From an uncultured Chloroflexia bacterium (lineage in GTDB: Bacteria > Chloroflexota > Anaerolineae > Caldilineales > Caldilineaceae): a stretch of 64,000 nt of DNA. The position numbers and the translations under genes were made by a program. Shown here in pieces: positions 1 through 64,000 of this stretch. The notes under the pieces are model-generated. The model worked only from the letters and a program-made list of their open reading frames with translations. It did not search any database and was not told the DNA's origin. The stretch spans positions 122,083 through 186,082 of the forward strand of contig CAVTKJ010000007.1 of NCBI GenBank assembly GCA_963735275.1, read 5' to 3'. The first letter of the stretch is position 1. Each line of letters opens with the position of its first letter.

Positions 1-2127
1 GTACACGGTGAACTCATCGCCGGACTGCGGCGTAATCTCGCGCGGGGCGCCGGTGCCATCGTTGTTGGCGCCGAGGAAGCCGTAGACCTGCGCCATTTCG
101 CCGTTCTTGAAGTAGAGACGGGCGTAGCGGTCCGGGCTGCCGTCGGCAAAGGTGTACATGCCGTCGACCGTGTACGTTGGCTCTTCGCCATAGGTGGCCG
201 GCGAGAAGAGTGTGCGAATTGACGTCGTGCCGTCGCTGATGGCATAGACCGTGGGCGACCACTCATAGGAGGCCGTGAAGGTGCCCTGCGGCCACTTGGG
301 GTAGGTGACTCCGCCGACCGTGGTCTCTTCGTCGGCAAAGAGATAGTCCTTGTCCTCGATGATCATGATGTCGTCTTCAGGCAGGAAGCGGCCGATGAAG
401 CTGTAGACGTAGCCGACTCGATCTCCGGTCACATCGGCTTCCACGGTCACTGGTGCGTCGGTGTAGGCGACTTCGGCCGAGAGGCGGATTGGCGACACCT
501 GAAGCGGTTTGCGCTGCACGACGGGGAGACCGAACGCGGTTGCCGGCGCTGCACTCAGCAGCCCCTGATCCAGCAAGGCCGCGGCAAGATCCTGGTCCAT
601 CTGGTAATTGTCGACGAGCGACTGTGCAATCTCCTCGGCCGAGAGGCCTTGCTCGATTTGCGCGGCGACGTCATCCTGCAGCACCCGCACCAGTTCGGGG
701 TCAATGTCGGGCACAAGCGCCTGCATCGCCGCAGCGAAGGGCGACGTGGGGCGCACGGGAGCCGCCGCGGGGACGTCGCCGGCGCTGAAGGCGAGGAACT
801 CATCCCACTGCGTCTCCTCGGAAAAGCGCGCGGCCACGGTGGCATAGCCCAGGTTGTCCTCAATGTCGTACATCTTGCGCACGGGGAAGTAGAGAGCGAT
901 TCCCGTGGAGCCGGGTTTGCTGTCGCCGTGCTTCTCGGCAATCACCGCAGCCTGGATCGCAGCATCGAGTTGCTGCGCGGCCGCAAGTACGGCGGGATCT
1001 TCGGTCCGGCTCTGGATTAGTTCGGAGAAGTGGCCCAGGTCGATATAGGGCGAAGGCAGATCATCGCCAAAGACGGACTCGTAGGACTGGGCATAGGTGC
1101 GCGCCTCGGCCACGGAGTTCTGGTTCATCGTCTTGAGTGCGGCGGCAAAGTCGTCGAGCGCGGCGTTGAGAGGTGCGATCGCCCCCAGATCGACAGCAGT
1201 CAGCGTCGAATCGGGCATGATTTCGGCCGCGGCCTGTGCGCGTGTCAGATTGCCCACATAGGAGGGGTCGCTCAGGCGCAGGTCCTCATCGATATAGGTC
1301 GCGACAATTTCGCCGGCAAGTTCATCGCCGCCCATTGCCGGGTCGGCGACAAGTTTGCTCAGGAAGCCCGCGTAGGCCCAGCCCAGCCCTGGTTCCGTCT
1401 CCTCGGACGCAACGGAGTAGAGCGCATGGGGGGCGATAGCCGTGTAGACCTCAAGCTGGCTCATCAAGCATGCGTCAAAACCAATGACGTCAAAATAGTC
1501 AAGACCCAGGTCGCTCCGCACCTCGCCGAGCGCCTTGTCGAGTTCCATGAGCCAAAGATTGTCGTCAAAGTACTGGGAGAGAAAGATATTGTCAGGGCCG
1601 GCGCCGCCCGGGTCAGGGTCGCTCCAACCACCGGGCCAACCGGCGCCGTGGTCGGAGAGGATCAACATGCGTTTTTGCGCCGGGTAACTCGTTACCGCCC
1701 ACTCGATGAAGTCCTTGAGCGTCGAACCGTCCGCCATGTTGACTTCGCCCAGGTCCTCGAGTTGCGTGGAGCCAATGCTGCTCAAGTCGCTGTCTTTGGT
1801 AATCATGAATCGTTTGGCGCTTGTGAAGTCGTCCATGCCGGTAAACGCGCCATTGAAGCGATCCGTCTGCGCCACAATGGTGACGCGGTCCGTCGAGCCG
1901 ATGGTCTCCGCTTCCTGGAGGTCGATCATCATGTCCTCTTCAAGGATGTTGTCGTCAGCGTCGCTGTAGATCATGATGAGCCAATCGGATTCATCTGTCT
2001 GGGCGGCGGCGGTTGCCGGCGGCGCGGCGAGCGCGACGATCGGATTCAGGGTGAGGACCAGCGCAGTCAACGCGATCAGCAGCCCACGCATACGCTTTAC
2101 GAAGATCGGCATAGTTCGGTCAGCCAT
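1..2127 (-). CDS. Clostripain-family (peptidase C11) secreted cysteine protease; C-terminus lies beyond base 1
   Basis: Absent from the ORF track because there is no stop in the window. My translation of the minus strand from ATG 2127 (GGAG 8 nt upstream) stays open for 709 codons to base 1. It has a signal-like MRGLLIALTALVLTLNPIVALAAPP. It then has WLIMIYSDADDN, ILSDHGAGWPGGW (His block) and VIGFDACLMSQ (Cys block), typical of C11. The listed + ORF 1030..2265 is its antisense shadow. Confidence 0.8.
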   Translation of the reverse strand, partial: MADRTMPIFVKRMRGLLIALTALVLTLNPIVALAAPPATAAAQTDESDWLIMIYSDADDNILEEDMMIDLQEAETIGSTDRVTIVAQTDRFNGAFTGMDDFTSAKRFMITKDSDLSSIGSTQLEDLGEVNMADGSTLKDFIEWAVTSYPAQKRMLILSDHGAGWPGGWSDPDPGGAGPDNIFLSQYFDDNLWLMELDKALGEVRSDLGLDYFDVIGFDACLMSQLEVYTAIAPHALYSVASEETEPGLGWAYAGFLSKLVADPAMGGDELAGEIVATYIDEDLRLSDPSYVGNLTRAQAAAEIMPDSTLTAVDLGAIAPLNAALDDFAAALKTMNQNSVAEARTYAQSYESVFGDDLPSPYIDLGHFSELIQSRTEDPAVLAAAQQLDAAIQAAVIAEKHGDSKPGSTGIALYFPVRKMYDIEDNLGYATVAARFSEETQWDEFLAFSAGDVPAAAPVRPTSPFAAAMQALVPDIDPELVRVLQDDVAAQIEQGLSAEEIAQSLVDNYQMDQDLAAALLDQGLLSAAPATAFGLPVVQRKPLQVSPIRLSAEVAYTDAPVTVEADVTGDRVGYVYSFIGRFLPEDDIMIIEDKDYLFADEETTVGGVTYPKWPQGTFTASYEWSPTVYAISDGTTSIRTLFSPATYGEEPTYTVDGMYTFADGSPDRYARLYFKNGEMAQVYGFLGANNDGTGAPREITPQSGDEFTVY

Positions 2128-2415
2128 CAGCTTTCTCCAGTTCCATTATGCGAATCCCGGGTTGCGGGTACAGTCGCGCCGCGAACAACGAGTTGCGCGG
2201 CTCTCCGTCGGTTTAGGTCTGCGATCGACAGCCAGGTGGTGCACTTGAGCAAACTGCAAGTATAGCGAACGCATCGCGTTGCACCAAACAGCATTCAGAC
2301 GCAGCAATGGTGCGAACTCCGGGCCATGCACGGCGGAAGTTGCGGCGCACCGGCTTGCCGGAGTACGCTTGCACCATCGTCATTTACAACCGAATCGTCA
2401 AGCGGGGAGGATCAG

Positions 2416-3516
2416 ATGCGTTTTGGGATCGTGGGCAGCGGTTGGCGCGTGCGCGCGCTCATGCGCGCGGCACGGGGTAGCGGAGGCCGTGTCGAGGTCG
2501 TGGGGCTTGCCGCGCGTACGCCGCAGCATGCCGCCGCGCTCGCCGACGAGTTCGGCGTTCCGGTCTACGAGACGCTGGCCGAACTGGCCGCGGGCGAATC
2601 GCCGGATTTTGTGCTGACAAGTGTTGCGTGGGATGCGAATCCCGGCATTGTGCTACAGGCCGTGGAACTTGGCCTGCCGGTGCTTTCCGAAACGCCGCCG
2701 GCCACGTCGCTGGAAGAGTTGCGGCAGATGTGGGCTCTCACCGAAAAGGGTGCGCGCATTCAGGTGGCGGAGCAATACTGGCTGCAGCCCCACCACGCCG
2801 CGCGCCTGGCGTTTGCACACAGCGGACGCATGGGCCGCATCAGCCAGGTGCAGATCTCGGCGGCGCATGGCTATCACGCCATCAGCCTCATGCGCCGCTT
2901 TCTAGGTGTTGCCGCCGAACTGCCGCGTGTCAGCGTCCGCAGCTTCTCGTCGCCTGTGGTGCGGGGCGCGGACACTGACGGCCCGCCTGCCCGCGAGGAG
3001 ACCATCGCTGACGAACAGACCATCGCCTACTTCGATTTTGGCGACCGCCTGGGGGTGCTCGACTTTGCCTCTGAACAGTACTTTTCGTTGATTCGCGGGC
3101 AGCGGCTGCTTGTGCGCGGCGATCGCGGCGAGATCATTGACGACCACGCCGCCTACCTGGCCGATTACGTCACCCCCATCGAGGTGACCTTCACGCGCCA
3201 CTCCGCCGGCCCGAACGGCAATCTGGAGGGCAATTTTCTCAAGGGCATCCAGGCGGGCGAACGCTGGTGGTACCGCAATCCCACCGCGCCGGCGGAACTC
3301 TCGGATGACGAGATAGCCATCGCCAGTCTGCTCGGGCGCATGGCAGACTATGTGCGCGGCGGTCCGCCCGCCTATTCGCTGGCGGAGGCTTGTCAGGATC
3401 GCTATTTCGATCTGTTGTGCGAAGAGGCGCTACGGACAGGTCAATCTGTGCAAGCGGAGGAACAGCCGTGGTCAACCGCGCTTGCGCGCGAGCAGGAGGC
3501 GCAGTCGGCCGCGTAA
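2416..3516 (+). CDS. Gfo/Idh/MocA-family NAD(P)-dependent oxidoreductase
   Basis: ORF 2326..3516; likely start is ATG 2416 after GGGGAGGA. Rossmann-type N-terminus MRFGIVGSGWR. LPVLSETPPA sits where the family EKP motif lies. The 366-aa length fits the family. Confidence 0.75.
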   Translation: MRFGIVGSGWRVRALMRAARGSGGRVEVVGLAARTPQHAAALADEFGVPVYETLAELAAGESPDFVLTSVAWDANPGIVLQAVELGLPVLSETPPATSLEELRQMWALTEKGARIQVAEQYWLQPHHAARLAFAHSGRMGRISQVQISAAHGYHAISLMRRFLGVAAELPRVSVRSFSSPVVRGADTDGPPAREETIADEQTIAYFDFGDRLGVLDFASEQYFSLIRGQRLLVRGDRGEIIDDHAAYLADYVTPIEVTFTRHSAGPNGNLEGNFLKGIQAGERWWYRNPTAPAELSDDEIAIASLLGRMADYVRGGPPAYSLAEACQDRYFDLLCEEALRTGQSVQAEEQPWSTALAREQEAQSAA

Positions 3517-3711
3517 CGCGCGCCATACAGGCATTTCGGAATGAATGCAGCGTCTTTCCCTGAGGCACTGCCGCAGTTTGGTGGGCTGCGATCGAGAACC
3601 ATAGGCGCAAAATGGGCAATGCTCAGGCTTCTGCGCTACAATGGACGCGACAACAGCGACCATTGCGCGCAATCCTGCGTGCCGCCAAACCACCCACAAA
3701 GAAACGAGAAG

Positions 3712-4636
3712 ATGGCCATGCGTACCATTCAACTGGGAACCAGTTCACTTCAAGTACCTGTCATCGCCGTTGGCTGCATGCGCCTTGACGGCCTCAGCAA
3801 GCAAGAGGCCCACAACTTCGTGCACGCCTCGATGGACCTCGGCCTGAATTTCTTCGACCATGCCGACATCTACGGCGGGGGCGCCTGCGAGGAGATCTTC
3901 GCCGAAGCCATTGACATGAATGCCACCGTGCGCGAAACGATGATGCTTCAATCCAAGGTCGGCATCCGCAAGACGTCGCACGACTTCTCCAAGGAGCACA
4001 TCCTCAGCGCAACCGACGGCATCCTCAAGCGGCTGCGCACCGATTACATTGACGTCCTGCTGCTCCATCGCGCCGACGCGCTGCTGGAGCCCGAGGAGAT
4101 TGCCGAAGCCTTTGACCAGTTGGAGAGTTCCGGCAAGGTGCGCAATTTCGGCGTCTCCAACCAAACGCCCATGCTCATGGATCTGGTGCGCAGGTACGTC
4201 AAGCAGCCCATTGTCGCCAACCAGCTGCAACTGAGCATCACAAACGCCACAATGATCTCCGCAAGACCTCAACATGAACATCGGGATTGATGGCGCCGTG
4301 GATCGTGACGGCGGCGTGCTCAACTACTGCCGCATCCATGACATCACAGTGCAGCCCTGGTCGCCCTTCCAGTATGGCTTCTTTGAGGGCGTCTTCCTCG
4401 ACAATCCCAAGTTCCCCGAGCTCAACGCCGCAATTGACGAGATTGCGCAGAAGTATGGCGTCTCGAACACAACCATCACGATGGCATGGCTGCTGCGCCA
4501 CCCGGCCAAGATGCAGCCGGTGACGGGCACGATGAACATCGGCCGCCTCACCGATTGCGCCAAGGCAGCCGACGTGAACCTGACGCGCGAGGAGTGGTAC
4601 GCGATCTACCTGGCGGCAGGCAACACGCTGCCGTAG
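3712..4636 (+). CDS. Aldo/keto reductase, YdhF-like; frame broken once near 4263
   Basis: ORFs 3541..4290 and 4274..4636 are two halves of one AKR. Part 1 has LNFFDHADIYGGG, IDVLLLHRAD and KVRNFGVSN. Part 2 has ITVQPWSPF and AWLLRHPAKMQPVTG. Dropping one A at 4263/4264 restores ...NATMISADLNMNIGIDGAV.... Start is ATG 3712 (MAMRTIQLG). Confidence 0.8.
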
Positions 4637-4756
4637 GGGGTCCCGGAAAAGTACAAACAGTCTACGCGAAAGCAGCGCAAACAATAGGAAAAGCCACGTT
4701 TGTGTCTTTTCGTGTTGTCTCCGCTGCTTCTGCGTCCACGGCCCGGGGGTCGGCTC

Positions 4757-5437
4757 CTATCCAACCATCCCATGTGTACGTGCATAGTTCACAGCTTCCA
4801 ACCGGCTGTGGACCCCTAACTTGTGCAAAATGCGCTGAATGTGGTTGCGCACGGTGGGCACGCCTATGACAAGTGTCGCCGCAATCGTTTCGGTGGTGGC
4901 GCCCTGCACCAGTAGTTCGAGCACCTGGCACTCGCGCGCCGAGAGCAGGTTGGTTGGCCCAATCTCGTCAATACTGCGTTGGCTCATTTCACCGTGTACA
5001 TCGAACCGGCGCGCCCACGCCGCCACCTCCTTGGTGAAGAGTTCGGCTTGCCGTCTCGTTTCGATGTCGCGGAAGAGATGGATGAGCGCAACCGGCGCGT
5101 CGGTGTTGCCCGTGGGCACGCTCACACCGATGATGGTGAGGTTCACCCAGCGCCCTTGTCCCCCATGGGTGCGCACCTTGGCGTCAAAACTGGGCACCAA
5201 CTGGCCGCGCTGCGCGGCAATCAGCGGCATGCAACCCTGGCGGCAAACCAAGCAGTCTCCCGACGAGCGTCCCTTCACCACCTGGTAGCAGAGCATGCCG
5301 ATGGCGTCTTTGGCCGCGATGCCCACCAATTGCTCGGCGGCCGCGTTCCAGGCAATGATGCGCTGATGCTCGTCGACGACGTATGCGCCGTCGGCGGAGC
5401 GGTTGACCAGCTCCTGCAGAAAATCGAGGTCCGACAC
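4757..5437 (-). CDS. PAS-domain sensor fused to LuxR/FixJ-type HTH transcriptional regulator
   Basis: ORF 4757..5437. The N-terminal PAS-like region (VVDEHQRIIAWNAAAEQLVG) carries Cys50, Cys62, Cys65 and Cys69. The C-terminus LSARECQVLELLVQGATTETIAATLVIGVPTVRNHIQRILHKLGV is a classic LuxR HTH. Confidence 0.85.
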   Translation of the reverse strand: MSDLDFLQELVNRSADGAYVVDEHQRIIAWNAAAEQLVGIAAKDAIGMLCYQVVKGRSSGDCLVCRQGCMPLIAAQRGQLVPSFDAKVRTHGGQGRWVNLTIIGVSVPTGNTDAPVALIHLFRDIETRRQAELFTKEVAAWARRFDVHGEMSQRSIDEIGPTNLLSARECQVLELLVQGATTETIAATLVIGVPTVRNHIQRILHKLGVHSRLEAVNYARTHGMVG

Positions 5438-5682
5438 AGTTCCCTCTCAATCGGGCTGCTGATAAGAGCGCGATAGGGAGCATGGCCCCAGACGCTGCGG
5501 GTGACGGCAAGGTGGAGCGGCTGTACACGAGGCACCATTGTACCAAATTGCCTCGCCCACAGCGCACACACCGATTGGGCGCTGTGCGCACAGCTGCCCC
5601 GGCACGCGCATCGCCTCGAAACGCGAAATGCACCCTGCATTGTCAGCCTGGAGGCAGGCGAGGAGCGAGGTTACTGTACACG

Positions 5683-5721
5683 CGCAAACACAAAAGAGAA
5701 GGGCCCCGAAGGACCCTTCTC
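5683..5721 (-). terminator. Intrinsic terminator downstream of the decaheme cytochrome gene
   Basis: On the minus strand: GAGAAGGG-T-CC-TTCGG-GG-CCCTTCTC, an 8+2 bp stem with one bulge. It is followed by TTTTGTGTTT and lies 44 nt after the TAG at 5765-5767. Confidence 0.65.
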
Positions 5722-5764
5722 CTCGTCTTGCATCGATTGCCGGGGGAGCCGCTCCCCAGCTGCT

Positions 5765-8059
5765 CTACTGGCCGAAGAGCGACATGATCTGCTCGGTCAC
5801 GCTCTGGAGCATGCCCACAGGGTCATCGCCCGCTTCGACCATGTAGCCACCCTGCTTCATGTGCTGGTTGAGCGAGATGAGCGCACTGGCGTCATCCTCA
5901 TTGATCAACGTCGCGCGGTGACAGCCGCCGCAGGCCTTGGATGCAGGGCCGGTGACCATGGCGGGCACGTCACCAATGCTCCGGACTGTGCCGGTGATGG
6001 TGTCGGAGGCCGAGAGGATGCCGGGCAGTGACATGGCCTGGTCGGGCACGTTGTTCATGCCGGCAACGTGGCATGAGTTGCAGTTGGTAATACCGTGTGT
6101 CGGGTACGTTGTGCCGACGTGATGCTCGTAGTGCAGTGCCTGTACGGGGTCGGCAAAGTCAATGTCGCCGATGTCGAAGGCCTGGAACGAGTGAACGGCG
6201 TGAATGTAGGAATCGAGCGAACGTGACTGCATTTCCAGATGCGATGCGCCGCTCTTGTTGATGTGGCACATGCGGCAGACTGTCAAATTGCCGCCGTAGT
6301 CCGCCGAGTGGAAGGTGGTGGCCAGGGCGTCGTGGCAGTTGTTGCAGCCGTCAACCACATTGCCGATGGGGGCGAAGAAGTCATCCGCAAAGGCATTCGC
6401 GCCGAGGTCAAAGGTGCGTGAAGGTGCGTTGAGCGCCAGGGTGACGCCGTTTGCATCAACCAGTTCCGGCAGAACGCCGATTTCAACACGCTTGACGGTG
6501 CCGTCTGCAAGCAGGTCGGCCCATTGCGACATGTCGGCGGTCACTTCCCAACTGCCGCCCTCAGCCGAGACCGTTGTGAAGCGTGGGTGCTCAGCGCCCA
6601 CCACGTATTCAAGTGCGCGTTGGTCCTTGTTGTCGATGACGCCGTCGCCGTTGTCGTCAGTCAGCCGCTCATGCGCGCCCACGACGAAGTCCTTGGCGTC
6701 CCAGCCATAGAGTCCTACCATGACTGTGGGGGTAATCTGCGCCACGTCGAGGTCAGCAAGCGCTGCGTCCTGCACGGCGCTGAAGCCGACTGTCAGGATA
6801 CTGCCATCCAGCGTGGCGCTGTCAACGCTCACTGTGATGGCGTCGCTATAGCGCAGGCCGTCGCTCGTGTAGATTGCCTTGTCGAAGCCACTGTGGATTG
6901 CGTTCATCCCCGGTGTCTTCGAACCCGTCTCATGGCAGTCGGTGCAGGCATCGACATTTATGTCCACGTTCTCATGCTCGGGGACAGCGGCCATGATGCT
7001 GGTAAGCCCCAGGTTCGTGTTGCCAAGCTCTTCCGAGCCATTCATGGGGTGGCAACTGCGGCAGGTCTCGATGGTGAAGTTCTCATCCGACAGCGCCGTG
7101 TCGAGCTTGCCTTCGTGACAGGTTGCGCAATTGGCCATTGACTGCGGGTACGGGAACTCCATGGCGTGCGACATGTGCACGTCGTTCATGAGAGACGTCG
7201 TGTAGGCCATCTCCTCTTGCTGCTCGGGCGTCAACTCGACTTCGCCGGCAAGATACTGGGCCGCCAGCGCCGGATCTTCGACCAGCAGTTGCCACTCAAA
7301 ATGGCCGCCCTCGACGTTGTCCTGGTGGCAAGCCTTGCACGTCAGGAAATCGGTCGCAGGATCACCGCTCACCTGTGCATAGATGTATCCGTGCTTGAGG
7401 TACGGGTCGGTGTGGCACTTGACGCAGCCGGCGTCATTGGCAGCCGAGACGTAGTCAACACCGCCGCCTGTTTCAAGCAAGCCGGCAAAGGGATACTTGA
7501 CCAGTCGCACACGTGCGGGCAGTGTGCCAACCTGCTCGTCCGCGCCGAAGATGGTGATGAATCCGTCCACCTCGGTCAGATCGGGGATGTCGCCAACGAA
7601 GGTGCTGGTGTTGCCGCCGGCGCCGTCATAGCTCAAATCACCCAGCAGAGAGAGTCGTTCGGCGGGCGGATCGAACTGGAAAGCGCCGTCGCTGTAGGCT
7701 GCAAAGTAAATTGCCAGCGAATCCGCCTTGGCGGCGTTAAAGGGTTCGCCATCCTTGGTCATCTGGAAGGTGACGGTGTGCGTGCCGGTGGGCGCAAAGG
7801 TATAGGCCATGTCGGTGATCTGAATGACCCCATCCTGATACAACTCGTCGTAGCCCGCCTGATGCTCATCACCCGCGTCCTTGTGGCACGTTGCGCACGA
7901 TTCGGGCTGCACGCCGGGAATCATAACGGGCGTCTCCGCCGCGGGCGCCGGGGTATCCTGCGCGAATGCGGTGGCGGGCCCCATAGCGGACAGGAAAATG
8001 AGAGCTGCCGCCAGCACAAGCAGGCCGGTGCAGGCGATGATGATTTTGCGTGACGACAT
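5765..8059 (-). CDS. Secreted decaheme c-type cytochrome (764 aa)
   Basis: ORF 5765..8158; likely start is ATG 8059 (AAGGGGA upstream). Sec signal MSSRKIIIACTGLLVLAAALIFLSAMGPATAFA/QD. Ten CXXCH motifs at residues 55, 212, 241, 311, 333, 372, 572, 595, 660 and 710: CATCH, CVKCH, CKACH, CATCH, CRSCH, CTDCH, CNNCH, CRMCH, CNSCH, CGGCH. Confidence 0.9.
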   Translation of the reverse strand: MSSRKIIIACTGLLVLAAALIFLSAMGPATAFAQDTPAPAAETPVMIPGVQPESCATCHKDAGDEHQAGYDELYQDGVIQITDMAYTFAPTGTHTVTFQMTKDGEPFNAAKADSLAIYFAAYSDGAFQFDPPAERLSLLGDLSYDGAGGNTSTFVGDIPDLTEVDGFITIFGADEQVGTLPARVRLVKYPFAGLLETGGGVDYVSAANDAGCVKCHTDPYLKHGYIYAQVSGDPATDFLTCKACHQDNVEGGHFEWQLLVEDPALAAQYLAGEVELTPEQQEEMAYTTSLMNDVHMSHAMEFPYPQSMANCATCHEGKLDTALSDENFTIETCRSCHPMNGSEELGNTNLGLTSIMAAVPEHENVDINVDACTDCHETGSKTPGMNAIHSGFDKAIYTSDGLRYSDAITVSVDSATLDGSILTVGFSAVQDAALADLDVAQITPTVMVGLYGWDAKDFVVGAHERLTDDNGDGVIDNKDQRALEYVVGAEHPRFTTVSAEGGSWEVTADMSQWADLLADGTVKRVEIGVLPELVDANGVTLALNAPSRTFDLGANAFADDFFAPIGNVVDGCNNCHDALATTFHSADYGGNLTVCRMCHINKSGASHLEMQSRSLDSYIHAVHSFQAFDIGDIDFADPVQALHYEHHVGTTYPTHGITNCNSCHVAGMNNVPDQAMSLPGILSASDTITGTVRSIGDVPAMVTGPASKACGGCHRATLINEDDASALISLNQHMKQGGYMVEAGDDPVGMLQSVTEQIMSLFGQ

Positions 8060-8411
8060 GGCGTTTCCCCTTCTTGAGCAACTGCGATGACTACAATTGA
8101 ATAGTAACAATGACACTGCACAGCGATTACGATGTCTCAACAATAACTCTGGCACCAATCACTTCATTTGCGTGCGGGCTGCTGCACAAGCCGCAGACGC
8201 CGCAACCACTCTCGACATTTCAATCGGGGGGAGAAGCGCCCGACCTGCTGCGGGGATTTTGGAGATCGCTGCGAGGGTACACAAATAGAATCGCGCGCTG
8301 AGAGATCATGACAACATCACATTACCACGTTCAGCGGGCGCGCACATGAGCCAAATTCATCACGCGCGTAATCAAGTTGACCTAAAGTTATGGAGTGGGT
8401 GTCCATTGTCA

Positions 8412-8477
8412 ATAAAGCGAACGCGCATGGCGCAATGGGCAATTGAGTGCCCATTGCGCCATGCGCGTTCGCTTTAT
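8412..8477. repeat. Perfect 29-bp-stem palindrome (8-nt loop) flanked by 11-bp near-direct repeats
   Basis: Left arm ATAAAGCGAACGCGCATGGCGCAATGGGC (8412-8440), loop AATTGAGT, and an exact reverse complement at 8449-8477. Flanks are GTCCATTGTCA (8401-8411) and GTCCATTTACA (8478-8488), matching at 9/11. A second small hairpin, GGTCACG-N7-CGTGACC, lies at 8489-8509. Confidence 0.9.
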
Positions 8478-8533
8478 GTCCATTTACAGGTCACGTCGGG
8501 AACGTGACCTCAACTTCACCAACACACTTCGCC

Positions 8534-9517
8534 CTACTGGTGGCCGACGATTGCCTGCGGTACGTACGGCTCTTCGAGGTACTGGACTTCGTCCGCTGTG
8601 AGCTTCAGCGCCAGCGCACCCACAGCATCTTCCAGGTGTGGAATCTTCGTGGCGCCGATGATCGGGGCCGTCACAGGCGCCTTCTGCAAGAGCCACGCAA
8701 GCGCAACGTGCGAGCGCGGAACTCCGTGCTTCTCGGCCAGTTCCGCCGCCCGCTCAATCACCTGCTGATTGGCAATCGAAGTTGCATCATACTTGCCCTT
8801 CGACACCGTGTCGGTTTCTGCACGCAACGTACTCTCCGGCGACCAGCTGCGCGCCAGCCGGCCGGCGGCGAGCGGGCTATAGGGAATCACCCCAATCTTT
8901 TCGGCGCGGCAGAGCGGCATCATCTCGCGTTCTTCCTCGCGATAGATCAGGTTCAGATGATTCTGCATGGAGACGAAGCGCGTCCAGCCATGCGTTTCGG
9001 CAACGTGCAGCGCCTTGAGGAACTGCCACGCAAACATGGCGGAGGCGCCGATGTAGCGCACCTTGCCTGCGCGCACGAGGTCATGCAGCGCCTCCATCGT
9101 CTCCTCGATTGGGGTGTTGTAGTCCCAGCGATGGATCTGGTAGAGGTCCACGTAGTCGGTTTGCAGGCGTTTAAGGCTCTTGTCGATCTCGCTCAGAATT
9201 GCCTTGCGCGACAGCCCTTCACCATTGGGGCCATCGGCCATTCTGCCGCGCACCTTGGTGGCGATGACGACCTCGTCGCGCTTGGCGAACTCCTTGAGCG
9301 CGCGCCCCGTGATCTCCTCACTGACACCAATCGAGTAGACATTGGCCGTATCAAAGAAGTTGATCCCCAGGTCAAGGGCTTTCTTGATCACGGGGCGGCT
9401 CTCCTGCTCGTTGAGCACCCATTTGTGCGTCCAGTGCTCCGCATCGCCAAAACCCATACAACCGAGGCAAATGCGCGAGACATCCATGCCGGTATTGCCC
9501 AGTTTCGCGTACTCCAT
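8534..9517 (-). CDS. Aldo/keto reductase family oxidoreductase
   Basis: ORF 8534..9517. Motifs: MEYAKLGNTGMDVSRICLGCMGFG, LGINFFDTANVYS, VVIATKV, DYVDLYQIHRWD, GKVRYIGASAM. Confidence 0.9.
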   Translation of the reverse strand: MEYAKLGNTGMDVSRICLGCMGFGDAEHWTHKWVLNEQESRPVIKKALDLGINFFDTANVYSIGVSEEITGRALKEFAKRDEVVIATKVRGRMADGPNGEGLSRKAILSEIDKSLKRLQTDYVDLYQIHRWDYNTPIEETMEALHDLVRAGKVRYIGASAMFAWQFLKALHVAETHGWTRFVSMQNHLNLIYREEEREMMPLCRAEKIGVIPYSPLAAGRLARSWSPESTLRAETDTVSKGKYDATSIANQQVIERAAELAEKHGVPRSHVALAWLLQKAPVTAPIIGATKIPHLEDAVGALALKLTADEVQYLEEPYVPQAIVGHQ

Positions 9518-9564
9518 CTGCGTCTCCTCGTGCGCTCCACAATGCAGCGCCTGCGATTAGGCTG

Positions 9565-10536
<972 letters not shown>

Positions 10537-10630
10537 GGTGTTCCTCCTGTTGCGCCGGCAAGGATGCTTCCGGCATGGTAACGGTTGCGTATTGATTGCG
10601 CGTGCTGTGGGTTACATCACGAATGATACC

Positions 10631-12847
10631 CTACACCCCGCGGCCCATCCCTGCAATTTCCGCCATCTCGCTCTCCTGCGCCAACGCATGCAACAGCGCA
10701 CGCACGTCGGCAACCGACTCAATCGAGAAGCGCGCCGCCGAGACGTCGCCGCCCACTTTGATGGTCACAGCGTCTTCGGGCATGGCCTTGAAGGTATCCT
10801 CGTCCGTGTGGTCATCGCCCGCCGCAAGCACAAAGTCGTACGCGTCCTCCTCAAGCCACAAGCGCGCCGCGTTTCCCTTGCTGACCTGGTTGCTCTTGAG
10901 CTCGATCACCATGTGTCCCTGCAGAATCTGCAAACCTCGGTCAAAGGCCAGCATGCGCAGTCGGTCCTGCAGCTCAATTGCGCGCTGCTCGCCCAGCCCT
11001 CGTTCCACCTTGCGGTAGTGCCAACTGAGCGAGTAGCTCTTCTCCTCCACGAGCGCGCCCGGCGTACGATCGGCAAACGAGTCAAGAATGGGCAGCAGTT
11101 CGCGCTTCCACGCGTTGCTCAACCCCGGGTGCTTCTGCCACGCGCCCCCCTTGCGCCGCGTCCAGGCGCCGTGCTCGGCAATCAGGTCAATGGGCAACTG
11201 CCCCAGCCATTCGTCAAGCGTCTCGTGCTTGCGGCCGCTGATGATCGCCACGCGGTTCCTTCGGTCGCGCGCCAGTGACTCGAGAAGTGCGAGCAGCGCC
11301 TCGTCCGGCTGCACCTTGAGCGGGTCCACGTTGAAGCCCATGAGCGTGCCGTCGTAGTCAAGGAAGATCATGCGCTTCCGGGCGGCGGCATAGAGAACGC
11401 CAATCGGGCCGAAGCTGGCCGGCGTGAGCTGCTTGGTCAGCATGTCGTGCTGAATCCGCTTGATCTCGTCGAGCCGCTGCATGAAGAGCTTGACCCAGTG
11501 CTGAACGTCAAACTTCCTAACGGTTGCACGCATGAGGCGCATGCGCTCGCGCTGTTCGTCCTCCGGCATCTCGAGCGCCTGGAAGAGTGCATCCGCCAGG
11601 GCCGGCACATCATTCGGGTTGATGAGGATTGCCTCGGTCAACTCCTTGGAGGCGCCCGCCATCTCGCTGAGGATGAGCACCCCTAGTTCGTCCGTGCTGC
11701 TGGCCACATACTCCTTGGAGACCAGGTTCATTCCGTCGCGCAACGGTGTGACGAGGCAGACATCCGCCGCCACATACATGGCCGAGAGCAGTTCGGGGGC
11801 CACGGAGCGGTACATGTAGACAACCGGCTGCCAGCCCAGCGTCTGATGGTTGGCGTTGATCGCGCTCACTGTGCGGTCAATCTCGCGTTTGAGGCGGTTG
11901 TACGCGGGCACGCGGTCGCGCGACGGCACCACCAACATAAGCAACGAAACCTTTTCGCTGTACTCGGGGTGCGCCTCCAGAAAGAGTTCGAAGGCCTGCA
12001 GACGCAGCAGAATCCCCTTGCTGTAGTCCAGGCGATCGACCGAAAAGACCATGCGCGCCTCGCGCACCGCCTGTTTCACCTTCTGGACATTGCGAACAAC
12101 GCCCGTGCGGGTCGTCATCTTGCTGTACTTTCGGAAGTCAATGCTCATGGGAAAGGCATCAACCAAGACGGGCCTGTGGTCCACGTCAAGCTGGTTGAGT
12201 GACGAGGCGAGGCCCAGTACGCGCGTGGCCGTGCTGATGAAGTGGCGCACGTCATCGTAGGTATGAAAGCCCACAAGGTCGGCCCCCAGCACGCCCTTGA
12301 GCAGCGCTTCGCGCCACGGAATCTGCCGGAAGACTTCGTACGAGGGGAAGGGGATGTGGTGAAAGTAGCCGATGCGCACGTCGGACAACTGGGCGCGCAC
12401 GAGCTGTGGCGTCAGCAGCAACTGGTAGTCATGCACCCAGATGGTGTCGCCGGGCTGGGCCACCGCCAGCACGCGCGCGGCGAACTTGCGGTTGACCTCC
12501 ACGTAGGCGTCCCAATACGCCTGCACATAGGTTGCATACGAAGGCACATAGTGGCAGATGGGCCAGAGGATGCCGTTGGAGAAGCCCTCGTAGTATTTCT
12601 CAATCTCGTCCTTGGAAAGGAAGACGGCATCCATCCCCATCGTATCAAGCTGCTGCCGAATTTCCAGCTCCGCAGCCGCTTCCTCAACAAAGGCCCCCGG
12701 CCAGCCGATCCAGATCTGCTCGCCCACCTTGCGGATGGTGCTCAGGCCCGTTGCCAGGCCGCCCGCCGTAGGCTTGAAGCTCACCTGGCCGTCAATCACC
12801 TGCGTCTTCACAGGCAGGCGGTTGGAGACAATGATTGTTTTGTTCAT
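10631..12847 (-). CDS. Bifunctional trehalose-6-phosphate synthase (GT20) / trehalose-6-phosphate phosphatase (HAD) fusion
   Basis: ORF 10631..12958; likely start is ATG 12847 after GGGAGGGA (MNKTIIVSNRLPV). The N-terminal ~470 aa is OtsA-like (IWVHDYQLLL, GFHTYDDVRHF, LRDGMNLVSKEY). The C-terminal ~250 aa is OtsB-like, with MIFLDYDGTLMGF (DxDGT) and VLAAGDDHTDEDTF. Confidence 0.9.
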   Translation of the reverse strand: MNKTIIVSNRLPVKTQVIDGQVSFKPTAGGLATGLSTIRKVGEQIWIGWPGAFVEEAAAELEIRQQLDTMGMDAVFLSKDEIEKYYEGFSNGILWPICHYVPSYATYVQAYWDAYVEVNRKFAARVLAVAQPGDTIWVHDYQLLLTPQLVRAQLSDVRIGYFHHIPFPSYEVFRQIPWREALLKGVLGADLVGFHTYDDVRHFISTATRVLGLASSLNQLDVDHRPVLVDAFPMSIDFRKYSKMTTRTGVVRNVQKVKQAVREARMVFSVDRLDYSKGILLRLQAFELFLEAHPEYSEKVSLLMLVVPSRDRVPAYNRLKREIDRTVSAINANHQTLGWQPVVYMYRSVAPELLSAMYVAADVCLVTPLRDGMNLVSKEYVASSTDELGVLILSEMAGASKELTEAILINPNDVPALADALFQALEMPEDEQRERMRLMRATVRKFDVQHWVKLFMQRLDEIKRIQHDMLTKQLTPASFGPIGVLYAAARKRMIFLDYDGTLMGFNVDPLKVQPDEALLALLESLARDRRNRVAIISGRKHETLDEWLGQLPIDLIAEHGAWTRRKGGAWQKHPGLSNAWKRELLPILDSFADRTPGALVEEKSYSLSWHYRKVERGLGEQRAIELQDRLRMLAFDRGLQILQGHMVIELKSNQVSKGNAARLWLEEDAYDFVLAAGDDHTDEDTFKAMPEDAVTIKVGGDVSAARFSIESVADVRALLHALAQESEMAEIAGMGRGV

Positions 12848-13097
12848 GTGGTTCCCTCCCTGGTCGTTGCGGCGCGCCGGCCCACACATTGCGTCCGGCT
12901 GCAGCGCGGGTGGAGGCAGCTCTTGCGCCGATATTGCCGGCAGCGCGGCAACTTCCACCCATCAAGTCACCCTTTGAGTGTACCAGCGCGCGCCCTAAAA
13001 GCAATCGCCCGGACGCGAAGAGATCGTCCGGGCGGTTGGGGCTTTGCATTTTTCCACTGTGCGGCCGGCCATTGCGTCGGCAGCCGCTGCGCCATTC

Positions 13098-13988
13098 TCA
13101 TGCGCCGGCGGAGGCGGATTCCTGCGGGGCGGCCCCCGGTGCGCGCCACGGCCGGGGCGGGTTGGCGTAGACCGCAATGGGGAACTCGAGCCGCGCAATG
13201 TTGCCTCTGCGCCCGGCGCGCAGGTAGAGGTAGTAGAGCACCAGCGCAATGACGACGAAGCGGAAGAGCATGCCAACCAGACCGCCTTCCACGCCATAGG
13301 CGCCGCCGGTAAGCGCATTCATGCCCACCAACTGCTGCGTGACGAGACTGGCCCGCTCATTCCCGCTGACAGCAAAGCCTAGCACCGGTCCCTGGACCAG
13401 ATTCCAGGCAAAGTGCATCCCAATGGGCAGCCAGATGTTTTTGCCGCCCATAAAGGCAATGCCATACATCAGCCCGCCCAGCGCATTGCCGAAGGCCGTA
13501 ACATAGGTGCTGTTGGAATTGCCAAGATGGAGATAGCCAAAGAAGAGCGAAATCAACACGATGGCAGGCCAGAGCGCCCAGACAAGTGTCTTGTCCATGC
13601 GGCTTTCCCATGTGCCGCCCAATGACTTGCGAAATGCAAGCGCGAGCACAAGCCCGATCAGGATGTGCAATCCCGGTAACTGCAGCGCCCGCGAGAGAAT
13701 CTCCTCAAAAGGCGCAACGATAAACTCCTGCTGGATGCCCGCGCGCAGCACCTCGGCGTTCATTCCAAAACCCACCACGTGTATGGCGCCGATGGCCCAA
13801 AGCACAAGGAAGATGCCCACCATGGCTATTGTGGAAATCAGCACGCCCGCAAGCAGGTCAACCACTGACCACCAACTAAAGGTGAAGCCAAAGCCCTTGT
13901 GGATAGACTGCCCGCGCAAGTACCAGTAGCCGGCGGCGATGGACCCGCCAATCAGGGCCAGATTCCACATCAAATTGACAATTCCCAT
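13098..13988 (-). CDS. CPBP-family (CAAX/Abi) intramembrane glutamic endopeptidase
   Basis: ORF 13098..14009; ATG 13988 is preceded by AAGGAG. Polytopic, with the three family motifs: FEEILSRA (EExxxR), FFGYLHL (FxxxH) and MHFAWN (HxxxN). Confidence 0.8.
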   Translation of the reverse strand: MGIVNLMWNLALIGGSIAAGYWYLRGQSIHKGFGFTFSWWSVVDLLAGVLISTIAMVGIFLVLWAIGAIHVVGFGMNAEVLRAGIQQEFIVAPFEEILSRALQLPGLHILIGLVLALAFRKSLGGTWESRMDKTLVWALWPAIVLISLFFGYLHLGNSNSTYVTAFGNALGGLMYGIAFMGGKNIWLPIGMHFAWNLVQGPVLGFAVSGNERASLVTQQLVGMNALTGGAYGVEGGLVGMLFRFVVIALVLYYLYLRAGRRGNIARLEFPIAVYANPPRPWRAPGAAPQESASAGA

Positions 13989-14168
13989 TGCGATCCACTC
14001 CTTGCGCAACTGGTGTCAGCAAACAGCGGATCGTCGTGCAGCAATCCGTGCGCGGATTATGCGGACCAGGACGGACAGGCTCGCGGCAATGCAGAATGGG
14101 TTTGCAAGACCGGAGAATCCGTGTTCATCCGCGCAGCAGTTCTTCATGCTGGCAGCCTTGTCGGCGCG

Positions 14169-14801
14169 TTATTGAAGAGCCGGCGCTTCTTCGACTGTGA
14201 GTGTCGTCACGACGGGCGAGAGTTCACGGAACTGCGCCACCAATCCAACGATGACGGCGATGACACCGATGATCACGGCCGAGGCGCCGTTCCACAAGGT
14301 GAAATACGGAATCCACGCAAGCAGCGTGGCAATGATGAGCCCCGTTGCAGAGAGGACAGCGTTGACGATGAATTGATGCGCATAGGGCTGTGTGAAGAGC
14401 AGGACGACGGCGACGGCCCCTGCGAGCGCATACACAACCAGGCTCCACGGGCTGGGCAGGCCGAGCATGCCGCTGAGCGTGTAGGCCAGAAAGCCCACGC
14501 CGATGAAGCTTGCCAGCGTGATGACCGGGCGTAGCGCCGCCAGCGAGAACACGGCCAACAGCGCAGCCAACGCGGCGCTCAACCAGAAGAGCGGAACGAG
14601 CTCCCAGCCCACCAGCCACAGATTGCCAAGCATTTGCCCGAGCAAGAAACCGCCTACGCCGGCCATGAGCCAGGGATAGCGGTGGCTCTTGACAAGCGCA
14701 ACAAGCGCCAATGCCATCGCCAGCCAGTAGGGCCAAAACCGAATCTGAAAGATGGGATAGAAGCCGCGCAACATCATGATCACATTCGACATTCGCAGCA
14801 C
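14169..14801 (-). CDS. Polytopic integral membrane protein, function unknown
   Basis: ORF 14169..14801. About 6-7 hydrophobic spans and codon usage typical for the window. No motif I can name. The start codon is uncertain. Confidence 0.5.
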   Translation of the reverse strand: MLRMSNVIMMLRGFYPIFQIRFWPYWLAMALALVALVKSHRYPWLMAGVGGFLLGQMLGNLWLVGWELVPLFWLSAALAALLAVFSLAALRPVITLASFIGVGFLAYTLSGMLGLPSPWSLVVYALAGAVAVVLLFTQPYAHQFIVNAVLSATGLIIATLLAWIPYFTLWNGASAVIIGVIAVIVGLVAQFRELSPVVTTLTVEEAPALQ

Positions 14802-15055
14802 TTACCTTCTTGGTGAATGGGTCACTGTTGCACGCTACGCGCGGTACGCATTTGCGCCGGCAAGCGGCGCCAAGCGCTTGCTTGCCTCACGCTGCAAATT
14901 GTACGCAAGAGAGCGCAGGCGGCGCAAAAGGCTCCTTGTCCAGGGAAGCGGGCACGTGGGGACATAGGTGGCTGCAGGGCAGCATTGATCAACCTGCGCC
15001 CGACGGCGCCGAGCGCGCCTGCTTGCCGCGCGCCTGATCCCCAAGCCCGCAGACA

Positions 15056-17353
15056 TCAGTCTCCAGGGCGTTGTATGCCAACTATCGGCTTTGGATTCGC
15101 TTTGTCCATGGACTCCTGCGGCGTGACGATTTCGGAGACGGAGTGGATGATTTCCAGGAGATGTCTGGTGAGAAAACCGCCGCTATGGCTGAGGCGGATC
15201 GTGGCGCTGGTAATGGCTTCACCCTGCGGATCGCGCGAGGAAATCACAATCACCGGAACGTCACGAATCGATGGGTCGGCTTGCTTTTCCATCAGAACCC
15301 GAAATCCATCCATAACGGGCATCATCAAGTCAAGCAGCAGAATGTCGATTTTCCGGCTGCGCAGCATCTCCAGCGCCCGCTTTCCATCGGTCACCTGTAC
15401 AACCTGGTATCCTTGCGGTGAAGATTCAAGCATGCGCGCAAAGAGATGCAGCTCATCCGGCTCGTCATCGGCAACGAGCACGCGTTTGGCGCCGCCAGGG
15501 AACTTGATTTGGCCGGACACCTCTTCCAAGATGGCGAGCAGTTTGCTGCGCGTAATTGGCTTCAGAATGTACTGAGCCACGCCCAACTGACTTGCAGCGG
15601 CAACTTCGCCTGGAATCCAGCAGGTTATGACGGGTGTGCCCGCCGGCGCCAGCGCGCTGACATCAATGGAAAGTTCTTCAAAGGGCGGCATGTTAACGAT
15701 CAGCGCTTTGGCCGGCGAACTTCGCAGGGCCGCGGCAGCCTCGGCAGGCGAGCGCGTGGCAACGACCTCCGTGCCCTGCAAGTACCGTGCCAGGAGGTGC
15801 TGCAGTGACTTCTCCTCCTCCATAACCACCAGCCGAGGCGCGGTGTGGATGGCGGGCACCATGGAGCGCCGCGTCCGCAATGAGTAGCCAGACTCATCAC
15901 CGGGAATCATTCCACGCCGCATGGATTGGAGTGACCGCGTTTCGTCTTCGTCAAGGGAATGGGAAAGGGGCAGGGAAAAGAGGAAAGTCGTGCCTTCCCC
16001 CGGTCGACTGGTCAGCCACATCTTGCCGGCGTGAAGTTCAATGAACTGTTTGCTGATGGTAAGCCCAAGCCCGCTGCCGCCATGTGTGCGGCGAATCGAA
16101 CCATCGAGTTGTTGAAACGGCTCGAAAATTCGTTTCTGGTCTTCTTGGGCAATGCCGGGGCCGGTGTCTGCCACGCTGACAGTCAGTTGGCTGTTGTCGG
16201 CCCAGGCCCGAATCTGTACGCCGCCCTGTACGGTGAAGCGTCCGGCATTGCTGAGCAGATTGATGATGACCTGGCGAATGCGTGTCTGGTCACAGTAGAT
16301 ACGTGGGAGCGTTGTTGGCACGTCAAGCAGCAAGTACAAGCCTCTTGAGTCAAACAACTCCTGCACAACCGCTGCGGACGACCGGATCAGGTCTTCTGCG
16401 GAGACCCATTCGCGGCTGATCGCCATGCGCCCCGATTCCACCTGGCTCAAGTCCAGTACGTCATTAACGAGCGAGAGCAAGTGAAGGCTATTGCGTTCGA
16501 TGGAAGCAATATCGGACATCAACGAAGCCGGCAAACGCGTTCGGTACAGATGCGGCGATTTGGCAATGATGTCTGCAAAGCCAATGATCATGTTCAACGG
16601 CGTGCGCAGTTCATGACTCACATTGGCCACAAATTCCACCTTGGCCTGGCGCGCTTCCTCTGCAACCTGCCCGAGAATCTTGAGTCGCTCCGCCAGGCGC
16701 GTCATTTCCTGGTTTGCCTTCACAAGGTCCTCTTGTGTCTGCAAGAGGGCCAGACGCTGCTCGCGCGCTTCTTCAAGATTCTGGCGCGCTTGGCTGAAGC
16801 CGACGAGCGCCCAACGCGTCAGCGTCATCAGTTGCGCCGTCGCCGTCCAGCCGATCACGCCGCCCAGCGCGCCAAAGAGAAGAATCAGGCCGGCGAACGT
16901 GCTCGACATGGGTTCAAGCGGCGCGGCACGCTGCACCCAGATGACCAGCCCGAGCAGCCCCACTTCGGCAGCAACGACGGCGCGCCAGCCCAGCGTAACG
17001 GCCGAGACAAGTGGCAGCACGGCAAGCAGGAGCAGGACTTCGGCCTCTGCAAAGATGAAGCATGCGGCCACTATCAAGCCGGCCAGGGCAAGTTGCCAAA
17101 GAGCCATGACGAGTTGGTAGCGCTGCTCCAGCATGCGGTAGGCTGCCACTGACGCAAGCGCGATCATGACTGTAAGCACGAACAGCCGGCCCATGATCGC
17201 GGTGGAAGCTGCTGCGGCAATGAGCACGGCTGCAATGATCAGGGCGGTTGCCGTAACGGCAATCACCGTGCGTGATTTTGAGACGAGGAGATCATTCAGC
17301 GACGTCGCCTGGTCAGCGCTGATTCCCTGGTCGGCGAGTGCTTGCTCTCTCAT
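15056..17353 (-). CDS. Hybrid sensor histidine kinase: multi-TM input, HisKA, HATPase_c, pseudo-receiver and receiver
   Basis: ORF 15056..17353. Six or so N-terminal TM helices and a coiled coil. H-box VSHELRTPLNMIIGF, G-boxes DTGPGI and GSGLGLTISK. The middle REC-like segment lacks the acidic pocket and the phospho-Asp (VVMEEE...LIVNMP). The C-terminal REC is canonical (VLVADDEPD...LLLDLMMPVMDG). Confidence 0.9.
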   Translation of the reverse strand: MREQALADQGISADQATSLNDLLVSKSRTVIAVTATALIIAAVLIAAAASTAIMGRLFVLTVMIALASVAAYRMLEQRYQLVMALWQLALAGLIVAACFIFAEAEVLLLLAVLPLVSAVTLGWRAVVAAEVGLLGLVIWVQRAAPLEPMSSTFAGLILLFGALGGVIGWTATAQLMTLTRWALVGFSQARQNLEEAREQRLALLQTQEDLVKANQEMTRLAERLKILGQVAEEARQAKVEFVANVSHELRTPLNMIIGFADIIAKSPHLYRTRLPASLMSDIASIERNSLHLLSLVNDVLDLSQVESGRMAISREWVSAEDLIRSSAAVVQELFDSRGLYLLLDVPTTLPRIYCDQTRIRQVIINLLSNAGRFTVQGGVQIRAWADNSQLTVSVADTGPGIAQEDQKRIFEPFQQLDGSIRRTHGGSGLGLTISKQFIELHAGKMWLTSRPGEGTTFLFSLPLSHSLDEDETRSLQSMRRGMIPGDESGYSLRTRRSMVPAIHTAPRLVVMEEEKSLQHLLARYLQGTEVVATRSPAEAAAALRSSPAKALIVNMPPFEELSIDVSALAPAGTPVITCWIPGEVAAASQLGVAQYILKPITRSKLLAILEEVSGQIKFPGGAKRVLVADDEPDELHLFARMLESSPQGYQVVQVTDGKRALEMLRSRKIDILLLDLMMPVMDGFRVLMEKQADPSIRDVPVIVISSRDPQGEAITSATIRLSHSGGFLTRHLLEIIHSVSEIVTPQESMDKANPKPIVGIQRPGD

Positions 17354-17409
17354 TCCCTACACTTGTCTTCCTGTGCGTGGAGACACTAAAGTCATGCCGG
17401 AGTGAAACC

Positions 17410-17576
17410 AACATCTCAACGCAAAGCCGCAAAGGGAACAAAGGCACGCAAAGGAGTGCAAGGTATTGACTCAGTTCAGGCAGTTGCTTTTCCTCTGCGC
17501 CCCTTTGCGGCCTCTGCGCCCCTTTGCGGCCTCTGCGCCCCTTTGCGGCCTCTGCGCCCCTTTGCGTTGAGATGTT
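17410..17576. repeat. Family A palindromic MITE-like element, copy a (167 bp, expanded)
   Basis: Termini are AACATCTCAACGCAAAG (17410-17426) and CTTTGCGTTGAGATGTT (17560-17576). The right arm holds four tandem 19-bp units CCTCTGCGCCCCTTTGCGG (17492-17567). Similarity to other copies extends about 14 bp further on both sides. Confidence 0.9.
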
Positions 17577-17609
17577 CGTAGTAGGTGTGGATTTCAACCC
17601 GATTTCACT

Positions 17610-18911
17610 TTAGACCCCGTCGGGAAGCAGCGCCAACTGCTCATCAAGGCGGCTGATCAGCGCCTGCGGCAGGACCGGCTTCTGAAGAAAGCCATTCGCA
17701 CCCAGCGAGAGCGCCAGATTCTCCAGCGGCAGGATGGAACAGATGAGGATGGCGACGTTGCGTTCGTCAAGGTACTGACGGAGCCGCACCAGGAGTTCCC
17801 AGCCATCTACTTCAGGCATCATTACATCCAGGAGGATGATGAGCGGCTGGTACCTGGCGATCTGTCGTTCGATATCATCGGGATCCGAAACGCCGACGAG
17901 CGCGTAACGCGTCTCCTGCAGAGAGCGCTGGAACAAATTGATCGTGTCGAGGTTGTCATCGATCACCAGCACAGGAACCTGCGCCAGCGCCGGGATGGTG
18001 ATCGTGACCTCCAGCCGATCCGGTGAACTGTCCACGCGATAGCTGCCACCCACGCGATCCAGCAGTTGCTTCAGGACGGCAACTCCGGGCGTGCCTGCGG
18101 CAGTCGCCGCCTGTGCGCGCGCGGGGTCCAGTTCCGCGGCGGTCTTCACTACGAGATTCTTGCTTTCAATTTGCGGGACGAGAGAGACTTGTCTTGTTTG
18201 GGCGGCGGGGATCAGCCAGCCCAGCACGATGAGAAGTGACTGCCGCAGCGTATTGGGCGGCACAAAAAGGTCAGGGAGAGCCTCGTTCGGTTCGTATCTC
18301 AAGCGGACGTCATGCTGTTCCATTAGCGGCCCAAGCAAATCAAGCACCGAATGGAACGTTGAACTCCACGCCGAGGGCGTGTCTTCGGGCAATTTCTTGA
18401 TCCACGAGGCGTCATCGGCCTCGTCGCCCCCTTCGGACTCAACACGCGCACTTGTGCTCTCGTCTGGGCCTGGCGGCGTCTCCGCCTCATAACCAGCGGT
18501 TGCGGCCTCGGCGCGTTGTGGCCCAAAATCAGGTGCGGCGCGGCTCCCCATCTGGCCTGATTCCCACAACGCAAGCGCGAGTGCAGCAATTGCGGCCTGC
18601 TGCTCGCGGCTCAATTGCCTGTCGCTGATGCCAAGTTTGCCGGCAACTTCTTCGCGCGAATAGCCCCTCACATAGCGGAGATAGAGGAGATCATGTGCCT
18701 GCCACGCCCGGGCATAGCCGGGATCATCCTGATCAGGCTTCAGGTTTTCAACGCCCGCGATAAGCGTTTTCTGGAGCGCAGCCGAAGCGTCAACCCGGCC
18801 GGAAAGGCCCAGCATTTCGATCAGCGGATTGCGGCGCAGCTGATCCAGTGCAAAGAGGTTGTTGAGGGCGCTGCGCAGGGATTTGATGAAGTCGTCGTAC
18901 TCGGTGTCCAT
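17610..18911 (-). CDS. Response regulator with N-terminal sigma-70 region-4-like HTH and a degenerate HATPase-like middle domain
   Basis: ORF 17610..18911. The N-terminus YLRYVRGYSREEVAGKLGISDRQLSREQQAAIAALALAL is HTH-like. The middle region LRQSLLIVLGWLI ... GGSYRVDSSPDRLEVTITIP resembles a kinase ATP-binding fold without clear G-boxes. The C-terminal REC is canonical (VLVIDDN...ILLDVMMPEVDG...ICS...QKP). Confidence 0.8.
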   Translation of the reverse strand: MDTEYDDFIKSLRSALNNLFALDQLRRNPLIEMLGLSGRVDASAALQKTLIAGVENLKPDQDDPGYARAWQAHDLLYLRYVRGYSREEVAGKLGISDRQLSREQQAAIAALALALWESGQMGSRAAPDFGPQRAEAATAGYEAETPPGPDESTSARVESEGGDEADDASWIKKLPEDTPSAWSSTFHSVLDLLGPLMEQHDVRLRYEPNEALPDLFVPPNTLRQSLLIVLGWLIPAAQTRQVSLVPQIESKNLVVKTAAELDPARAQAATAAGTPGVAVLKQLLDRVGGSYRVDSSPDRLEVTITIPALAQVPVLVIDDNLDTINLFQRSLQETRYALVGVSDPDDIERQIARYQPLIILLDVMMPEVDGWELLVRLRQYLDERNVAILICSILPLENLALSLGANGFLQKPVLPQALISRLDEQLALLPDGV

Positions 18912-19248
18912 TTTGTGGCCGGAATCGGGCGAAAACAGGGTCTCATTTTCGGAACGAATCTGTTACACTTGGTTCAGCCCATTACATAATCAGTGTTTGT
19001 CCGCATTACCTGCAGCCACGCCCGCACCGGAATCCTCGGTCGCGTGCCGATGCATTCGCTCCCAGCTCTCCCGCCAACGCGTCAAGTCGCTCCGCAGCGT
19101 TCCTCCGTGCTGCATTCGGTTTGCATTGCCGCGGGGACTTCTGTCAGGTACCAACGTCCATATGGAGACATCTTACACGCAAAGCCAAGCATCATACCAG
19201 CGCGACGAAGCGGCCAGAACAAACGTTTGGAGGATCCGCTGGCAGCGT

Positions 19249-20141
19249 ATGAAGCGCAGTTGGCAGTTGTATGCACTGCTGGCGCTGCCGCTTCTGTGGC
19301 TGCTTGTCTTCCAGTACTGGCCGATGTATGGGGCGCAGATTGCCTTTCGCAACTTCCTCCCCGGTGATGCGATCTGGCAGGCAGACTGGGTCGGGCTGAA
19401 GAACTTCCAGCGCTTCTTTCAGTCGCCCATGTTTATGCGGCTGATTACCAACACGCTTGTCGCTCTCGATCTATTCGCTCGTGGTAGGTTTCCCCATTCC
19501 CATCATCTTTGCCCTGAGCCTGAATCAGCTGCGCGTCGGCTACTTCAAGCAATCCGTGCAGATGGTTAGCTATGCTCCCTATTTCATTTCCACGGTCGTG
19601 CTCGTCGGGATGCTGATCCAGTTCCTTAGCCTGCGCACGGGACCATTCAATTTGCTGCTCATGCGGCTCGGACAGGACCCGATCCACTTCATGGGTCTTG
19701 CGAAGCATGTTTCGCTCGATCTATGTCTGGTCGGGCGTGTGGCAGTTTACCGGCTTCAGCACGGTCATCTATCTGGCGGCGCTCTCGACAATCGACCCAG
19801 CATTGCACGAAGCAGCGGTTGTTGATGGTGCAAACCGCATGCAGCGTATCGTCAACATCGACCTGCCCGGCATTATGCCCACCGCAGTTACGCTGTTGAT
19901 TTTGAATATCGGACAGGTTGCCAACATTGGCTTTGAGAAGATTTATCTGATGCAGAATCCTCTCAACACCTCGGTTTCCGAAGTCATCAGCACCTATGTC
20001 TACAAGGTTGGCCTCATTGGCGGCATGACCAATTACTCGTATGCAGCGGCGATCGGCCTCTTCAATTCGCTGATCGGTCTCGTCATGCTGATCGCTGCCA
20101 ACCGGCTTGCGAAGCAGCTCACGGGGAACTCGCTATGGTAA
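19249..20141 (+). CDS. Sugar ABC transporter permease (LplB/YtcP-type); frame broken twice (~19458, ~19705)
   Basis: Three ORFs in frames 1, 2 and 0 (18859..19569, 19457..19825, 19698..20141) concatenate into one permease. The pieces read MKRSWQLYALLALPLLWLLVFQYWPMYG..., then LSIYSLVVGFPIPIIFALSLNQL...YAPYFISTVVLVGML..., then IYVWSGVWQFTGFSTVIYLAALSTIDPALHEAAVVDGA (EAA loop). Confidence 0.8.
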
Positions 20142-21085
20142 GCGCAGAAAAAACGACGGACACGGTGACGGCTGCAAAGCGCAGCCCCAAGCCTAAAACG
20201 CGGATACGCGAAACCGGCGCTGACCTCACGTTCACCATTATCAATACCTCCCTGCTGATCGCCGTCTTCATCGCGGTGCTCTACCCGCTGGTCTGGGTGG
20301 TGAGCGCGTCCTTCAGCGATCCTGTTGCCGTGAGTTCGGGAAAGGTTGTACTTTGGCCAGTCGACTTCACGATCAAGGCCTACCGGACGATTTTCGGCTA
20401 CGGTCGCATCTGGAGCGGCTACATGAATTCGATCTTCTATGCCGTGGTAGGCACATTCGTAAACGTCGCCATGACCATACTGGCGGCCTACCCACTCTCC
20501 CGCATGGACTTGTTCGGCAGAAACGTCATCATGTCCCTGTTTATCTTTTCACTCATGTTCAGCGGTGGCCTTATCCCCTTCTTTCTGGTGGTGAACAAAC
20601 TGGGCATGTACAACACGCGCTGGGCGATGATCCTGCCCCAGGCGCTCTCCGTGTGGAACATGATCATTGCGATTACATTCTTCCGTACGTCGTTTCCTCC
20701 GGAACTGCTGGAAGCGGCGCAACTGGACGGATGCAACGACTTTCAGTACCTGCGCAAGATCGTCCTGCCACTTTCGGGCCCCATCATCGCCGTGCTGGCG
20801 CTCTTCTATGCAGTGGGCCACTGGAACCAGTATTTCACGGCGCTAATTTTCCTGGCCAACAAGGACCTCTTCCCCCTGCAACTGGTGCTGCGCGACATTC
20901 TGATTGCCAACACGATCGACTTGAACATGCTTGAGGATGCCAAGACGATGGCGGCCAAGGCCGGCATGCGCGATCTTCTCAAGTTCGGGTTGATCGTCGT
21001 TTCGTCGGTCCCTGTTCTGCTCCTCTATCCCTTTGTACAGAAGCACTTTGTCAAGGGGCTGATGATCGGATCGATCAAGGGATAA
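20135..21085 (+). CDS. Sugar ABC transporter permease (LplC-type)
   Basis: ORF 20135..21085; its start overlaps the upstream stop. EAA-loop-like region ELLEAAQLDGCNDFQYLRKIVLPLSGP. Six predicted TM segments. Confidence 0.9.
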   Translation: MVSAEKTTDTVTAAKRSPKPKTRIRETGADLTFTIINTSLLIAVFIAVLYPLVWVVSASFSDPVAVSSGKVVLWPVDFTIKAYRTIFGYGRIWSGYMNSIFYAVVGTFVNVAMTILAAYPLSRMDLFGRNVIMSLFIFSLMFSGGLIPFFLVVNKLGMYNTRWAMILPQALSVWNMIIAITFFRTSFPPELLEAAQLDGCNDFQYLRKIVLPLSGPIIAVLALFYAVGHWNQYFTALIFLANKDLFPLQLVLRDILIANTIDLNMLEDAKTMAAKAGMRDLLKFGLIVVSSVPVLLLYPFVQKHFVKGLMIGSIKG

Positions 21086-21341
21086 CTCCGGCGGGCGAGC
21101 GTGGCGCACCGACTGGCGCGTTGCCAGTGTCGAATCCTCCCTGATGGTTGCTTCTCCCACAGCCGCAATCATGTTTGTTAACCGACGTGGACGATTCCGA
21201 AGTCTGGCGGCAAAGGAGGTGTAGCGGAACAAATGCGCCTGCAGAACGTGTACTTGACACGCCGGCGCACAGGCAGATAACCCACCCGCGTTTTACTCAA
21301 GTCTGTGCGTGTTTTCAACCCATACATTCCGGAGGAGACTT

Positions 21342-23026
21342 ATGAAGAGTAGGCACGTGTCCAAGGTGATTGGCTTGCTGGTGATCATCTCGATCTTTCT
21401 CAGTGCGTGCGCAGCCGCAGCACCAGCGACGAACGACGCCCCCGCAGCAAGTGAAGGCGCCGCCGCTGTCGCACCCAAAGGCGAGTTTCCCATCGTTACG
21501 GATAAGGAGCAGTTGAAGATCCTGATCGGTTCGACAAACGGCGTCTCCAGTTATGAGGTGAATGATTACACGCAGTGGCTGGAGGAACAAACCGGACTCG
21601 ATCTCGTTTTTGACGTTGCTCCCTGGGCGACCTCTCCTGAAGCCAAACAGAAGCTGAATCTTGTTCTGGCGAGCGGAGAACTGCCGGACGTGATCATGAA
21701 CCTGCCCATGCCACTTGCGGATCAGCAGACTCTGGCCGACCAGGGGCTGATTATCCCCGTGGATGACCTGATTGCCGAGTACGGTGACGAGTTTGCGCAG
21801 GTGATGAGCGACATGCCGCAGATTCGAGAAGCCACCGCCCTGAGTGACGGCAAGATGTACTCACTGCCCGAGATTAACGACTGCTATCACTGCTCGTTCT
21901 CGCAAAAGGCGTGGATCTACAAGCCGTGGCTTGATGCATTGGGCCTCGAAGTGCCCACCACGACTGACGAGCTCTACACTGTGCTGAAGGCCTTCAAGGA
22001 GCAGGATCCCAACGGCAACGGTATTGCCGACGAGATTCCGTGGTCCGCTTCTGTGTCGAACGGCTGGCATCCCGAGCTCGACAGCTTCATCATGAACTCC
22101 TTTGTGCTCAACCCAATGCTGTCAAACGATCAACACATGTTTGTTGAAGACGGCAAGATCAAAGCCGCGTACGCAGAGGAAGGCTGGAAAGAGGGCATGC
22201 TCTTCCTCAACAAGCTCTATTCCGAAGGCTTGATCGATCCCGAAGCCTTTACAAACGACAATACCCAGTTGAAGGGCATTGCCGAGAACCCGGATACTCC
22301 GGTGCTGGGCTTCGTCCAGGAAGGCTGGCCGGGTATGTTCCTTGACTGGGGCGGTCCGAGCGGTCGATGGGAAGACTACGTGCCTATTGCCCCGCTGAAG
22401 GGACCGTCGGGCCTGCAGCAAACTCCCAACACGCCGTATCAGGCAATCGCCACCGGCAGGTACGTCATTACCAGCGCTGCCGCGAATCCTGCCGCGGCAT
22501 TCCGCCTGGCCGACTTGATGTACAGCTATGAGGCAACGCAGCGCAATGTATTTGGCCGCCCTGGCTTTGAGTGGGAACCATCCGCCGAAGGCGCAGAGGC
22601 GATCGATGGCGGTCAGGCCAAATACAAGGTCCTTACAACATATAACGAAGCGGAACAGGCGATCAGTTGGAACCAGGCGGCCCCGAACTATCGCTCTGTC
22701 GGATTTCCGACTTTCGCAGGAGTACAACGAGGCAGATCCGCTGGAGCGACTTCCTGTACAACTGGAGCAAGGATCTCTACGCTCCCTATGGCAAGCCCGA
22801 TGAGTTCGTTCCGCCGCTGGTCTTCACCTCGGAACAATCGCAGCGCCTGGGCGAGTTGCGGACGGCACTCAAGACTCAATCGGATCAGATGTACGCATCG
22901 TTTGTCACCGGTCAGGCGGACATCGAAGCGGGCTGGGATGCATACCTTTCCGAACTTGACACTCTTGGCCTGCAGGACTTCCTGGGCATTTACCAGGCAG
23001 CCTATGACGCGAAAACTGCCCAATAG
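21342..23026 (+). CDS. Large extracellular solute-binding lipoprotein (LplA-type) of the sugar ABC importer; frame broken near 22698 and 22747
   Basis: ATG 21342 follows GGAGGAG. Lipoprotein signal [23 protein letters not shown]. The body is in ORF 21309..23057 up to ...APNYRS. About 50 nt then read in the frame of ORF 22528..22803 ([16 protein letters not shown]). The C-terminus is in ORF 22667..23026 ([30 protein letters not shown]...). Confidence 0.8.
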
Positions 23027-23086
23027 CTTCAAGGTGCGCAGACAGCCTGTGCTTTGATCGAGAAGTGAGAGTGAAGTTCATCGTCT

Positions 23087-23134
23087 GCATGATGGAACTC
23101 TTCCCGCCTTGGGGCGGGAAGAGTTCCATCATGC
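23087..23134. repeat. Perfect 22-bp-stem hairpin (loop TTGG) between the binding-protein and fucosidase genes
   Basis: GCATGATGGAACTCTTCCCGCC (23087-23108), loop TTGG, then GGCGGGAAGAGTTCCATCATGC (23113-23134), an exact complement. No U-tract follows. Confidence 0.9.
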
Positions 23135-23169
23135 GCCCGGCAATCGCCGCGCCTGAATCGTCAAATGCA

Positions 23170-24477
23170 ATGGAATCTGGAAGCTGTCCAACGGAAACCA
23201 TCAACCAGGAAGATCGCAAGGAGCGTTTTGTGGCAGCCAAGCAAATTTCGGCGAAGGGGCTGGAGCAGTATTACGATAACCGCTTTGGCATGTTTATCCA
23301 TTGGGGTATCTATACGTTTATGGGCTACTCGGAACGCGACTATCTGGCCGAATGGGCCATGCACGGCGAAAGCATCCCCGTTGCCGAGTACGAGAAACTC
23401 GTGCCCCAGTTCAACCCGACCCAATTCGACGCCGACGAGTGGGTGAGCATTGCTGCCGACGCCGGCCAGAAGTACATGATGTTCACAACCCGCCATCATG
23501 ACGGTTTCAGCATGTATGACACGGCGCTGAGCGACTACAAAGTGACGAACACCCCCTTTGGCCGCGACCCCCTTGCCGAGCTTGCCAACGCCTGCGCGCG
23601 CCGCGGCGACATCAAGCTGGGCATGTATTCATCGGTCATGGACTGGCATCACCCCGCCTACCGCTTCCGCGAAGAGAACGGCCTGGCCTGGTCGGACTAT
23701 GTGGATTTTCTGCACGGGCAGGTGCGCGAGCTTTGCACCAACTACGGCGACGTTGCCGGCTTCTGGTTTGATGGCGACTGGCCCAACCACCCCATGGACG
23801 AGACGAATGCATATTTCCTGGGCGGCGGCAGCTTCGAGTACGAGAAGCTCTACGACATGATTCACACGCTGCAGCCTGAGGCCTACATTATGAATAATCG
23901 CCACGACAAGCCACTGCCGGGCGAGGATATTCAGGGCTTTGAGCAGGATCTGCCCGGCGAGAACAGCACCGGCTTCAATGAAACGACGATTTACGATATC
24001 GGGCTTGAAGTCTCTCAGACCATGTGTGACAACTGGGGCTATCACGCGGTGGACGACAATCACAAGTCCACCCACCGCATGCTCTCTGAACTCGTCAAGT
24101 CGGCCAGCATGAACGCAAACTACCTGCTCAATGTAGGCCCCACAGCGGATGGCCTCATCCTGCCAATTCATGTGGAGCGCCTGCGCGAAATGGGTGCGTG
24201 GCTGGACGTCTACGGCGAGTCCATCTACGGCACACGTGCGGGCAAAATTTCAAGCCCGGGCGGCTTCTCCACCAGCAGGGGCAACACGCACTATGTCTTT
24301 GCACCGCGCTACGAGGTCGACCGCATCTATCTCGATTCGCTGCCGGAGAGCGTGATGGAAGTCTCTCTGCTCAAGGATGGCTCCCGGCTGGAAATCAAGA
24401 GACGCCGTGGACGACCTTTCGTCACCGTGCCGGCCGCACTGCGCGACCCGCTGATTACTGTGCTCAAGCTGCAGTAG
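23170..24477 (+). CDS. Alpha-L-fucosidase, GH29 (copy 1)
   Basis: ORF 23065..24477. Motifs: [52 protein letters not shown]. The start is ambiguous: ATG 23170, or GTG 23230 which is preceded by AAGGAG. The ORF portion upstream of 23170 is the hairpin and is not coding. Confidence 0.85.
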
Positions 24478-24607
24478 CTTGCGCAGCGTGTGGACTCCTG
24501 AGCGATATGCACAAGTACACACAAAATGTTACTTCTTCTGGGCTCGGTCTGCTCAATTGTTTCTGTAGGCAGACGGAGTTCGTCAAGGAGTACTCGGCGC
24601 CATGTGA

Positions 24608-25891
24608 TTGGACAGTCAACACACTGAAAGCAAGGAGAGATTTGTGGCAGCCAAACAGATTTCAGCCAAGGGGCTGGAGCAGTTCTTTGACAATCGCTTT
24701 GGGATGTTCATCCATTGGGGGCTCTATTCAATCATGGGGCGCTCGGGCCGCGAAAGCCTGGCCGAATGGGTCATGTATGGCGAAAATATCCCGGTTCCCG
24801 AGTATGAGAAGCTCGTCCCGCAGTTCAACCCCGTCAAGTTCAACGCCGACGAGTGGGTGAGCATTGCCGCCGACGCCGGCCAGAAGTACATGATCTACAC
24901 GAGCCGCCATCATGACGGCTTCAGCATGTATGACACGGCGCTGAGCGACTACAAGGTGACGAACACCCCCTTTGGCCGCGACCCCCTTGCCGAGCTTGCC
25001 AACGCCTGCGCGCGCCGCGGCGACATCAAGCTGGGCATGTATTCATCCGTCATGGACTGGCACCACCCCGCCTATCGTTTCCCCAAGGAGAGCGGCTTGC
25101 CCTGGTCCGATTACCTTGACTTTCTGCACGGGCAGGTGCGCGAGCTCTGCACCAACTACGGCGAGATTGCGGGCATCTGGTTTGACGGTGACTGGCCACA
25201 CCATGTCATCGACGAGAGCAATGCCTACTTCCTCGGCGGCGGCAGCTTCGAGTACGAGAAGCTCTACGACATGATTCACACGCTGCAGCCAGATGCCTAT
25301 GTCCACAACAATCGCCATGAAGAGCCGCTGCCCGGCGAGGACGTCCAGGGCTTTGAGCAGGATCTGCCCGGCGAGAACAGCACCGGCTTCAATGCAACGA
25401 CAATCTACGACATGCCTGTTGAAGTCTGCATGACGATCAACGACAATTGGGGCTTCCATTCGCTCGATGACAACCACAAGTCAACGCGCCGGCTTCTTAC
25501 CAATTTGATCCGTTCGGCCGGCATGAACGCAAATTACCTGCTCAACGTTGGCCCCACCGCGGAAGGAATTATTGTGCCGGCGCATGTTGAGCGCCTGCGC
25601 GAGATGGGTGAATGGCTGCGCGTCAATGGCGAGGCGATCTACGGCGCGCGCGCCGGCGCAATTGCTTCTCCTGGTGGCGTCTCCACAAGCAAAGGCGACA
25701 CGCACTATGTGCATGCGCTCCAGTACGACAGTGACCGCGTCTACTTCGAGTCACTGCCCGAGAGTGTTCACGAGGCAAGCCTGCTTGCCAATGGTGAGCC
25801 TCTCGAACTGAAGGTTTCCAAGGGGCGGCCCTTCGTGACCGTGCCGGCAGAGATGCGCGATCAGTATGCAACGGTGATTAAGCTGCAGTAG
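24608..25891 (+). CDS. Alpha-L-fucosidase, GH29 (copy 2, tandem paralogue)
   Basis: ORF 24608..25891 with a TTG start; the alternative is GTG 24644 after AAGGAG. Collinear with copy 1 and mostly identical by eye. From the GTG, both copies are exactly 1248 nt. Confidence 0.85.
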
Positions 25892-25930
25892 GCAGAGACA
25901 GCCCGAGCAATTCTGTACAAAATGACAAGC

Positions 25931-25969
25931 GGGGCTGGTTGAAGCGGGTATACCGCCAAAACCAGCCCC
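25931..25969 (+). terminator. Possible terminator hairpin after the fucosidase pair
   Basis: GGGGCTGGTT (25931-25940) pairs with AACCAGCCCC (25960-25969) around a 19-nt loop, followed by CTTTCTGTC. The large loop and weak U-tract keep confidence low. Confidence 0.35.
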
Positions 25970-25976
25970 CTTTCTG

Positions 25977-26526
25977 TCGCGCAAGGACAACCAGCCTATC
26001 TTGCGTCAGGCTGTGGACGAGCATTTTGCCTTTGCGCTTGAGCGCCTGCCTGCCGATGCGCCGGTGCTGGCTGAACTGCAAACAGTCGCAGGCGACCACG
26101 GCCGCATGGACATTCGTGAATACGTCATCACGGAAGATGTAAGCTGGTTGCCTGCTGTGACGGGCAAGCCGCTTTGACCGGGTGTGCGCTCGATTGGCAT
26201 GGTGCGCTCCCTGCGCGTGGTCAACGACAGAGAGCACCTTCCCTCGCTACTAAATCACTTTGCTGCCAGCCGACGCCAAAGTGTTCGCCAACGCCGTGCG
26301 CTCGCACTGGTGTGTCGAGAACCAATTGCACTGGGTGCTTGATGTGGCCTTTGACCAGGACAATAACCACACGCGCAGCGGTCACTCCGCGTATAACCAG
26401 GCCATCCTCCAGACTATCGGCCTCAACCTGCTCAAACAAGAGCGATCCAAAAAGATCGGCATCAGGAATCGCAGACTCTGCGCCGCCTGGGACAACGCCT
26501 ATCTCGCCAAGCTGCTCTTCAACTAG
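25977..26526 (+). pseudogene. ISAs1-family (H-repeat type) transposase remnant, C-terminal half only, decayed
   Basis: My translation gives KDNQPILRQAVDEHF...HGRMDIREYVITEDVSWL...KPL-stop(TGA 26175-26177, where W is expected)-PGVRSIGMV.... A frame change follows near 26235, then TFPRY-stop(TAA 26251-26253)-ITLLPADAKVFANAVRSHWCVENQLHWVLDVAFDQD...LNLLKQE (ORF 26260..26526). The catalytic N-terminal half is missing. Confidence 0.75.
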
Positions 26527-26636
26527 ATACAATCGCCCTGCTAGTTAACCTGGAAGACCTTCTTTTGTCATCCTCTCAATCTCAAAGTTCGGGATGACTC
26601 ATGTGAAACCCTTCCTTACTCGAGGGCAACGGTGTC

Positions 26637-26687
26637 AGTCGGCTTCAGCGGACTTGAGTTGGATAGCCGTGGGCTTTGGCCCACGGC
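26637..26687 (+). repeat. Family E two-hairpin module, copy E1
   Basis: AGTCGGC-TTCA-GCGGACT (7-bp stem, one G.G mismatch), linker TGAGTTGGATA, then GCCGTGGGC-TTTG-GCCCACGGC (9-bp stem). Confidence 0.85.
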
Positions 26688-26850
26688 GGCCCCCGGCGAC
26701 CTTCCGCCACTACCGTAACAACTTGGCAATGTTCTTCAGCCGCCATACTCAAGCAGGTAGCCTGATATTCACCTACGACAGCTGAAGCAGCCGCTACAAT
26801 TCATTCGCACACCTGCAAGATGCAGCACCAAAGCCAAACCGGGATGTATT

Positions 26851-26925
26851 CCACATTTTCTACGAGCATCTCAATGCAAAGCCGCGGAGGACACAAAGTG
26901 GCGCAGAGGATACGCGGCTTTTGCT
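26851..26925. repeat. Family A element, truncated half copy b
   Basis: CCACATTTTCTACGAGCATCTCAATGCAAAGCCGCGGAGG...GCGCAGAGGA matches the left arm of copies c and d. No matching right arm follows. Confidence 0.7.
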
Positions 26926-27039
26926 TGTCCCGCTCACCGCCAAACCCTGGGAGGCCCACATTCTTGTGCACCTCGCGCCCATGCGCTAGAGCGACCGGTT
27001 TCATATCGTTTTGAGTTTAGGGCACTGCTCACCTGTGCG

Positions 27040-28245
27040 CTATGTCAGTTCTACAGCCAGCGCGGTTGCGCCGCCTAGTCCATGGCAGAGCGCGGCAATG
27101 CCGCGCTGTTTGCCTTCGTGCTGCAGGGCGTGGATGAGCGTGACGACAATGCGCGCACCCGATGCGCCGATGGGATGGCCAAGCGCAATCGCGCCGCCGT
27201 TCACATTCAGCTTCTCGTAGGGAATTCCCAGTGCGCGCCGCAGCAGCACGCTGTTCAGCGCAAATGCCTCGTTGTTCTCCACAAGATCGAAGTCGTCCAC
27301 GGCAAGTCCGGTGCGGGCTGCGAGTTTGTTGATGGCGGGGATTGGCGCCTCAACAAAGCGCCACGGCTCTCCCGCCGCCCATGCGCCGCCGAGGATGCGC
27401 GCAATCGGCTGCAGCCCCCGTTCCCTGACGGCCTGTTCGCTCGCCAGAATCAGCGCCGCGGCGCCGTCGGAGATTTGGCTTGAGTTGCCCGCAGTAAGCA
27501 GGCCGGTTTCGCTGAAGGCCGGGCGCAACGCCGCCAGTGAGTCCAGCGTCGTATCGGGGCGAATCCCTTCGTCGCGGTCCAGGTTGAGCATGCGCCCGCG
27601 CGCCGTGAAGTCGAAGGGCGCGATCTCGGCGACAAAGCGGCCCGCCGCCGTCGCCTGCGCTGCGCGCTGGTTGGAGAGCAGGGCAACTTCGTCAAGTTCG
27701 GCGCGTGTCACACCGTGCAATTGGGCAAGGCGCTCGCTCTCCTCGCCCATGAGCGCGCCGGTCTGCGGGTCGGTCAATCCGTCCACCACCAGCGCATCAC
27801 GGAGCGGCTCCGGCGTACTGTCGGTCAGCAACTTGTAGCCCCAGCGCGCGCGGGCGCTGAGTACGAAGCCCGCCTGCGACATGGACTCGATGCCCCCGGC
27901 AAGCACAATTTCCGCATCTCCGGAGCGAATGGCCATGTCGCCATTCATGATCGCCATCATCCCGCTGGAGCAGACCATATCCACGCCATAGCCATCCACC
28001 TCGGCGGGGATGTCCGCCCTGAGTGCAGCATGGCGCGGCAGGAGCTGGCCGTGCCCGTGCTTGAGCACGTTGCCCATGATGTAGAGATCGAGGTCGCTGC
28101 CGGAGATGCCGGCGCGCGCAAGTGCCGCGCGCATGACGTGCGCACCCAGGTCAACCGGCGACACGTCGCGCAGCGCGCCGCCAAAACGGCCGATCGGCGT
28201 GCGCACGGCAGCAACAACATAGGTGGCAGGCAAAGTGGCCGGCAT
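27040..28245 (-). CDS. Acetyl-CoA C-acetyltransferase (thiolase II)
   Basis: ORF 27040..28245. Motifs: [14 protein letters not shown], active-site Cys block [13 protein letters not shown]-terminal [20 protein letters not shown] and [11 protein letters not shown]. Confidence 0.9.
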
Positions 28246-28365
28246 GAGTCTCCTCCAGATATGAAGCGAGGCTTGCAGAAGTGGAGGCCTCGCTGCGCCG
28301 CGGATGTGCGCCGAATCGCGCTCTTGTGGTATAGGCTATAGCATACGCATGACGCGACACTGCCG

Positions 28366-29175
28366 ATGTTCGGAACTGCAATGAATCCAGGCGAAACTCC
28401 CGCGGTCCCGCCGGACCACCCCAGACCCGCCGTCGTCGTCCTGCTGGCCGACCTCTTCTTCGCGCCGCGTTTCAGCGACGTCATCCGCGCCATGGGCGGC
28501 GCGCCGCTCATCACCGAATCGCCCGAGGCGCTGGTTGAGGCGGTGGACTTACACTATCCCGTGCTGGCGCTTGTGGATTTGAGCACAGCGGGCGACTGGC
28601 AGGGCGCCCTACGCCGCTTGCGCCTGCGCCCGCACAGCCGCGCGCTGCCCATCTACGCCTTCGGCAGCCATGTGGATGCCGCAACGCTGCGCGCCGCGCG
28701 CCAGGCCGGCGCCGATCATGCCTGGGCGCGCTCGCGCATGATGGCAGAGTTGCCGGCGGTTGTTGCACAATCGGTCACGCCCGAAGTCATCTTCCCTGCC
28801 GGCTGGGATGCGCCGCTGAGCCCCGAGGCGCGTCTGGGCGTGGAAGCCTTCAACAAGGGTCAATTCTTCGACCAGCATGAGCATTTCGAGCATGCGTGGC
28901 TGGAAGAGACGCGCCCCGTGCGTGAGATGTACCAGGGTATTCTCCAGGTAGGCGTGGCTCTGCTTCAGATCGAGCGCGGCAACTGGGCGGGTGCGCTGAA
29001 GATGTTCCGGCGCGGGCTGCCGCGCCTGCGCACGCTGCCGCCCATTTGCCAGGGCGTGCATGTGGCCGAGCTGCGCGCGGCGGCGGAGGCAATTCATGCC
29101 GAGATCACCGCGCTTGGCCCCGAGCGCTTGAACGAGTTCCCGCGCAGCCGCTTTCCGCAGATTGTTGTGGATTAA
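28366..29175 (+). CDS. Receiver-like domain fused to a DUF309 domain
   Basis: ORF 28366..29175. The N-terminal ~130 aa has a CheY-like alternation (VVVLLADLF...VLALVDLS...IYAFGSH). The C-terminus FNKGQFFDQHEHFEHAWLEE...YQGILQVGVALLQIERGNWAGA is DUF309-like. Confidence 0.65.
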   Translation: MFGTAMNPGETPAVPPDHPRPAVVVLLADLFFAPRFSDVIRAMGGAPLITESPEALVEAVDLHYPVLALVDLSTAGDWQGALRRLRLRPHSRALPIYAFGSHVDAATLRAARQAGADHAWARSRMMAELPAVVAQSVTPEVIFPAGWDAPLSPEARLGVEAFNKGQFFDQHEHFEHAWLEETRPVREMYQGILQVGVALLQIERGNWAGALKMFRRGLPRLRTLPPICQGVHVAELRAAAEAIHAEITALGPERLNEFPRSRFPQIVVD

Positions 29176-29203
29176 TTGGCCCGCGGGAAGAATTCCAACG
29201 GCT

Positions 29204-29291
29204 GTACACGGAAGAAACGGATTCGACGGAAAAGGCAGGAAACAAGAGCGTCCTTCATGTTGTTTCCGCTTTTTCCGGAGTTTCCACGTAC
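29204..29291. repeat. Family B 88-bp palindromic element, copy B1
   Basis: GTACACGGAAGAAACGG...CGGAAAAGGCAGGAAACAAGAGCGTCCTTCATGTTGTTTCCG...TTTCCACGTAC. About 85% identical by eye to the reverse complement of 52208-52295. Confidence 0.85.
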
Positions 29292-29353
29292 AGGTCGTTC
29301 CAGAACTTTTTGCCAGTCACTTTGACCAGTCGCGGTGTTGCCGAACCGGGCTG

Positions 29354-29683
29354 TCAGCCGTTGCCTTCCTGGCCAAGCATCCACCGGGCCACCTTGCCGG
29401 TGCGCGTCTTGGGAAGACTGTCGACGAAGATGAACTCGAGGGGCGGCGCATCACCGGCCATGGCCTCTTCCACGTGCGCCGTGAGCGCGGCGCGCTGCGC
29501 GTCATCGGCCGCCGCGCCCTCCTGCAGCACCACATAGACGCGCAGCGGCGCACCCTCTTCCGGCACGCCGCTTTGGGCTACGGCCTCCGCAACCGCCGGA
29601 TGCACGATGAGCGCCCACTCCACGCTCACAGTTCTGTTGTCGTTCTGCGGCTGTACGCCGCCTTGATCACTCAGCACCCGCAA
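29354..29683 (-). pseudogene. Orphan C-terminal fragment of an AMP-dependent acyl-CoA synthetase/ligase
   Basis: ORF 29354..29683. It contains only the AMP-binding_C-like tail: VEWALIVHPAVAEAVAQSGVPEEGAPLRVYVVLQ...FIFVDSLPKTRTGKVARWML. No adenylation domain lies upstream; the region 29690-29880 is non-coding. Confidence 0.55.
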
Positions 29684-29905
29684 TGCCTCCTATCCAACCT
29701 GGATCAGCAAATGCGCGCAACAGGTATGTTCTTCTCATGCGCCATATCGGGACTGCATTGCAGAATAGACTCATGCAGCCAAACTGACAAGGCGCGATGT
29801 GCGGCGCGGCAGACCCGAGTCCCATGCGTTTCCATTGCGGCCTGGTGTCCTTGCTTCAAGACCGGTTGCCCAAAATGAATGACGATCGAGCAAAGGAGGT
29901 CCTCA

Positions 29906-31119
29906 ATGCCCATTGAAGAAACGCTGCGCGCCTACCGCGCACAGGTGCAGGCCGAACTCACAGGCAACATTCTGCCCTTCTACGCCACTCACGTAGTGGA
30001 TGTGGTCCACGGCGGTTTCCATGGCTACGTGGAGAATGACGGCGCGGCCCGCGCCGACGCGCCGCGCGGCGTCATCCAGGTCGCGCGCATCCTGTGGACC
30101 TTTGCGCGCGCCTATCGCGTTCTGGGCGACACGGCGTGGCTCTCACCTGGCCGAACATGCGTACAGTGCGCTGACGGAACACTTTGTCGATCCAGTCCAC
30201 GGCGGCGTCTTCTGGATGACGGATTCGCAGGGCCGGCCGCTTGACGCCAAGAAGCTGATCTACGCCCAGGCCTTCACCATCTACGCCTGCGCCGAATACG
30301 CGCATGCAACCGGAGATACCGCCGCCCTGGCGCATGCACAGACGCTCTTTGCCTGGGTGGAGCGGCTGGCATGGAATGGGCAGCGCATGGGCTATGTGGA
30401 AGGACTGACCAGGGAGGGCGCGCCGGATCCCACATTGAGCGTCGACACGGTCTCGGGACCCGTGTCCTTCAGCATGAATACGCACCTGCACCTGCTGGAG
30501 GCATACACGACCCTCTTCGGCGTATGGCCGGACCTGGAGGTCAACAATGCGCTCCGCCGCTGCATGGACATTCTCTGCGCGCGTATCATCAATCCGCAGA
30601 GCGGCCATTTCGGTCTTCAGTTTGACGCGGCGTGGCGCCCCCTCAACGACCGCATCTCCTACGGCCATGACATCGAAGGGAGCTGGCTTCTGATGGAGGC
30701 GGCCGAAAGCCTCGACGACCGCGCCCTTGTCGATCAGGTGCTCCCGGCGGCGCTGCGGCTTGTGCGCAATACGTACACGTTTGGTCGCGACGCAGACGGC
30801 GGCCTCTTCAATGAGGGGGGCCCGGAAGGCGTGCGTGAGCACAGCAAGGATTGGTGGCCCCAGGCCGAGGCGATGGTAGGATTTCTCAACGGCTACCAGA
30901 TTGAGGGCGACCCACGCTCTCTCGACGCATCGCTCGCGGCCTGGCGCTACGTGCAGCGGCAAATCATCGATCCGGTCCATGGCGAGTGGTTCTGGGGACG
31001 CGAACGCGCAAGGTGTGGTCGTGCCGCAACAGAAGAGCGGCCCCTGGAAAGGCCCCTACCACAACGGCCGCGCATGCATGGAGATCATGCAGAGAATCGA
31101 CCAACTCGTGCAGCGATAG
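29906..31119 (+). CDS. AGE-superfamily epimerase, cellobiose/mannobiose 2-epimerase-like; frame broken near 30142 and 30998
   Basis: ATG 29906 follows AAAGGAGG. Three ORF pieces (29879..30244, 30000..31127, 30901..31119) join up. They read [27 protein letters not shown]..., then [24 protein letters not shown]...[11 protein letters not shown]...[12 protein letters not shown]...EWFWG, then [18 protein letters not shown]. Confidence 0.8.
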
Positions 31120-31178
31120 GCGCGTGAAAGGCGTCTCGATCGCCGATTGCACTCCGCCACAGATGTATACTGAACCCG

Positions 31179-31218
31179 GTCAACCAGTCAACCAGTCAAC
31201 CAGTCAACCAGTCAACCA
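31179..31218. repeat. Tandem 8-mer GTCAACCA x5
   Basis: Five exact contiguous units between the epimerase stop (31119) and the GH130 start (31271). GTCAACCA is contained in the reverse complement of the 16-mer array unit at 36110-36304. Confidence 0.95.
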
Positions 31219-31270
31219 ATTTTCGGTTATTCTTCATCGGTCGCCCATCCACCGCCCCACGGAATCCCCA

Positions 31271-32476
31271 ATGTCCCACTTCACCGACCGCGCGACCCAA
31301 TTGCGTCGCAACCACGAAGCGCTGCTTGCGCGCACCAATACTGTTGATCCCGCATGGGACAACGGCGTCTTCGAGCGCTATCTCCATCCCGTAGTCACGG
31401 CAGGCCATGTGCCGCTTGAGTGGCGCTATGACTTCGATCCTGCGGACAACCCCTGGCTGCTTGAGCGGCTGGGCGTCAACGCGGTCTTCAACGCCGGCGC
31501 CATCGAACTCGACGGCAGGATCTGCCTGGTCTGCCGGGTGGAGGGGTATGACCGCAAATCGTTCTTCGCCGTGGCCGAAAGCGCAACGGGGATTGACGGT
31601 TTCCGCTTTTGGGATGAGCCGGTTCTGCTTCCGGAAACAGATGACCCTGACATCAATGTCTATGACATGCGCCTGGTTCAGCACGAAGACGGCTGGATCT
31701 ATGGGCTGTTTTGCACCGAACGCAAGGATCCGGCCGCGCCGCCGGGCGACACCAGCAGCGCCACTGCACAAGGGGGCATTGTGCGCACACGCGACCTGCG
31801 CACGTGGGAGCGCCTGCCCGACCTGCGCACCGCCTCTCCGCAGCAGCGCAACGTTGTGCTCCATCCCACCTTTGTGAGCGGCCAGTATGCCTTCTACACA
31901 CGCCCGCAGGATGACTTCATCCAGGCGGGGAGCGGCGGCGGCATTGGCTGGGGACTTTCTCCCACCATGGACCACGCGGTGGTGGAGAATGAGATGGTCA
32001 TCGAGCCGCGCGCCTATCACACGATCAAGGAGGCCAAGAATGGCCAGGGCCCCGCGCCGATCAGGACGGAGCAGGGGTGGTTACATCTCGCGCATGGGGT
32101 GCGCAACACCGCGGCCGGGCTGCGCTATGTGCTCTACTTGTTCATGAGCGACCTCAGCGAGCCGTGGCGTGTGACGCACCGGCCCGGCGGCTATTTCATG
32201 GCGCCCGTGGGGACGGAACGGGTGGGGGACGTCTCCAATGTGCTCTTTGCCAACGGCTGGATTGCGCGTGCGGACGGCAGCGTCTTCATCTACTATGCCT
32301 CGGCTGATACGCGCGTTCATGTGGCCACTTCGAGCATTGACCGGCTGGTTGACTATGTCTTGAATACGCCAGAAGACGGGCTGCGATCGACAACAAGCGT
32401 GCAGGCGCGGCTGGCGCTCATCGACAAGAATCGCGCGCAAGGACACGCGCCCACATCAAGCGGGGAGGCCGCATGA
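31271..32476 (+). CDS. GH130 4-O-beta-D-mannosyl-D-glucose phosphorylase-like
   Basis: In-frame ATG 31271 within ORF 30986..32476 (MSHFTDR...). Long collinear blocks characteristic of GH130 subfamily 1: [109 protein letters not shown]. Confidence 0.9.
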
Positions 32477-34954
32477 CGATCGTACAGCAGCTGGATTCAC
32501 AGGAAGGCAGTTGGGAGTTTCGCGATGCAGGGGGAGATGACTGGCTGCCGGCCTCGGTGCCAGGCTGCGTTCACACGGATTTGATGGCCGCAGGCAAGAT
32601 TCTCGACCCATTCGTGGCGGATAACGAACTTGGCGTGCAGTGGGTGGCGCGCAAGGATTGGGAGTACCGGCGCACGTTTGTGTGCGACCCCGAGCTGCTT
32701 GACGGGGGCCAGCCTGTCGAACTCGTCTGCGAAGGACTCGACACGCTGGCGACGGTCTTCGTCAACGGCCTCGCAGTAGGCTCGGCCGATAACATGTTTC
32801 GCACCTGGCGTTTTGACGTCACCCATGCGCTGCGGTCCGGCGCCAATGAACTGCGCGTGCGTTTCGCCTCCGCCGTGGAGTGGTGCGCCGCGCGTGCCGC
32901 CGAGCGGGCGCTCCCGCAGGCCAACGAGTTCTTCCCGGGCGCGCCCAACCTGCGCAAGGCGCCCTATCACTTTGGCTGGGATTGGGGCCCCATGCTGCCG
33001 ACGGCGGGCATCTGGCGAACGCTGCGCCTCGAGGCCGGCGCGCGCCTGACTGATGTCCACCTGCGTCAGGTTCATGCGGAGGGGGCCGTGACCGTTGTCG
33101 CGGAGGTTGCTGCAGAGGCGCAGATGAACTGGCGCACACAGATGCGCATCACTTCGCCCGGCGGCGCGGTGTTGGAAAGCGAAGCGCCCCTTGAAGGAGG
33201 CAGCGCTGTTGTGGAGATTGCGATCGCCGACCCGCAACTCTGGTGGCCGAATGGCCTTGGCGAACATCCGCTCTATCAGGTTGAGGTACTTCTCATCAAT
33301 GGAGAAGGCCGCGAACTCGACAGACGCACTATGCGCATCGGCCTGCGCACAATCGAACTGCGCCAGGAAGCCGACAAGTGGGGGCGATCCTTCACCTTCG
33401 TCGTCAACGACGTTCCCCTCTTCGCCAAAGGGGCCAACTGGATCCCCGCCGATTCCTTTCCGAGCCGCGTTACCCCTGCGATCTACGCGAATCTGCTTGG
33501 CGCCGCAGCCGCTGCCCACATGAACATGATCCGCGTATGGGGCGGCGGCATCTACGAGGACGAAGCTTTCTACGACCTCTGCGACGAGCAGGGACTGCTG
33601 GTCTGGCACGATTTCATGTTCGCCTGCTCGGTCTACCCCTTCCACGATCCCGCCTTTCTCGACACCGTCGCGCATGAAGTTGCCGACAATGTGCGCCGCG
33701 TTCGCCACCGCGCCTGCCTCGCGCTCTGGTGCGGCAACAACGAGATGGAGGCAGGCTGGGTTGGTTGGGGCTGGAACCGCCCCGATACACAAGACCTCAA
33801 ACAGGCCGACCAGCGTTTCTTCTACGAGATTCTGCGTGACCAACTGGCCGATCTTGATCCCGACAACGCGTATTGGCCCAGTTCACCTTCCTCCGGCCTG
33901 CCCCACACCGCGCCGCAGAGCGATCAGACCGGCGATACCCATCGCTGGGAGGTATGGCACGAGTTGCTTTCCTACTCACACTACCGCAAGCAGACCCCAC
34001 GCTTCGTCAGCGAGTTCGGTTTTCAGTCGCTGCCGCCGCTGGAAACCATCTCGACCTACGCCCCGCCGGCAGCGTGGAACATGACTTCGTACCTCATGGA
34101 GCATCACCAGCGCAACACCGACGGCAACGGGCGCATCGTCGCCTATCTCACGCGCACCTTTCAGTTGCCGCGGGACTTCCCTGCGCTCGTCTACCTCACC
34201 CAGGTGCAGCAGGCCGAGGCCATGCGCACGGGGGTGGAGCATTGGCGGCGGCAGTGGCCACGCACGGCAGGCGCGCTCTACTGGCAGATCAACGACTGCT
34301 GGCCTGTCGCATCCTGGTCGAGCATTGACAGCTTTGGGCGGTGGAAGATGCTGCACCACGCGGCGCGCCGTTTCTTTGCGCCGCTGCTTCTATCGGTGGA
34401 AGACGAGGGCATGGTGATGTCAGTCTGGCTCAACAACGACCTCCCCACGCCGTGGACGGGCACTGTGCGCTGGAGCGTCGAAACGCTTGAGGGTGATCCA
34501 CTCGCACAGGATGAAGTTGACGTTGCGATTGACGGCGTCTCGTCACAAATGCTTTGCCGCGTGGATTGTGCGGCCCTTGTGCCCGAGGGCGCGGCGCCGG
34601 CGCGAAACGATCTTCGTCGCCGAACTGCGCGACGAATCAGGTGCGCGCATTGGGATGTGTGTTGCGCCCTTCGCACCCAACAAGCACGTGGCCCTGCGCG
34701 ACCCGCAGATCCGGACGACAATTGAGGAGGCGGGCGACAGCATCCTGCTGCATCTCGAAGCGCGCTCGCTTGCGCGCTTCGTCGATCTGTCGCTGGAAGG
34801 TGTTGAAGCCGCGGAGGTGATCCCGAGCGACAACGGCTTCGACTTGCCCGCAGGGCGGCCCTGCACGATCACGCTGCCGCGCCCGGCCGGATGGGGTCGC
34901 AACGAGGTCCAGACCGCGCTGCGCATCCGCAGCCTGCGCGACAGCTATACCTAA
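32473..34954 (+). CDS. GH2 beta-mannosidase; frame broken once near 34595
   Basis: The ATG overlaps the GH130 stop (ATGA). ORF 32473..34725 carries the GH2 sugar-binding, Ig-like and TIM-barrel regions ([46 protein letters not shown]). The true C-terminus continues in ORF 34487..34954 ([17 protein letters not shown]...). No signal peptide. Confidence 0.85.
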
Positions 34955-34987
34955 AGGGAAATCGGGCTGAAAACCACAGCTACTACG

Positions 34988-35114
34988 AACATCTCAACGC
35001 AAAGACGCGGAGGCCGCAAAGGAGCGCAGAGGAAGAGCAACTGCCTGAGGTGAGTCAAGTCGTTGCAGTTCTTTGCGATTCTTGGCGTCCTCCGCGTCTT
35101 TGCGTTGAGCTGTT
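34988..35114. repeat. Family A element, copy c (127 bp)
   Basis: AACATCTCAACGCAAAGACGCGGAGG...CCTCCGCGTCTTTGCGTTGAGCTGTT. It begins 34 nt after the beta-mannosidase stop and ends 33 nt before the YitT start. Confidence 0.9.
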
Positions 35115-35146
35115 CGTGGTGCTGTTGTTCTTTAGCCGGTACGCCC

Positions 35147-36079
35147 ATGTCGAAAGGCTCTTGCTTGGCAACGCAGCCTCCCACATCCCCGAAACCACCC
35201 GGACTGATCCGCCGCGAATGGCGCAATGTGCTGCTGCTGGTTGCGGGCGTCACGGTGCAGGCGTTCGCCTATGCGGCGTTCCAGGTGCCGTACAACATTG
35301 CTGCGGGCGGCATCAGTGGGCTGAGCCTCGTCGTCAACAATTTCCTTCCCAACATTCCCGTTGGAACGATCTACTTCCTTCTCAATGTGCCCCTCTTTGT
35401 GCTTGGCTTTTTCAATCTGGGGCGCTGGCAATTCCTTGCCAAAACGCTTGCCGCCGTCACCCTCTTCTCGGTGCTCACCAATGTCTTTGTCGCCGCGCTG
35501 CCGCAGGTGGTGAGCCAAACGCCGCTCACGCAGAACATTCTGCTCAGCGCACTCTACGGGGCGATTCTGGGCGGGTTGGGTGGGGGGCTCATCTATCGCT
35601 CAGGGGCGAGCGCAGGCGGCACGAGCATCCTCGGGCGTGTGGTGCAGTTGCGCACCGGCATTCCGCTCAGCCAGGTGCTGCTCATGACGGACGGCATCAT
35701 CGTCGCCCTCATGGGGCTGGTCTTTGGCTGGGAAAACGCGCTCTACGCCCTGCTGATGCTCTTCCTCTGGGGCATGGCCGCCGACTATGCGCTCGAAGGT
35801 CCCGGAACTGTGCGCACAGTGACGATTGTCACCGAGCAGCCCGAGCCGGTCATCCTCGCGCTGCGTGAGCAACTGGGGCGCACGGTGAGCCACTGGCCCG
35901 TTACCGGCGGCTACAGCGGCGCGCCCAGGCAGATGCTCTTCTGCACGGTTCACCGGCCGCAAGTGGAGCAGCTTCGGCGCGTCATCCTTGCGGCAGACCC
36001 AAACGCGTTCTTCGTGGTGGGCGATGCGCACAACGCCGTGGGAGGTGGCTTTGGGGGCGTGCGGGGGGAGAGGCCGTGA
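35147..36079 (+). CDS. YitT-family membrane protein with C-terminal DUF2179 domain
   Basis: In-frame ATG 35147 within ORF 35063..36079. Motifs: AFAYAAFQVPYNIAAGGISGLSLVV, GGTSILGRVV. The C-terminal soluble domain TIVTEQPEPVILALREQLGRTVSHWPVTGGYSG is DUF2179-like. Confidence 0.8.
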   Translation: MSKGSCLATQPPTSPKPPGLIRREWRNVLLLVAGVTVQAFAYAAFQVPYNIAAGGISGLSLVVNNFLPNIPVGTIYFLLNVPLFVLGFFNLGRWQFLAKTLAAVTLFSVLTNVFVAALPQVVSQTPLTQNILLSALYGAILGGLGGGLIYRSGASAGGTSILGRVVQLRTGIPLSQVLLMTDGIIVALMGLVFGWENALYALLMLFLWGMAADYALEGPGTVRTVTIVTEQPEPVILALREQLGRTVSHWPVTGGYSGAPRQMLFCTVHRPQVEQLRRVILAADPNAFFVVGDAHNAVGGGFGGVRGERP

Positions 36080-36109
36080 GGGTGACTGATAATTGAGAAT
36101 TGATGATTG

Positions 36110-36304
36110 GGGTGATTGGTTGACTGGGTGATTCGTTGACTGGGTGATTGGTTGACTGGGTGATTGGTCGACTGGGTGATTCGTTGACTGGGTGATTCGT
36201 TGACTGGGTGATTCGTTGACTGGGTGATTGGTTGACTGGGTGATTGGTGATTCGTTGACTGGTTGATTCGTTGACTGGTGATCGTGACTGGTGATTCGTT
36301 GACT
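36110..36304. repeat. Tandem array of about 12 units of the 16-mer GGGTGATT(G/C)GTTGACT
   Basis: Starts 31 nt after the YitT stop. Units 1-8 are exactly 16 nt (36110-36237). The last four are degenerate or partly deleted. There are no spacers between units. Confidence 0.95.
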
Positions 36305-36420
36305 GCCGAGAACGGATGAACGTTGATCTGCGCCGGGGGGTGCGCAACGTTCATTGACAGGGGGCCAAGTCCGCGATATCCGCATACCCGATCCGCGTCT
36401 CGCAATTGCACGGATGCTTG

Positions 36421-36499
36421 CGTAGCGGGGGGCTTCCAGCCCTCCGTTTCAAGATCGGGTTAAGCGAGCGGCCGGAGGGCGCGGAAGCCCTCCGCTACG
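36421..36499. repeat. Family C GC-rich palindrome, copy C1 (imperfect)
   Basis: CGTAGCGGGGGGCTTCCAGCCCTCCG (36421-36446) faces CGGAGGGCGCGGAAGCCCTCCGCTACG (36473-36499). The left arm is identical to copy C2. Confidence 0.85.
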
Positions 36500-36576
36500 C
36501 AGCCCCGCACCTCTGCGCAACGTGCGTTACCAATTCTCAGTTATCATTTCTCAGTTGTCACTGTCTCCACCATCAC

Positions 36577-37633
36577 TCACTTGTCCACCCGCGCAACGCC
36601 CGGCAGATCGAGGATCCAGTCGGGGCCGTAGGCTGTGGCGGGGGTTTGGTAGCCAGGGGGTGCGTTGCCTGCGAGCACCTGTTCGGCAATCCAGACGGCG
36701 GCCAGTGCGGTCAGCGTGTAGGCTTCCGGCGCAGTGAGGAGGCTCTCGACGGCGCGGCCGTCGGCTGTTTCGGCGCGACCCCACACGGTGGAGTGCGCGG
36801 CGGCGCGTTCGGCGTCGGTGGGGCCGGCCGCGCGGGCGTGAATGCGGTACTTGAGGAAGTCGCGCAGCGTGGATGAACGCAGGATCGGCCCGAAGTAGCG
36901 CCCAGCTTGCATGGCGCGCACCATGTTCGGCCTGGCCGCCATGTAAACCTCGATGTTCGGGATGCCCGTACTCACCCAGGCGGTGCTCACATCGCCCCAG
37001 GGGATGAGCACGGCGTCGCGCGGCCCTGTCCCGAAATCCACGGTACGCGTGCGCGAGGCCGGCGGCACGGTCTTGAGTGCGCCATCCTCGCGCACAACGC
37101 CCATGACCCCCGTTGCCATGGACTCGACGGCAGTCGCTGCGGTGCCGCGCGAGACGCCTGCCATGCCACGGAAGGCCAGCGTGAGGCGGTGGGCATCGGG
37201 CAGCCGGCGCTTGAGGTGGGCGGCGAGGCAATCCGTGGGGACCACGTCGAAACCCGCTCCCGGCAGAACCATGATGCCTGCCGCGCGAATCGCTGCGGAT
37301 TGGGCAGCCAACGCTTCAAAGACGCTGATCTCGCCGGTGATGTCGACATAGTGGATACCGCGACGCATGCATGCCTCGACCATGGGCTGCGCGGTGTACA
37401 TGAAGGGGCCGGCGCAATTGAGTACGAGGGCCACGTCCTCGAGGCCGGCGTCAATTGTCTGCCGGGTCATCCAGGGTGAAGATGCGGTGCGGCAGGTGGA
37501 GTTCGTTGGCTTCGACGATCACCTGCGTGGCGCTGCGCCCTGCCAGGATGGGCTTCAGGCCTCTCTCCAGGGCCGCGCGTGCAATGAGCGCACCAGAGTA
37601 ACCGTTGGCGCCGTAGATGAGGAGTTCTGCCAT
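36577..37633 (-). CDS. Saccharopine dehydrogenase-like NAD(P)-binding oxidoreductase; frame broken once near 37463
   Basis: ORF 37451..37654 (from ATG 37633: MAELLIYGANGYSGALIARAAL) plus ORF 36577..37470 (LVLNCAGPF...GIHYVDITGE...VLPGAGFDVVPTD). Confidence 0.8.
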
Positions 37634-37687
37634 GGGGAAAGTTCCAGACACCAAAGGGAAACCAGGATGATATCCGCACTTACTGCG

Positions 37688-37814
37688 AACATCTCAACGC
37701 AAAGTCGCAGAGGGCGCAAAGGAACGCAGAGGAAAAGCAACTGAATGGTATTCGTAGATTCGTTGCAGTCCTTTGCGTTTCTTTGCGTCCTCCGCGTCTT
37801 TGCGTTGAGATGTT
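37688..37814. repeat. Family A element, copy d (127 bp)
   Basis: AACATCTCAACGCAAAGTCGCAGAGG...CCTCCGCGTCTTTGCGTTGAGATGTT, between two minus-strand genes. Confidence 0.9.
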
Positions 37815-37834
37815 GATCTGGTGCCGGAGTGATT

Positions 37835-38770
37835 CTAGACAGGCTCGGCCAGGTAGTTGGCAACGGCCGGATTGGCGGCAAGTTCTTCGGCCACGTGGAC
37901 GGGCAGCCCCACAAGCGGCGGGCGCACGGTGCGCCAGGAGGGGTCATCCCAGCGGCGCGCGACGATCTCCTTGAGCGCCGCAATGACGGGGAAGGGAGCC
38001 AGCGCCGTGCGCAGCGCATTGAGGTCGTCCTGAATCTGGTCCGCCTCGGGCGATTGCCACTGGTCGTACAAGTTGCGAATTGGGCCCGGGATAATGTTGG
38101 CCAGCGCCGTGATCGTCCCCACGCCGCCGCTGCGCAGCGTCTGCAGCAGCAACTTTTCCGAACCGGCAAAGGTGCCGAAGCCGGGGAACTGCTCGAGCAG
38201 CACGGTCAGATTCTGCACATCGCCCGAACTGTCCTTGATCCCCACCACCGTCTGCGGGAAGATGCTCTTGAGCCGCTCAATGAGTGCCGGGCTGAAGCCC
38301 ACCTGCGCAATCGGCGGGATATGGTAGAGGTAGACACGCAACCTGTCATCGGCCACGCGGTCAATCACCTCGGCCACGGCGCGGAAGATGCCTTCGTCGC
38401 TGATGCCCTTGTAGTAAAAGGGGGGCAGCATGAGCACGCCGCCGCACCCGGCTTCGGTGGCATGGCGGGCGAGCATGGTCGTATCGGTGAAGGCGCAGCA
38501 GCCCACGCCCACAATCATCTGAGCGGGGGGCAGGCCGCCGTCAATCATGGCTTCAAGCGTCTGCATACGCTCTGCGGCGGAGAAAGAGTTGGCCTCGCTG
38601 GTCGTGCCGAAGGGCGCGAGGCCATGGCAGCCATTTTCGAGCAGCCAGCGCCCATGCGCAACCAGCCGTTTGGCGTCAGGCGCATAGGTATCGGTGACGG
38701 GGGTGAGAATCGGCGCGTAGACGCCGCGCATGGGTTCGGGTCGAATCATGTTGCCAGGCTCCAGGTTCAT
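37835..38770 (-). CDS. Dihydrodipicolinate synthase/N-acetylneuraminate lyase-family aldolase
   Basis: ORF 37835..38770. Motifs: GVYAPILTPV, GLAPFGTTSE, YLYHIPP, and the Schiff-base lysine block VVGIKDSSGD. The specific substrate cannot be called. Confidence 0.8.
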   Translation of the reverse strand: MNLEPGNMIRPEPMRGVYAPILTPVTDTYAPDAKRLVAHGRWLLENGCHGLAPFGTTSEANSFSAAERMQTLEAMIDGGLPPAQMIVGVGCCAFTDTTMLARHATEAGCGGVLMLPPFYYKGISDEGIFRAVAEVIDRVADDRLRVYLYHIPPIAQVGFSPALIERLKSIFPQTVVGIKDSSGDVQNLTVLLEQFPGFGTFAGSEKLLLQTLRSGGVGTITALANIIPGPIRNLYDQWQSPEADQIQDDLNALRTALAPFPVIAALKEIVARRWDDPSWRTVRPPLVGLPVHVAEELAANPAVANYLAEPV

Positions 38771-38897
38771 TGCACGTTGGGAATGCGAAATGGTGCGGGT
38801 TTTGCCCTCATTCTAGCACATGGCAGCGCCGCTGTGCGCCGAACGCTCAATCGAAGGTACAATAGGCCAAACTTCCTGACAACGAAAGGCGTAATCC

Positions 38898-39877
38898 ATG
38901 AAAGTACTGGTCACTGGCGGTGCAGGCTATATCGGTTCCATTGTGGTGGAGGAACTTGTCGCGGCAGGCGAGGAGGTCGTCGTCTTCGATAACCTCTACC
39001 AAGGGCACCGCGCGGCTGTACACCCGGACGCCATCTTTGTGGAGGGGGACCTGCACAACCGTGCGGCAATTGACACCGCGTTGGCGGCGCATCGGCCGGA
39101 TGCAATCATGCACTTCGCCTCCTACACACTTGTCGGTGAATCCATGGAGCAGCCGCTCAAGTATGTGGGCGACAATGTGCTCTGCGGCATCAATCTCTTT
39201 GGCAGCGCGGTGGAAAACGGCGTGCGGCGGGTGATTGTCTCGTCGACGGCCAACCTCTTCGACGATCCGGAGCGCATGCCGATTGACGAGGATGAGCGCA
39301 TTGTACCCGGCAGCCCCTACGGCGAATCCAAGTACATGCTTGAGCGCATCCTCTACTGGCTTGACCGCACCGACAAGCTTCATTACGGTGCGCTGCGCTA
39401 CTTCAACGCCGCCGGCGCGAGCCCGACGCCGCGGCGAGGACCATGCGCCGGAGATGCACATCATTCCCCTTGTCCTGCAGGTGGCCATGGGCCAGCGCAA
39501 GTCGATCAAGATCTTTGGCGACGACTACCCGACGCGCGACGGCACCTGCGTGCGCGACTACATCCACGTGCTGGACCTGGCGCAGGCGCACATTCTTGCC
39601 CTGCGCGCGCTCGATGCGGGCAGCCGCACCTACAACCTGGGCAACGGCGAAGGCTTCACCGTGCGCGAGGTTATCGAGATGGCGCGTGAGATTACCGGTC
39701 ACCCGATTCCCGCCGAAGTTGTGGCGCGCCGCCCTGGTGACCCGGCAATCCTCATTGCCAGCAGCGACAAGATTCGCCGCGAACTGGGCTGGACGCCCCA
39801 GCTACGCCGACCTGCGCTCGATTTTGGAGAGCGCGTGGATCTGGCACTCGACCCACCCGGACGGCTACGGCGCGTAG
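38898..39877 (+). CDS. galE: UDP-glucose 4-epimerase; frame broken near 39428 and 39801
   Basis: [25 protein letters not shown] (YxxxK) and RYFNAAGA are in ORF 38898..39689. [14 protein letters not shown]...[14 protein letters not shown]...RRPGDPA is in ORF 39235..40101. [22 protein letters not shown] is in ORF 39443..39877. Confidence 0.85.
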
Positions 39878-39966
39878 AGGCGTGGGTCGAGGCTGGATGC
39901 GCAGCGGTTTGTCAGCAAGGTGCGCTACAGCACCGAATCATCCCAATGTCAGACCGGCACGAGAAG

Positions 39967-40093
39967 AACATCTCAACCCAAAGCCGAAGAGAGAGCAAAG
40001 AAACGCAAAGGACTGCAACGAATCGACTCATTCCTGGCAGTTGCTTTTCCTTTGCGTTTCTTTGCGTCCTCCGCGACTTTGCGTTGAGATGTT
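39967..40093. repeat. Family A element, copy e (127 bp)
   Basis: AACATCTCAACCCAAAGCCGAAGAGAG...CCTCCGCGACTTTGCGTTGAGATGTT. Opposite orientation to copies c and d, judged from the asymmetric outer flanks. Confidence 0.9.
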
Positions 40094-40142
40094 CGCAGTA
40101 AATGTGGATGCCATACCGGTTTCAGTCTAGAAAGCCCGCTTT

Positions 40143-41615
40143 ATGTCCGACACCGACAAGCAGGGGCAACCAGCCAAACCGCAGACGCCGGACGGTGTCG
40201 ATTCGGTCAAGGCTGACCCCAAAGACGAAATCACCAACAGTGAGCACACGATCACCGTCAATGGGCGACAGATCGACTATACGGCCACTGCCGGGCGTGT
40301 GGTCATGCGCACGGAGGAGGGCAAGCCGCGCGCACAGATCTTCTTTGTCGCCTATACGCGGTCGGACGTGGGCAATGCCGCCGAGCGTCCAATCACCTTC
40401 TCCTTCAACGGCGGGCCGGGTTCCTCTTCTGTATGGATGCACCTGGGGCTGCTTGGCCCCCGGCGTGTGCTCTCGGGCGACGTCGACACGCCGCAGCCGC
40501 CTCCCTACCAGCTTGTGGACAACGAGTTCACGCTGCTGGAAGCCTCCGACCTTGTCTTCATCGATCCGGTGAGCACCGGCTTCAGCCGCGCCACCACGGG
40601 CGAAGATGCCACGCAGTTTCACGGCATTACGCAGGATGTGGAGTCCGTGGGCGACTTCATTCGCCTCTACGTGTCGCGCGCCAGGCGCTGGCGCTCGCCC
40701 AAGTATCTGATTGGCGAGTCCTACGGGACGACGCGCGCCGCGGGACTTTCGGGCTATCTGCAGGATCGACACGGCATGTTCCTCAATGGCATCATGCTCG
40801 TTTCAACGGCGCTCGATTTCATGGCGCTTGAGTTCGAGTTGGGCAATGATCTGCCCAACGTGCTTTATCTGCCCACGTATACGGCAACGGCCTGGTATCA
40901 CAAGCGCCTTGCGCCCGACCTGCAGGCGGACCTTGACAAGACTCTTGCCGAAGCCGAGGCCTTTGCCGAGGGTGAGTATGCGACTGCGCTGCTGCGCGGC
41001 AACAAGCTCTCCGCCGCCGAGCGAGCGGCATTGGCGCAGAAAGTGGCGCGCTACACCGGGCTCTCGCCCGAATTTGTGGAGCGATCCAACCTGCGCATCG
41101 AAATATTCCGCTTCTGCAAGGAATTGCTGCGCGACCAGCGGCGCACGGTCGGCCGTCTCGATAGCCGCTTTACCGGCATCGACCGCGATGGCACCGGTGC
41201 GGAGTTTGGTTACGATCCGGCCTATTCGTTCATCCAGGGAAGCTACACGGCCACGCTCAATGACTACGTGCGCAGAGAGCTGCGCTTCGAGAGCGACCTT
41301 CCCTACGAAGTGTTGGCAAGCCTCTACACCAGATGGGATTACAGCGCCTACCAGAATCGCTATGTCAACGTGGCCGAAACGCTGCGCGACGCAATGAGCA
41401 AGAATCCCCACCTGCGCGTCTATGTGGCGCAAGGCATCTACGATTTCGCCACGCCCTACTTTGCCAGCGAGCACACCTTCAACCATCTGGAACTTGATCC
41501 GAGCCTTGAGGGCAACATCGAGCGCCACCGCTTCGCCGCAGGGCACATGATGTACGTTCACGCCGACTCGCTTGCGGAGATGTATGGGCAGTTGGTGGCG
41601 TTTGTGGGGAAGTAG
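40143..41615 (+). CDS. Peptidase S10 (serine carboxypeptidase) family protein
   Basis: ORF 40143..41615. Motifs: ITFSFNGGPGSSSVWMHLG and the nucleophile block YLIGESYGTTRA. The C-terminal HMMY region is consistent with the catalytic His. Confidence 0.85.
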   Translation: MSDTDKQGQPAKPQTPDGVDSVKADPKDEITNSEHTITVNGRQIDYTATAGRVVMRTEEGKPRAQIFFVAYTRSDVGNAAERPITFSFNGGPGSSSVWMHLGLLGPRRVLSGDVDTPQPPPYQLVDNEFTLLEASDLVFIDPVSTGFSRATTGEDATQFHGITQDVESVGDFIRLYVSRARRWRSPKYLIGESYGTTRAAGLSGYLQDRHGMFLNGIMLVSTALDFMALEFELGNDLPNVLYLPTYTATAWYHKRLAPDLQADLDKTLAEAEAFAEGEYATALLRGNKLSAAERAALAQKVARYTGLSPEFVERSNLRIEIFRFCKELLRDQRRTVGRLDSRFTGIDRDGTGAEFGYDPAYSFIQGSYTATLNDYVRRELRFESDLPYEVLASLYTRWDYSAYQNRYVNVAETLRDAMSKNPHLRVYVAQGIYDFATPYFASEHTFNHLELDPSLEGNIERHRFAAGHMMYVHADSLAEMYGQLVAFVGK

Positions 41616-41617
41616 GT

Positions 41618-41647
41618 GGGTGATTTGTTGATCTGGGTGATTGGGTG
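41618..41647. repeat. Two degenerate units of the GGGTGATTNGTTGA 16-mer
   Basis: GGGTGATTTGTTGATC TGGGTGATTGGGTG starts 3 nt after the S10 stop codon. Confidence 0.8.
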
Positions 41648-41691
41648 CCACGTCTTGCAAGAGCATTGCGGTAACGTAGCGGCTGCTTCAG

Positions 41692-41734
41692 CTGCCGTCC
41701 TTGCCAATCGCACCGTATCCCGGGCCGACGGCAG
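41692..41734. repeat. Family D hairpin repeat, copy D1
   Basis: CTGCCGTC-CTTGCCAATCGCACCGTATCCCGGGCC-GACGGCAG. Differs from D2 at one position in the shared 43 nt. Confidence 0.85.
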
Positions 41735-41839
41735 TTGTTGAGCATTGTAGAAATAGTTGGGTATGCGCCGCGCCGCGATTGCCGCCATGGGCCAATGAAC
41801 ATTGTCGAGATCGTTCGGTACAGGCCCGCCGCGGCAACC

Positions 41840-41890
41840 GCCATAGGCTAAAGCCTACGGCTATCCAACCCAAGCCTGCTGAAGCAGGCT
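41840..41890 (-). repeat. Family E two-hairpin module, copy E2 (inverted orientation)
   Basis: The minus strand reads AGCCTGC-TTCA-GCAGGCT, linker TGGGTTGGATA, GCCGTAGGC-TTTA-GCCTATGGC. The single non-Watson-Crick position is G.T on this strand and A.C on the other. Confidence 0.85.
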
Positions 41891-41921
41891 GAACCCCTAT
41901 TTCTCTCGAGGCGACGGTGTC

Positions 41922-41972
41922 AGTCGGCTTCAGCCGACTTGGGTTGAATAGCTGCAGGCTTGAGCCTGCAGC
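41922..41972 (+). repeat. Family E two-hairpin module, copy E3
   Basis: AGTCGGC-TTCA-GCCGACT, linker TGGGTTGAATA, GCTGCAGGC-TTGA-GCCTGCAGC. It sits head-to-head with E2 around CTCGAG (41905-41910). Confidence 0.85.
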
Positions 41973-42021
41973 GGCGGCCGCGGCAAAGTGATTGTGCCGG
42001 ACTATACTGGAAACGCCGATC

Positions 42022-42068
42022 AGCTGCCGTCCTTGCCAATCGCACCGCATCCCGGGCCGACGGCAGCT
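42022..42068. repeat. Family D hairpin repeat, copy D2
   Basis: AGCTGCCGTC-CTTGCCAATCGCACCGCATCCCGGGCC-GACGGCAGCT (10-bp stem). Confidence 0.85.
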
Positions 42069-42099
42069 AAATGCTGCATCTCGCAAAAAACTCGCATTA

Positions 42100-42169
42100 C
42101 GTAGCGGGGGGCTTCCAGCCCTCCGACCTTTCGGCACAACTGCCGGAGGGCTGGAAGCCCCCCGCTACG
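42100..42169. repeat. Family C GC-rich palindrome, copy C2 (perfect 26-bp stem, 18-nt loop)
   Basis: CGTAGCGGGGGGCTTCCAGCCCTCCG (42100-42125) and its exact reverse complement (42144-42169). Confidence 0.9.
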
Positions 42170-42301
42170 ATTCATAGGCACACTTGCAAGACGCAGCACT
42201 AAAGCAGCCGCTACAAAACGCCGACGCACTTGCGAGATACAGCACATAGTGCTACTTCGTACCTCCTGTACACTTCACCTGCAGCAGCCCGGAGACGGTC
42301 C

Positions 42302-43676
42302 ATGGCATTCACAACGCCGACTGTACTGGCTATTCCACCATTGGCCGGCCTTGCCACATATGCCGACGCGGCGCGTCCCGGGTTAGGCGTCGAGGAGACG
42401 GTGAGGCGGCTGCTGCGCTACGCGTGGATGGAGAAGCGGCTCATGGAGGTTGGGCTCTTCTGGCTTGCGTCCACGCCCGAGTGGGAAGTGAAAGAGGCGC
42501 TGGGTCTGCACCTGCACCGCAGCGCCGAGCATGTGGCCATGCTGCGCAAGCGCATCGGCGAGATGCGCAGCCCCGTGCCGCGCATGGACATTTCGCCGGA
42601 TCCGGCCATCGACAGCCTGTTTGACGAAATGCTTGCCGCCGACAGCACGAGCGAGAAAATTGCCGGTCTCTATGGGCTGCTGCGCCCGGCGCTGCTTGAC
42701 GCCTACCGTGCGCATTTCGACGCCGCGCACCCTGTGGCCGACTCGCCCACGCGCCATCTGCTGCGCCACATTCTCGTTGACGAAGAGGACGCGGCGCTCT
42801 GGGGTGCGGCCGCCGTGCAGGCCGTGCGCGCCGCCGATGCTCCACGCGCCGACGCATTTGCCGAGCACCTGCGCGCGTGGATGGCTGCGGCAGGGGGCAT
42901 CCACGGCGAAGATGCCCGTCCCGAAAGACCGCCCGCGGCACGCGCGACAGAGTGCGTTCGTCCCCGATTTCTTCCCCGCGCGCGACGAGCGCTTTGCCCT
43001 GCGCTGGTGCTTCGTCAACCCGCAGCGGCAGGTTTCGCTCAATGAGACAATCCCTCTTGACGAGCGCACGCTTGCGCTCATGTGCCGCCGCATTGTGGAG
43101 ATGGACGTTCCCGAGTATATGACGCGCATCATCGCCCACGCCGCCGCCGAAGCGAACGAGCCATGGGAGTATTTCGTCGAGATGACGCGCCAGTTGTGGG
43201 ATGAGGTGCGCCACGCCATGCTGGGCACGGTCTACTTCGAGAGCCGCGGCGTGGACTGGAAGCGGCTGATCGCCATCCATCCGGGCATGGCCATTCGCCT
43301 GGGTGTGCTTTCGCCCGAGGATGCGCACACGGTACTTTACGCCATAGAGCAGAATCTGATGCCGGCGACGACGGGCAAGCGCCTCGAGTACGAGATCAGC
43401 CGCAACGCCAACGATCCGCTTGCTGCGCAGATTCAGGACTTTGACTGGGCCGACGAGGTGCTTCACGTGCACATTGGGCGGCAGTGGCTGCTGCCTCGGC
43501 TGAACCTGCGTGGCGACGCAGCGGTCAAGCGCGGCTGGGAGCTGCGTGCGACCACCGCCGGCACGCTTGATGCCTATGTTGCCAACGCCCCGCAGGAAAA
43601 CTGGTGGCCCGCCTTCGTGCGCGAGGTGCTGGACCACGAGACGGACATGGAGTCATTCGACCTCACGCGACTGTGA
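42302..43676 (+). CDS. Two-domain ferritin-like (diiron-carboxylate type, DUF455-like C-terminal half) protein; frame broken once near 42920
   Basis: ATG 42302 lies within ORF 42230..43045 (helical, EKRLMEVGLFW...LHLHRSAEHVAMLRKR). It continues in ORF 42531..43676 with LWDEVRHAMLG and DWADEVLHVHIGRQW, i.e. two DExxH metal-ligand-type motifs. The family call is from memory of the DUF455 consensus and is not verified. Confidence 0.55.
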
Positions 43677-43769
43677 CGGAGCTGCTGCGAAACAGCGACG
43701 CAGAGGCGCGGAGACGCAGTGGTACGCAGAGAAAAGCAGCGGCAAGTACTGCGCAGGGAGAGGATGACA

Positions 43770-44384
43770 ATGAGCAATCTGGACGTTGCGAAGAGTGACC
43801 AGATTCTTCGTGCCGCTTTTCGTTACCTCAACCGCTTCATGATCTTGCTATGGCGCTTGGGGCTTGGTTCGTGGCTGAACTTCTGGCCGGCAGTTCTGGG
43901 GCGCTACATGATTCTGGTGCATACGGGGCGCAATTCGGGCATCCGGCGACGGACACCCGTGAACTACGGCATGGTCAATGGCGAGGTCTACTGCGTCTCG
44001 GGCTTTGGTGCCGTGGCTGACTGGTATCGCAATCTGCTGGCGAAGCCCGAGCTCGAGGTATGGCTTCCCGACGGCTGGTGGACGGGCTCGGCCGAAGAAG
44101 TAACCGAACCGGCGGAGCGCCTGGCGCGCATGCGCGCGGCGCTGGTTGGGAGCGGATTTGCGGCCTACGCCGTGGGTATCGATCCGCACAACATGTCGGA
44201 TGCCGACCTGGAGCGCGCCACGCTGGAGTACCGGGTCCTTCGCATCACGCGTACGCAGGCCCGCACAGGGCCCGGCGGCCCAAATGACCTGGCGTGGGTG
44301 TGGCCGGCGGCAACGTTTCTGCTCGCTGCCATGGCGGCCGGATCAGCATGGCGCAAGAGAAGCGAGCGCAGGGACGGCGCATAG
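43770..44384 (+). CDS. DUF385 / deazaflavin-dependent nitroreductase-family protein with C-terminal TM tail
   Basis: ORF 43719..44384; ATG 43770 is 6 nt after GGGAGAGG. Motifs typical of the split beta-barrel DUF385 family: LVHTGRNSGIRRRTPVNY, VYCVSGFGAVADWYRNL. Confidence 0.65.
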   Translation: MSNLDVAKSDQILRAAFRYLNRFMILLWRLGLGSWLNFWPAVLGRYMILVHTGRNSGIRRRTPVNYGMVNGEVYCVSGFGAVADWYRNLLAKPELEVWLPDGWWTGSAEEVTEPAERLARMRAALVGSGFAAYAVGIDPHNMSDADLERATLEYRVLRITRTQARTGPGGPNDLAWVWPAATFLLAAMAAGSAWRKRSERRDGA

Positions 44385-44504
44385 TCGTGCGCCCGAAACC
44401 ACAGGCAATAGACGATATGACGCCAGGGTTGCCCCTGGCGCCGCTTTTTCAGTCGTTGCGCGCCGCAGCGCCTCTCCATTGTCCAACGTCCGCGTCTTCA
44501 AGTT

Positions 44505-45503
44505 TCAGGGATTCTCCGGGCGATTCCGCAGGTCCTCTTGTGCCCACGCATTCAACTTGGTAAACATATCCCGGAAAATGGGATCACGGTTCACATAGTA
44601 CGCACAGCGAATCTGATGACGCGCATGATCAAAACTCCATGTCAGCAACTGCTTTGCCCTGGTCTCAGGGTCATCAACGCGCACCGCGCCCGCACTTCGT
44701 TGCGTGATGATTGGACTGGACACGATATTGGACGGAACCCATGCAGGATTGATCAAATAGGCGACTGCCACGACATCCCATATCTCTTTTGACCACGCAA
44801 AGTGATCATCACTGTACTTCTTGAAGGTCTCGGCAAGATAGTCGCCAATTGCTCCCCGCCCTTGAACATACTGCTCAATCTCGGAGACCGTTGTTCTGAG
44901 GTGAGTAGTGACCCCTGCACAAGGGATCAGAACGAGGGGGACGCCACAATCCAGCACCAATCTCGACGCAAGTACATCCCCTGCCAGATTAAACTCAACC
45001 GTATGCGGCCAGTGCAGCGCGTGCCCACCCAGCCAAACGACAACCAACTTCTCGATGATTCTGGGCTCGATCAGGATTGCTGACGCAATGTTGGTTAGGG
45101 CGCCAATCGCAACAACATGAAGCGGTTCCTCCGAAGCCATGGCCCGACCGATAAGGTCAGTCACCGCATCGCTTTGATAGGGATGCTCGTAGTCCGTCAA
45201 GAACCCGTTTGATCCACGAAAAGCAAGGTCATCCGGCGGCACACCAAGCCTGTCCAGCAGGCGAAGGATCTCTTCATAGCTCAGGTCCATGCCGTGGCCG
45301 GGACCGGTTGAGCGATGATTGAAAAAAGGCGCGGCGTAGATTGCTTCGACCGACAGCCTCTCTGGCGAGAGCAGTGCATAGACGAGTGCAAACTGGTCAT
45401 CAATTTCATTATACGTATCCGTATCGATGACTATCCTGACTTTGCCGCCAGGCGGACGCAGCCTTTCCAGACGCGTGGAATCCAGAATTGTCGGCGGGAT
45501 CAT
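44505..45503 (-). CDS. Inosine/uridine-preferring nucleoside hydrolase family protein
   Basis: In-frame ATG 45503 within ORF 44505..45635. Motifs: VRIVIDTDTYNEIDDQFALVYAL (DxDxxxDD fingerprint), HVVAIGALTNIA. Confidence 0.85.
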   Translation of the reverse strand: MIPPTILDSTRLERLRPPGGKVRIVIDTDTYNEIDDQFALVYALLSPERLSVEAIYAAPFFNHRSTGPGHGMDLSYEEILRLLDRLGVPPDDLAFRGSNGFLTDYEHPYQSDAVTDLIGRAMASEEPLHVVAIGALTNIASAILIEPRIIEKLVVVWLGGHALHWPHTVEFNLAGDVLASRLVLDCGVPLVLIPCAGVTTHLRTTVSEIEQYVQGRGAIGDYLAETFKKYSDDHFAWSKEIWDVVAVAYLINPAWVPSNIVSSPIITQRSAGAVRVDDPETRAKQLLTWSFDHARHQIRCAYYVNRDPIFRDMFTKLNAWAQEDLRNRPENP

Positions 45504-45699
45504 GGTCAATACTCCGTCTCTGATGAAGGGCAACTTGAGGAGGTGCATTGGGAGCAAGGCGCTCCTCCAGGTTGGATGACAGTTCGACTGATCGGGCGAC
45601 CGAGGTGGCTTCCTGGATCGGCGGCCACTGGCCATTGGAACGTTCTGGTCCGGAGCACGCCTCGTCGCGCCCGTCGATCAGATCGCGTCAAGAAGCGTC

Positions 45700-46467
45700 C
45701 TAGCGCGGCCCCATACGCAGCGCACCGTCCAGGCGGATGACCTCGCCGTTGAGCATGGTATTCTCAATGATGTGCGCCACCAGCGCGGCATATTCTGCCG
45801 GTTCGCCCAGGCGTGCGGGGAAGGGAACCTGCTGGCCCAGCGACTGGCGCGCCGCTTCGGGCAGGCCGCCGAGCAGCGGCGTGTCGAAGATGCCCGGTGC
45901 AATCGTCATCACACGAATGCCCAACTGCGCGAACTCGCGCGCCAGCGGCAGCGTGAGGGCAACGATTCCCCCTTTCGAGGCGGCATAGGCTGCCTGGCCG
46001 ATCTGGCCGTCAAACGCGGCAATTGAGGCCGTGTTGATGATTACGCCCCGCTCGCCGCCTGCATTGGGTGCATTCCGGGCCATGGCCTCTGCGGCAAGTC
46101 GGATGGCGTTGAACGCGCCGATCAGATTCACTTCGATCACCTGTGCGAATTTCTCGAGTGGATGTGGCCCCTCCTTGCCCAATGCGCGCCCGGCAATCGC
46201 AATGCCGGCGCAGTTGACAAGCCCGGTGAGTGGGCCAAAACGCCCAAACGCCGCATCTACGGCCCCCTGCACGTCGGCCGCGGAGGTGACATCCGTGCGC
46301 ACAAAGTGGGCCGCTGCGCCCAACTCGGCGGCAAGACGCTCGCTCGCTGCGGCGTTGACGTCTGCAATCAGCACGTTGCCGCCCCGCTCCACAAGCAGCG
46401 TGGCCGTTGCACCCCCCAACCCCGAACCGCCTCCTGTCACCAGGAACGTCCCGCCCCGAATCTCCAT
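45700..46467 (-). CDS. SDR-family 3-hydroxyacyl-CoA dehydrogenase-like oxidoreductase
   Basis: ORF 45700..46467. Motifs: [14 protein letters not shown] (TGxxxGxG), NCAGI, and catalytic S...YAASK ([23 protein letters not shown]). Confidence 0.9.
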
Positions 46468-46635
46468 GTTGCCCTCTTCTGTGCCAGGTCGCTGAAATCG
46501 CCCCCGTCATCATACCACCCACGAAAGTGGCCCACTACTCGATTTCCGCACGGCATGGCGCTCGGCAAACCGAACGCCGTGGAAACGATAAAGGTGTGTT
46601 GCAATTCGCGTTGTTGCACTACATTAATTTGGGTA

Positions 46636-46664
46636 TTGAATGTGCTTCCAAATGGTGCTATTAT
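46636..46664 (+). promoter_or_regulatory. Candidate sigma-70-type promoter (TTGAAT-17 nt-TATTAT)
   Basis: -35 TTGAAT at 46636-46641, an exact 17-nt spacer, then -10 TATTAT at 46659-46664. It lies about 100 nt upstream of the methyltransferase ATG in an AT-richer stretch. Confidence 0.35.
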
Positions 46665-46767
46665 CGCATTTGACGTTTTTGGGATAAGCATAGTTCAGGC
46701 GTTAAGCCGTAGTATGTCCAGGGCCTGCCCGCCGTCAGGCGGACGCCGCACTTCATCGCCGGCAGGA

Positions 46768-47748
46768 ATGGAACATTTTGTGACGCAAGAGACGCAGGTA
46801 TCGCACGCGTCCGGCGCTGCCCCCTCCACGACGGCGGGTTCGGTGCCGGTGATTGACTATGAAGGCAGTCGATACAAGACCGAGTTCTGGGCGGGTCAGG
46901 GGCGCGACTATGAGGACGCGGCCGAACGTCTGGCACTCGGTTCTTTGCTGCCGCCAAGCGGCAGGCGCATCGCCGAGATAGGCGCGGGCTTTGGCCGCCT
47001 GGCCGAACTGTATCGCGGCTATGATCAGATCGTCCTGATGGACTACAGTCGCACCCTTCTGCACGACGCCGTGCAGCGCTGGGGAAGTGACCCGCGCTTT
47101 GTCTTCGTGGCCGGCAATATCTACCAATTGCCGCTCGCAACGGGTGTGCTCGACAGCCTTGTGATGGTGCGCGTGATGCACCACCTGGCCGACGTGCCCG
47201 CCGCGCTCATGCAGTTGCGGCGCGTCGTACACAATCGCAGCATCGCGCTCCTGGAGTATGCGAACAAACGCAATCTGAAAGCGCTTGCGCGCTGGGCCGC
47301 ACGCAAGCAGAAGTGGTCGCCGCTGGATCAAACGCCCGTGGAGTTTGTCGAACTGAATTTCGACTTTCACCCTGCGTGGATGGACCAGCGGCTGCGCGAG
47401 GCCGGCTTTGTGGTGCGGCGGCAATATGCCGTCTCGCACTTCCGCATGGCTGCCATCAAACAACGCGTTGCAGCGCCCCAGTTGGCACAGATTGACGCAT
47501 TGCTCTTCAGGCCAGGGGGGCGCTATCCGCTGGCGCCCAGCGTCTTTGTCCAAGCGCAATCCCCGGGGTCGGGCACGGCGGCCTCCATCGGCACATCCCC
47601 CGAAGAGGTTGCGAGACTCTTCGCGTGCCCCGCGTGTGGCCACGAAACCATGGAACGGGTCGATGCCGATCGAGTGCGCTGTACTGCCTGTCATGCATCG
47701 TATGCCAGACAACAGCAAATCTGGGACTTCAAGGATAGGCTGGAATGA
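46768..47748 (+). CDS. Class I SAM-dependent methyltransferase with C-terminal Cys4 zinc-ribbon
   Basis: In-frame ATG 46768 within ORF 46162..47748; the upstream part of that ORF is antisense to the SDR gene. Motif I IAEIGAGFGRL, then LDSLVMVRVMHHL. C-terminal CPACGHE...RVRCTACH. Confidence 0.8.
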   Translation: MEHFVTQETQVSHASGAAPSTTAGSVPVIDYEGSRYKTEFWAGQGRDYEDAAERLALGSLLPPSGRRIAEIGAGFGRLAELYRGYDQIVLMDYSRTLLHDAVQRWGSDPRFVFVAGNIYQLPLATGVLDSLVMVRVMHHLADVPAALMQLRRVVHNRSIALLEYANKRNLKALARWAARKQKWSPLDQTPVEFVELNFDFHPAWMDQRLREAGFVVRRQYAVSHFRMAAIKQRVAAPQLAQIDALLFRPGGRYPLAPSVFVQAQSPGSGTAASIGTSPEEVARLFACPACGHETMERVDADRVRCTACHASYARQQQIWDFKDRLE

Positions 47749-48086
47749 TCGAAACGCCTGATCGCGCTGCTGTGCTCAGCGTGGCGCGGGGCTCACGTTG
47801 TGCGCATGCGACAGGCACTTTCGGACTGACACTTTGTCCGCCGGCAGGCCATCAACTGATGGCCGAAAGGGCATTAAGTTTGAAGTGTTGCGCGGCGCGT
47901 TTTGCGCCACGCCGAATGTTCATCCGCAGCCACGCAAATTGAGGGCCGCGGATCACGATTCATTTTAACTTTCGCAGACTTCGGGCAGTGGCTCTTCGCT
48001 GATTTCATTTTTGAGCCAGGCCATTTCGGATCGGCGAACGGTATTACCTTTACGACGGATATCTTTACGACGGGGGAGACAAACCA

Positions 48087-49379
48087 ATGGCCAAACAACA
48101 ACGATACAGCAGGCACGTGGAGCCTGAGTTTGAGGTCGACGAGGAAAAGGAGACCGAGAATCCTGCGACCACGCCTGTGCTGGACGTAACGGCTGAGGGG
48201 AACGAACCTGCCGCGTCGATTCTTGCACTGAGCCCAGAGGCAGCGCTGGAAAAACTGATCGAGATTGCACGCACGCAGGGTTTCGTTTCGACCGATGATG
48301 TGCTGGCCGTTATGCCCCAGGCCGAAAACAACATGGAGCAGTTGGAGGACCTTTTCGACACCCTCTTTCAGCAGGGGATTGAAGTAGGTCAAGCACGCGA
48401 TGAAGAGGAGCCGACTGATCTCTCGGAGGTTGAAGCCGAGCCCGTGGAAGAGGACACCTTTGACTTGAGCCAGATAGAGATTGACGACTCGATCAGTCTC
48501 TACCTCAAGGAGATTGGGCGGGTCCCGCTGCTGACGGCCGAAGAAGAGATTTCGCTTGCCAAGCGCATGGAGAAGGGGCGCGACGCCCGCAAGAATTTGC
48601 AGCAGGGCGTTGACGATTGGGACGAGCGCGAGCGCCTGCTTGGGCAGGTGCGCGACGGCCAGGCCGCGCAGGAGCATCTGATCAAGGCCAACAGCCGCCT
48701 TGTCGTCAGCGTGGCCAAGAAGTACGTAGGGCGCGGTGTACCTTTCCTGGACCTGATCCAGGAGGGCAATATCGGCCTGATTCGCGCCGTGAAGAAGTTC
48801 GACTACCGGCGCGGCTTCAAGTTCAGCACATACGCAACCTGGTGGATTCGCCAGGCCGTGACGCGCGCGATTGCCGACCAGGGGCGCACCATCCGCGTGC
48901 CGGTGCATATGTACGAGCAGATCAACCGCCTAACGCGCACGAGCCGCCAGCTTGTGCAGGAGTTTGGGCGCGACCCGACAACCGAGGAGATCGCCGACCG
49001 GCTGGATGTGTCGCCGCGCAAAGTCGAGCACATCATGCGCGTCAGCCAACGCCCGCTCAGCCTGGAGATGCCCGTGGGCGAAGAGGAAGACTCCTACCTG
49101 GGCGACTTCATTGAGGACGAGGATGCCGACGCGCCCAGCGAGGCCGCGGGCCAGCAGTTGCTGCGCGAGGTGATCGACGAGATCTTCCAGAGCCTGACGC
49201 CGCGCGAGGTACGCATTCTGCAGTTGCGCTTTGGGCTGGTGGACGGCTACTGCTACACCCTGGAAGAGGTGGGCAAGAAGTTCGGCGTCACGCGCGAGCG
49301 CATCCGCCAGATTGAGGCCCAGGCGCTGAGCCGCCTGCGCCACCCCAGCCGCAGCCGTAAACTGCGCGACTACTTGTAG
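48087..49379 (+). CDS. rpoD: Primary RNA polymerase sigma factor (sigma-70/SigA)
   Basis: ORF 48087..49379. Acidic N-terminus. Region 1.2 [16 protein letters not shown]. Region 2 [36 protein letters not shown]. Region 3 IRVPVHM. Region 4 [15 protein letters not shown]...[20 protein letters not shown]. Confidence 0.95.
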
Positions 49380-49416
49380 GCGGCCACGACTCGTTTGAGG
49401 TTGCATATCCAGCCAG

Positions 49417-49448
49417 CAGGCCCTAGCAACAGTTACCGCTAGGGCCTG
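49417..49448. terminator. 11-bp-stem hairpin between the convergent rpoD and nuclease genes
   Basis: CAGGCCCTAGC (49417-49427), 10-nt loop, GCTAGGGCCTG (49438-49448). It overlaps the stop codon of ORF 49423..49947. No strong U-tract on either strand. Confidence 0.45.
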
Positions 49449-49947
49449 TTGGCGCTGAAAGTCCGACTAACGTGGAAAAGGCATTTGCCGGAGTTCCGCC
49501 GTACTCTTGAAGCCAGTGAGGAGGATGTAGGGGATCGATAGACAGCCATGCAGTGTCTTGTCCAGAGTGGCCTCCGTGTTGAGTCAAAATCTCACCGCGA
49601 TGCCAAGCCTCCATAAGGCGGCTTTTGGGGATGACCCAGCATTGGGCATGAAATGGGCTGACGCCAAGGCAAATGGCCGCATCATAGTGCTGGTCTCGAA
49701 GTTGTTGAAATTTGTACTGTCCAGACTCCCAAAGTGTAGAGAACTTTACCTCGATCCTAGGCCCTTCGATGATGCGGTCAGCGTCGCTGTCTGGTGAGCG
49801 CAGCACGTTCAATCCCTTCGCTGCGCACCAGCCTGAAACGAGTTTTTCGCCAATTGCGCCAACCTGCCTTGACGGCCTGCTCCGTATCCAGGCAAAAGGG
49901 CTACCAGTCCAGCGATCGTCAGCACTTACGTAGTCCGGGCGAAGCAT
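49423..49947 (-). CDS. Candidate type II restriction endonuclease (PD-(D/E)xK-like), 174 aa
   Basis: ORF 49423..49947, 42 nt downstream of and co-oriented with the DNA methyltransferase. The motif arrangement GEKLV...SPD-x12-EVK (P52 D53 ... E66 V67 K68) fits PD-(D/E)xK. I recognise no named family. Lower G+C than the flanks. Confidence 0.5.
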   Translation of the reverse strand: MLRPDYVSADDRWTGSPFAWIRSRPSRQVGAIGEKLVSGWCAAKGLNVLRSPDSDADRIIEGPRIEVKFSTLWESGQYKFQQLRDQHYDAAICLGVSPFHAQCWVIPKSRLMEAWHRGEILTQHGGHSGQDTAWLSIDPLHPPHWLQEYGGTPANAFSTLVGLSAPTGPSGNCC

Positions 49948-49988
49948 CTCTGAAATTGCTACGAGAATCTAGACATCTGGATCGGTAA

Positions 49989-50906
49989 TCATAAGGCTTC
50001 ACAGAATGGCTCAAAGGAGTCGAGGTTGGCTCTGTCTGCCTTGATGCCGGTAATCACACTCGTATTGGGTGTCTCATCGCCGATCACTTCTGGCTCGTAC
50101 ACAGCAAGCCGTTGTCGCATGATTCGAATAGCCGCTGGGTTATTGTCCACCAGAATCCATTCCCTGTCACAGCGCGCAGCGGCCTCACCGAACGTTCCGC
50201 TTCCAGCGAAGAAATCGAGAAGTAGATCGCCAGGACGACTGTGTACTCTGACAAGTCGGAGGAGAATCCCAAGCGGCTTTTGTGTTGCATACCCGGTCTT
50301 CTCTTTGCCCGTTGGACTGACAATCGTATGCCACCATACATCTGTGGGCGTCTTGCCTCGCTCGGCCTTTTCGGCTCCAACCAGACCGGGAGCCATGTAC
50401 GGGATTCGGTCGATTTCATCGTAATTGAAGGTGTAGTTATCCGGGTCTTTGGCATACCAGAGAATCGTGTCATGCTTGGCCGGCCAGCGGCGACGGCTGC
50501 GTGCACCGTAGTCGTATGCCCAGATAATCTCATTGATGAACGAGTCGCGTCCAAAGATTTGGTCCAGGAGCACTTTGCAGTAGTGCACTTCGCGATAGTC
50601 GATGTGAAAGAAGAGACTGCCACGACTGGCAAGAATGCGATAGGCCTCTTCTAGACGAGGCGCCAAGAAGGCCAGATAGTCGTCGAAACGATCGAGGTAG
50701 CTGGTTCTGCCCAACTCTATCGATCTATAGCGCTGGCCCTTGAACCCAACTCGATCTCCTGCTTCTTCGTCACGTACGGTCTGGATCTGTATGCGTTGCT
50801 GCTTCACTCCGGTGTTGAAGGGGGGATCAATATAGATTAGCTGTACAGAATCCGAAGGCAGGCTGCGCAGCACCTCTAGATTGTCACCATAGAAGATCCT
50901 CGACAT
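49989..50906 (-). CDS. Beta-class N6-adenine/N4-cytosine DNA methyltransferase
   Basis: ORF 49989..50906 (GGAGA RBS). Motif IV IYIDPPFNTG lies N-terminal to motif I LLLDFFAGSGTFGEAA, which is the beta-class order. TQKPLGILLRLV block. Confidence 0.9.
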   Translation of the reverse strand: MSRIFYGDNLEVLRSLPSDSVQLIYIDPPFNTGVKQQRIQIQTVRDEEAGDRVGFKGQRYRSIELGRTSYLDRFDDYLAFLAPRLEEAYRILASRGSLFFHIDYREVHYCKVLLDQIFGRDSFINEIIWAYDYGARSRRRWPAKHDTILWYAKDPDNYTFNYDEIDRIPYMAPGLVGAEKAERGKTPTDVWWHTIVSPTGKEKTGYATQKPLGILLRLVRVHSRPGDLLLDFFAGSGTFGEAAARCDREWILVDNNPAAIRIMRQRLAVYEPEVIGDETPNTSVITGIKADRANLDSFEPFCEAL

Positions 50907-50963
50907 TGCAATATTCTCCGTGAAGAAACAATTTGTTGAAGTCCATAGTCCGTCCTGGTCGAA

Positions 50964-50977
50964 GTTTCACGTGAAAC
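50964..50977. promoter_or_regulatory. Perfect 14-bp palindrome GTTTCACGTGAAAC upstream of the methyltransferase
   Basis: Lies 58 nt upstream of the methyltransferase ATG, in the 167-nt gap to fbp. Its core is CACGTG. A role as operator or recognition site is inference only. Confidence 0.25.
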
Positions 50978-51073
50978 ATCCGCGGTTGCGTGCGCCGTCG
51001 CTTGTGCTGTTCTCGCACTTTTGATTCTTTGCGCTTTATGTGCGCCCTCGCGTCCTTGCTGCAGAACTGTGCG

Positions 51074-52103
51074 TCAAGTTCTCTCGTCAATGAACGTCTC
51101 CGCCTTTTCCACCAGGTCGCGGCTGCCGATGAAGAGCGGCGTGCGCTGGTGCAGGCTTGTCGGTGTAATGTCCAGAATTGCACGCGTTCCGTCGCTGGCG
51201 TAGCCGCCTGCCTGCTGGGCGAGGAAGGCCAGCGGCGCGGCCTCGTAGAGCAGCCGCAGCTTGCCGTTGGGCTTGCTCGGATCACGCGAATCGGCGGGAT
51301 AGTAGAAGACGCCCCCGGTCAGCAGATTGCGGTGAAAATCCGCCACGAGTGAGCCGATGTAGCGTAGCGACAACCCCAGTCCGCTCCCCTGCGCGCCTTG
51401 CAGCCACTCCGTATACGCCCGCACGCCGGGCGACCAATCCCGCTCGTACGCTTGATTCACGCTGTAGTACGTTCGCCCTGGCCGGAATCTGAATATTGGG
51501 GTGCGAAAGGAAGAACTCGCCCACGCGCGGGTCGAGCGTGAAGCCGTGAACGCCGTTGCCCGTTGAGTAGACGAGCATCGTACTTGAGCCGTACACCACA
51601 TAACCCGCAGCCACCAGATCGCGCCCCGGTTGCAGACAATCTTCCAGCGTACCGGGCCCGCCCTCGCTCTTGCGCCGGTGAATCGCAAAAATCGTCCCCA
51701 CACTCACATTGACATCGATGTTCGACGATCCATCCAGCGGGTCGTAGACGAGCGTGTACTTGCCCGGCGTGTGGTGCGGCGGGATGGGAATGACCTCCTC
51801 CTCCTCCTCGGAGGCCATGACGGCGACCCGTCCCGTATGATCGTTGAGCCGGTAAATGGTGCGCTCGGCATACGCATCCAGCTTCTGCACCACCTCACCC
51901 TGGACATTTGTTGTCCCCGTGCTGCCCAGAATGTCCGCAAGCCCTGCGCGGTTGGTGTGGCTGGCAATCAGCTTGGCTGCGAGCGCGATGTCATAGAGCA
52001 GGCTGGTGAGCGCGCCGGTGGCTTCGGGGAAGTCGGACTGCTGGTCGAGGATATAGCGGTCAATCGTGACAATCTTGTCTTCGAAGGTGCGTCGGCCGGA
52101 CAT
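51074..52103 (-). CDS. fbp: Class 1 fructose-1,6-bisphosphatase; frame broken once near 51482
   Basis: ATG 52103 follows AGGAGAG. ORF 51282..52124 gives [10 protein letters not shown]...ATGALTSLL...[11 protein letters not shown]...[24 protein letters not shown]. It continues in ORF 51074..51703 with [11 protein letters not shown]...[24 protein letters not shown]...[15 protein letters not shown]. Confidence 0.9.
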
Positions 52104-52207
52104 TGTGGGCTCTCCTGACGTCATACAGGGGCGTTATCTGCGCGCAGTATAACATGCAGAAAACAACACTTGTACACACTCGTTCGCGGATAGCCCTGAA
52201 ACTACTT

Positions 52208-52295
52208 GTACGCGGAAACAGCGGAAAGTGCGGAAAAAACATGAAGGCCGCTCTTGTTTCCTGCCTTTTCCGTTGTTCCCGTCTTTTCCGCGTAC
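52208..52295. repeat. Family B 88-bp palindromic element, copy B2 (inverted relative to B1)
   Basis: GTACGCGGAAACAGCGGAAAGTGCGGAAAAAACATGAAGGCCGCTCTTGTTTCCTGCCTTTTCCG...CCGCGTAC, between fbp and the transglycosylase gene. Confidence 0.85.
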
Positions 52296-52310
52296 TGGTG
52301 GTGCAATTCG

Positions 52311-54934
52311 TCAGGGCGTGCCATAGAGGCGTGTGTAGTGGTAGAGGTTTTCGGTGATGAGCTGGACGTAGGCGCGCGGTTCGCTGTAGGTGAGAATCTC
52401 CACGAACCGTGTGTCGTCCGCTCCGGAAAGCTCGCGCCACGACTTGGCGTTGCCCGGCCCGGCATTGTAGCCGACCAGCGCCGAAACCTCGTTGCCATCG
52501 AGGAAGAGGCGCACCCAATCGAAATAGTAAGCGCCGAAATTGACGTTGATGTAGGGGCGATAGATAAGGTCATCGGACCAGTCCGGGTGCCCCTGCTGCG
52601 CCGCCACCCAGCGCGCCGTGTCGGGGATAATCTGCGCGAGTCCCTGCGCCGCGGCGTAACTGCGCGCCCCCTCTTCAAACAGGCTCTCCTGGCGGATCAT
52701 TCCATAGTAGAGGAACGGATCCATATTGTGCGCCCTTGCTTCGGAGGTAATCAGTTCATTGAAATAGAGCGGATAGACGAAACCTTGCAGGAACCGCGGT
52801 GCATTCTCCACGAGTCCAGCAGGGCTGAACTGGAGCAGACGCGACATGCTTGTGATGCTATGTCGATAGGCGCCCATGCGCGCAAACTCGAGTGCCAGCG
52901 GATAGAGTGCCAGTGGATCATCCTTGTAGCGGGCGTAGAGGCGATCGAGCGCCTCGTTTGCATTCAAGCGGTCATTGACCTGCAGGAGAAGCCGCCCGGC
53001 GCGCAAGTCCTGGTCGGCCGCAACCGTCTCGGGCAACGCGGCGGGATCCGCCACGCCGGCAAAGGCATCCCACTGCCTGAGCCAGGTCTCGGCAAAGGAC
53101 TGGCTGCCGTCGTCGCCAGGAGCCCGTGATGCGGGGCCCACAATCTGCTTGACGTTGCTCAGCATGGAGGCATCGGTGACAGGCAGCCCCTTGAGTGCCT
53201 GCGCGGCAAGGACGCCATAGTAGATATCGGGCGCCCGATCCACCAGGGCTTGCCACGTGGTGCGCGCCTCTTCCGCTGCGCCGTTGGCCGTCTGCGCACG
53301 TCCCAGCCAGTAGGCCACAGCAGGCCAGCGATAATCAGGGTATTCGCTCTGCAGGCGCGCATAGGAGACAACAGCCTGGCCATTCAGCCCGGCGCGCAGC
53401 GCGCCCGTGCCCACGGCATAGAGCGCATCGGCCGCACGCGTGCTTTGTGGAAAGAGCTCGGCAAGGGCAAGCAGATCAACCGCCGCCTCGACATCGTTGC
53501 CCACACGCAGCGCCATGGCAGCACTTTGCCAAAGCGCCTCGGGCGCGAGCGGGTCGGCGGCGTGATCGCGCGAAAGGTGCGCAGGATGCGGCGCGCACCG
53601 GCCTCGTCGCCTTGCGCGGCCAGAGCGGTCGCCTTGTCAAGCCAGGCCTGACCAAAGCAGTCGCAGGAAGCAAACTCGGTAATCACCCGGTCGAGCAGCG
53701 GAATCGCCGATGCTGGATCCTCGGCTCCGATGTAGGCCTGGGCAAGTCCGTGCAGCGCCGGTGCATAGCGCGCGTCCGTGGGATCGGCGCTCTCCAGGAA
53801 GGACGCATAGGCATTGACCGCCGGCAGATACGCCTCTGCGTAGAGATCGATGTTGCCCCGCTGCACGAGGTCAAAATCCTGATTGCGGTTGACCAGTTCG
53901 ATCAGCGACAGATAGGCGGCGTTGGCAGCAGGCGCTTCGGCAGTGGCCGCGCGCCACTGCTCGATGGCCGCGGGGTCATTGCCCGCGGCGGAGAGCGCCA
54001 AGCCTGTCTGATACGCAATGCTGGCACGATACGCGCTGTTCTGCGCAAAATCGAGGATGGCCTGAAATGCCGCCGCTGCGTCCGCCGGGCGACCGGCGTC
54101 ATTGAAGAGTTGCGCCTCGCGCTCGAGCAGTTGCGATTTGGCGGGCGGGTCCGCCGAAGCGTCGGATGCGCGGCGCAGCGCATCGGCGGCGGCGTCCACA
54201 TTGCCTAGCGCCACATAGGCGTCGGCGATGCGCGGCTGGATATATTCATTCATCCACGGATACGTTTCAAGAAAGGACCACCAGGCCTGAATTGCGGCGT
54301 CATAGGCGCCGGAGGCCTGCAGCGCCTCGGCGCGGAGGAATGTGTCGCGCCCGAGCAAGTCGGCGGCGGCACCACCCGTACTCTGCGCGTCCGCGTCAAG
54401 TTGATCCAGCGAAGCAAGGGCCTCGGCAGGCAAGCCATTTGCCAATTGCGCGCGCGCAAGCTCAAATCGCGCCTCCTGCAGCAGCGCGGGATCGAGTTCC
54501 GGACGACTCAGTAGATCCTCCAGCGCGCTGAGGGCCGCAACATAGTTGCCCACGCGGTAGAGTTGCTTGCCTTTGTCGAGGAGAAACGCAGGATCTGTCA
54601 CCACGGGCGACACCGGCACTGCAGGCGTCGGCGTGGGCAAGGGGATAGGCGTCGCAAGAGCCGGTGCACCGCCTACCGGCTGTGCCACAACGCCGTCAAT
54701 CTGCGTGGCCAACTCTACTGACGCGGCATCCCCTTGCGCACCGGCCGCGGGCGGCGGCGCAACACCGGCCGCAGCCGACGCTGTAGGGGTGTAGGTGGGC
54801 ACGACATCGCGCGCGTCGGGGTCGTCGCGGTTGCATGCCGCGAGGAGCATCAGCAGCAGGAGAACGACAGCAGCAACGCCAGGTCGCGCCGATCGTACAA
54901 GCAGGTTCCGACTTCCATCAATCATTTGTTTCAT
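52311..54934 (-). CDS. Membrane-anchored TPR-repeat protein with C-terminal SLT-type lytic transglycosylase domain; frame broken once near 53572
   Basis: ATG 54934 lies within ORF 53384..55072 (MKQMIDGS..., [17 protein letters not shown], long Ala-rich TPR-like repeats). It continues in ORF 52311..53516, ending in the SLT motifs [31 protein letters not shown]. This break is of the missing-base type. Confidence 0.8.
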
Positions 54935-55182
54935 GGGCGGTGAACGGTGGGACTGGCACGGCGACGAGGGAATGAAACGCGAAATCCTTTGCGGTTCGCT
55001 GCTCCATCTGGTATGATCGGCTTTCGCCTGAACGCGCCGCCCGCAATGGAGCGGCGGCTTGCCACGATCCAACTGTCAGGTAGCAGTACTCTACAACAGA
55101 GTACGCCAGGATGCGACGTTGCGCCTGCGACGATTGTTCCATTTCCACTTTGATTCCCGTACAGACTCCATCCTCCCTGCCC

Positions 55183-56698
55183 ATGAGCAACCTACCCGCA
55201 GTCCCCGCGGACACTTCAACGACACTTGCGTCCCACTACGAGCTTGTAGTGGGCATGGAGGTGCATGCGCAAGTGCAGTCGCACGCAAAGATGTTCTGCG
55301 CCTGCGCTACGGACTACGCGGGTGCGCCGCCCAACACGCGCACCTGCCCCGTTTGCCTGGGGCTACCCGGCAGCCTGCCCGTGGCCAACCGCGCGGCGAT
55401 TGAAGCGACGATCATGACGGGGCTCGCGCTCAACTGCCGCATCAACGAGACCGCCGTTTTTGCACGCAAGAACTACACCTATCCGGACCTGCCCAAGGGC
55501 TACCAGATTTCGCAGTATGAGCTGCCCCAATGCGAGGACGGCTGGCTGGATATCGAGCTGCCGGACGGAACGCCGCGCCGCATTCGCATCCACCGCGTGC
55601 ATCTGGAAGAAGATACGGGGCGCTCGGTGCACGAGGGCGGCGCGACCTATGTGGACCTCAACCGCGCGGGCGTGCCCCTCATGGAGATTGTCTCCGAGGC
55701 GGACATTCACTCGCCCGAAGAAGCCTACGCATACATGACCAAGCTGCGTGCGATTTTGCGCGCGCTGGGTGTCAACAGCGGCGACATGGAGAAGGGCGCG
55801 CTGCGCTGCGAACCAAACATCAGCGTGCGTACGCTGGAACAGCGCGATCGAGGTGAGTACGGCACCAAGGTGGAAGTGAAGAACCTCAACTCCTTCCGCT
55901 CCATGCGCAGTGCCATTGCCTACGAGCTCGAGCGCCAGACGCGCGTTCTCGATGCCGGCGGCAGCATTCAGCAGGTCAACATGGGGTGGGACGAGTTGCG
56001 CCTGCAAACGGTGGTGCAGCGCAGCAAGGAGAGCGCACACGACTATCGCTATTTCCCCGAGCCGGACCTGCCGCCCCTGCGCACAACGCCGGCCGAAATC
56101 GAGCGTCTGCGCACCGCCCTGCCCGAGCTTCCCGATGCTAAACAGGCGCGCTATGTAGCCGACTGGGGTCTGCGCCCTGCCGAGGCCGCCATCCTCGCGA
56201 GCGAGCGCACGGTTTCGGCCTACTTCGAAGCGGCAGTGGATGCCTATGGGACGGAGCCAGGCAAGCCCCAGCGCATGGCCAACTGGCTCACGGGCGAGTT
56301 CTTCCGGCTGCTCTACGCCGACGGTGACGGCGCCGACCTGCGCCAGATCAGCGAGACGCGCGTCAAGCCGCCTCAGCTTGCCGCCCTGCTTACGCTGATT
56401 GACAACAAGGTGGTCAACCCCAACACGGGAAAACGTGTCCTCGAGACGATGTACCTCACCGGCGACGCGCCGGATGCGATAATCGGGCGCGAGGGGCTGG
56501 CAATGGTCAACGACACAAGCCTCATCGACGAGACGATTGCACAGATCTTCGCGGCCAATGCCGAGTGAACTCGAGCGCTACCGCGGCGGCGAGGAAAAGG
56601 TCTTCGGCTTCTTCATGGGTCAGGTCATGCGCGCCACCAAGGGCAAGGCCGACCCGGCGCTGGCGAAGGCGCGGCTTGAGGAGTTGATTCGAGGTTAG
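55183..56698 (+). CDS. gatB: Asp-tRNA(Asn)/Glu-tRNA(Gln) amidotransferase subunit B; frame broken once near 56566
   Basis: ATG 55183 lies within ORF 55111..56568. Motifs: [64 protein letters not shown]. The C-terminal helical tail [30 protein letters not shown] is read in the next frame, to TAG 56696-56698. Confidence 0.9.
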
Positions 56699-56787
56699 CG
56701 CGAAACGACCGTGCGGATCAAAATGAGATATGGCCGCATAGACGCGCGACCTGTTTGAACACCCGGTATTACGCAGGAAGAGAGACC

Positions 56788-57252
56788 ATGACGGCTACAA
56801 TGCGCTGCAGGTGGGTGGCGGCGGGGTGGTATGCAGCGGTAGGCGTAATCCCGGTGGTGGGCATCCTGGCAATAGCACTTCTGGCTGGTGTGCGGCTTGC
56901 AAGTTCATGGGGTGGCTTGCTGCTGCTCTTGCTGGCACCCTTGTGCGCGGCGCTGATGGGCTTTCTCTTTGGTGGGCGACCACTCTGCATCCCCACACGC
57001 CCGTGGCGCGCTGCGCTGCGCGGGGTCGCCGTGGCCGGCGCAGCGTTCCTGCTCTTTGTTTTGATCGTGTCGCTGGCTGCGGGCGGCGAGAATGCCCCTC
57101 CGCTGCTGGAACGGTTTGGCTTTGGGCTGCTCGTGGGCAGTGTTTCAGTGGGATGGATGGCACTGGCTGTCGGCGCCGTCACCGGTTGGCTGCTTGCTCG
57201 ACGCGGCGCTTCCGCCCCTTCCCCTTCAGTCACCCTCCAACCCGAAAGCTGA
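56788..57252 (+). CDS. Small four-TM membrane protein, function unknown
   Basis: In-frame ATG 56788 (GGAAGAGAG upstream) within ORF 56755..57252. Four hydrophobic spans. No motif recognised. It could be a GC-rich chance ORF, but its position and strand fit an operon with the next gene. Confidence 0.45.
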   Translation: MTATMRCRWVAAGWYAAVGVIPVVGILAIALLAGVRLASSWGGLLLLLLAPLCAALMGFLFGGRPLCIPTRPWRAALRGVAVAGAAFLLFVLIVSLAAGGENAPPLLERFGFGLLVGSVSVGWMALAVGAVTGWLLARRGASAPSPSVTLQPES

Positions 57253-57265
57253 GCCGTAACCGCCC

Positions 57266-58117
57266 ATGCCCGCACAAGCCACTTCACCCCGAGCAGCAAT
57301 CGACTTTGGCATCTCCAATACCGACGCAGTGGCACGCGTAGATGGCGCATTGCGACGCTGGACGCAGGTCTACAACGGCGCGCCCAATGAAGATGTGGTG
57401 CGCGCCGTGCTTGCGCAGGGCGGCGTCGAACTTGACGACTTCGCGACGCTTGCGGTAACAGGTGGCAGCCACCGCCTGCTGCCCGCGCAGATCGGGCGCA
57501 CGCGCATTGTGGGCATCAACGAAGTGCCTGCGATTGGCCGGGGTGGCCAGGCGGCGCTGCCGGAGGTGAGCCGCCGTGCGCGCATTCTTGTCGTCAGCGC
57601 CGGCTCGGGCACGGCCGTGATTGCGGCGCAAGGAAAGAACTACCGCCACATTACCGGCGCAGGGGTGGGCGGCGGCACGCTGCTCGGCCTGGGGCGCAAG
57701 CTGCTTGGCACGGTGGACCCGCGCGAGATTGACCGCCTGGCCCTGGCCGGCAACGCAAACGCCGTTGATCTGAGCCTTGCCGACGTGGTCACCGGCCCGA
57801 TTGGGACGTTGCCGGCAAACGCCACGGCCGTGAACTTTGGCCGGCTGGCGCGCGAGGACCTTGACGCCTCGCCGGAGGATCTGGCGGCGGCACTCGTAAC
57901 GCTCATCGGCCAGGTGATTGGGCTGCTTTCCGTGGCGGCAGCGAACGCGCTGCGCTGCAAGCAGATCGTCATCATCGGCCACATGACCGACATGGCAAGC
58001 CTGCGCAACGTCATCGGCCAGGTGAGCCAGTACTACGCCACACCCATTCACCTCCCCGAAAACGCGGGCTACTACACGGCGATTGGCGCTTTGGAGCAGG
58101 CGGCAGCAGAGGGTTGA
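57266..58117 (+). CDS. ASKHA-fold kinase, Fumble / type II pantothenate-kinase-like
   Basis: ORF 57266..58117. Phosphate-1 AIDFGISNTD. Then VVSAGSGTAVIA...ITGAGVGGGTLLGLGRKLLG...AGNANAVDLSLADV. The order and spacing resemble Fumble-domain proteins, but substrate is not established. Confidence 0.55.
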   Translation: MPAQATSPRAAIDFGISNTDAVARVDGALRRWTQVYNGAPNEDVVRAVLAQGGVELDDFATLAVTGGSHRLLPAQIGRTRIVGINEVPAIGRGGQAALPEVSRRARILVVSAGSGTAVIAAQGKNYRHITGAGVGGGTLLGLGRKLLGTVDPREIDRLALAGNANAVDLSLADVVTGPIGTLPANATAVNFGRLAREDLDASPEDLAAALVTLIGQVIGLLSVAAANALRCKQIVIIGHMTDMASLRNVIGQVSQYYATPIHLPENAGYYTAIGALEQAAAEG

Positions 58118-58245
58118 GGTGCATGACCGACCGATTCCCGGCGCCAGGACTCTGCTACAATGGTTGAAAATGGAAAGACGATCACCGATAGCGACAGGCG
58201 CGACTCCACATCCCTCATGCTTTCTCGGCTCTTCACGGAGCAATC

Positions 58246-58587
58246 ATGCAACCAGACGTAGCAGTCGATCCAATGAGGCCACTAAACGAGAAGCCTTCGC
58301 GACTTAGAGCACTTGTAGAAGGGCAACGCTCTGCAATTGTTGAGTTGGCGCACGCATATGGTGCCAGCAACGTGCGGCTCTTCGGTTCGGTTGCTGCCGG
58401 CCAGGAGACGTCGCAGAGTGATGTGGACCTGCTCGTTGACTTTGAACCGCACTGCACACTGCTTGACCAAATCGCGCTCGCACAAGACCTTGAAGACATG
58501 CTTGGCGTCCCAGTAGATGTGCTCACTGAGGAGGCGCTGCATCCGCTCCTGCGCAGGCGTATTTTGGTGGAAGCAGAAGCGCTTTAG
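58246..58587 (+). CDS. mntA: Nucleotidyltransferase-fold antitoxin (MntA/MNT)
   Basis: ORF 58246..58587. RLFGSVAAGQETSQSDVDLLVDF (GSx10-11DxD minimal nucleotidyltransferase signature). Confidence 0.85.
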   Translation: MQPDVAVDPMRPLNEKPSRLRALVEGQRSAIVELAHAYGASNVRLFGSVAAGQETSQSDVDLLVDFEPHCTLLDQIALAQDLEDMLGVPVDVLTEEALHPLLRRRILVEAEAL

Positions 58588-58607
58588 TCTTGGGAAGTTA
58601 CCACACC

Positions 58608-58964
58608 ATGCGGGACGACCGAGTGTATCTCCAGAGCATCCTTGAGCGAATCGAGCGAATCGAGGAGTTCACCCAGGATGGACGCGAGGCCTTCTTCACC
58701 GAATTGATAATCCAGGATGCGGTCATTCGCAATCTCGAGATTATTGGTGAGGCGGCCAAACAAGTGAGTCCGGAGATGCGCAGCACGTACTCCACAGTGC
58801 CTTGGCGACGAATCTCCGGACTACGCGACGTGCTGATTCACGGCTACCTCGGTGTTGACTTGACACGAGTTTGGGAAGTCGTTGAACATTCGCTGCCTCC
58901 GCTGCGCAAAGAGATTCGAGCGATGATCGCCAGTTTGCCCCCTGATGCAGACGCCCCTGCCTGA
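58608..58964 (+). CDS. hepT: HepT (DUF86, HEPN-fold) toxin
   Basis: In-frame ATG 58608 within ORF 58590..58964, about 20 nt after the mntA stop. AVIRNLEIIGEAAK and the Rx4HxY motif in GLRDVLIHGY. Confidence 0.85.
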   Translation: MRDDRVYLQSILERIERIEEFTQDGREAFFTELIIQDAVIRNLEIIGEAAKQVSPEMRSTYSTVPWRRISGLRDVLIHGYLGVDLTRVWEVVEHSLPPLRKEIRAMIASLPPDADAPA

Positions 58965-59029
58965 CATCGCTGCTTACTCCTCCTCAGTCTTCGCTTCACC
59001 GGAACCGTAAGCCCGCACACATTTCCAAC

Positions 59030-59058
59030 TTGCGCAATTACTGGCAGAGTGATACAAT
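59030..59058 (+). promoter_or_regulatory. Candidate promoter of the ABC importer operon (TTGCGC-17 nt-TACAAT)
   Basis: -35 TTGCGC at 59030-59035, a 17-nt spacer, then -10 TACAAT at 59053-59058. It lies 135 nt upstream of GTG 59193. Confidence 0.3.
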
Positions 59059-59192
59059 TTTTTGCGAGTTGGCACGCCGATCTGCAATCTTCCGCGCCGC
59101 TCTCGCTTGCACACAGTTCGCTCTCCCCATCGCCTTTTGCGCGCCCTGTGCGGGCGCGCGTATCGTGGCAACCTTCCACAAGGAGCACCCTC

Positions 59193-60757
59193 GTGGCTGA
59201 TCGCTCCCCAGTGCTCGTCGCATCCAATATCTCCAAGGCGTTCGGCGGCATCAACGCCCTGGAGGATGTTCAGTTTCAAGCCGCAGCCGGCGAGGTGCAT
59301 GCGCTGCTGGGTGAAAATGGCGCGGGCAAATCCACGCTCATCAAGATCTTCACGGGCGTGCACCGGCCCGACAGCGGCGAACTCCGGCTCAATGGGCAGA
59401 TCGTTCACTTCCCCGGCCCGCGCGACGCGCGCGACGCGGGTATCGCCGCCATCTACCAGGAGCCGAGCCTCTTTCCCGAGCTGGACATCGCCGAGAACAT
59501 CTTTGTCGGGCGGCAACCCACACGCGTGGGCAGCGTGGCCTGGAAGCAAATGACCTCCGACGCCGAGGCGCTTCTGCACACGCTGGGCGTAAAACTCAAC
59601 CCGCGCACCAAGGCCAACCGGCTCAGCGTTGCGCAGCAGCAAATGGTGGAAATTGCGCGTGCACTCTCCATCAACGCCAAGATCCTGATCATGGATGAGC
59701 CGACCTCCTCGCTCACGCTTGCCGAGGTGGCCGACCTCTTCGAGATTGTGCGGCGGCTGCGCGAACAGGGCACCGCCATCATCTTCATCTCCCACCGCCT
59801 CGAAGAACTCTTCCAGATTGCGGACCGCGTCACCATTCTGCGCGATGGGCGCTACGTGGACACGCGCCCTATGGAAGGCGTAACCACCGACATGCTCGTC
59901 CAGATGATGGTAGGCCGCCAACTGACGGACCTCTTCCCCAAGTTCGACGTTGAGCCGGGCAAGCTGTTGCTCGAAGTTGAAGGATTGGCATGCGACAGCA
60001 AGTTCCGCAACATTTCCTTGGTGGTGCGCGCAGGCGAGATTGTGGGCATGGCCGGCCTTGTGGGCGCGGGGCGCACCGAAGTCGCTTGCTCGCTCTTTGG
60101 CGTCTTCCCGGCAACCGCAGGCACGATCCGCATTGACGGCAAAATGGTAAAGATCACAAGCCCGCAGCAGGCAATGGCATTGGGACTTGCCTACGTTCCC
60201 GAGGATCGCCAGCACCAGGGGCTCGTCCTGCCCATGAGCATCGCCGAAAACGTAACGCTGCCCATCCTCAACCGCATGCGCAGAGGCCCCTTCTTTGACA
60301 GTCAGCGCGGAAGGCGCCGTTGCTGAAACTGCTTCGGATCGAATGGAAGTGAAGCGCTCCTCGATCTGGCAGAAGGCGCGCGAGCTTTCGGGGGGCAATC
60401 AGCAGAAGGTTGTGCTTGCCAAGTGGCTGGAGACGAACCCGCGCATCCTGATCCTCGATGAACCGACGCGTGGCATCGATGTGGGCACAAAGGCCGCCGT
60501 TCACGCGCTCATGAGCAAACTTGCCGGCGAAGGCATGGCCATCCTCATGATCTCCTCCGAATTGCCCGAGGTGCTCGGCATGAGCGACCGCATCATCGTC
60601 ATGCGCGAGGGGCGCATCACTGCCGAATTTCAGCCGCGCCGAGGCGACGCAGGAGAAGGTGATGCTGGCCGCCACCACAGGCGAGCCGCTTTCGAACAAA
60701 GAGAATGCGCCGGCAGCCGCCGCACAACCCCAGGCCACTCTACAGGGAGAAAACTAA
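59193..60757 (+). CDS. Sugar ABC transporter ATP-binding protein (two ABC cassettes, RbsA/RhaT-type); frame broken near 60298 and 60631
   Basis: GTG 59193 lies 7 nt after AAGGAG. Cassette 1 has [24 protein letters not shown] and ILIMDEPTS. Cassette 2 has GLVGAGRTE (ORF 59049..60326), then [15 protein letters not shown] and [12 protein letters not shown] (ORF 60295..). The tail [18 protein letters not shown]... is in the third frame, to TAA 60755-60757. Confidence 0.85.
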
Positions 60758-60762
60758 GCCCC

Positions 60763-61776
60763 ATGTCCGCAAATGCGTCTGCTGCCCCCACTGCGCCACC
60801 CCGCCGCAACTGGCTGTTGCTGCTGGGTCGCCATCGCGAACTGGGCATCCTCTTCTTCATCATTATCCTCGTGGCTGTCGTTAGCTTGCGCAGCCCCTAT
60901 TTCCTCAGCATCTCGAACTTCCGCGACATTCTGCTCAACATCTCAATTCTGCTGATTGTGGCGCTGGCGCAGACGATGGTCATCATCACCCGCGGGATTG
61001 ACCTATCGGTCAGCTCAAGCATTGCACTCGTGGCGATGATGGTCGGTGCGACGATTGTGCTCTTTCCCACGCTGCCGATACCGCTGGTGCTGCTGCTGGG
61101 GATGGCGATTGGCGCGGTGCTGGGCATCTTCAACGGCCTGATCATCGCGGTGGGCAATGTGCCGCCGATCATTGCCACCCTGGGCACGCTGAGCGTCTAT
61201 CGCGGGCTTGTCTTCTACTTTAGCCAGGGCAACTACATCAACTCGTTCGAGATGCCGGTCGCCTTCAAACAGCTCGCCAAGGGGACGCCGCTGTGGGTTC
61301 CCAACCTGATCTTGATTGCGATCGGGGTGGCAATTCTTGTTTACTTCTTCCTGAACTACACACGCGCCGGGCGCGACATTTATGCCGTCGGCGGCAACCC
61401 CGAGGCGGCGCAGGTGGCGGGCGTGCGCGTGCAGCGGGTCATTTTCATGGTCTATGTGATTTCGGGGCTGGCCTGCGGGCTGGCAGGCGTTCTCTGGGCG
61501 TCGCGCGTCGAATCCGCCCAGACAAACACGGCGCTGGGCTTCGAGTTGCAGACGGTGGCGGCCTCGGTGGTGGGCGGCGTCAACATCGCCGGCGGCACGG
61601 GGACGGTGCCGGGGGTGGCGCTGGGTGCGCTGCTGCTCGGGATTATCAACAGCGCGCTGACGCAGGTGCGCATCTCTCCCTTCTGGCAGCTTGCCACGCA
61701 GGGCCTGCTCATCCTGCTCGCGGTAATTGTGGACCTGGCAATCCGCAACCGCGCGGCCCGGGCGACGGACGAGTAG
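60763..61776 (+). CDS. Sugar ABC transporter permease (RbsC/RhaP-type)
   Basis: ATG 60763 lies within ORF 60295..61776. [47 protein letters not shown]. Confidence 0.9.
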
Positions 61777-61785
61777 GAGCCAATC

Positions 61786-62991
61786 ATGAGCGACTTCGTG
61801 CTTTCCGCAGCCCACCCACTGCTTCTGGCCTTCACCGCGATTGGCGGGTTCCTGCAGGAATGGGGATTGCCGCTGACCGCTCTGCTGATCATGGGCGCCG
61901 TGACGACTGCCGTCCGCCCGACGGCGCGACGCAGCGGCGCGAGCATCTTCCTGCGCTGGGAGTGGATGCTCGTCCTGCTGATCATCCTGCTGGCGATCGT
62001 CAACTCGATGCTCTCGCCCTACTTCCTCAAGTGGGACAACCTCATGCGCGCCTCGCGCGACTCTGTCGAGGTTGGCATCATGATGCTCACAATGGTCTTT
62101 GTGATCATCACGGCCGGTATCGACCTGTCCGTGGCGTCGATGCTCGCGCTGACAGCCTCCTTCATGGGCTGGCTCTTCAACATGGGCTGGAACATCTGGA
62201 TCGCGGCCGGGTTGGCGCTCCTGCTGGGGGCAGCGGCGGGCGCGTTCAACGGATTCCTCATCAGCCGCGTCAAATTGCCGCCGCTGGTCGTCACGCTGGG
62301 CACCTTTGCCTTCTACCGCGGCATGGCCTATGTGCTGCTGGGCGATGAGGCGGCGCGAGGTTATCCCAGTGCCTTCACCTTCATTGGCCAGGGGCGCGTC
62401 TTTGGTGACTGGAAGGTGCCCTTTGGACTGCTGCTCTTCGCCGTGCTGGCGGTCATCTTTGGTCTTCTGCTTCACCGCACACCCTTCGGGCGCATGACCT
62501 ACGCAATCGGCAACAATGAAACGGCCGCGCGCTACTCGGGCGTTCCTGTGGCGCGCATCAAGATGACCATCTACACGCTTTCGGGCGTGATGGCTGCGCT
62601 GGCAGGCATTGTGCTTGCCGCACGCTTTGGCAGCACCCGCCCCGACATTGGCCTGGGGCTGGAGCTTGATGTCATCACCGCAACCGTGCTGGGCGGCGTT
62701 AGCATCAACGGCGGCAGTGGAACAATGGTCGGAGCGGTGCTTTCGCTTATACTGATATGGCAATTGCGCTTCGGCATGGGTCTTGTCAATGTGCCGGGTC
62801 AGGTGCAGGGCGTCGTCGTCGGCATGCTGCTGATCCTTTCCATTCTGACGCCGAACCTTGTGCGCCAGATCAGCAAGAGCCGCTCGATCAGCGGGAAAAC
62901 CCTCCTGGCAATCGTCGCTGCGATTCTCCTGTTCGGCATCGCAGTTTGGTTCTTCTTCTGGCTGCGGTCAACGTTTTTGGCATCGCTGTAG
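61786..62991 (+). CDS. Sugar ABC transporter permease (RbsC/RhaQ-type)
   Basis: ORF 61786..62991. VFVIITAGIDLSVASM, GNNETAARYSGVPV, VLGGVSINGGSGTMVG. The true start may be the internal ATG 61891. There is an extra C-terminal TM helix. Confidence 0.85.
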   Translation: MSDFVLSAAHPLLLAFTAIGGFLQEWGLPLTALLIMGAVTTAVRPTARRSGASIFLRWEWMLVLLIILLAIVNSMLSPYFLKWDNLMRASRDSVEVGIMMLTMVFVIITAGIDLSVASMLALTASFMGWLFNMGWNIWIAAGLALLLGAAAGAFNGFLISRVKLPPLVVTLGTFAFYRGMAYVLLGDEAARGYPSAFTFIGQGRVFGDWKVPFGLLLFAVLAVIFGLLLHRTPFGRMTYAIGNNETAARYSGVPVARIKMTIYTLSGVMAALAGIVLAARFGSTRPDIGLGLELDVITATVLGGVSINGGSGTMVGAVLSLILIWQLRFGMGLVNVPGQVQGVVVGMLLILSILTPNLVRQISKSRSISGKTLLAIVAAILLFGIAVWFFFWLRSTFLASL

Positions 62992-63114
62992 ACGCCGTTC
63001 AGGGTGCAGAAATCGCACCGATCATTTCCCAGTCAACTTCGGCATGCGAGTGCCGGTTGAGTTATGCAAGTTTCGGAGCTTTCCAAGGTGGTTGATACCA
63101 AAAGGAGCAACGCT

Positions 63115-64000
63115 ATGGTTCGCAAGTTGTTGGTCGTTTCACTGGTGCTGGGTTTGATGCTTGCCGGTTGTGTAGCGCCGGTGGCCCCGGCCGCAGCGCC
63201 TGCTGCAGAGGCGCCCCGGCCGCCGAAGCCGCAGCCCCCGCTGCCGGTGATGTCACGTACGTGCTCGTCCCCAAGAACATGGGCAACCCCTACTTTGACG
63301 CCGGCAACAAGGGCGCCCAGGAAGCCGCCGCCGAACTCGGCGTTACGGTCAACTACCAGGGTTCCTCCACGGCAGACGCCACCGAGCAGATCCAGTTGCT
63401 CAACTCGCTGATCGCCCAGGGCGTCAACGGCCTCGCCATCTCGGCCAATGACTCCGACGCACTTGTTCCCACGGGCGCAGAAGCAATGGACGCCGGCATC
63501 CCCGTCGTCACCTGGGACTCCGCGATTGCCGAAGGCGGCCGCAATGTCCACGTCAACCAGGCTGATGCCGCAGGCATCGGTCGCTCGCTCGTCGAGATGG
63601 CCAGCTCGATGGCCGGCGGCGAAGGCGAAATCGCGATTCTGAGCGCGACTTCCACCGCCCCGAACCAGAACGAGTGGATCGGCTTCATGACCGAAGAACT
63701 CGCCAAGGATGAGTTCTCCGGCCTGAAGCTCGTTGCCACCGTTTATGGCGACGACGATGACGAGAAGTCCTACACCGAGGCGCAGGGCCTCATGCAGACC
63801 TACCCTGACCTCAAGGTCATCGTCAGCCCGACCAGCGTCGGCATTGCCGCCGCCGGCCGCGCCGTCACTGACGCCGACAAGGTTGGCCAGGTGCTCGTGA
63901 CAGGCCTCGGCACACCGAACCAGCTGCGCGAGTATGTGAAGAGCGGCGCGATTCCCCAGTTCGCACTGTGGAGCCCGGTTGACCTTGGCTACCTGGCGAT
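63115..64000 (+). CDS. Periplasmic-type sugar-binding lipoprotein (rhamnose / autoinducer-2 LsrB-like); frame broken once near 63214; runs off the window
   Basis: ATG 63115 follows AAAGGAGC. Lipoprotein signal MVRKLLVVSLVLGLMLAGC and an Ala/Pro linker. My translation in the frame of base 63240 then stays open to 64000: GDVTYVLVPKNMGNPYFDAGNKGAQEAAAELGVTVNYQG...ISANDSDAL...VVTWDSA...EIAILSATSTAPNQNEWI. That frame is not in the ORF track because it has no stop. Confidence 0.85.

Follow-up and report, generated by a model that had tools for sequence, protein, structure and literature searches.

The gene at positions 5765–8059 of the window, by which we mean the whole 64,000-nucleotide stretch of DNA analysed here, encodes a c-type cytochrome that almost certainly has the MtrC fold and belongs to the MtrC/MtrF/OmcA/UndA structural family of decahaem proteins. 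Its motif layout, 1 + 5 + 4 along the sequence, is very likely a circular permutation of the 5 + 5 order of the Shewanella proteins. The best explanation overall, with a probability of about 0.6, is a Sec-exported, permuted MtrC-type decahaem wire that passes electrons beyond the membrane. Textbook accounts give MtrC-type cytochromes as the terminal reductases of extracellular respiration, and to our knowledge these proteins are understood only within the outer-membrane MtrCAB complex of the Proteobacteria. In the present case the MtrC fold is encoded by a gene that stands alone and has been strongly conserved across lineages, with its haem order rearranged and its anchors exchanged lineage by lineage.

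Gene structure and expression signals

The gene is intact, independently transcribed and stand-alone. Its own features and those next to it are, by window position:

5765–8059, minus strand: coding sequence of the decahaem c-type cytochrome, 764 aa, stop codon at 5765–5767 (translation, motif count and full-length homologue alignment)
7961–8059, minus strand: predicted signal peptide, residues 1–33 (MSSRK, hydrophobic helix, AFA/QD; sequence reading)
8067–8073, minus strand: putative ribosome-binding site GAAGGGG, 7 nt 5′ of the ATG (read from the sequence)
8294–8362, minus strand: conserved upstream block, candidate promoter/operator, about 235–300 nt before the ATG
5693–5724, minus strand: intrinsic terminator of the cytochrome gene, 14-bp GC-rich stem and U tract
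8421–8468, no strand assigned: hairpin terminator of the upstream aldo/keto reductase gene, 20-bp stem

The ATG start lies at 8059. The window protein aligns over its full length with more than 120 homologues at 61–82% identity, and a longer, TTG-started open reading frame (to 8158) is unsupported, since the homologues begin at the same Met. Both the ATG and the region of the ribosome-binding site (AAGAAGGGGAAAC) are invariant in four related genomes. The N-terminus is consistent with a cleavable Sec signal of the AFA/QD type, as the sequence-only reading that preceded this work had proposed, and the pattern A-x-A-Q-[DE] recurs in Caldilineaceae relatives. In the AF2 model, the signal region is a helix at residues 2–24 followed by a low-confidence linker.

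That earlier reading also described a monocistronic gene with its own terminator, which the hairpins bear out. The terminator of the cytochrome gene has a predicted dG of −39.6 kcal/mol (z −2.9), and the upstream gene is terminated separately; as the 20-bp stem ends the aldo/keto reductase gene, the cytochrome transcription unit is isolated. Near-continuous invariant columns run through the block at 8294–8362 in four Caldilineaceae genomes, whereas the flanking intergenic DNA diverges. A promoter scan upstream of the cytochrome gene found no sigma-70 consensus, and Rfam and tRNA scans of the 64-kb window returned no matches.

The neighbours are, as first described, aldo/keto reductases and a PAS-LuxR regulator, followed by an OtsA-OtsB fusion, a CAAX protease and a hybrid histidine kinase. 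Neither a second multihaem or porin-like gene nor mtrA/mtrB was found in the 64-kb window, where the sole other open reading frame with a CXXCH encodes a methyltransferase with a single motif, and Pfam scans of 40 window open reading frames found no cytochrome-maturation or respiratory genes. The original statement that no other cytochrome, porin, maturation or respiratory gene lies within 5 kb on either side thus extends to the open reading frames scanned across the whole window.

Fold, family and order of the haem motifs

Translation and a motif count reproduce exactly the 764 residues and the ten CXXCH motifs reported before, at residues 55; 212, 241, 311, 333 and 372; and 572, 595, 660 and 710. 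Twenty of the 21 cysteines fall within these motifs, the remaining one (C10) lying in the signal peptide. All ten motifs are invariant among 24 close homologues; in a family alignment of 86 sequences nine show no variation, and that at the N-terminus is kept in at least 90%. Given this conservation, the ten motifs are not a product of chance. Eleven histidines outside the motifs are also conserved (66, 223, 295, 298, 362, 389, 584, 607, 620, 623 and 733), and at least eleven such residues would, judging by the sequence, suffice to give each of the ten haems bis-His ligation. The protein divides into the following parts:

7829–7912, minus strand: N-terminal haem module, residues 50–77 (PESCATCHKDAGDEHQAGYDELYQDGVIQ), of the MtrC haem-5/10 type and very probably relocated
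7460–7828, minus strand: domain I, residues 78–200, haem-free beta barrel (AF2 strands, Foldseek)
6875–7459, minus strand: domain II, residues 201–395, five CXXCH (212, 241, 311, 333, 372), equivalent to MtrC haems 1–5
6374–6874, minus strand: domain III, residues 396–562, haem-free beta domain (AF2 pLDDT 92–98)
5768–6373, minus strand: domain IV, residues 563–764, four CXXCH (572, 595, 660, 710), equivalent to MtrC haems 6–9

The assignment to the MtrC family is carried by structure and by profiles. An AF2 model built on the 86 sequences has a mean pLDDT of 92.5 and a pTM of 0.88; it replaced an earlier model from the 24 close homologues, which averaged a pLDDT of 49.9 and gave no usable haem domains. 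All 12 Foldseek matches in the PDB with E ≤ 1e-3 are MtrC, MtrF, OmcA or UndA of Shewanella, the best being 6qyc_A (E 3.1e-17, TMt 0.58; top TM 0.59), and the outcome was unchanged with the poorer 24-homologue model. The two haem-free stretches noted earlier are real (residues 59–212 and 376–572) and are confidently predicted by AF2 as folded beta domains, not disorder. In domain I the strands have pLDDT values of 93–98, and Foldseek matches this domain to MtrC, MtrF and OmcA. The sequence scores 89.9 bits against Pfam PF22113 (cutoff 30). A profile of the 86-sequence family matches the PDB sequences of MtrF (3pmq, E 1.4e-14) and MtrC (6r2q_C, E 9e-9); single-protein phmmer and a 24-sequence-profile hmmsearch of PDB sequences found no MtrC-family chain. 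The IMG database automatically names close homologues ‘OmcA/MtrC family decaheme’. Thus, the proposed MtrC/OmcA-like alternation of barrels and haem domains is upheld by PF22113, the family profile and AF2 with Foldseek, while the suggested check against the OmcA/MtrC TIGRFAM profile came out divided: TIGR03507 matches residues 209–743 with an E of 7e-33, but its 114 bits fall below the trusted cutoff of 209 (209.3).

The same results bear on the idea that the protein is a catalytic multihaem enzyme of the nitrite, hydroxylamine, sulfite or peroxide type that is only superficially MtrC-like. This is highly improbable. Its one trace is a marginal, non-significant phmmer match to a hydroxylamine oxidoreductase-like protein (E 0.063), against which stand the lack of any catalytic multihaem structure among the Foldseek matches with E ≤ 1e-3, the lack of any Pfam or NCBIfam enzyme-family match, and a protein that has no CXXCK or other variant haem motif and in which eleven conserved histidines outside the motifs could supply the distal ligands of the ten haems. 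NrfA, the octahaem nitrite and tetrathionate reductases and HAO are therefore disfavoured by the Foldseek, HMM and motif results alike. Of the outcomes that the sequence-only reading had named as refuting its proposal, the two open to computation, a confident match to a catalytic multihaem enzyme and disorder in the haem-free segments, did not occur.

The order of the haem motifs departs from the canonical one of five in domain II and five in domain IV. Domain II, which matches PF22113 together with cytochrome c7/c3 models, aligns by motif to MtrF haems 1–4 and 8–10. Domain IV, where PF22113 has its best stretch at residues 570–737, aligns to MtrF haems 6 and 7 and ends in a C-terminal helix without the haem-10 motif; by eye, the NHMRQQGAVF that follows haem 9 in MtrF compares with QHMKQGGYMV in the window protein. 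The C-terminus thus lacks the haem-10 module, and a homologue of it stands at the N-terminus, directly after the signal peptide and before barrel I. This module (pLDDT about 95) is the most conserved segment of the protein, with 73% identity among close homologues and 45% among distant ones. In the profile alignments, the module and domain I together align to haem 5 and domain III of MtrF (291–407) and MtrC (296–499). An HMM of the module also matches the C-termini of the relatives P0168, P0184 and P0192 at 30–32 bits (i-E about 1e-9), compared with at most 6 bits for other CXXCH sites in these three proteins and at most 3.3 bits for reversed sequences. Among full-length members, the module is N-terminal in 171 and C-terminal in 3. 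The two halves of the protein are themselves homologous (hhalign probability 98.2%, E 3.9e-14), in an alignment that mis-registers haems 3 and 8. It is highly likely, then, that the single haem at the N-terminus belongs to an MtrC-type module that has been relocated, and is not an extra haem. The grouping 1 + 5 + 4 given by the earlier reading stands along the sequence and gives way structurally, where the layout reads as two repeats of one haem, a beta barrel and four haems. Motif spacing had raised the possibility that the haem-9 equivalent is the one missing from domain IV, but the MtrF alignment and the C-terminal variants point to haem 10.

MtrC (6QYC, 4LM8; complex 6R2Q) and its paralogue MtrF (3PMQ) share the four-domain barrel-haem-barrel-haem fold of the window protein (Foldseek E 3e-17 to 2e-14, TM 0.53–0.59 normalised to the target). 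Both likewise have ten CXXCH motifs, the profile aligning haems 1–4 and 6–9 motif by motif, and their N-termini align with the lipobox and Gly-rich linker of a third of the permuted clade. Their identity to the window protein is only 13–15%, and their haem-10 module is C-terminal where that of the window protein is N-terminal. They carry a lipobox in place of the predicted cleavable Sec signal, and in Shewanella they have a domain-III CX8C disulfide that the window protein lacks. OmcA (4LMH) and UndA (3UCP) belong to the same fold family (E 6e-14 and 3e-14, TM 0.43–0.53), and in Shewanella they too are encoded as extra surface cytochromes, outside the porin complex itself. Unlike the window protein, both are lipoproteins with a domain-III disulfide, and the 11th haem of UndA is an insertion in domain IV rather than an N-terminal module. 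OmcA and UndA depend on MtrAB-type conduits and type II secretion. Across the Shewanella clade, a conserved CX8-15C disulfide in domain III gates flavin binding. Domain III of the window protein carries the motif HERLTDDNGDGVID and, being free of cysteine, can have no disulfide there. The absent disulfide and lipobox, the relocated N-terminal module, and the size, conservation and IMG naming of the family are three points that the sequence-only reading had missed.

Distribution, anchors and gene neighbourhoods of the clade

The clade is large, strongly conserved and centred on the Chloroflexota (Anaerolineae/Caldilineae). Its carriers number at least 180 species-level genomes, mostly Anaerolineae and Caldilineae with some Planctomycetota, Bathyarchaeia and Desulfuromonadales, and the closest relatives of the window protein are from Caldilineaceae/Anaerolineae. 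Internal identity is 52–85% across orders and phyla, far higher than that of the Shewanella paralogues among themselves. The surface cytochromes of Shewanella evolve fast, and conservation as strong as this hints that the protein serves a specific, conserved partner and is less of a generalist in reducing minerals. Among cultured organisms, the closest relative found is that of Pelobacter seleniigenes (WP_155005950.1), likewise uncharacterised; together with proteins from Desulfuromonadales MAGs it shares the permuted 1 + 5 + 4 layout and PF22113 at 36–40% identity. In contrast to the window protein, the P. seleniigenes homologue is a lipoprotein of a diderm, metal- and selenate-respiring lineage, and its gene lies near another multihaem gene and unannotated genes. 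No study of, and no experimental datum for, any member of the clade was found in the literature.

In all members the haem module is preceded by a signal peptide, by a lipobox, or by a transmembrane anchor with a linker, which supports an extracytoplasmic location. The type of anchor (cleavable signal, lipobox or transmembrane helix) varies by lineage, often with a collagen-like linker. A lipobox is present in 69 of the 176 full-length family members and is then mostly followed by such a linker. A collagen-like stalk could reach through the wall, perhaps as a trimer. The window copy, with its AFA/QD site, has neither lipobox nor collagen-like linker, and so may be soluble after cleavage rather than tethered.

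The earlier description of the gene as an orphan holds, and in this family such isolation is the usual state: the gene is mostly solitary, and at about 60 of 80 related loci no further multihaem open reading frame lies within 10 kb. All-against-all clustering of open reading frames from 83 loci recovered no conserved neighbour, only frame-shadow open reading frames and a generic ABC ATPase (12 loci), and a fixed partner gene was accordingly rejected. In a minority of relatives, the gene adjoins alternative complex III, Rieske/cytochrome b or NapC/NirT-type cytochromes: in CP070639, ACIII lies directly upstream, together with mono- and dihaem cytochromes, while Rieske and cytochrome b genes occur at 5 related loci and NapC/NirT-type multihaem genes at 7.

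Possible roles of the permuted decahaem cytochrome

The ten haems would form an MtrC-like ‘staggered cross’ wire. After export and haem attachment, the protein would reside beyond the cytoplasmic membrane, either inside a multilayered envelope that lacks an outer membrane or at the surface of that envelope. It would draw electrons from membrane quinol-oxidising complexes encoded elsewhere and hand them to acceptors beyond the membrane, such as metal oxides, humics, partner cells or electrodes, possibly in a reversible manner. A function as an extracytoplasmic electron wire is quite probable, and a function in terminal extracellular electron transfer falls slightly short of an even chance. The cell-surface location and the transfer of electrons to extracellular acceptors are both inferred. 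Several observations count against this overall reading: nothing in the 64-kb window ties the gene to respiration; the window protein lacks the disulfide by which the Shewanella proteins control flavin binding; the TIGR03507 score is below its trusted cutoff and the window copy has no lipobox or collagen-like linker; and, by MAG sources, many host lineages are aerobic or facultative heterotrophs of soil and activated sludge.

Some of these observations would also suit an internal envelope carrier or capacitor that works between ACIII or a bc-type complex and the terminal oxidases or reductases, and not as a terminal reductase of external solids. Besides the host lifestyles, the cleavable signal without a lipid anchor, the very high conservation, which suggests fixed protein partners, and the ACIII, mono-/dihaem cytochrome and Rieske/cytochrome b neighbours of the related genes all favour it. 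Nevertheless, we consider an internal carrier unlikely, as all the structural relatives of known function are cell-surface terminal reductases, the long collagen-like linkers behind lipid or transmembrane anchors in a third of members suggest projection from the membrane, and a ten-haem protein of 70–80 kDa would be costly for a simple shuttle. Even if merely an internal electron carrier, the protein would still represent a clean, well-defined family for studies of multihaem evolution.

The passage of electrons beyond the membrane by an MtrC-type wire raises the matter of the porin. The window gene has no mtrA/mtrB nearby and its host lineage no proven outer membrane, both points of difference from MtrC and MtrF. 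The Chloroflexota have no BAM or LPS genes (PMC13319060). Baker et al. did not find mtrCAB in Gram-positives or archaea, and argued that mtrCAB would have to be re-adapted before organisms that have no outer membrane could use it (PMC8805035). That the host lineage lacks the MtrAB scaffold, as the sequence-only reading supposed, is plausible on indirect grounds, and with no outer membrane to cross an MtrAB-type porin partner would not be needed. We tentatively propose, as a reading that is less likely than not to hold in full, that the permuted decahaem gives cells lacking an outer membrane an outlet or inlet for electrons that does not depend on a porin. On this reading, the protein would be tethered to the cytoplasmic membrane, or released from it, by way of its signal peptide, lipid anchor or transmembrane helix, often on a stalk, and would have spread horizontally among the Chloroflexota, Planctomycetota, Bathyarchaeia and Desulfuromonadales.

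If electrons do cross the envelope by this route, filamentous Anaerolineae/Caldilineae, which are abundant in soils, sediments and activated sludge, would possess a conserved means of extracellular electron transfer that has been overlooked, and these environmental and wastewater filaments would take part in the redox cycling of iron, manganese and humics as well as in bioelectrochemical systems. The clade would also be a natural experiment in how far a ten-haem wire tolerates circular permutation. Operon-based screens, such as the mtrCAB rule of FeGenie, do not report the permuted decahaem, and the rules by which iron reducers are called from gene neighbourhoods would have to be revised.

The role proposed here is also filled by two other proteins, OcwA of Thermincola potens and the 7-haem ARMA_0580 of Ardenticatena maritima. 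OcwA has an NrfA/octahaem-like fold, which is unrelated to that of the window protein and absent among the Foldseek matches listed. ARMA_0580, with its seven haems, belongs to a different family and is also of unrelated fold. Both are extramembrane multihaem cytochromes of monoderms (PMC5808234).

Electrons could instead flow mainly inwards, from Fe(II), Mn(II), reduced humics or a partner cell, which the protein would oxidise, to the respiratory chain. MtrC-type wires are reversible in principle, as is generally known from the Mtr/Mto systems. Ardenticatena, the only cultured member of the Chloroflexota active in extracellular electron transfer, shows both anodic and cathodic currents, though via its different 7-haem protein (PMC5808234). 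According to the authors of FeGenie, however, known iron oxidisers do not encode MtrC (PMC7005843). As no Cyc2, MtoAB or other oxidation genes are found nearby, and the direction of electron flow is not readable from sequence, we regard an inward wire as improbable, even though its hosts are common in habitats at oxic-anoxic interfaces.

Fold and haem order of the decahaem cytochrome

The 764-residue cytochrome is exported, adopts the MtrC fold and carries ten conserved haem sites. A scripted count placed its CXXCH motifs at residues 55; 212, 241, 311, 333, 372; and 572, 595, 660, 710, exactly as listed in the sequence-only reading, and 20 of its 21 cysteines lie within them, the remaining one (C10) belonging to the signal peptide. 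Pfam PF22113 (MtrC/MtrF domains II/IV) matches the protein at 89.9 bits (cutoff 30), and NCBIfam TIGR03507 (OmcA/MtrC decahaem) matches residues 209–743 with an E-value of 7e-33 and 114 bits, short of its trusted threshold (209). Searching 5.8 billion proteins returned 1170 hits; the top 120, full length without exception, share 61–82% identity and come from Caldilineaceae/Anaerolineae MAGs, many with the IMG label "OmcA/MtrC family decaheme c-type cytochrome". Neither the single cytochrome nor a narrow 24-sequence profile found a solved relative among PDB sequences. A family-wide 86-sequence profile matched MtrF (3pmq, E 1.4e-14) and the MtrC of the MtrCAB complex (6r2q_C, E 9e-9).

A first AF2 model, from 24 close homologues, was poor (pLDDT 49.9), with the haem-free stretches still forming two confident beta domains. 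The second, from the 86-sequence alignment, reached a mean pLDDT of 92.5 and a pTM of 0.88, with values below 50 only at linker 26–37. Foldseek returned exactly 12 PDB matches at E ≤ 1e-3, all of them Shewanella MtrC, MtrF, OmcA or UndA (best 6qyc_A, 3.1e-17, target-normalised TM 0.58; identities 13–15%), and no catalytic multihaem enzyme (nitrite, hydroxylamine or other) was among them. The sequence-only reading had named a match to such an enzyme, or disorder in the haem-free stretches, as grounds for refuting its proposal; both computational tests therefore favour the MtrC-like reading, and the predicted MtrC/OmcA-like fold is strongly supported. At least 11 non-motif histidines are conserved across the 86-sequence alignment, which would suffice for ten bis-His-ligated haems. 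Beta domain III (396–562) contains the motif H-E-R-L-x-D-D-N-G-D-G-x-I-D (residues 463–476, nt ~6632–6673), which is invariant in close homologues, partly kept in distant ones, and looks like a Ca2+-binding loop.

Haem correspondence was read from family-profile alignments to MtrF and MtrC. Motifs 572 and 595 match the haem 6/7 pair directly, and 212 and 241 match haems 1/2 via the internal repeat; 311 and 333 correspond to haems 3/4 and 8/9, and 372, through repeat homology, to haem 10. The N-module (residues 50–77, PESCxxCH...HQ) and barrel I (78–200) align to haem 5 and barrel III (MtrF 291–407, MtrC 296–499). The QHMKQGGYMV segment after motif 710 resembles NHMRQQGAVF after haem 9 in MtrF, and the C-terminus is a helix from which the haem-10 motif is absent. 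From these alignments and that absence, the layout is read as twice (haem – barrel – four haems), whereas the Shewanella proteins have twice (barrel – five haems). An hhalign comparison shows the two halves of the chain to be homologous (probability 98.2%, E 3.9e-14).

In three homologues (P0168, P0184 and P0192) the N-terminal motif is absent, and ExCxxCHxxxGxxHQxx[FY]N is found after the C-terminal helix instead. An N-module HMM built without these three matched their C-termini at 30–32 bits (i-E about 1e-9); as controls, their other CXXCH motifs scored at most 6 bits and reversed sequences at most 3.3 bits. Among full-length members the module is N-terminal in 171 and C-terminal in 3, and six representatives have three N-terminal haems (12 in all). 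Since no segment of the cytochrome is better conserved than the N-module, and its pLDDT is about 95, the module is predicted to be packed against the protein body rather than dangling. In published structures MtrF and MtrC are pseudo-twofold symmetric, and haem 5 leads straight into barrel III. As the N-module leads directly into barrel I, we infer that it should occupy the haem-10 site.

Anchoring and proposed function

The predicted signal is of the cleavable type (AFA/QD), as first described, in place of the lipobox of the Shewanella proteins. Across the family, a lipobox is present in 69 of 176 full-length members, usually with a stretch of collagen-like GP(A/E/Q) triplets, 20–60 residues long, after it; the remaining 107 lack a lipobox, and those inspected have A-x-A-type signal peptides. 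Many Anaerolineae copies combine a lipobox with the collagen-like linker, Bathyarchaeia-binned copies a TM helix with such a linker, and Planctomycetota-binned copies share an "SSVFAQ" signal. These sequences point to a common design of anchor or signal, flexible linker, haem module and MtrC body. In many members, 8–25 G-P-x triplets (Pfam Collagen matches) separate the lipid or TM anchor from the first haem module (P0025, P0036, P0057, P0063, P0091 and others; loci L044, L064, L067, L078, L063), and smaller neighbouring multihaem proteins also have them (L001 12716–13777, L082 12842–15142). The triplets could act in trimerisation or as an extended stalk that crosses the wall.

A flavin-gating disulfide is a feature of domain III in MtrC, OmcA, MtrF and UndA. 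It is missing here, because that domain contains no cysteine pair. The cytochrome shares with Shewanella MtrC/MtrF the beta-barrel/haem-domain fold, PF22113 and a motif-wise alignment of haems, but it is not a canonical MtrC member: its haem order is permuted, its TIGR03507 score is below cutoff, and it has no lipobox, no domain-III disulfide and, in the 64-kb window, no MtrAB partner such as Shewanella MtrC works with.

A role as an extracellular electron conduit is plausible. The ten haems would be arranged as an MtrC-type staggered cross in a protein located outside the cytoplasmic membrane, in the Chloroflexota envelope; electrons would be supplied by quinol-oxidising membrane complexes encoded elsewhere and passed on to acceptors beyond the membrane. 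Four features count against a generalist mineral reductase and keep alive the alternative of an internal envelope carrier between respiratory complexes: the unusually high sequence conservation, the untethered window copy, the absent flavin-switch disulfide, and the aerobic or facultative lifestyle of many hosts.

The literature yielded no study of this clade, whether experimental or comparative. The Chloroflexota envelope is without BAM and LPS genes and has no proven outer membrane (PMC13319060). Baker et al. found mtrCAB absent from organisms that have no outer membrane and argued that the system would have to be re-adapted there (PMC8805035). Ardenticatena maritima, the one EET-active cultured Chloroflexota, uses a different protein, with 7 haems rather than ten (PMC5808234), and for an Anaerolineae genome Hug et al. 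do no more than list "a decaheme" (PMC3971608). Iron-reduction calls by FeGenie rest on mtrCAB-type operons, so that a solitary mtrC goes unreported (PMC7005843).

Distribution and genomic context of the family

Relatives are encoded in 180 genomes (one genome per species, 185,579 species scanned). The 80 kept include 64 Chloroflexota, at 52–85% identity, the best being Caldilineaceae MAGs (84–85%), which makes a Caldilineaceae relative the likeliest source of the window. Among 1.84 billion cluster representatives searched exhaustively with HMMER, 418 clusters matched at E ≤ 1e-3 and 184 at E ≤ 1e-30. The nearest relative from a cultured organism is an uncharacterised Pelobacter seleniigenes protein (36% identity) with the same 1+5+4 order. 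The closest homologue in the genome collection (L081 10001–12290, 85% identity, Microflora Danica MAG) is broken into 434- and 353-aa ORFs, probably by a long-read assembly frameshift rather than a real truncation.

Homologues at 52–64% identity are carried by contigs that were assigned in binning to other phyla, archaea among them (Planctomycetota L026, L029, L034, L042, L047, L050; Bathyarchaeia L044, L064, L067, L078; also L045, L063, L065, L082). Their sequences suggest that the gene moved horizontally between phyla and domains; the consistency of anchor type per lineage argues for real spread and not mis-binning.

The gene had been called an orphan, and this is typical of the family: in about 60 of 80 loci no second multihaem ORF lies within 10 kb, and clustering of all neighbouring ORFs revealed no conserved partner. 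The surroundings are suggestive in a minority of loci: Rieske and cytochrome b genes occur in five, a NapC/NirT-type membrane multihaem protein in seven, and additional 10–15-haem proteins in several. In the closed Anaerolineales genome CP070639 (L001), an alternative complex III-like operon and other cytochromes directly precede the gene. This complete operon (L001 1–9364, CP070639.1) comprises a pentahaem ActA-like protein, molybdopterin and Fe-S subunits, NrfD-like ActC, ActD and monohaem cytochromes; further multihaem genes accompany it, and two 6-haem collagen-linker proteins are encoded downstream of the decahaem gene. On a 5-Mb Desulfuromonadales contig (L084 13051–16010), a 380-aa multihaem protein adjoins the permuted MtrC-like lipoprotein P0239, beside two proteins without Pfam matches (156 and 428 aa); together these could be a porin-cytochrome module. 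The nif genes lie next to them.

Transcription unit and neighbouring genes

5765–8059, minus strand: cytochrome reading frame; ATG start preceded by GAAGGGG, stop codon followed by a strong hairpin
5693–5724: intrinsic terminator of the cytochrome gene; 14-bp stem and U tract
8421–8468: the upstream aldo/keto reductase gene's own terminator; 20-bp stem

The terminator hairpin region has a folding energy of −39.6 kcal/mol (z −2.9). With its own terminator and a separately terminated upstream gene, the cytochrome gene is by its sequence a separate transcription unit, in agreement with the monocistronic gene first proposed. At 0.609 its GC content is the same as the window's (0.611), which gives no sign of recent import. 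A near-invariant block of ~70 nt (8294–8362, minus strand) lies 235–300 nt upstream of the start in four Caldilineaceae genomes (window, L081, L003, L004), among which the intergenic DNA outside it diverges. It contains repeated GTGATG / TGATAAC-like elements, has no sigma-70 consensus or Rfam match, and could serve as promoter or operator, with a long 5′ leader.

The genes around the cytochrome encode a GFO/IDH/MocA oxidoreductase, aldo/keto reductases, a PAS-LuxR regulator, an OtsA-OtsB fusion, a CAAX protease and a hybrid histidine kinase. Forty ORFs from the whole 64-kb window were scanned with Pfam; they include glycoside hydrolases, transporters, RpoD and GatB, and among them there is no other cytochrome, cytochrome-maturation or respiratory gene, extending what had been noted for the immediate surroundings; elsewhere in the window CXXCH occurs in a single ORF, once, in a methyltransferase. 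An aldo/keto reductase gene is divided between two overlapping ORFs (3541–4290 and 4274–4636, plus strand; Pfam profile positions 2–167 and 174–286), which points to a frameshift: either the gene is a pseudogene or the assembly contains an indel. Similar-looking broken genes (38920–39234 / 39235–40101, an epimerase without its N-terminus; 19698–20141, a partial permease) suggest that the window may carry several frameshifts. Two full-length aldo/keto reductases (8534–10536, minus strand) and two alpha-L-fucosidases (23065–25891, plus strand), the latter adjoining GH2 and GH130 genes, are tandem duplicates, and this gene content fits a polysaccharide-degrading heterotroph. A fused trehalose-6-phosphate synthase/phosphatase of 775 aa (GT20 and Trehalose_PPase) is encoded at 10631–12958 on the minus strand.

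Follow-up and report, generated by a model that had tools for sequence, protein, structure and literature searches.

The window, that is the whole 64-kb stretch of DNA analyzed here, contains three 51-nt two-hairpin modules: E1 at 26637-26687 (+), E2 at 41840-41890 (-) and E3 at 41922-41972 (+). Each consists of a 7-bp stem closed by a TTCA loop (hairpin 1), an 11-nt linker and a 9-bp stem closed by a TTNN loop (hairpin 2). E1 is a solo arm near a fucosidase gene, an IS remnant and a thiolase gene; E2 and E3 form the left and right arms of a head-to-head pair, near a peptidase S10 gene and a gene of unknown function. The first-pass annotation had described three copies at these coordinates with a shared architecture, and this description was borne out on re-reading the sequence and by pattern and covariance-model matches. 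The core pattern TTCAGCNNNCTTGRGTTGRATAGC, with up to three mismatches allowed, occurs in the window at E1, E2 and E3 only, where 0.00 sites are expected from 100 shuffles. Covariance models detect the three modules at 67-79 bits (E ~1e-14 to 1e-20), with 74.6 bits for E1, 78.8 bits for E2 and 76 bits for E3; with filters off, no further module above 16 bits was found in the 64 kb, and a broader second model, R2, recovered exactly three copies within the window. Chance origin of the three copies is thus excluded. The minimum-free-energy fold of every window module consists of both predicted hairpins.

In E1, hairpin 1 reads AGTCGGC/TTCA/GCGGACT and carries one G.G mismatch, a detail added to the earlier description; the linker is TGAGTTGGATA and hairpin 2 is GCCGTGGGC/TTTG/GCCCACGGC. 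The stem differences previously quoted between copies are correct, as is the single G.T pair in E2. The repeat unit exceeds 51 nt. On the inner (upstream) side, E1 and E3 have approximately 37 nt in common, the inner flank of E1 (26600-26636, +) being homologous to the E2-E3 spacer at the inner side of E3. On the outer (downstream) side, E1 and E2 share approximately 55 nt beyond the module: the outer flank of E1 (26688-26745, +), with the pattern GGCGG..CCG..TACCG.A..CAATGTTC..GCC, is about 70% alike to that of E2 (41766-41839, -), within which positions 41771-41795 are a partial direct duplicate of 41827-41851. The 31-nt spacer between E2 and E3 (41891-41921) lacks symmetry and shows homology to the DNA upstream of E1, and the outer flank of E3, GGCGGCCGCGGCAAAGTGATTGTGCCGGAC (41973-42003, +), is shorter than those of E1 and E2. 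Taken together, E2 and E3 lie within 65-nt inverted arms, 41828-41892 and 41920-41984, which are 80% complementary and 27 nt apart.

E1 lies roughly 110 nt past the stop codon of a transposase pseudogene of the ISAs1 family (25920-26540), which is the only transposase domain found in a Pfam scan of the window ORFs. The pseudogene retains only the C-terminal ~200 aa, interrupted by frameshifts and stops, and abuts the fucosidase stop codon; its right end reads ...CGCCCTG. Its closest relative, at 81% identity, is a multi-copy IS (L016-L019) from metagenomes that also hold the closest relatives of the window. ISAs1 elements generate target duplications of 8-10 bp, and this, together with the proximity to the transposase, could be taken to mean that E1 is the right-end part of this IS and that the pairs are its deletion derivatives. 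However, homology to the full IS copies stops at ...GATACAATCGCCCTG, at window position 26540 and 97 nt before E1, which is the canonical ISAs1 end, CAGGG/CCCTG. Near the full copies in L016-L019, moreover, the best module score was 8 bits, and model R2 had no match at all in L016. E1 was therefore rejected as an ISAs1 end, and an ISAs1 origin of the modules has, in our estimation, a negligible probability. On the other side of the pseudogene, two alpha-L-fucosidase paralogues stand in tandem (23065-24477 and 24608-25891), with a period of 1414 bp and stretches that are 72-83% identical.

The surroundings of the E2-E3 pair are rich in other repeats. Two 47-nt direct repeats, 41688-41734 (+) and 42020-42066 (+), are 98% identical and enclose a 285-nt segment that bears the pair; searches of the window and of selected loci turned up no other good copy. 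These two direct repeats could stem from a segmental duplication or from a long duplication of the target, or be yet another repeat. A separate family of REP-like palindromes tagged with GTAG occurs at 41676-41697 (+), 26776-26797 (-), 42100-42169 and 36421-36499, and in the related locus L004 at 5901-5926 and 20878-20903. These palindromes take two forms, GTAGCGGCTGC-TTCA-GCTGCCG and a long hairpin GTAGCGGGGGGCTTCCAGCCCTCCG...CGGAGGGCTGGAAGCCCCCCGCTAC, and the 26-nt half shows 100% identity to its counterpart in a relative with a peptidase S10 identity of just 82%, a degree of conservation that suggests an active REP/RAYT-type system in the lineage of the window. A further repeat, CCGCTAC..GCACACTTGCAAGAYGCAGCAC, is present at 26782-26828, 42153-42199 and 42199-42245, and inverted at 41653-41691; it flanks the E2-E3 region on both sides in inverted orientation and is also found beside E1. 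With this placement, at least three repeat families are nested in a mosaic across the whole spacer at 41.65-42.25 kb. In relatives, an isochorismatase gene is followed by the peptidase S10 gene and then, after 76-113 nt, by purM-purN, whereas in the window repeat-rich DNA and unrelated genes stand in place of both neighbors of the peptidase S10 gene. Because purM follows the peptidase in relatives, the repeat-rich 686-nt spacer of the window (41616-42301, compared with 11507-11618 in L004 and 8245-8320 in L049) lies at a synteny breakpoint, which the repeats thus mark in the window genome.

Repeats of other kinds are found elsewhere in the window. A large inverted-repeat family with CTTTGCG/CGCAAAG periodicity occupies 17386-17614, 34951-35137, 37653-37838 and 39945-40130. 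Two of its arms, each of 175 nt (37658-37832 and 39949-40123; 83% complementary and 2.1 kb apart), surround a 387-aa ORF at 37829-38992 that has no Pfam match, and this inverted-repeat pair and its ORF may be another mobile element. A tandem array at 36078-36308 has an 8-nt period, GGGTGATT/GGTTGACT, with about 17 registers, and the complementary unit, CAACCAGT, recurs in a shorter array 5 kb upstream (31174-31230).

A scan of one genome per species matched the core exactly only once, in L001, a metagenome-assembled genome (MAG) labeled Chloroflexia bacterium. The first-pass annotation had proposed that more copies be collected, and covariance-model searches outside the window yielded 12 additional modules, eight within 8 kb of L001 and four in L007, so that 15 modules from three genomes were available in total. 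L001 and L007 are metagenome-derived genomes related to Ca. Chlorohelix; they are syntenic, with ArsA proteins that are 95% identical, and the L001 protein shares 76% identity with the ArsA of Ca. Chlorohelix. The nearest named homologues of the window proteins are from Chloroflexota MAGs, at 62-64% identity. Relatives of the window genome (L004, L005, L006, L016 and L049, whose peptidase S10 is 82-85% identical to that of the window) contributed approximately 58 kb to the search and relatives of L001 (L012-L015, L020 and L021, with ArsA identities of 76-91%) approximately 90 kb, and no module was present in either set. Among metagenome contigs the core pattern returned two chance matches only, in L002 and L003, both AT-rich and without hairpins. 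Viral contigs gave no match to the strict pattern and 27 matches to a looser one, all scoring at most 16 bits with the covariance model, and BLAST of the window pair and the L007 element against plasmids and phages gave no match. Other palindromic repeats were also seen in the Chlorohelix-like MAGs, at L001 4890-4990 (site A) and at L007 1795-1815/L001 5000-5030; one is a G+C-rich inverted repeat, AGGCGGCGCGTCCCCGC...GCGTGGGGATGCGCCGCCT, and the other a repeat containing GCTAGTTAGAGA that abuts module pairs in both genomes.

The copies are arranged in a consistent manner. All seven pairs among the 15 modules are inverted head-to-head, (-)(+), with 3-40 nt between the arms, and E1 is the sole unpaired module; at L001 2972-3200, four modules of alternating orientation form a BIME-like cluster. 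The pairs are intergenic and their neighbor genes, which near the L001 pairs encode GrpE, an Hsp70-like protein, DUF1257, ArsA, transketolase, a hydrolase and UbiA, bear no relation from locus to locus. Comparison of L001, L007 and L020 revealed four polymorphic orthologous sites in all. At three of these intergenic sites a pair is present in L001, while the L007 counterparts are empty (14-107 nt) and L020 is also empty; at the fourth, a pair is present in L007 and the L001 site is empty. The short, empty form also occurs in L020, which is more distantly related, and the filled state is accordingly the derived one. The element is thus inserted as a single unit into intergenic DNA and is gained or lost between very close genomes.

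The L007 pair at the fourth site provides a clean view of one such insertion. It is 188 bp long (12033-12220) and is bounded by 21-nt terminal inverted repeats, 12033-12053 and 12199-12219, consisting of GGTGAAGTTCATATTTTTGCA and the reverse complement of GGTGAGGTGCATAATTTTGCA, which agree at 18 of 21 positions. A 10-bp target duplication, CTTGTACTTA, directly flanks the insert on either side, and the empty L001 site contains the duplicated 10-mer once, as CTTGTATTTA. The same insert is also found in two other assemblies, L008 and L009, and a terminus of the L007 type lies outside two of the L001 pairs, at 2902 and 7177. The L007 insertion bears the signature of a non-autonomous transposable element that inserted at a staggered cut, with the terminal repeats and target duplication being clean at this one site, outside the window, and blurred at the others. 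In the window itself, the L007 terminal repeat is absent even when five mismatches are allowed, and the E2-E3 pair has no target duplication, only the 65-nt internal inverted arms being recognizable. No empty orthologous site for E2-E3 exists among the relatives, owing to the broken synteny at this position. Neither the window ORFs (Pfam scan) nor the other loci examined contain an autonomous parent IS or transposase for the element. Based on these observations, we conclude that the modules very probably belong to a mobile, non-autonomous repeat.

The two-hairpin shape with covariation, in a Chloroflexota-like genome, had raised the possibility of the Chloroflexi-1 motif, or of some other gene-specific cis-regulatory or small RNA. 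Rfam 15 gave no match at the gathering threshold across the whole window, and relaxed searches (E<=10 for 41600-42250; E<=1 for L001) gave only spurious matches of miRNA precursors to long hairpins. The seed of Chloroflexi-1 (RF01698) consists of three 85-nt sequences from Chloroflexus aggregans, with a 16-bp interrupted hairpin closed by the loop CAUUGGCC and followed by a 5-bp hairpin, and was itself suspected by its authors to be a repetitive element (Weinberg et al. 2010, PMC2864571 and its supplement). It has no motif in common with the AGYCNGC-TTCA-...-TGGGTTGGATA-... module, and identity with Chloroflexi-1 was rejected on these grounds. Nor do the modules behave as an RNA gene tied to one locus: neighbor genes differ between loci, orthologous sites are empty, and the modules are the arms of a mobile element with terminal repeats, target duplication and presence/absence polymorphism. 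A gene-specific RNA of either kind is, in our view, practically discounted. The first-pass annotation had also envisaged that the copies might turn out to be terminal-repeat fragments of an IS or MITE already known; they do resemble the arms of a MITE, although the element is not a known one.

The stems are preserved as structures. Fifteen modules were aligned by hand, and as many copies are related by descent, the counts that follow overstate the number of independent events. The stems comprise 205 Watson-Crick pairs, 12 G.T pairs, no A.C pair and 7 other mismatches. Hairpin 1 occurs with ten distinct stem sequences, six of its seven pairs being changed on both sides, and 99% of its cells are paired; in the short form of hairpin 2, 93.8% of cells are paired and both sides have changed in five of nine pairs. 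None of 500 shuffles attained the observed percentage paired, the observed number of cells changed on both sides or the observed covariation score, while the counts of pairs or of pair types were not outstanding against the shuffles in every alignment. When partners were slid by 1-3 columns, pairing collapsed to 21-57%. In some L001 and L007 copies hairpin 2 is replaced by a longer stem of about 19 pairs, such that the hairpin is kept and its length varies. The loops and the linker, by comparison, are conserved in sequence, with mean pairwise identities of 0.83 (loops) and 0.78 (linker) versus 0.64 for the stems, as calculated from the seven gapless copies of the window and L001. The linker measures 11-12 nt across copies, and hairpin 2 is preceded by NTAG, which is mostly ATAG, in some copies CTAG or TTAG, and GTAG in one of 15. 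We are accordingly highly confident that the stems are under structural constraint. The earlier proposal that structure is selected holds, at least in the sense of strong maintenance, given heavy covariation with pairing kept in 15 copies from three genomes, and so does the conservation of loops and linker above that of the stems.

Compensation of this kind might also be produced mutationally, by template switching in quasi-palindromes, which copies changes from one hairpin arm to the other and thereby mimics selection for pairing. Each stem is a DNA palindrome in which double changes are the rule, and the elements are non-coding and dispensable, as such a process would allow. It leaves unexplained, however, that loops and linker are conserved above the stems, that the architecture, with 7 bp and a 4-nt loop, a linker of 11-12 nt and then a second stem, is common to a genome of 61% G+C and to genomes of 51% G+C, and that single-sided changes on one strand are G.T and never A.C. 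We regard mutational upkeep as very unlikely.

Two further features indicate which structure is maintained. First, pairing within the arms is kept at 148 of 152 stem positions, compared with identity between the two arms of a pair at only 103 of 152, so that the local hairpins are what is maintained, and not a long duplex between the arms; as a free single strand, the whole pair would nevertheless prefer one long hairpin (-101 kcal/mol, calculated as RNA; z = -10). Second, the wobble noted previously in E2 generalizes into a strand bias, 12 G.T pairs against no A.C pair, which amounts to about six independent events (p ~0.02-0.03 under strand symmetry). This bias says that the strand that folds is, in each arm, the one that runs 5' to 3' from the center to the tip. 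The suggestion that the wobble points to RNA does not follow from it, because folded single-stranded DNA fits equally well.

The bias is nonetheless what a constraint at the RNA level predicts, and the hairpins could act in RNA by stabilizing or processing mRNA 3' ends, as REP, ERIC or Correia elements do. In that case the distal arm would always be sense in a read-through transcript, whichever the direction of insertion, since the head-to-head symmetry ensures one sense arm on either transcript. Strong covariation with conserved unpaired bases and the location of the elements in intergenic DNA adjoining gene ends are in keeping with such a role. On the other hand, DNA hairpins, too, tolerate G.T better than any other mismatch; scans of the modules revealed no promoter-like or terminator-like signal and no T-run; and a full read-through RNA would form one long duplex rather than local hairpins. 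Copies are gained and lost between near-identical genomes, so selection by the host for each individual copy is unlikely. Finally, both ends display the strand feature in mirror image, which is expected if a transposon is processed symmetrically at its ends. We therefore consider a function in RNA rather unlikely, although it is the chief rival of the reading proposed below.

Single-stranded DNA is the substrate of a second candidate system, in which a head-to-head, REP-like dimer (REPIN) would be moved by a RAYT (HUH/Y1) enzyme instead of being a MITE moved by a DDE transposase. The G.T bias on one strand agrees with an enzyme that recognizes single-stranded DNA; all pairs are head-to-head, and in some of them the arms differ greatly and the 'spacer' contains stem-loops; the NTAG before hairpin 2 is invariably present; and the cluster at L001 2972-3200 is of the BIME type. 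The window genome, moreover, has true GTAG-tagged palindromes, which indicates that a RAYT may be present there. Yet the tag is neither GTAG nor CGTC in 14 of the 15 copies, and searches for Y1_Tnp (RAYT) gave no match among the ORFs of the window or of L001. At the clean insertion, 21-bp terminal repeats lie external to the hairpins and the target is duplicated over 10 bp; HUH/Y1 transposition of the IS200/IS605 type is not known to yield either. A REPIN moved by RAYT is, as judged by these observations, improbable.

We propose instead that the modules are the subterminal arms of a small non-coding transposable repeat that is MITE-like with REPIN/BIME-like traits, a reading to which we assign a probability of roughly 55%. 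The complete element is approximately 190 bp long and consists of a terminal inverted repeat, hairpin 2, a linker of 11-12 nt and hairpin 1, followed by a spacer of 3-40 nt and then by the mirror image of those four parts; as a consequence of this plan, the 5' ends of both modules face each other. E1 would be a solo arm left by truncation, its partner having been lost, and E2-E3 an old and degraded complete element within the mosaic of other palindromic repeats at the synteny breakpoint. As copies are dispensable and polymorphic, selection on the hairpins more plausibly concerns the spread of the element than a benefit to the host.

The hairpins themselves may then be cis signals required for propagation by a transposase supplied in trans. 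The transposase would recognize these signals on the strand that ends 3' at the transposon tip, either as folded single-stranded DNA or in extruded form, with the conserved loops and linker as its putative contact surface. The mirroring of a strand-specific feature at both ends resembles transposon-end processing and favors cis-acting signals of this type. No DDE-type enzyme, the kind associated with terminal repeats and target duplications, is known to depend on folded subterminal hairpins, and this mechanistic part of the proposal is consequently without direct precedent. That the hairpins have a role in mobilization as folded DNA is, in our assessment, somewhat short of an even bet. A still stronger version, in which the enzyme that mobilizes a hybrid transposon recognizes the two-hairpin module on a specific strand and the module is selected for its structure, is speculative and rather improbable. 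The hybrid would combine cut-and-paste MITE ends with REP-like folded single-stranded signals in each arm, read as DNA or as an end-derived RNA cofactor, and these signals would have been preserved across distant lineages of Chloroflexota.

The element represents a previously undescribed family of mobile palindromic repeats of small size in Chloroflexota, relatives of the phototroph Ca. Chlorohelix among them. Annotators are also cautioned that covariation in a short motif of two hairpins, even when strong, does not suffice for calling an RNA gene. In addition, the family is a neat case in which local arm hairpins are maintained while the arms drift apart and the G.T bias is one-sided, a combination that indicates function in the form of a folded single strand. 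Only one feature is in our view worth following, namely that the arms are conserved in structure alone and on a specific strand, and if the mobilizing enzyme is found, structure-specific end recognition by an element with terminal repeats and target duplication becomes testable.

The family is hitherto undescribed and was found in a few Chloroflexota genomes, and the kind of element is already known. Of the systems it resembles, Chloroflexi-1 likewise has few copies and two covarying hairpins, is a suspected repeat and resides in Chloroflexota, but it is 85 nt long with a 16-bp stem and an unrelated sequence, and its known range is Chloroflexus aggregans only. Hairpin MITEs, namely Correia/NEMIS of Neisseria, ERIC/IRU of enterobacteria, RUP and Nezha, are likewise non-coding elements of ~100-300 bp with terminal inverted repeats and target duplication; they are intergenic, multi-copy and variable between strains, and the entire element can form a long hairpin. 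The element described here has no sequence similarity to any of them, and differs in having two compensated local hairpins per arm and arms that diverge from each other; its target duplication is 10 bp, whereas that of Correia is TA. IS200/IS605 elements share cis-acting end hairpins that are conserved in structure over sequence and read on one strand, but they lack terminal inverted repeats and target duplication, and both of their hairpins are on the same strand, where the arms here are mirror images. In the GTAG/CGTC REP superfamilies, head-to-head dimers predominate, and dimers of unlike arms, structured spacers and mosaic clusters are found (Di Nocera et al. 2013, PMC3733652). The present family resembles REP/REPIN/BIME systems in its short hairpins of variable stem, head-to-head dimers, unlike arms, structured spacers and mosaics, and in strand-specific features suggestive of single-stranded DNA recognition. 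It is set apart from them by a tag that is NTAG (mostly ATAG) instead of GTAG/CGTC, by the absence of a RAYT among the ORFs searched, by a unit of two hairpins with a conserved linker, and by the terminal repeats and 10-bp duplication that surround the dimer.
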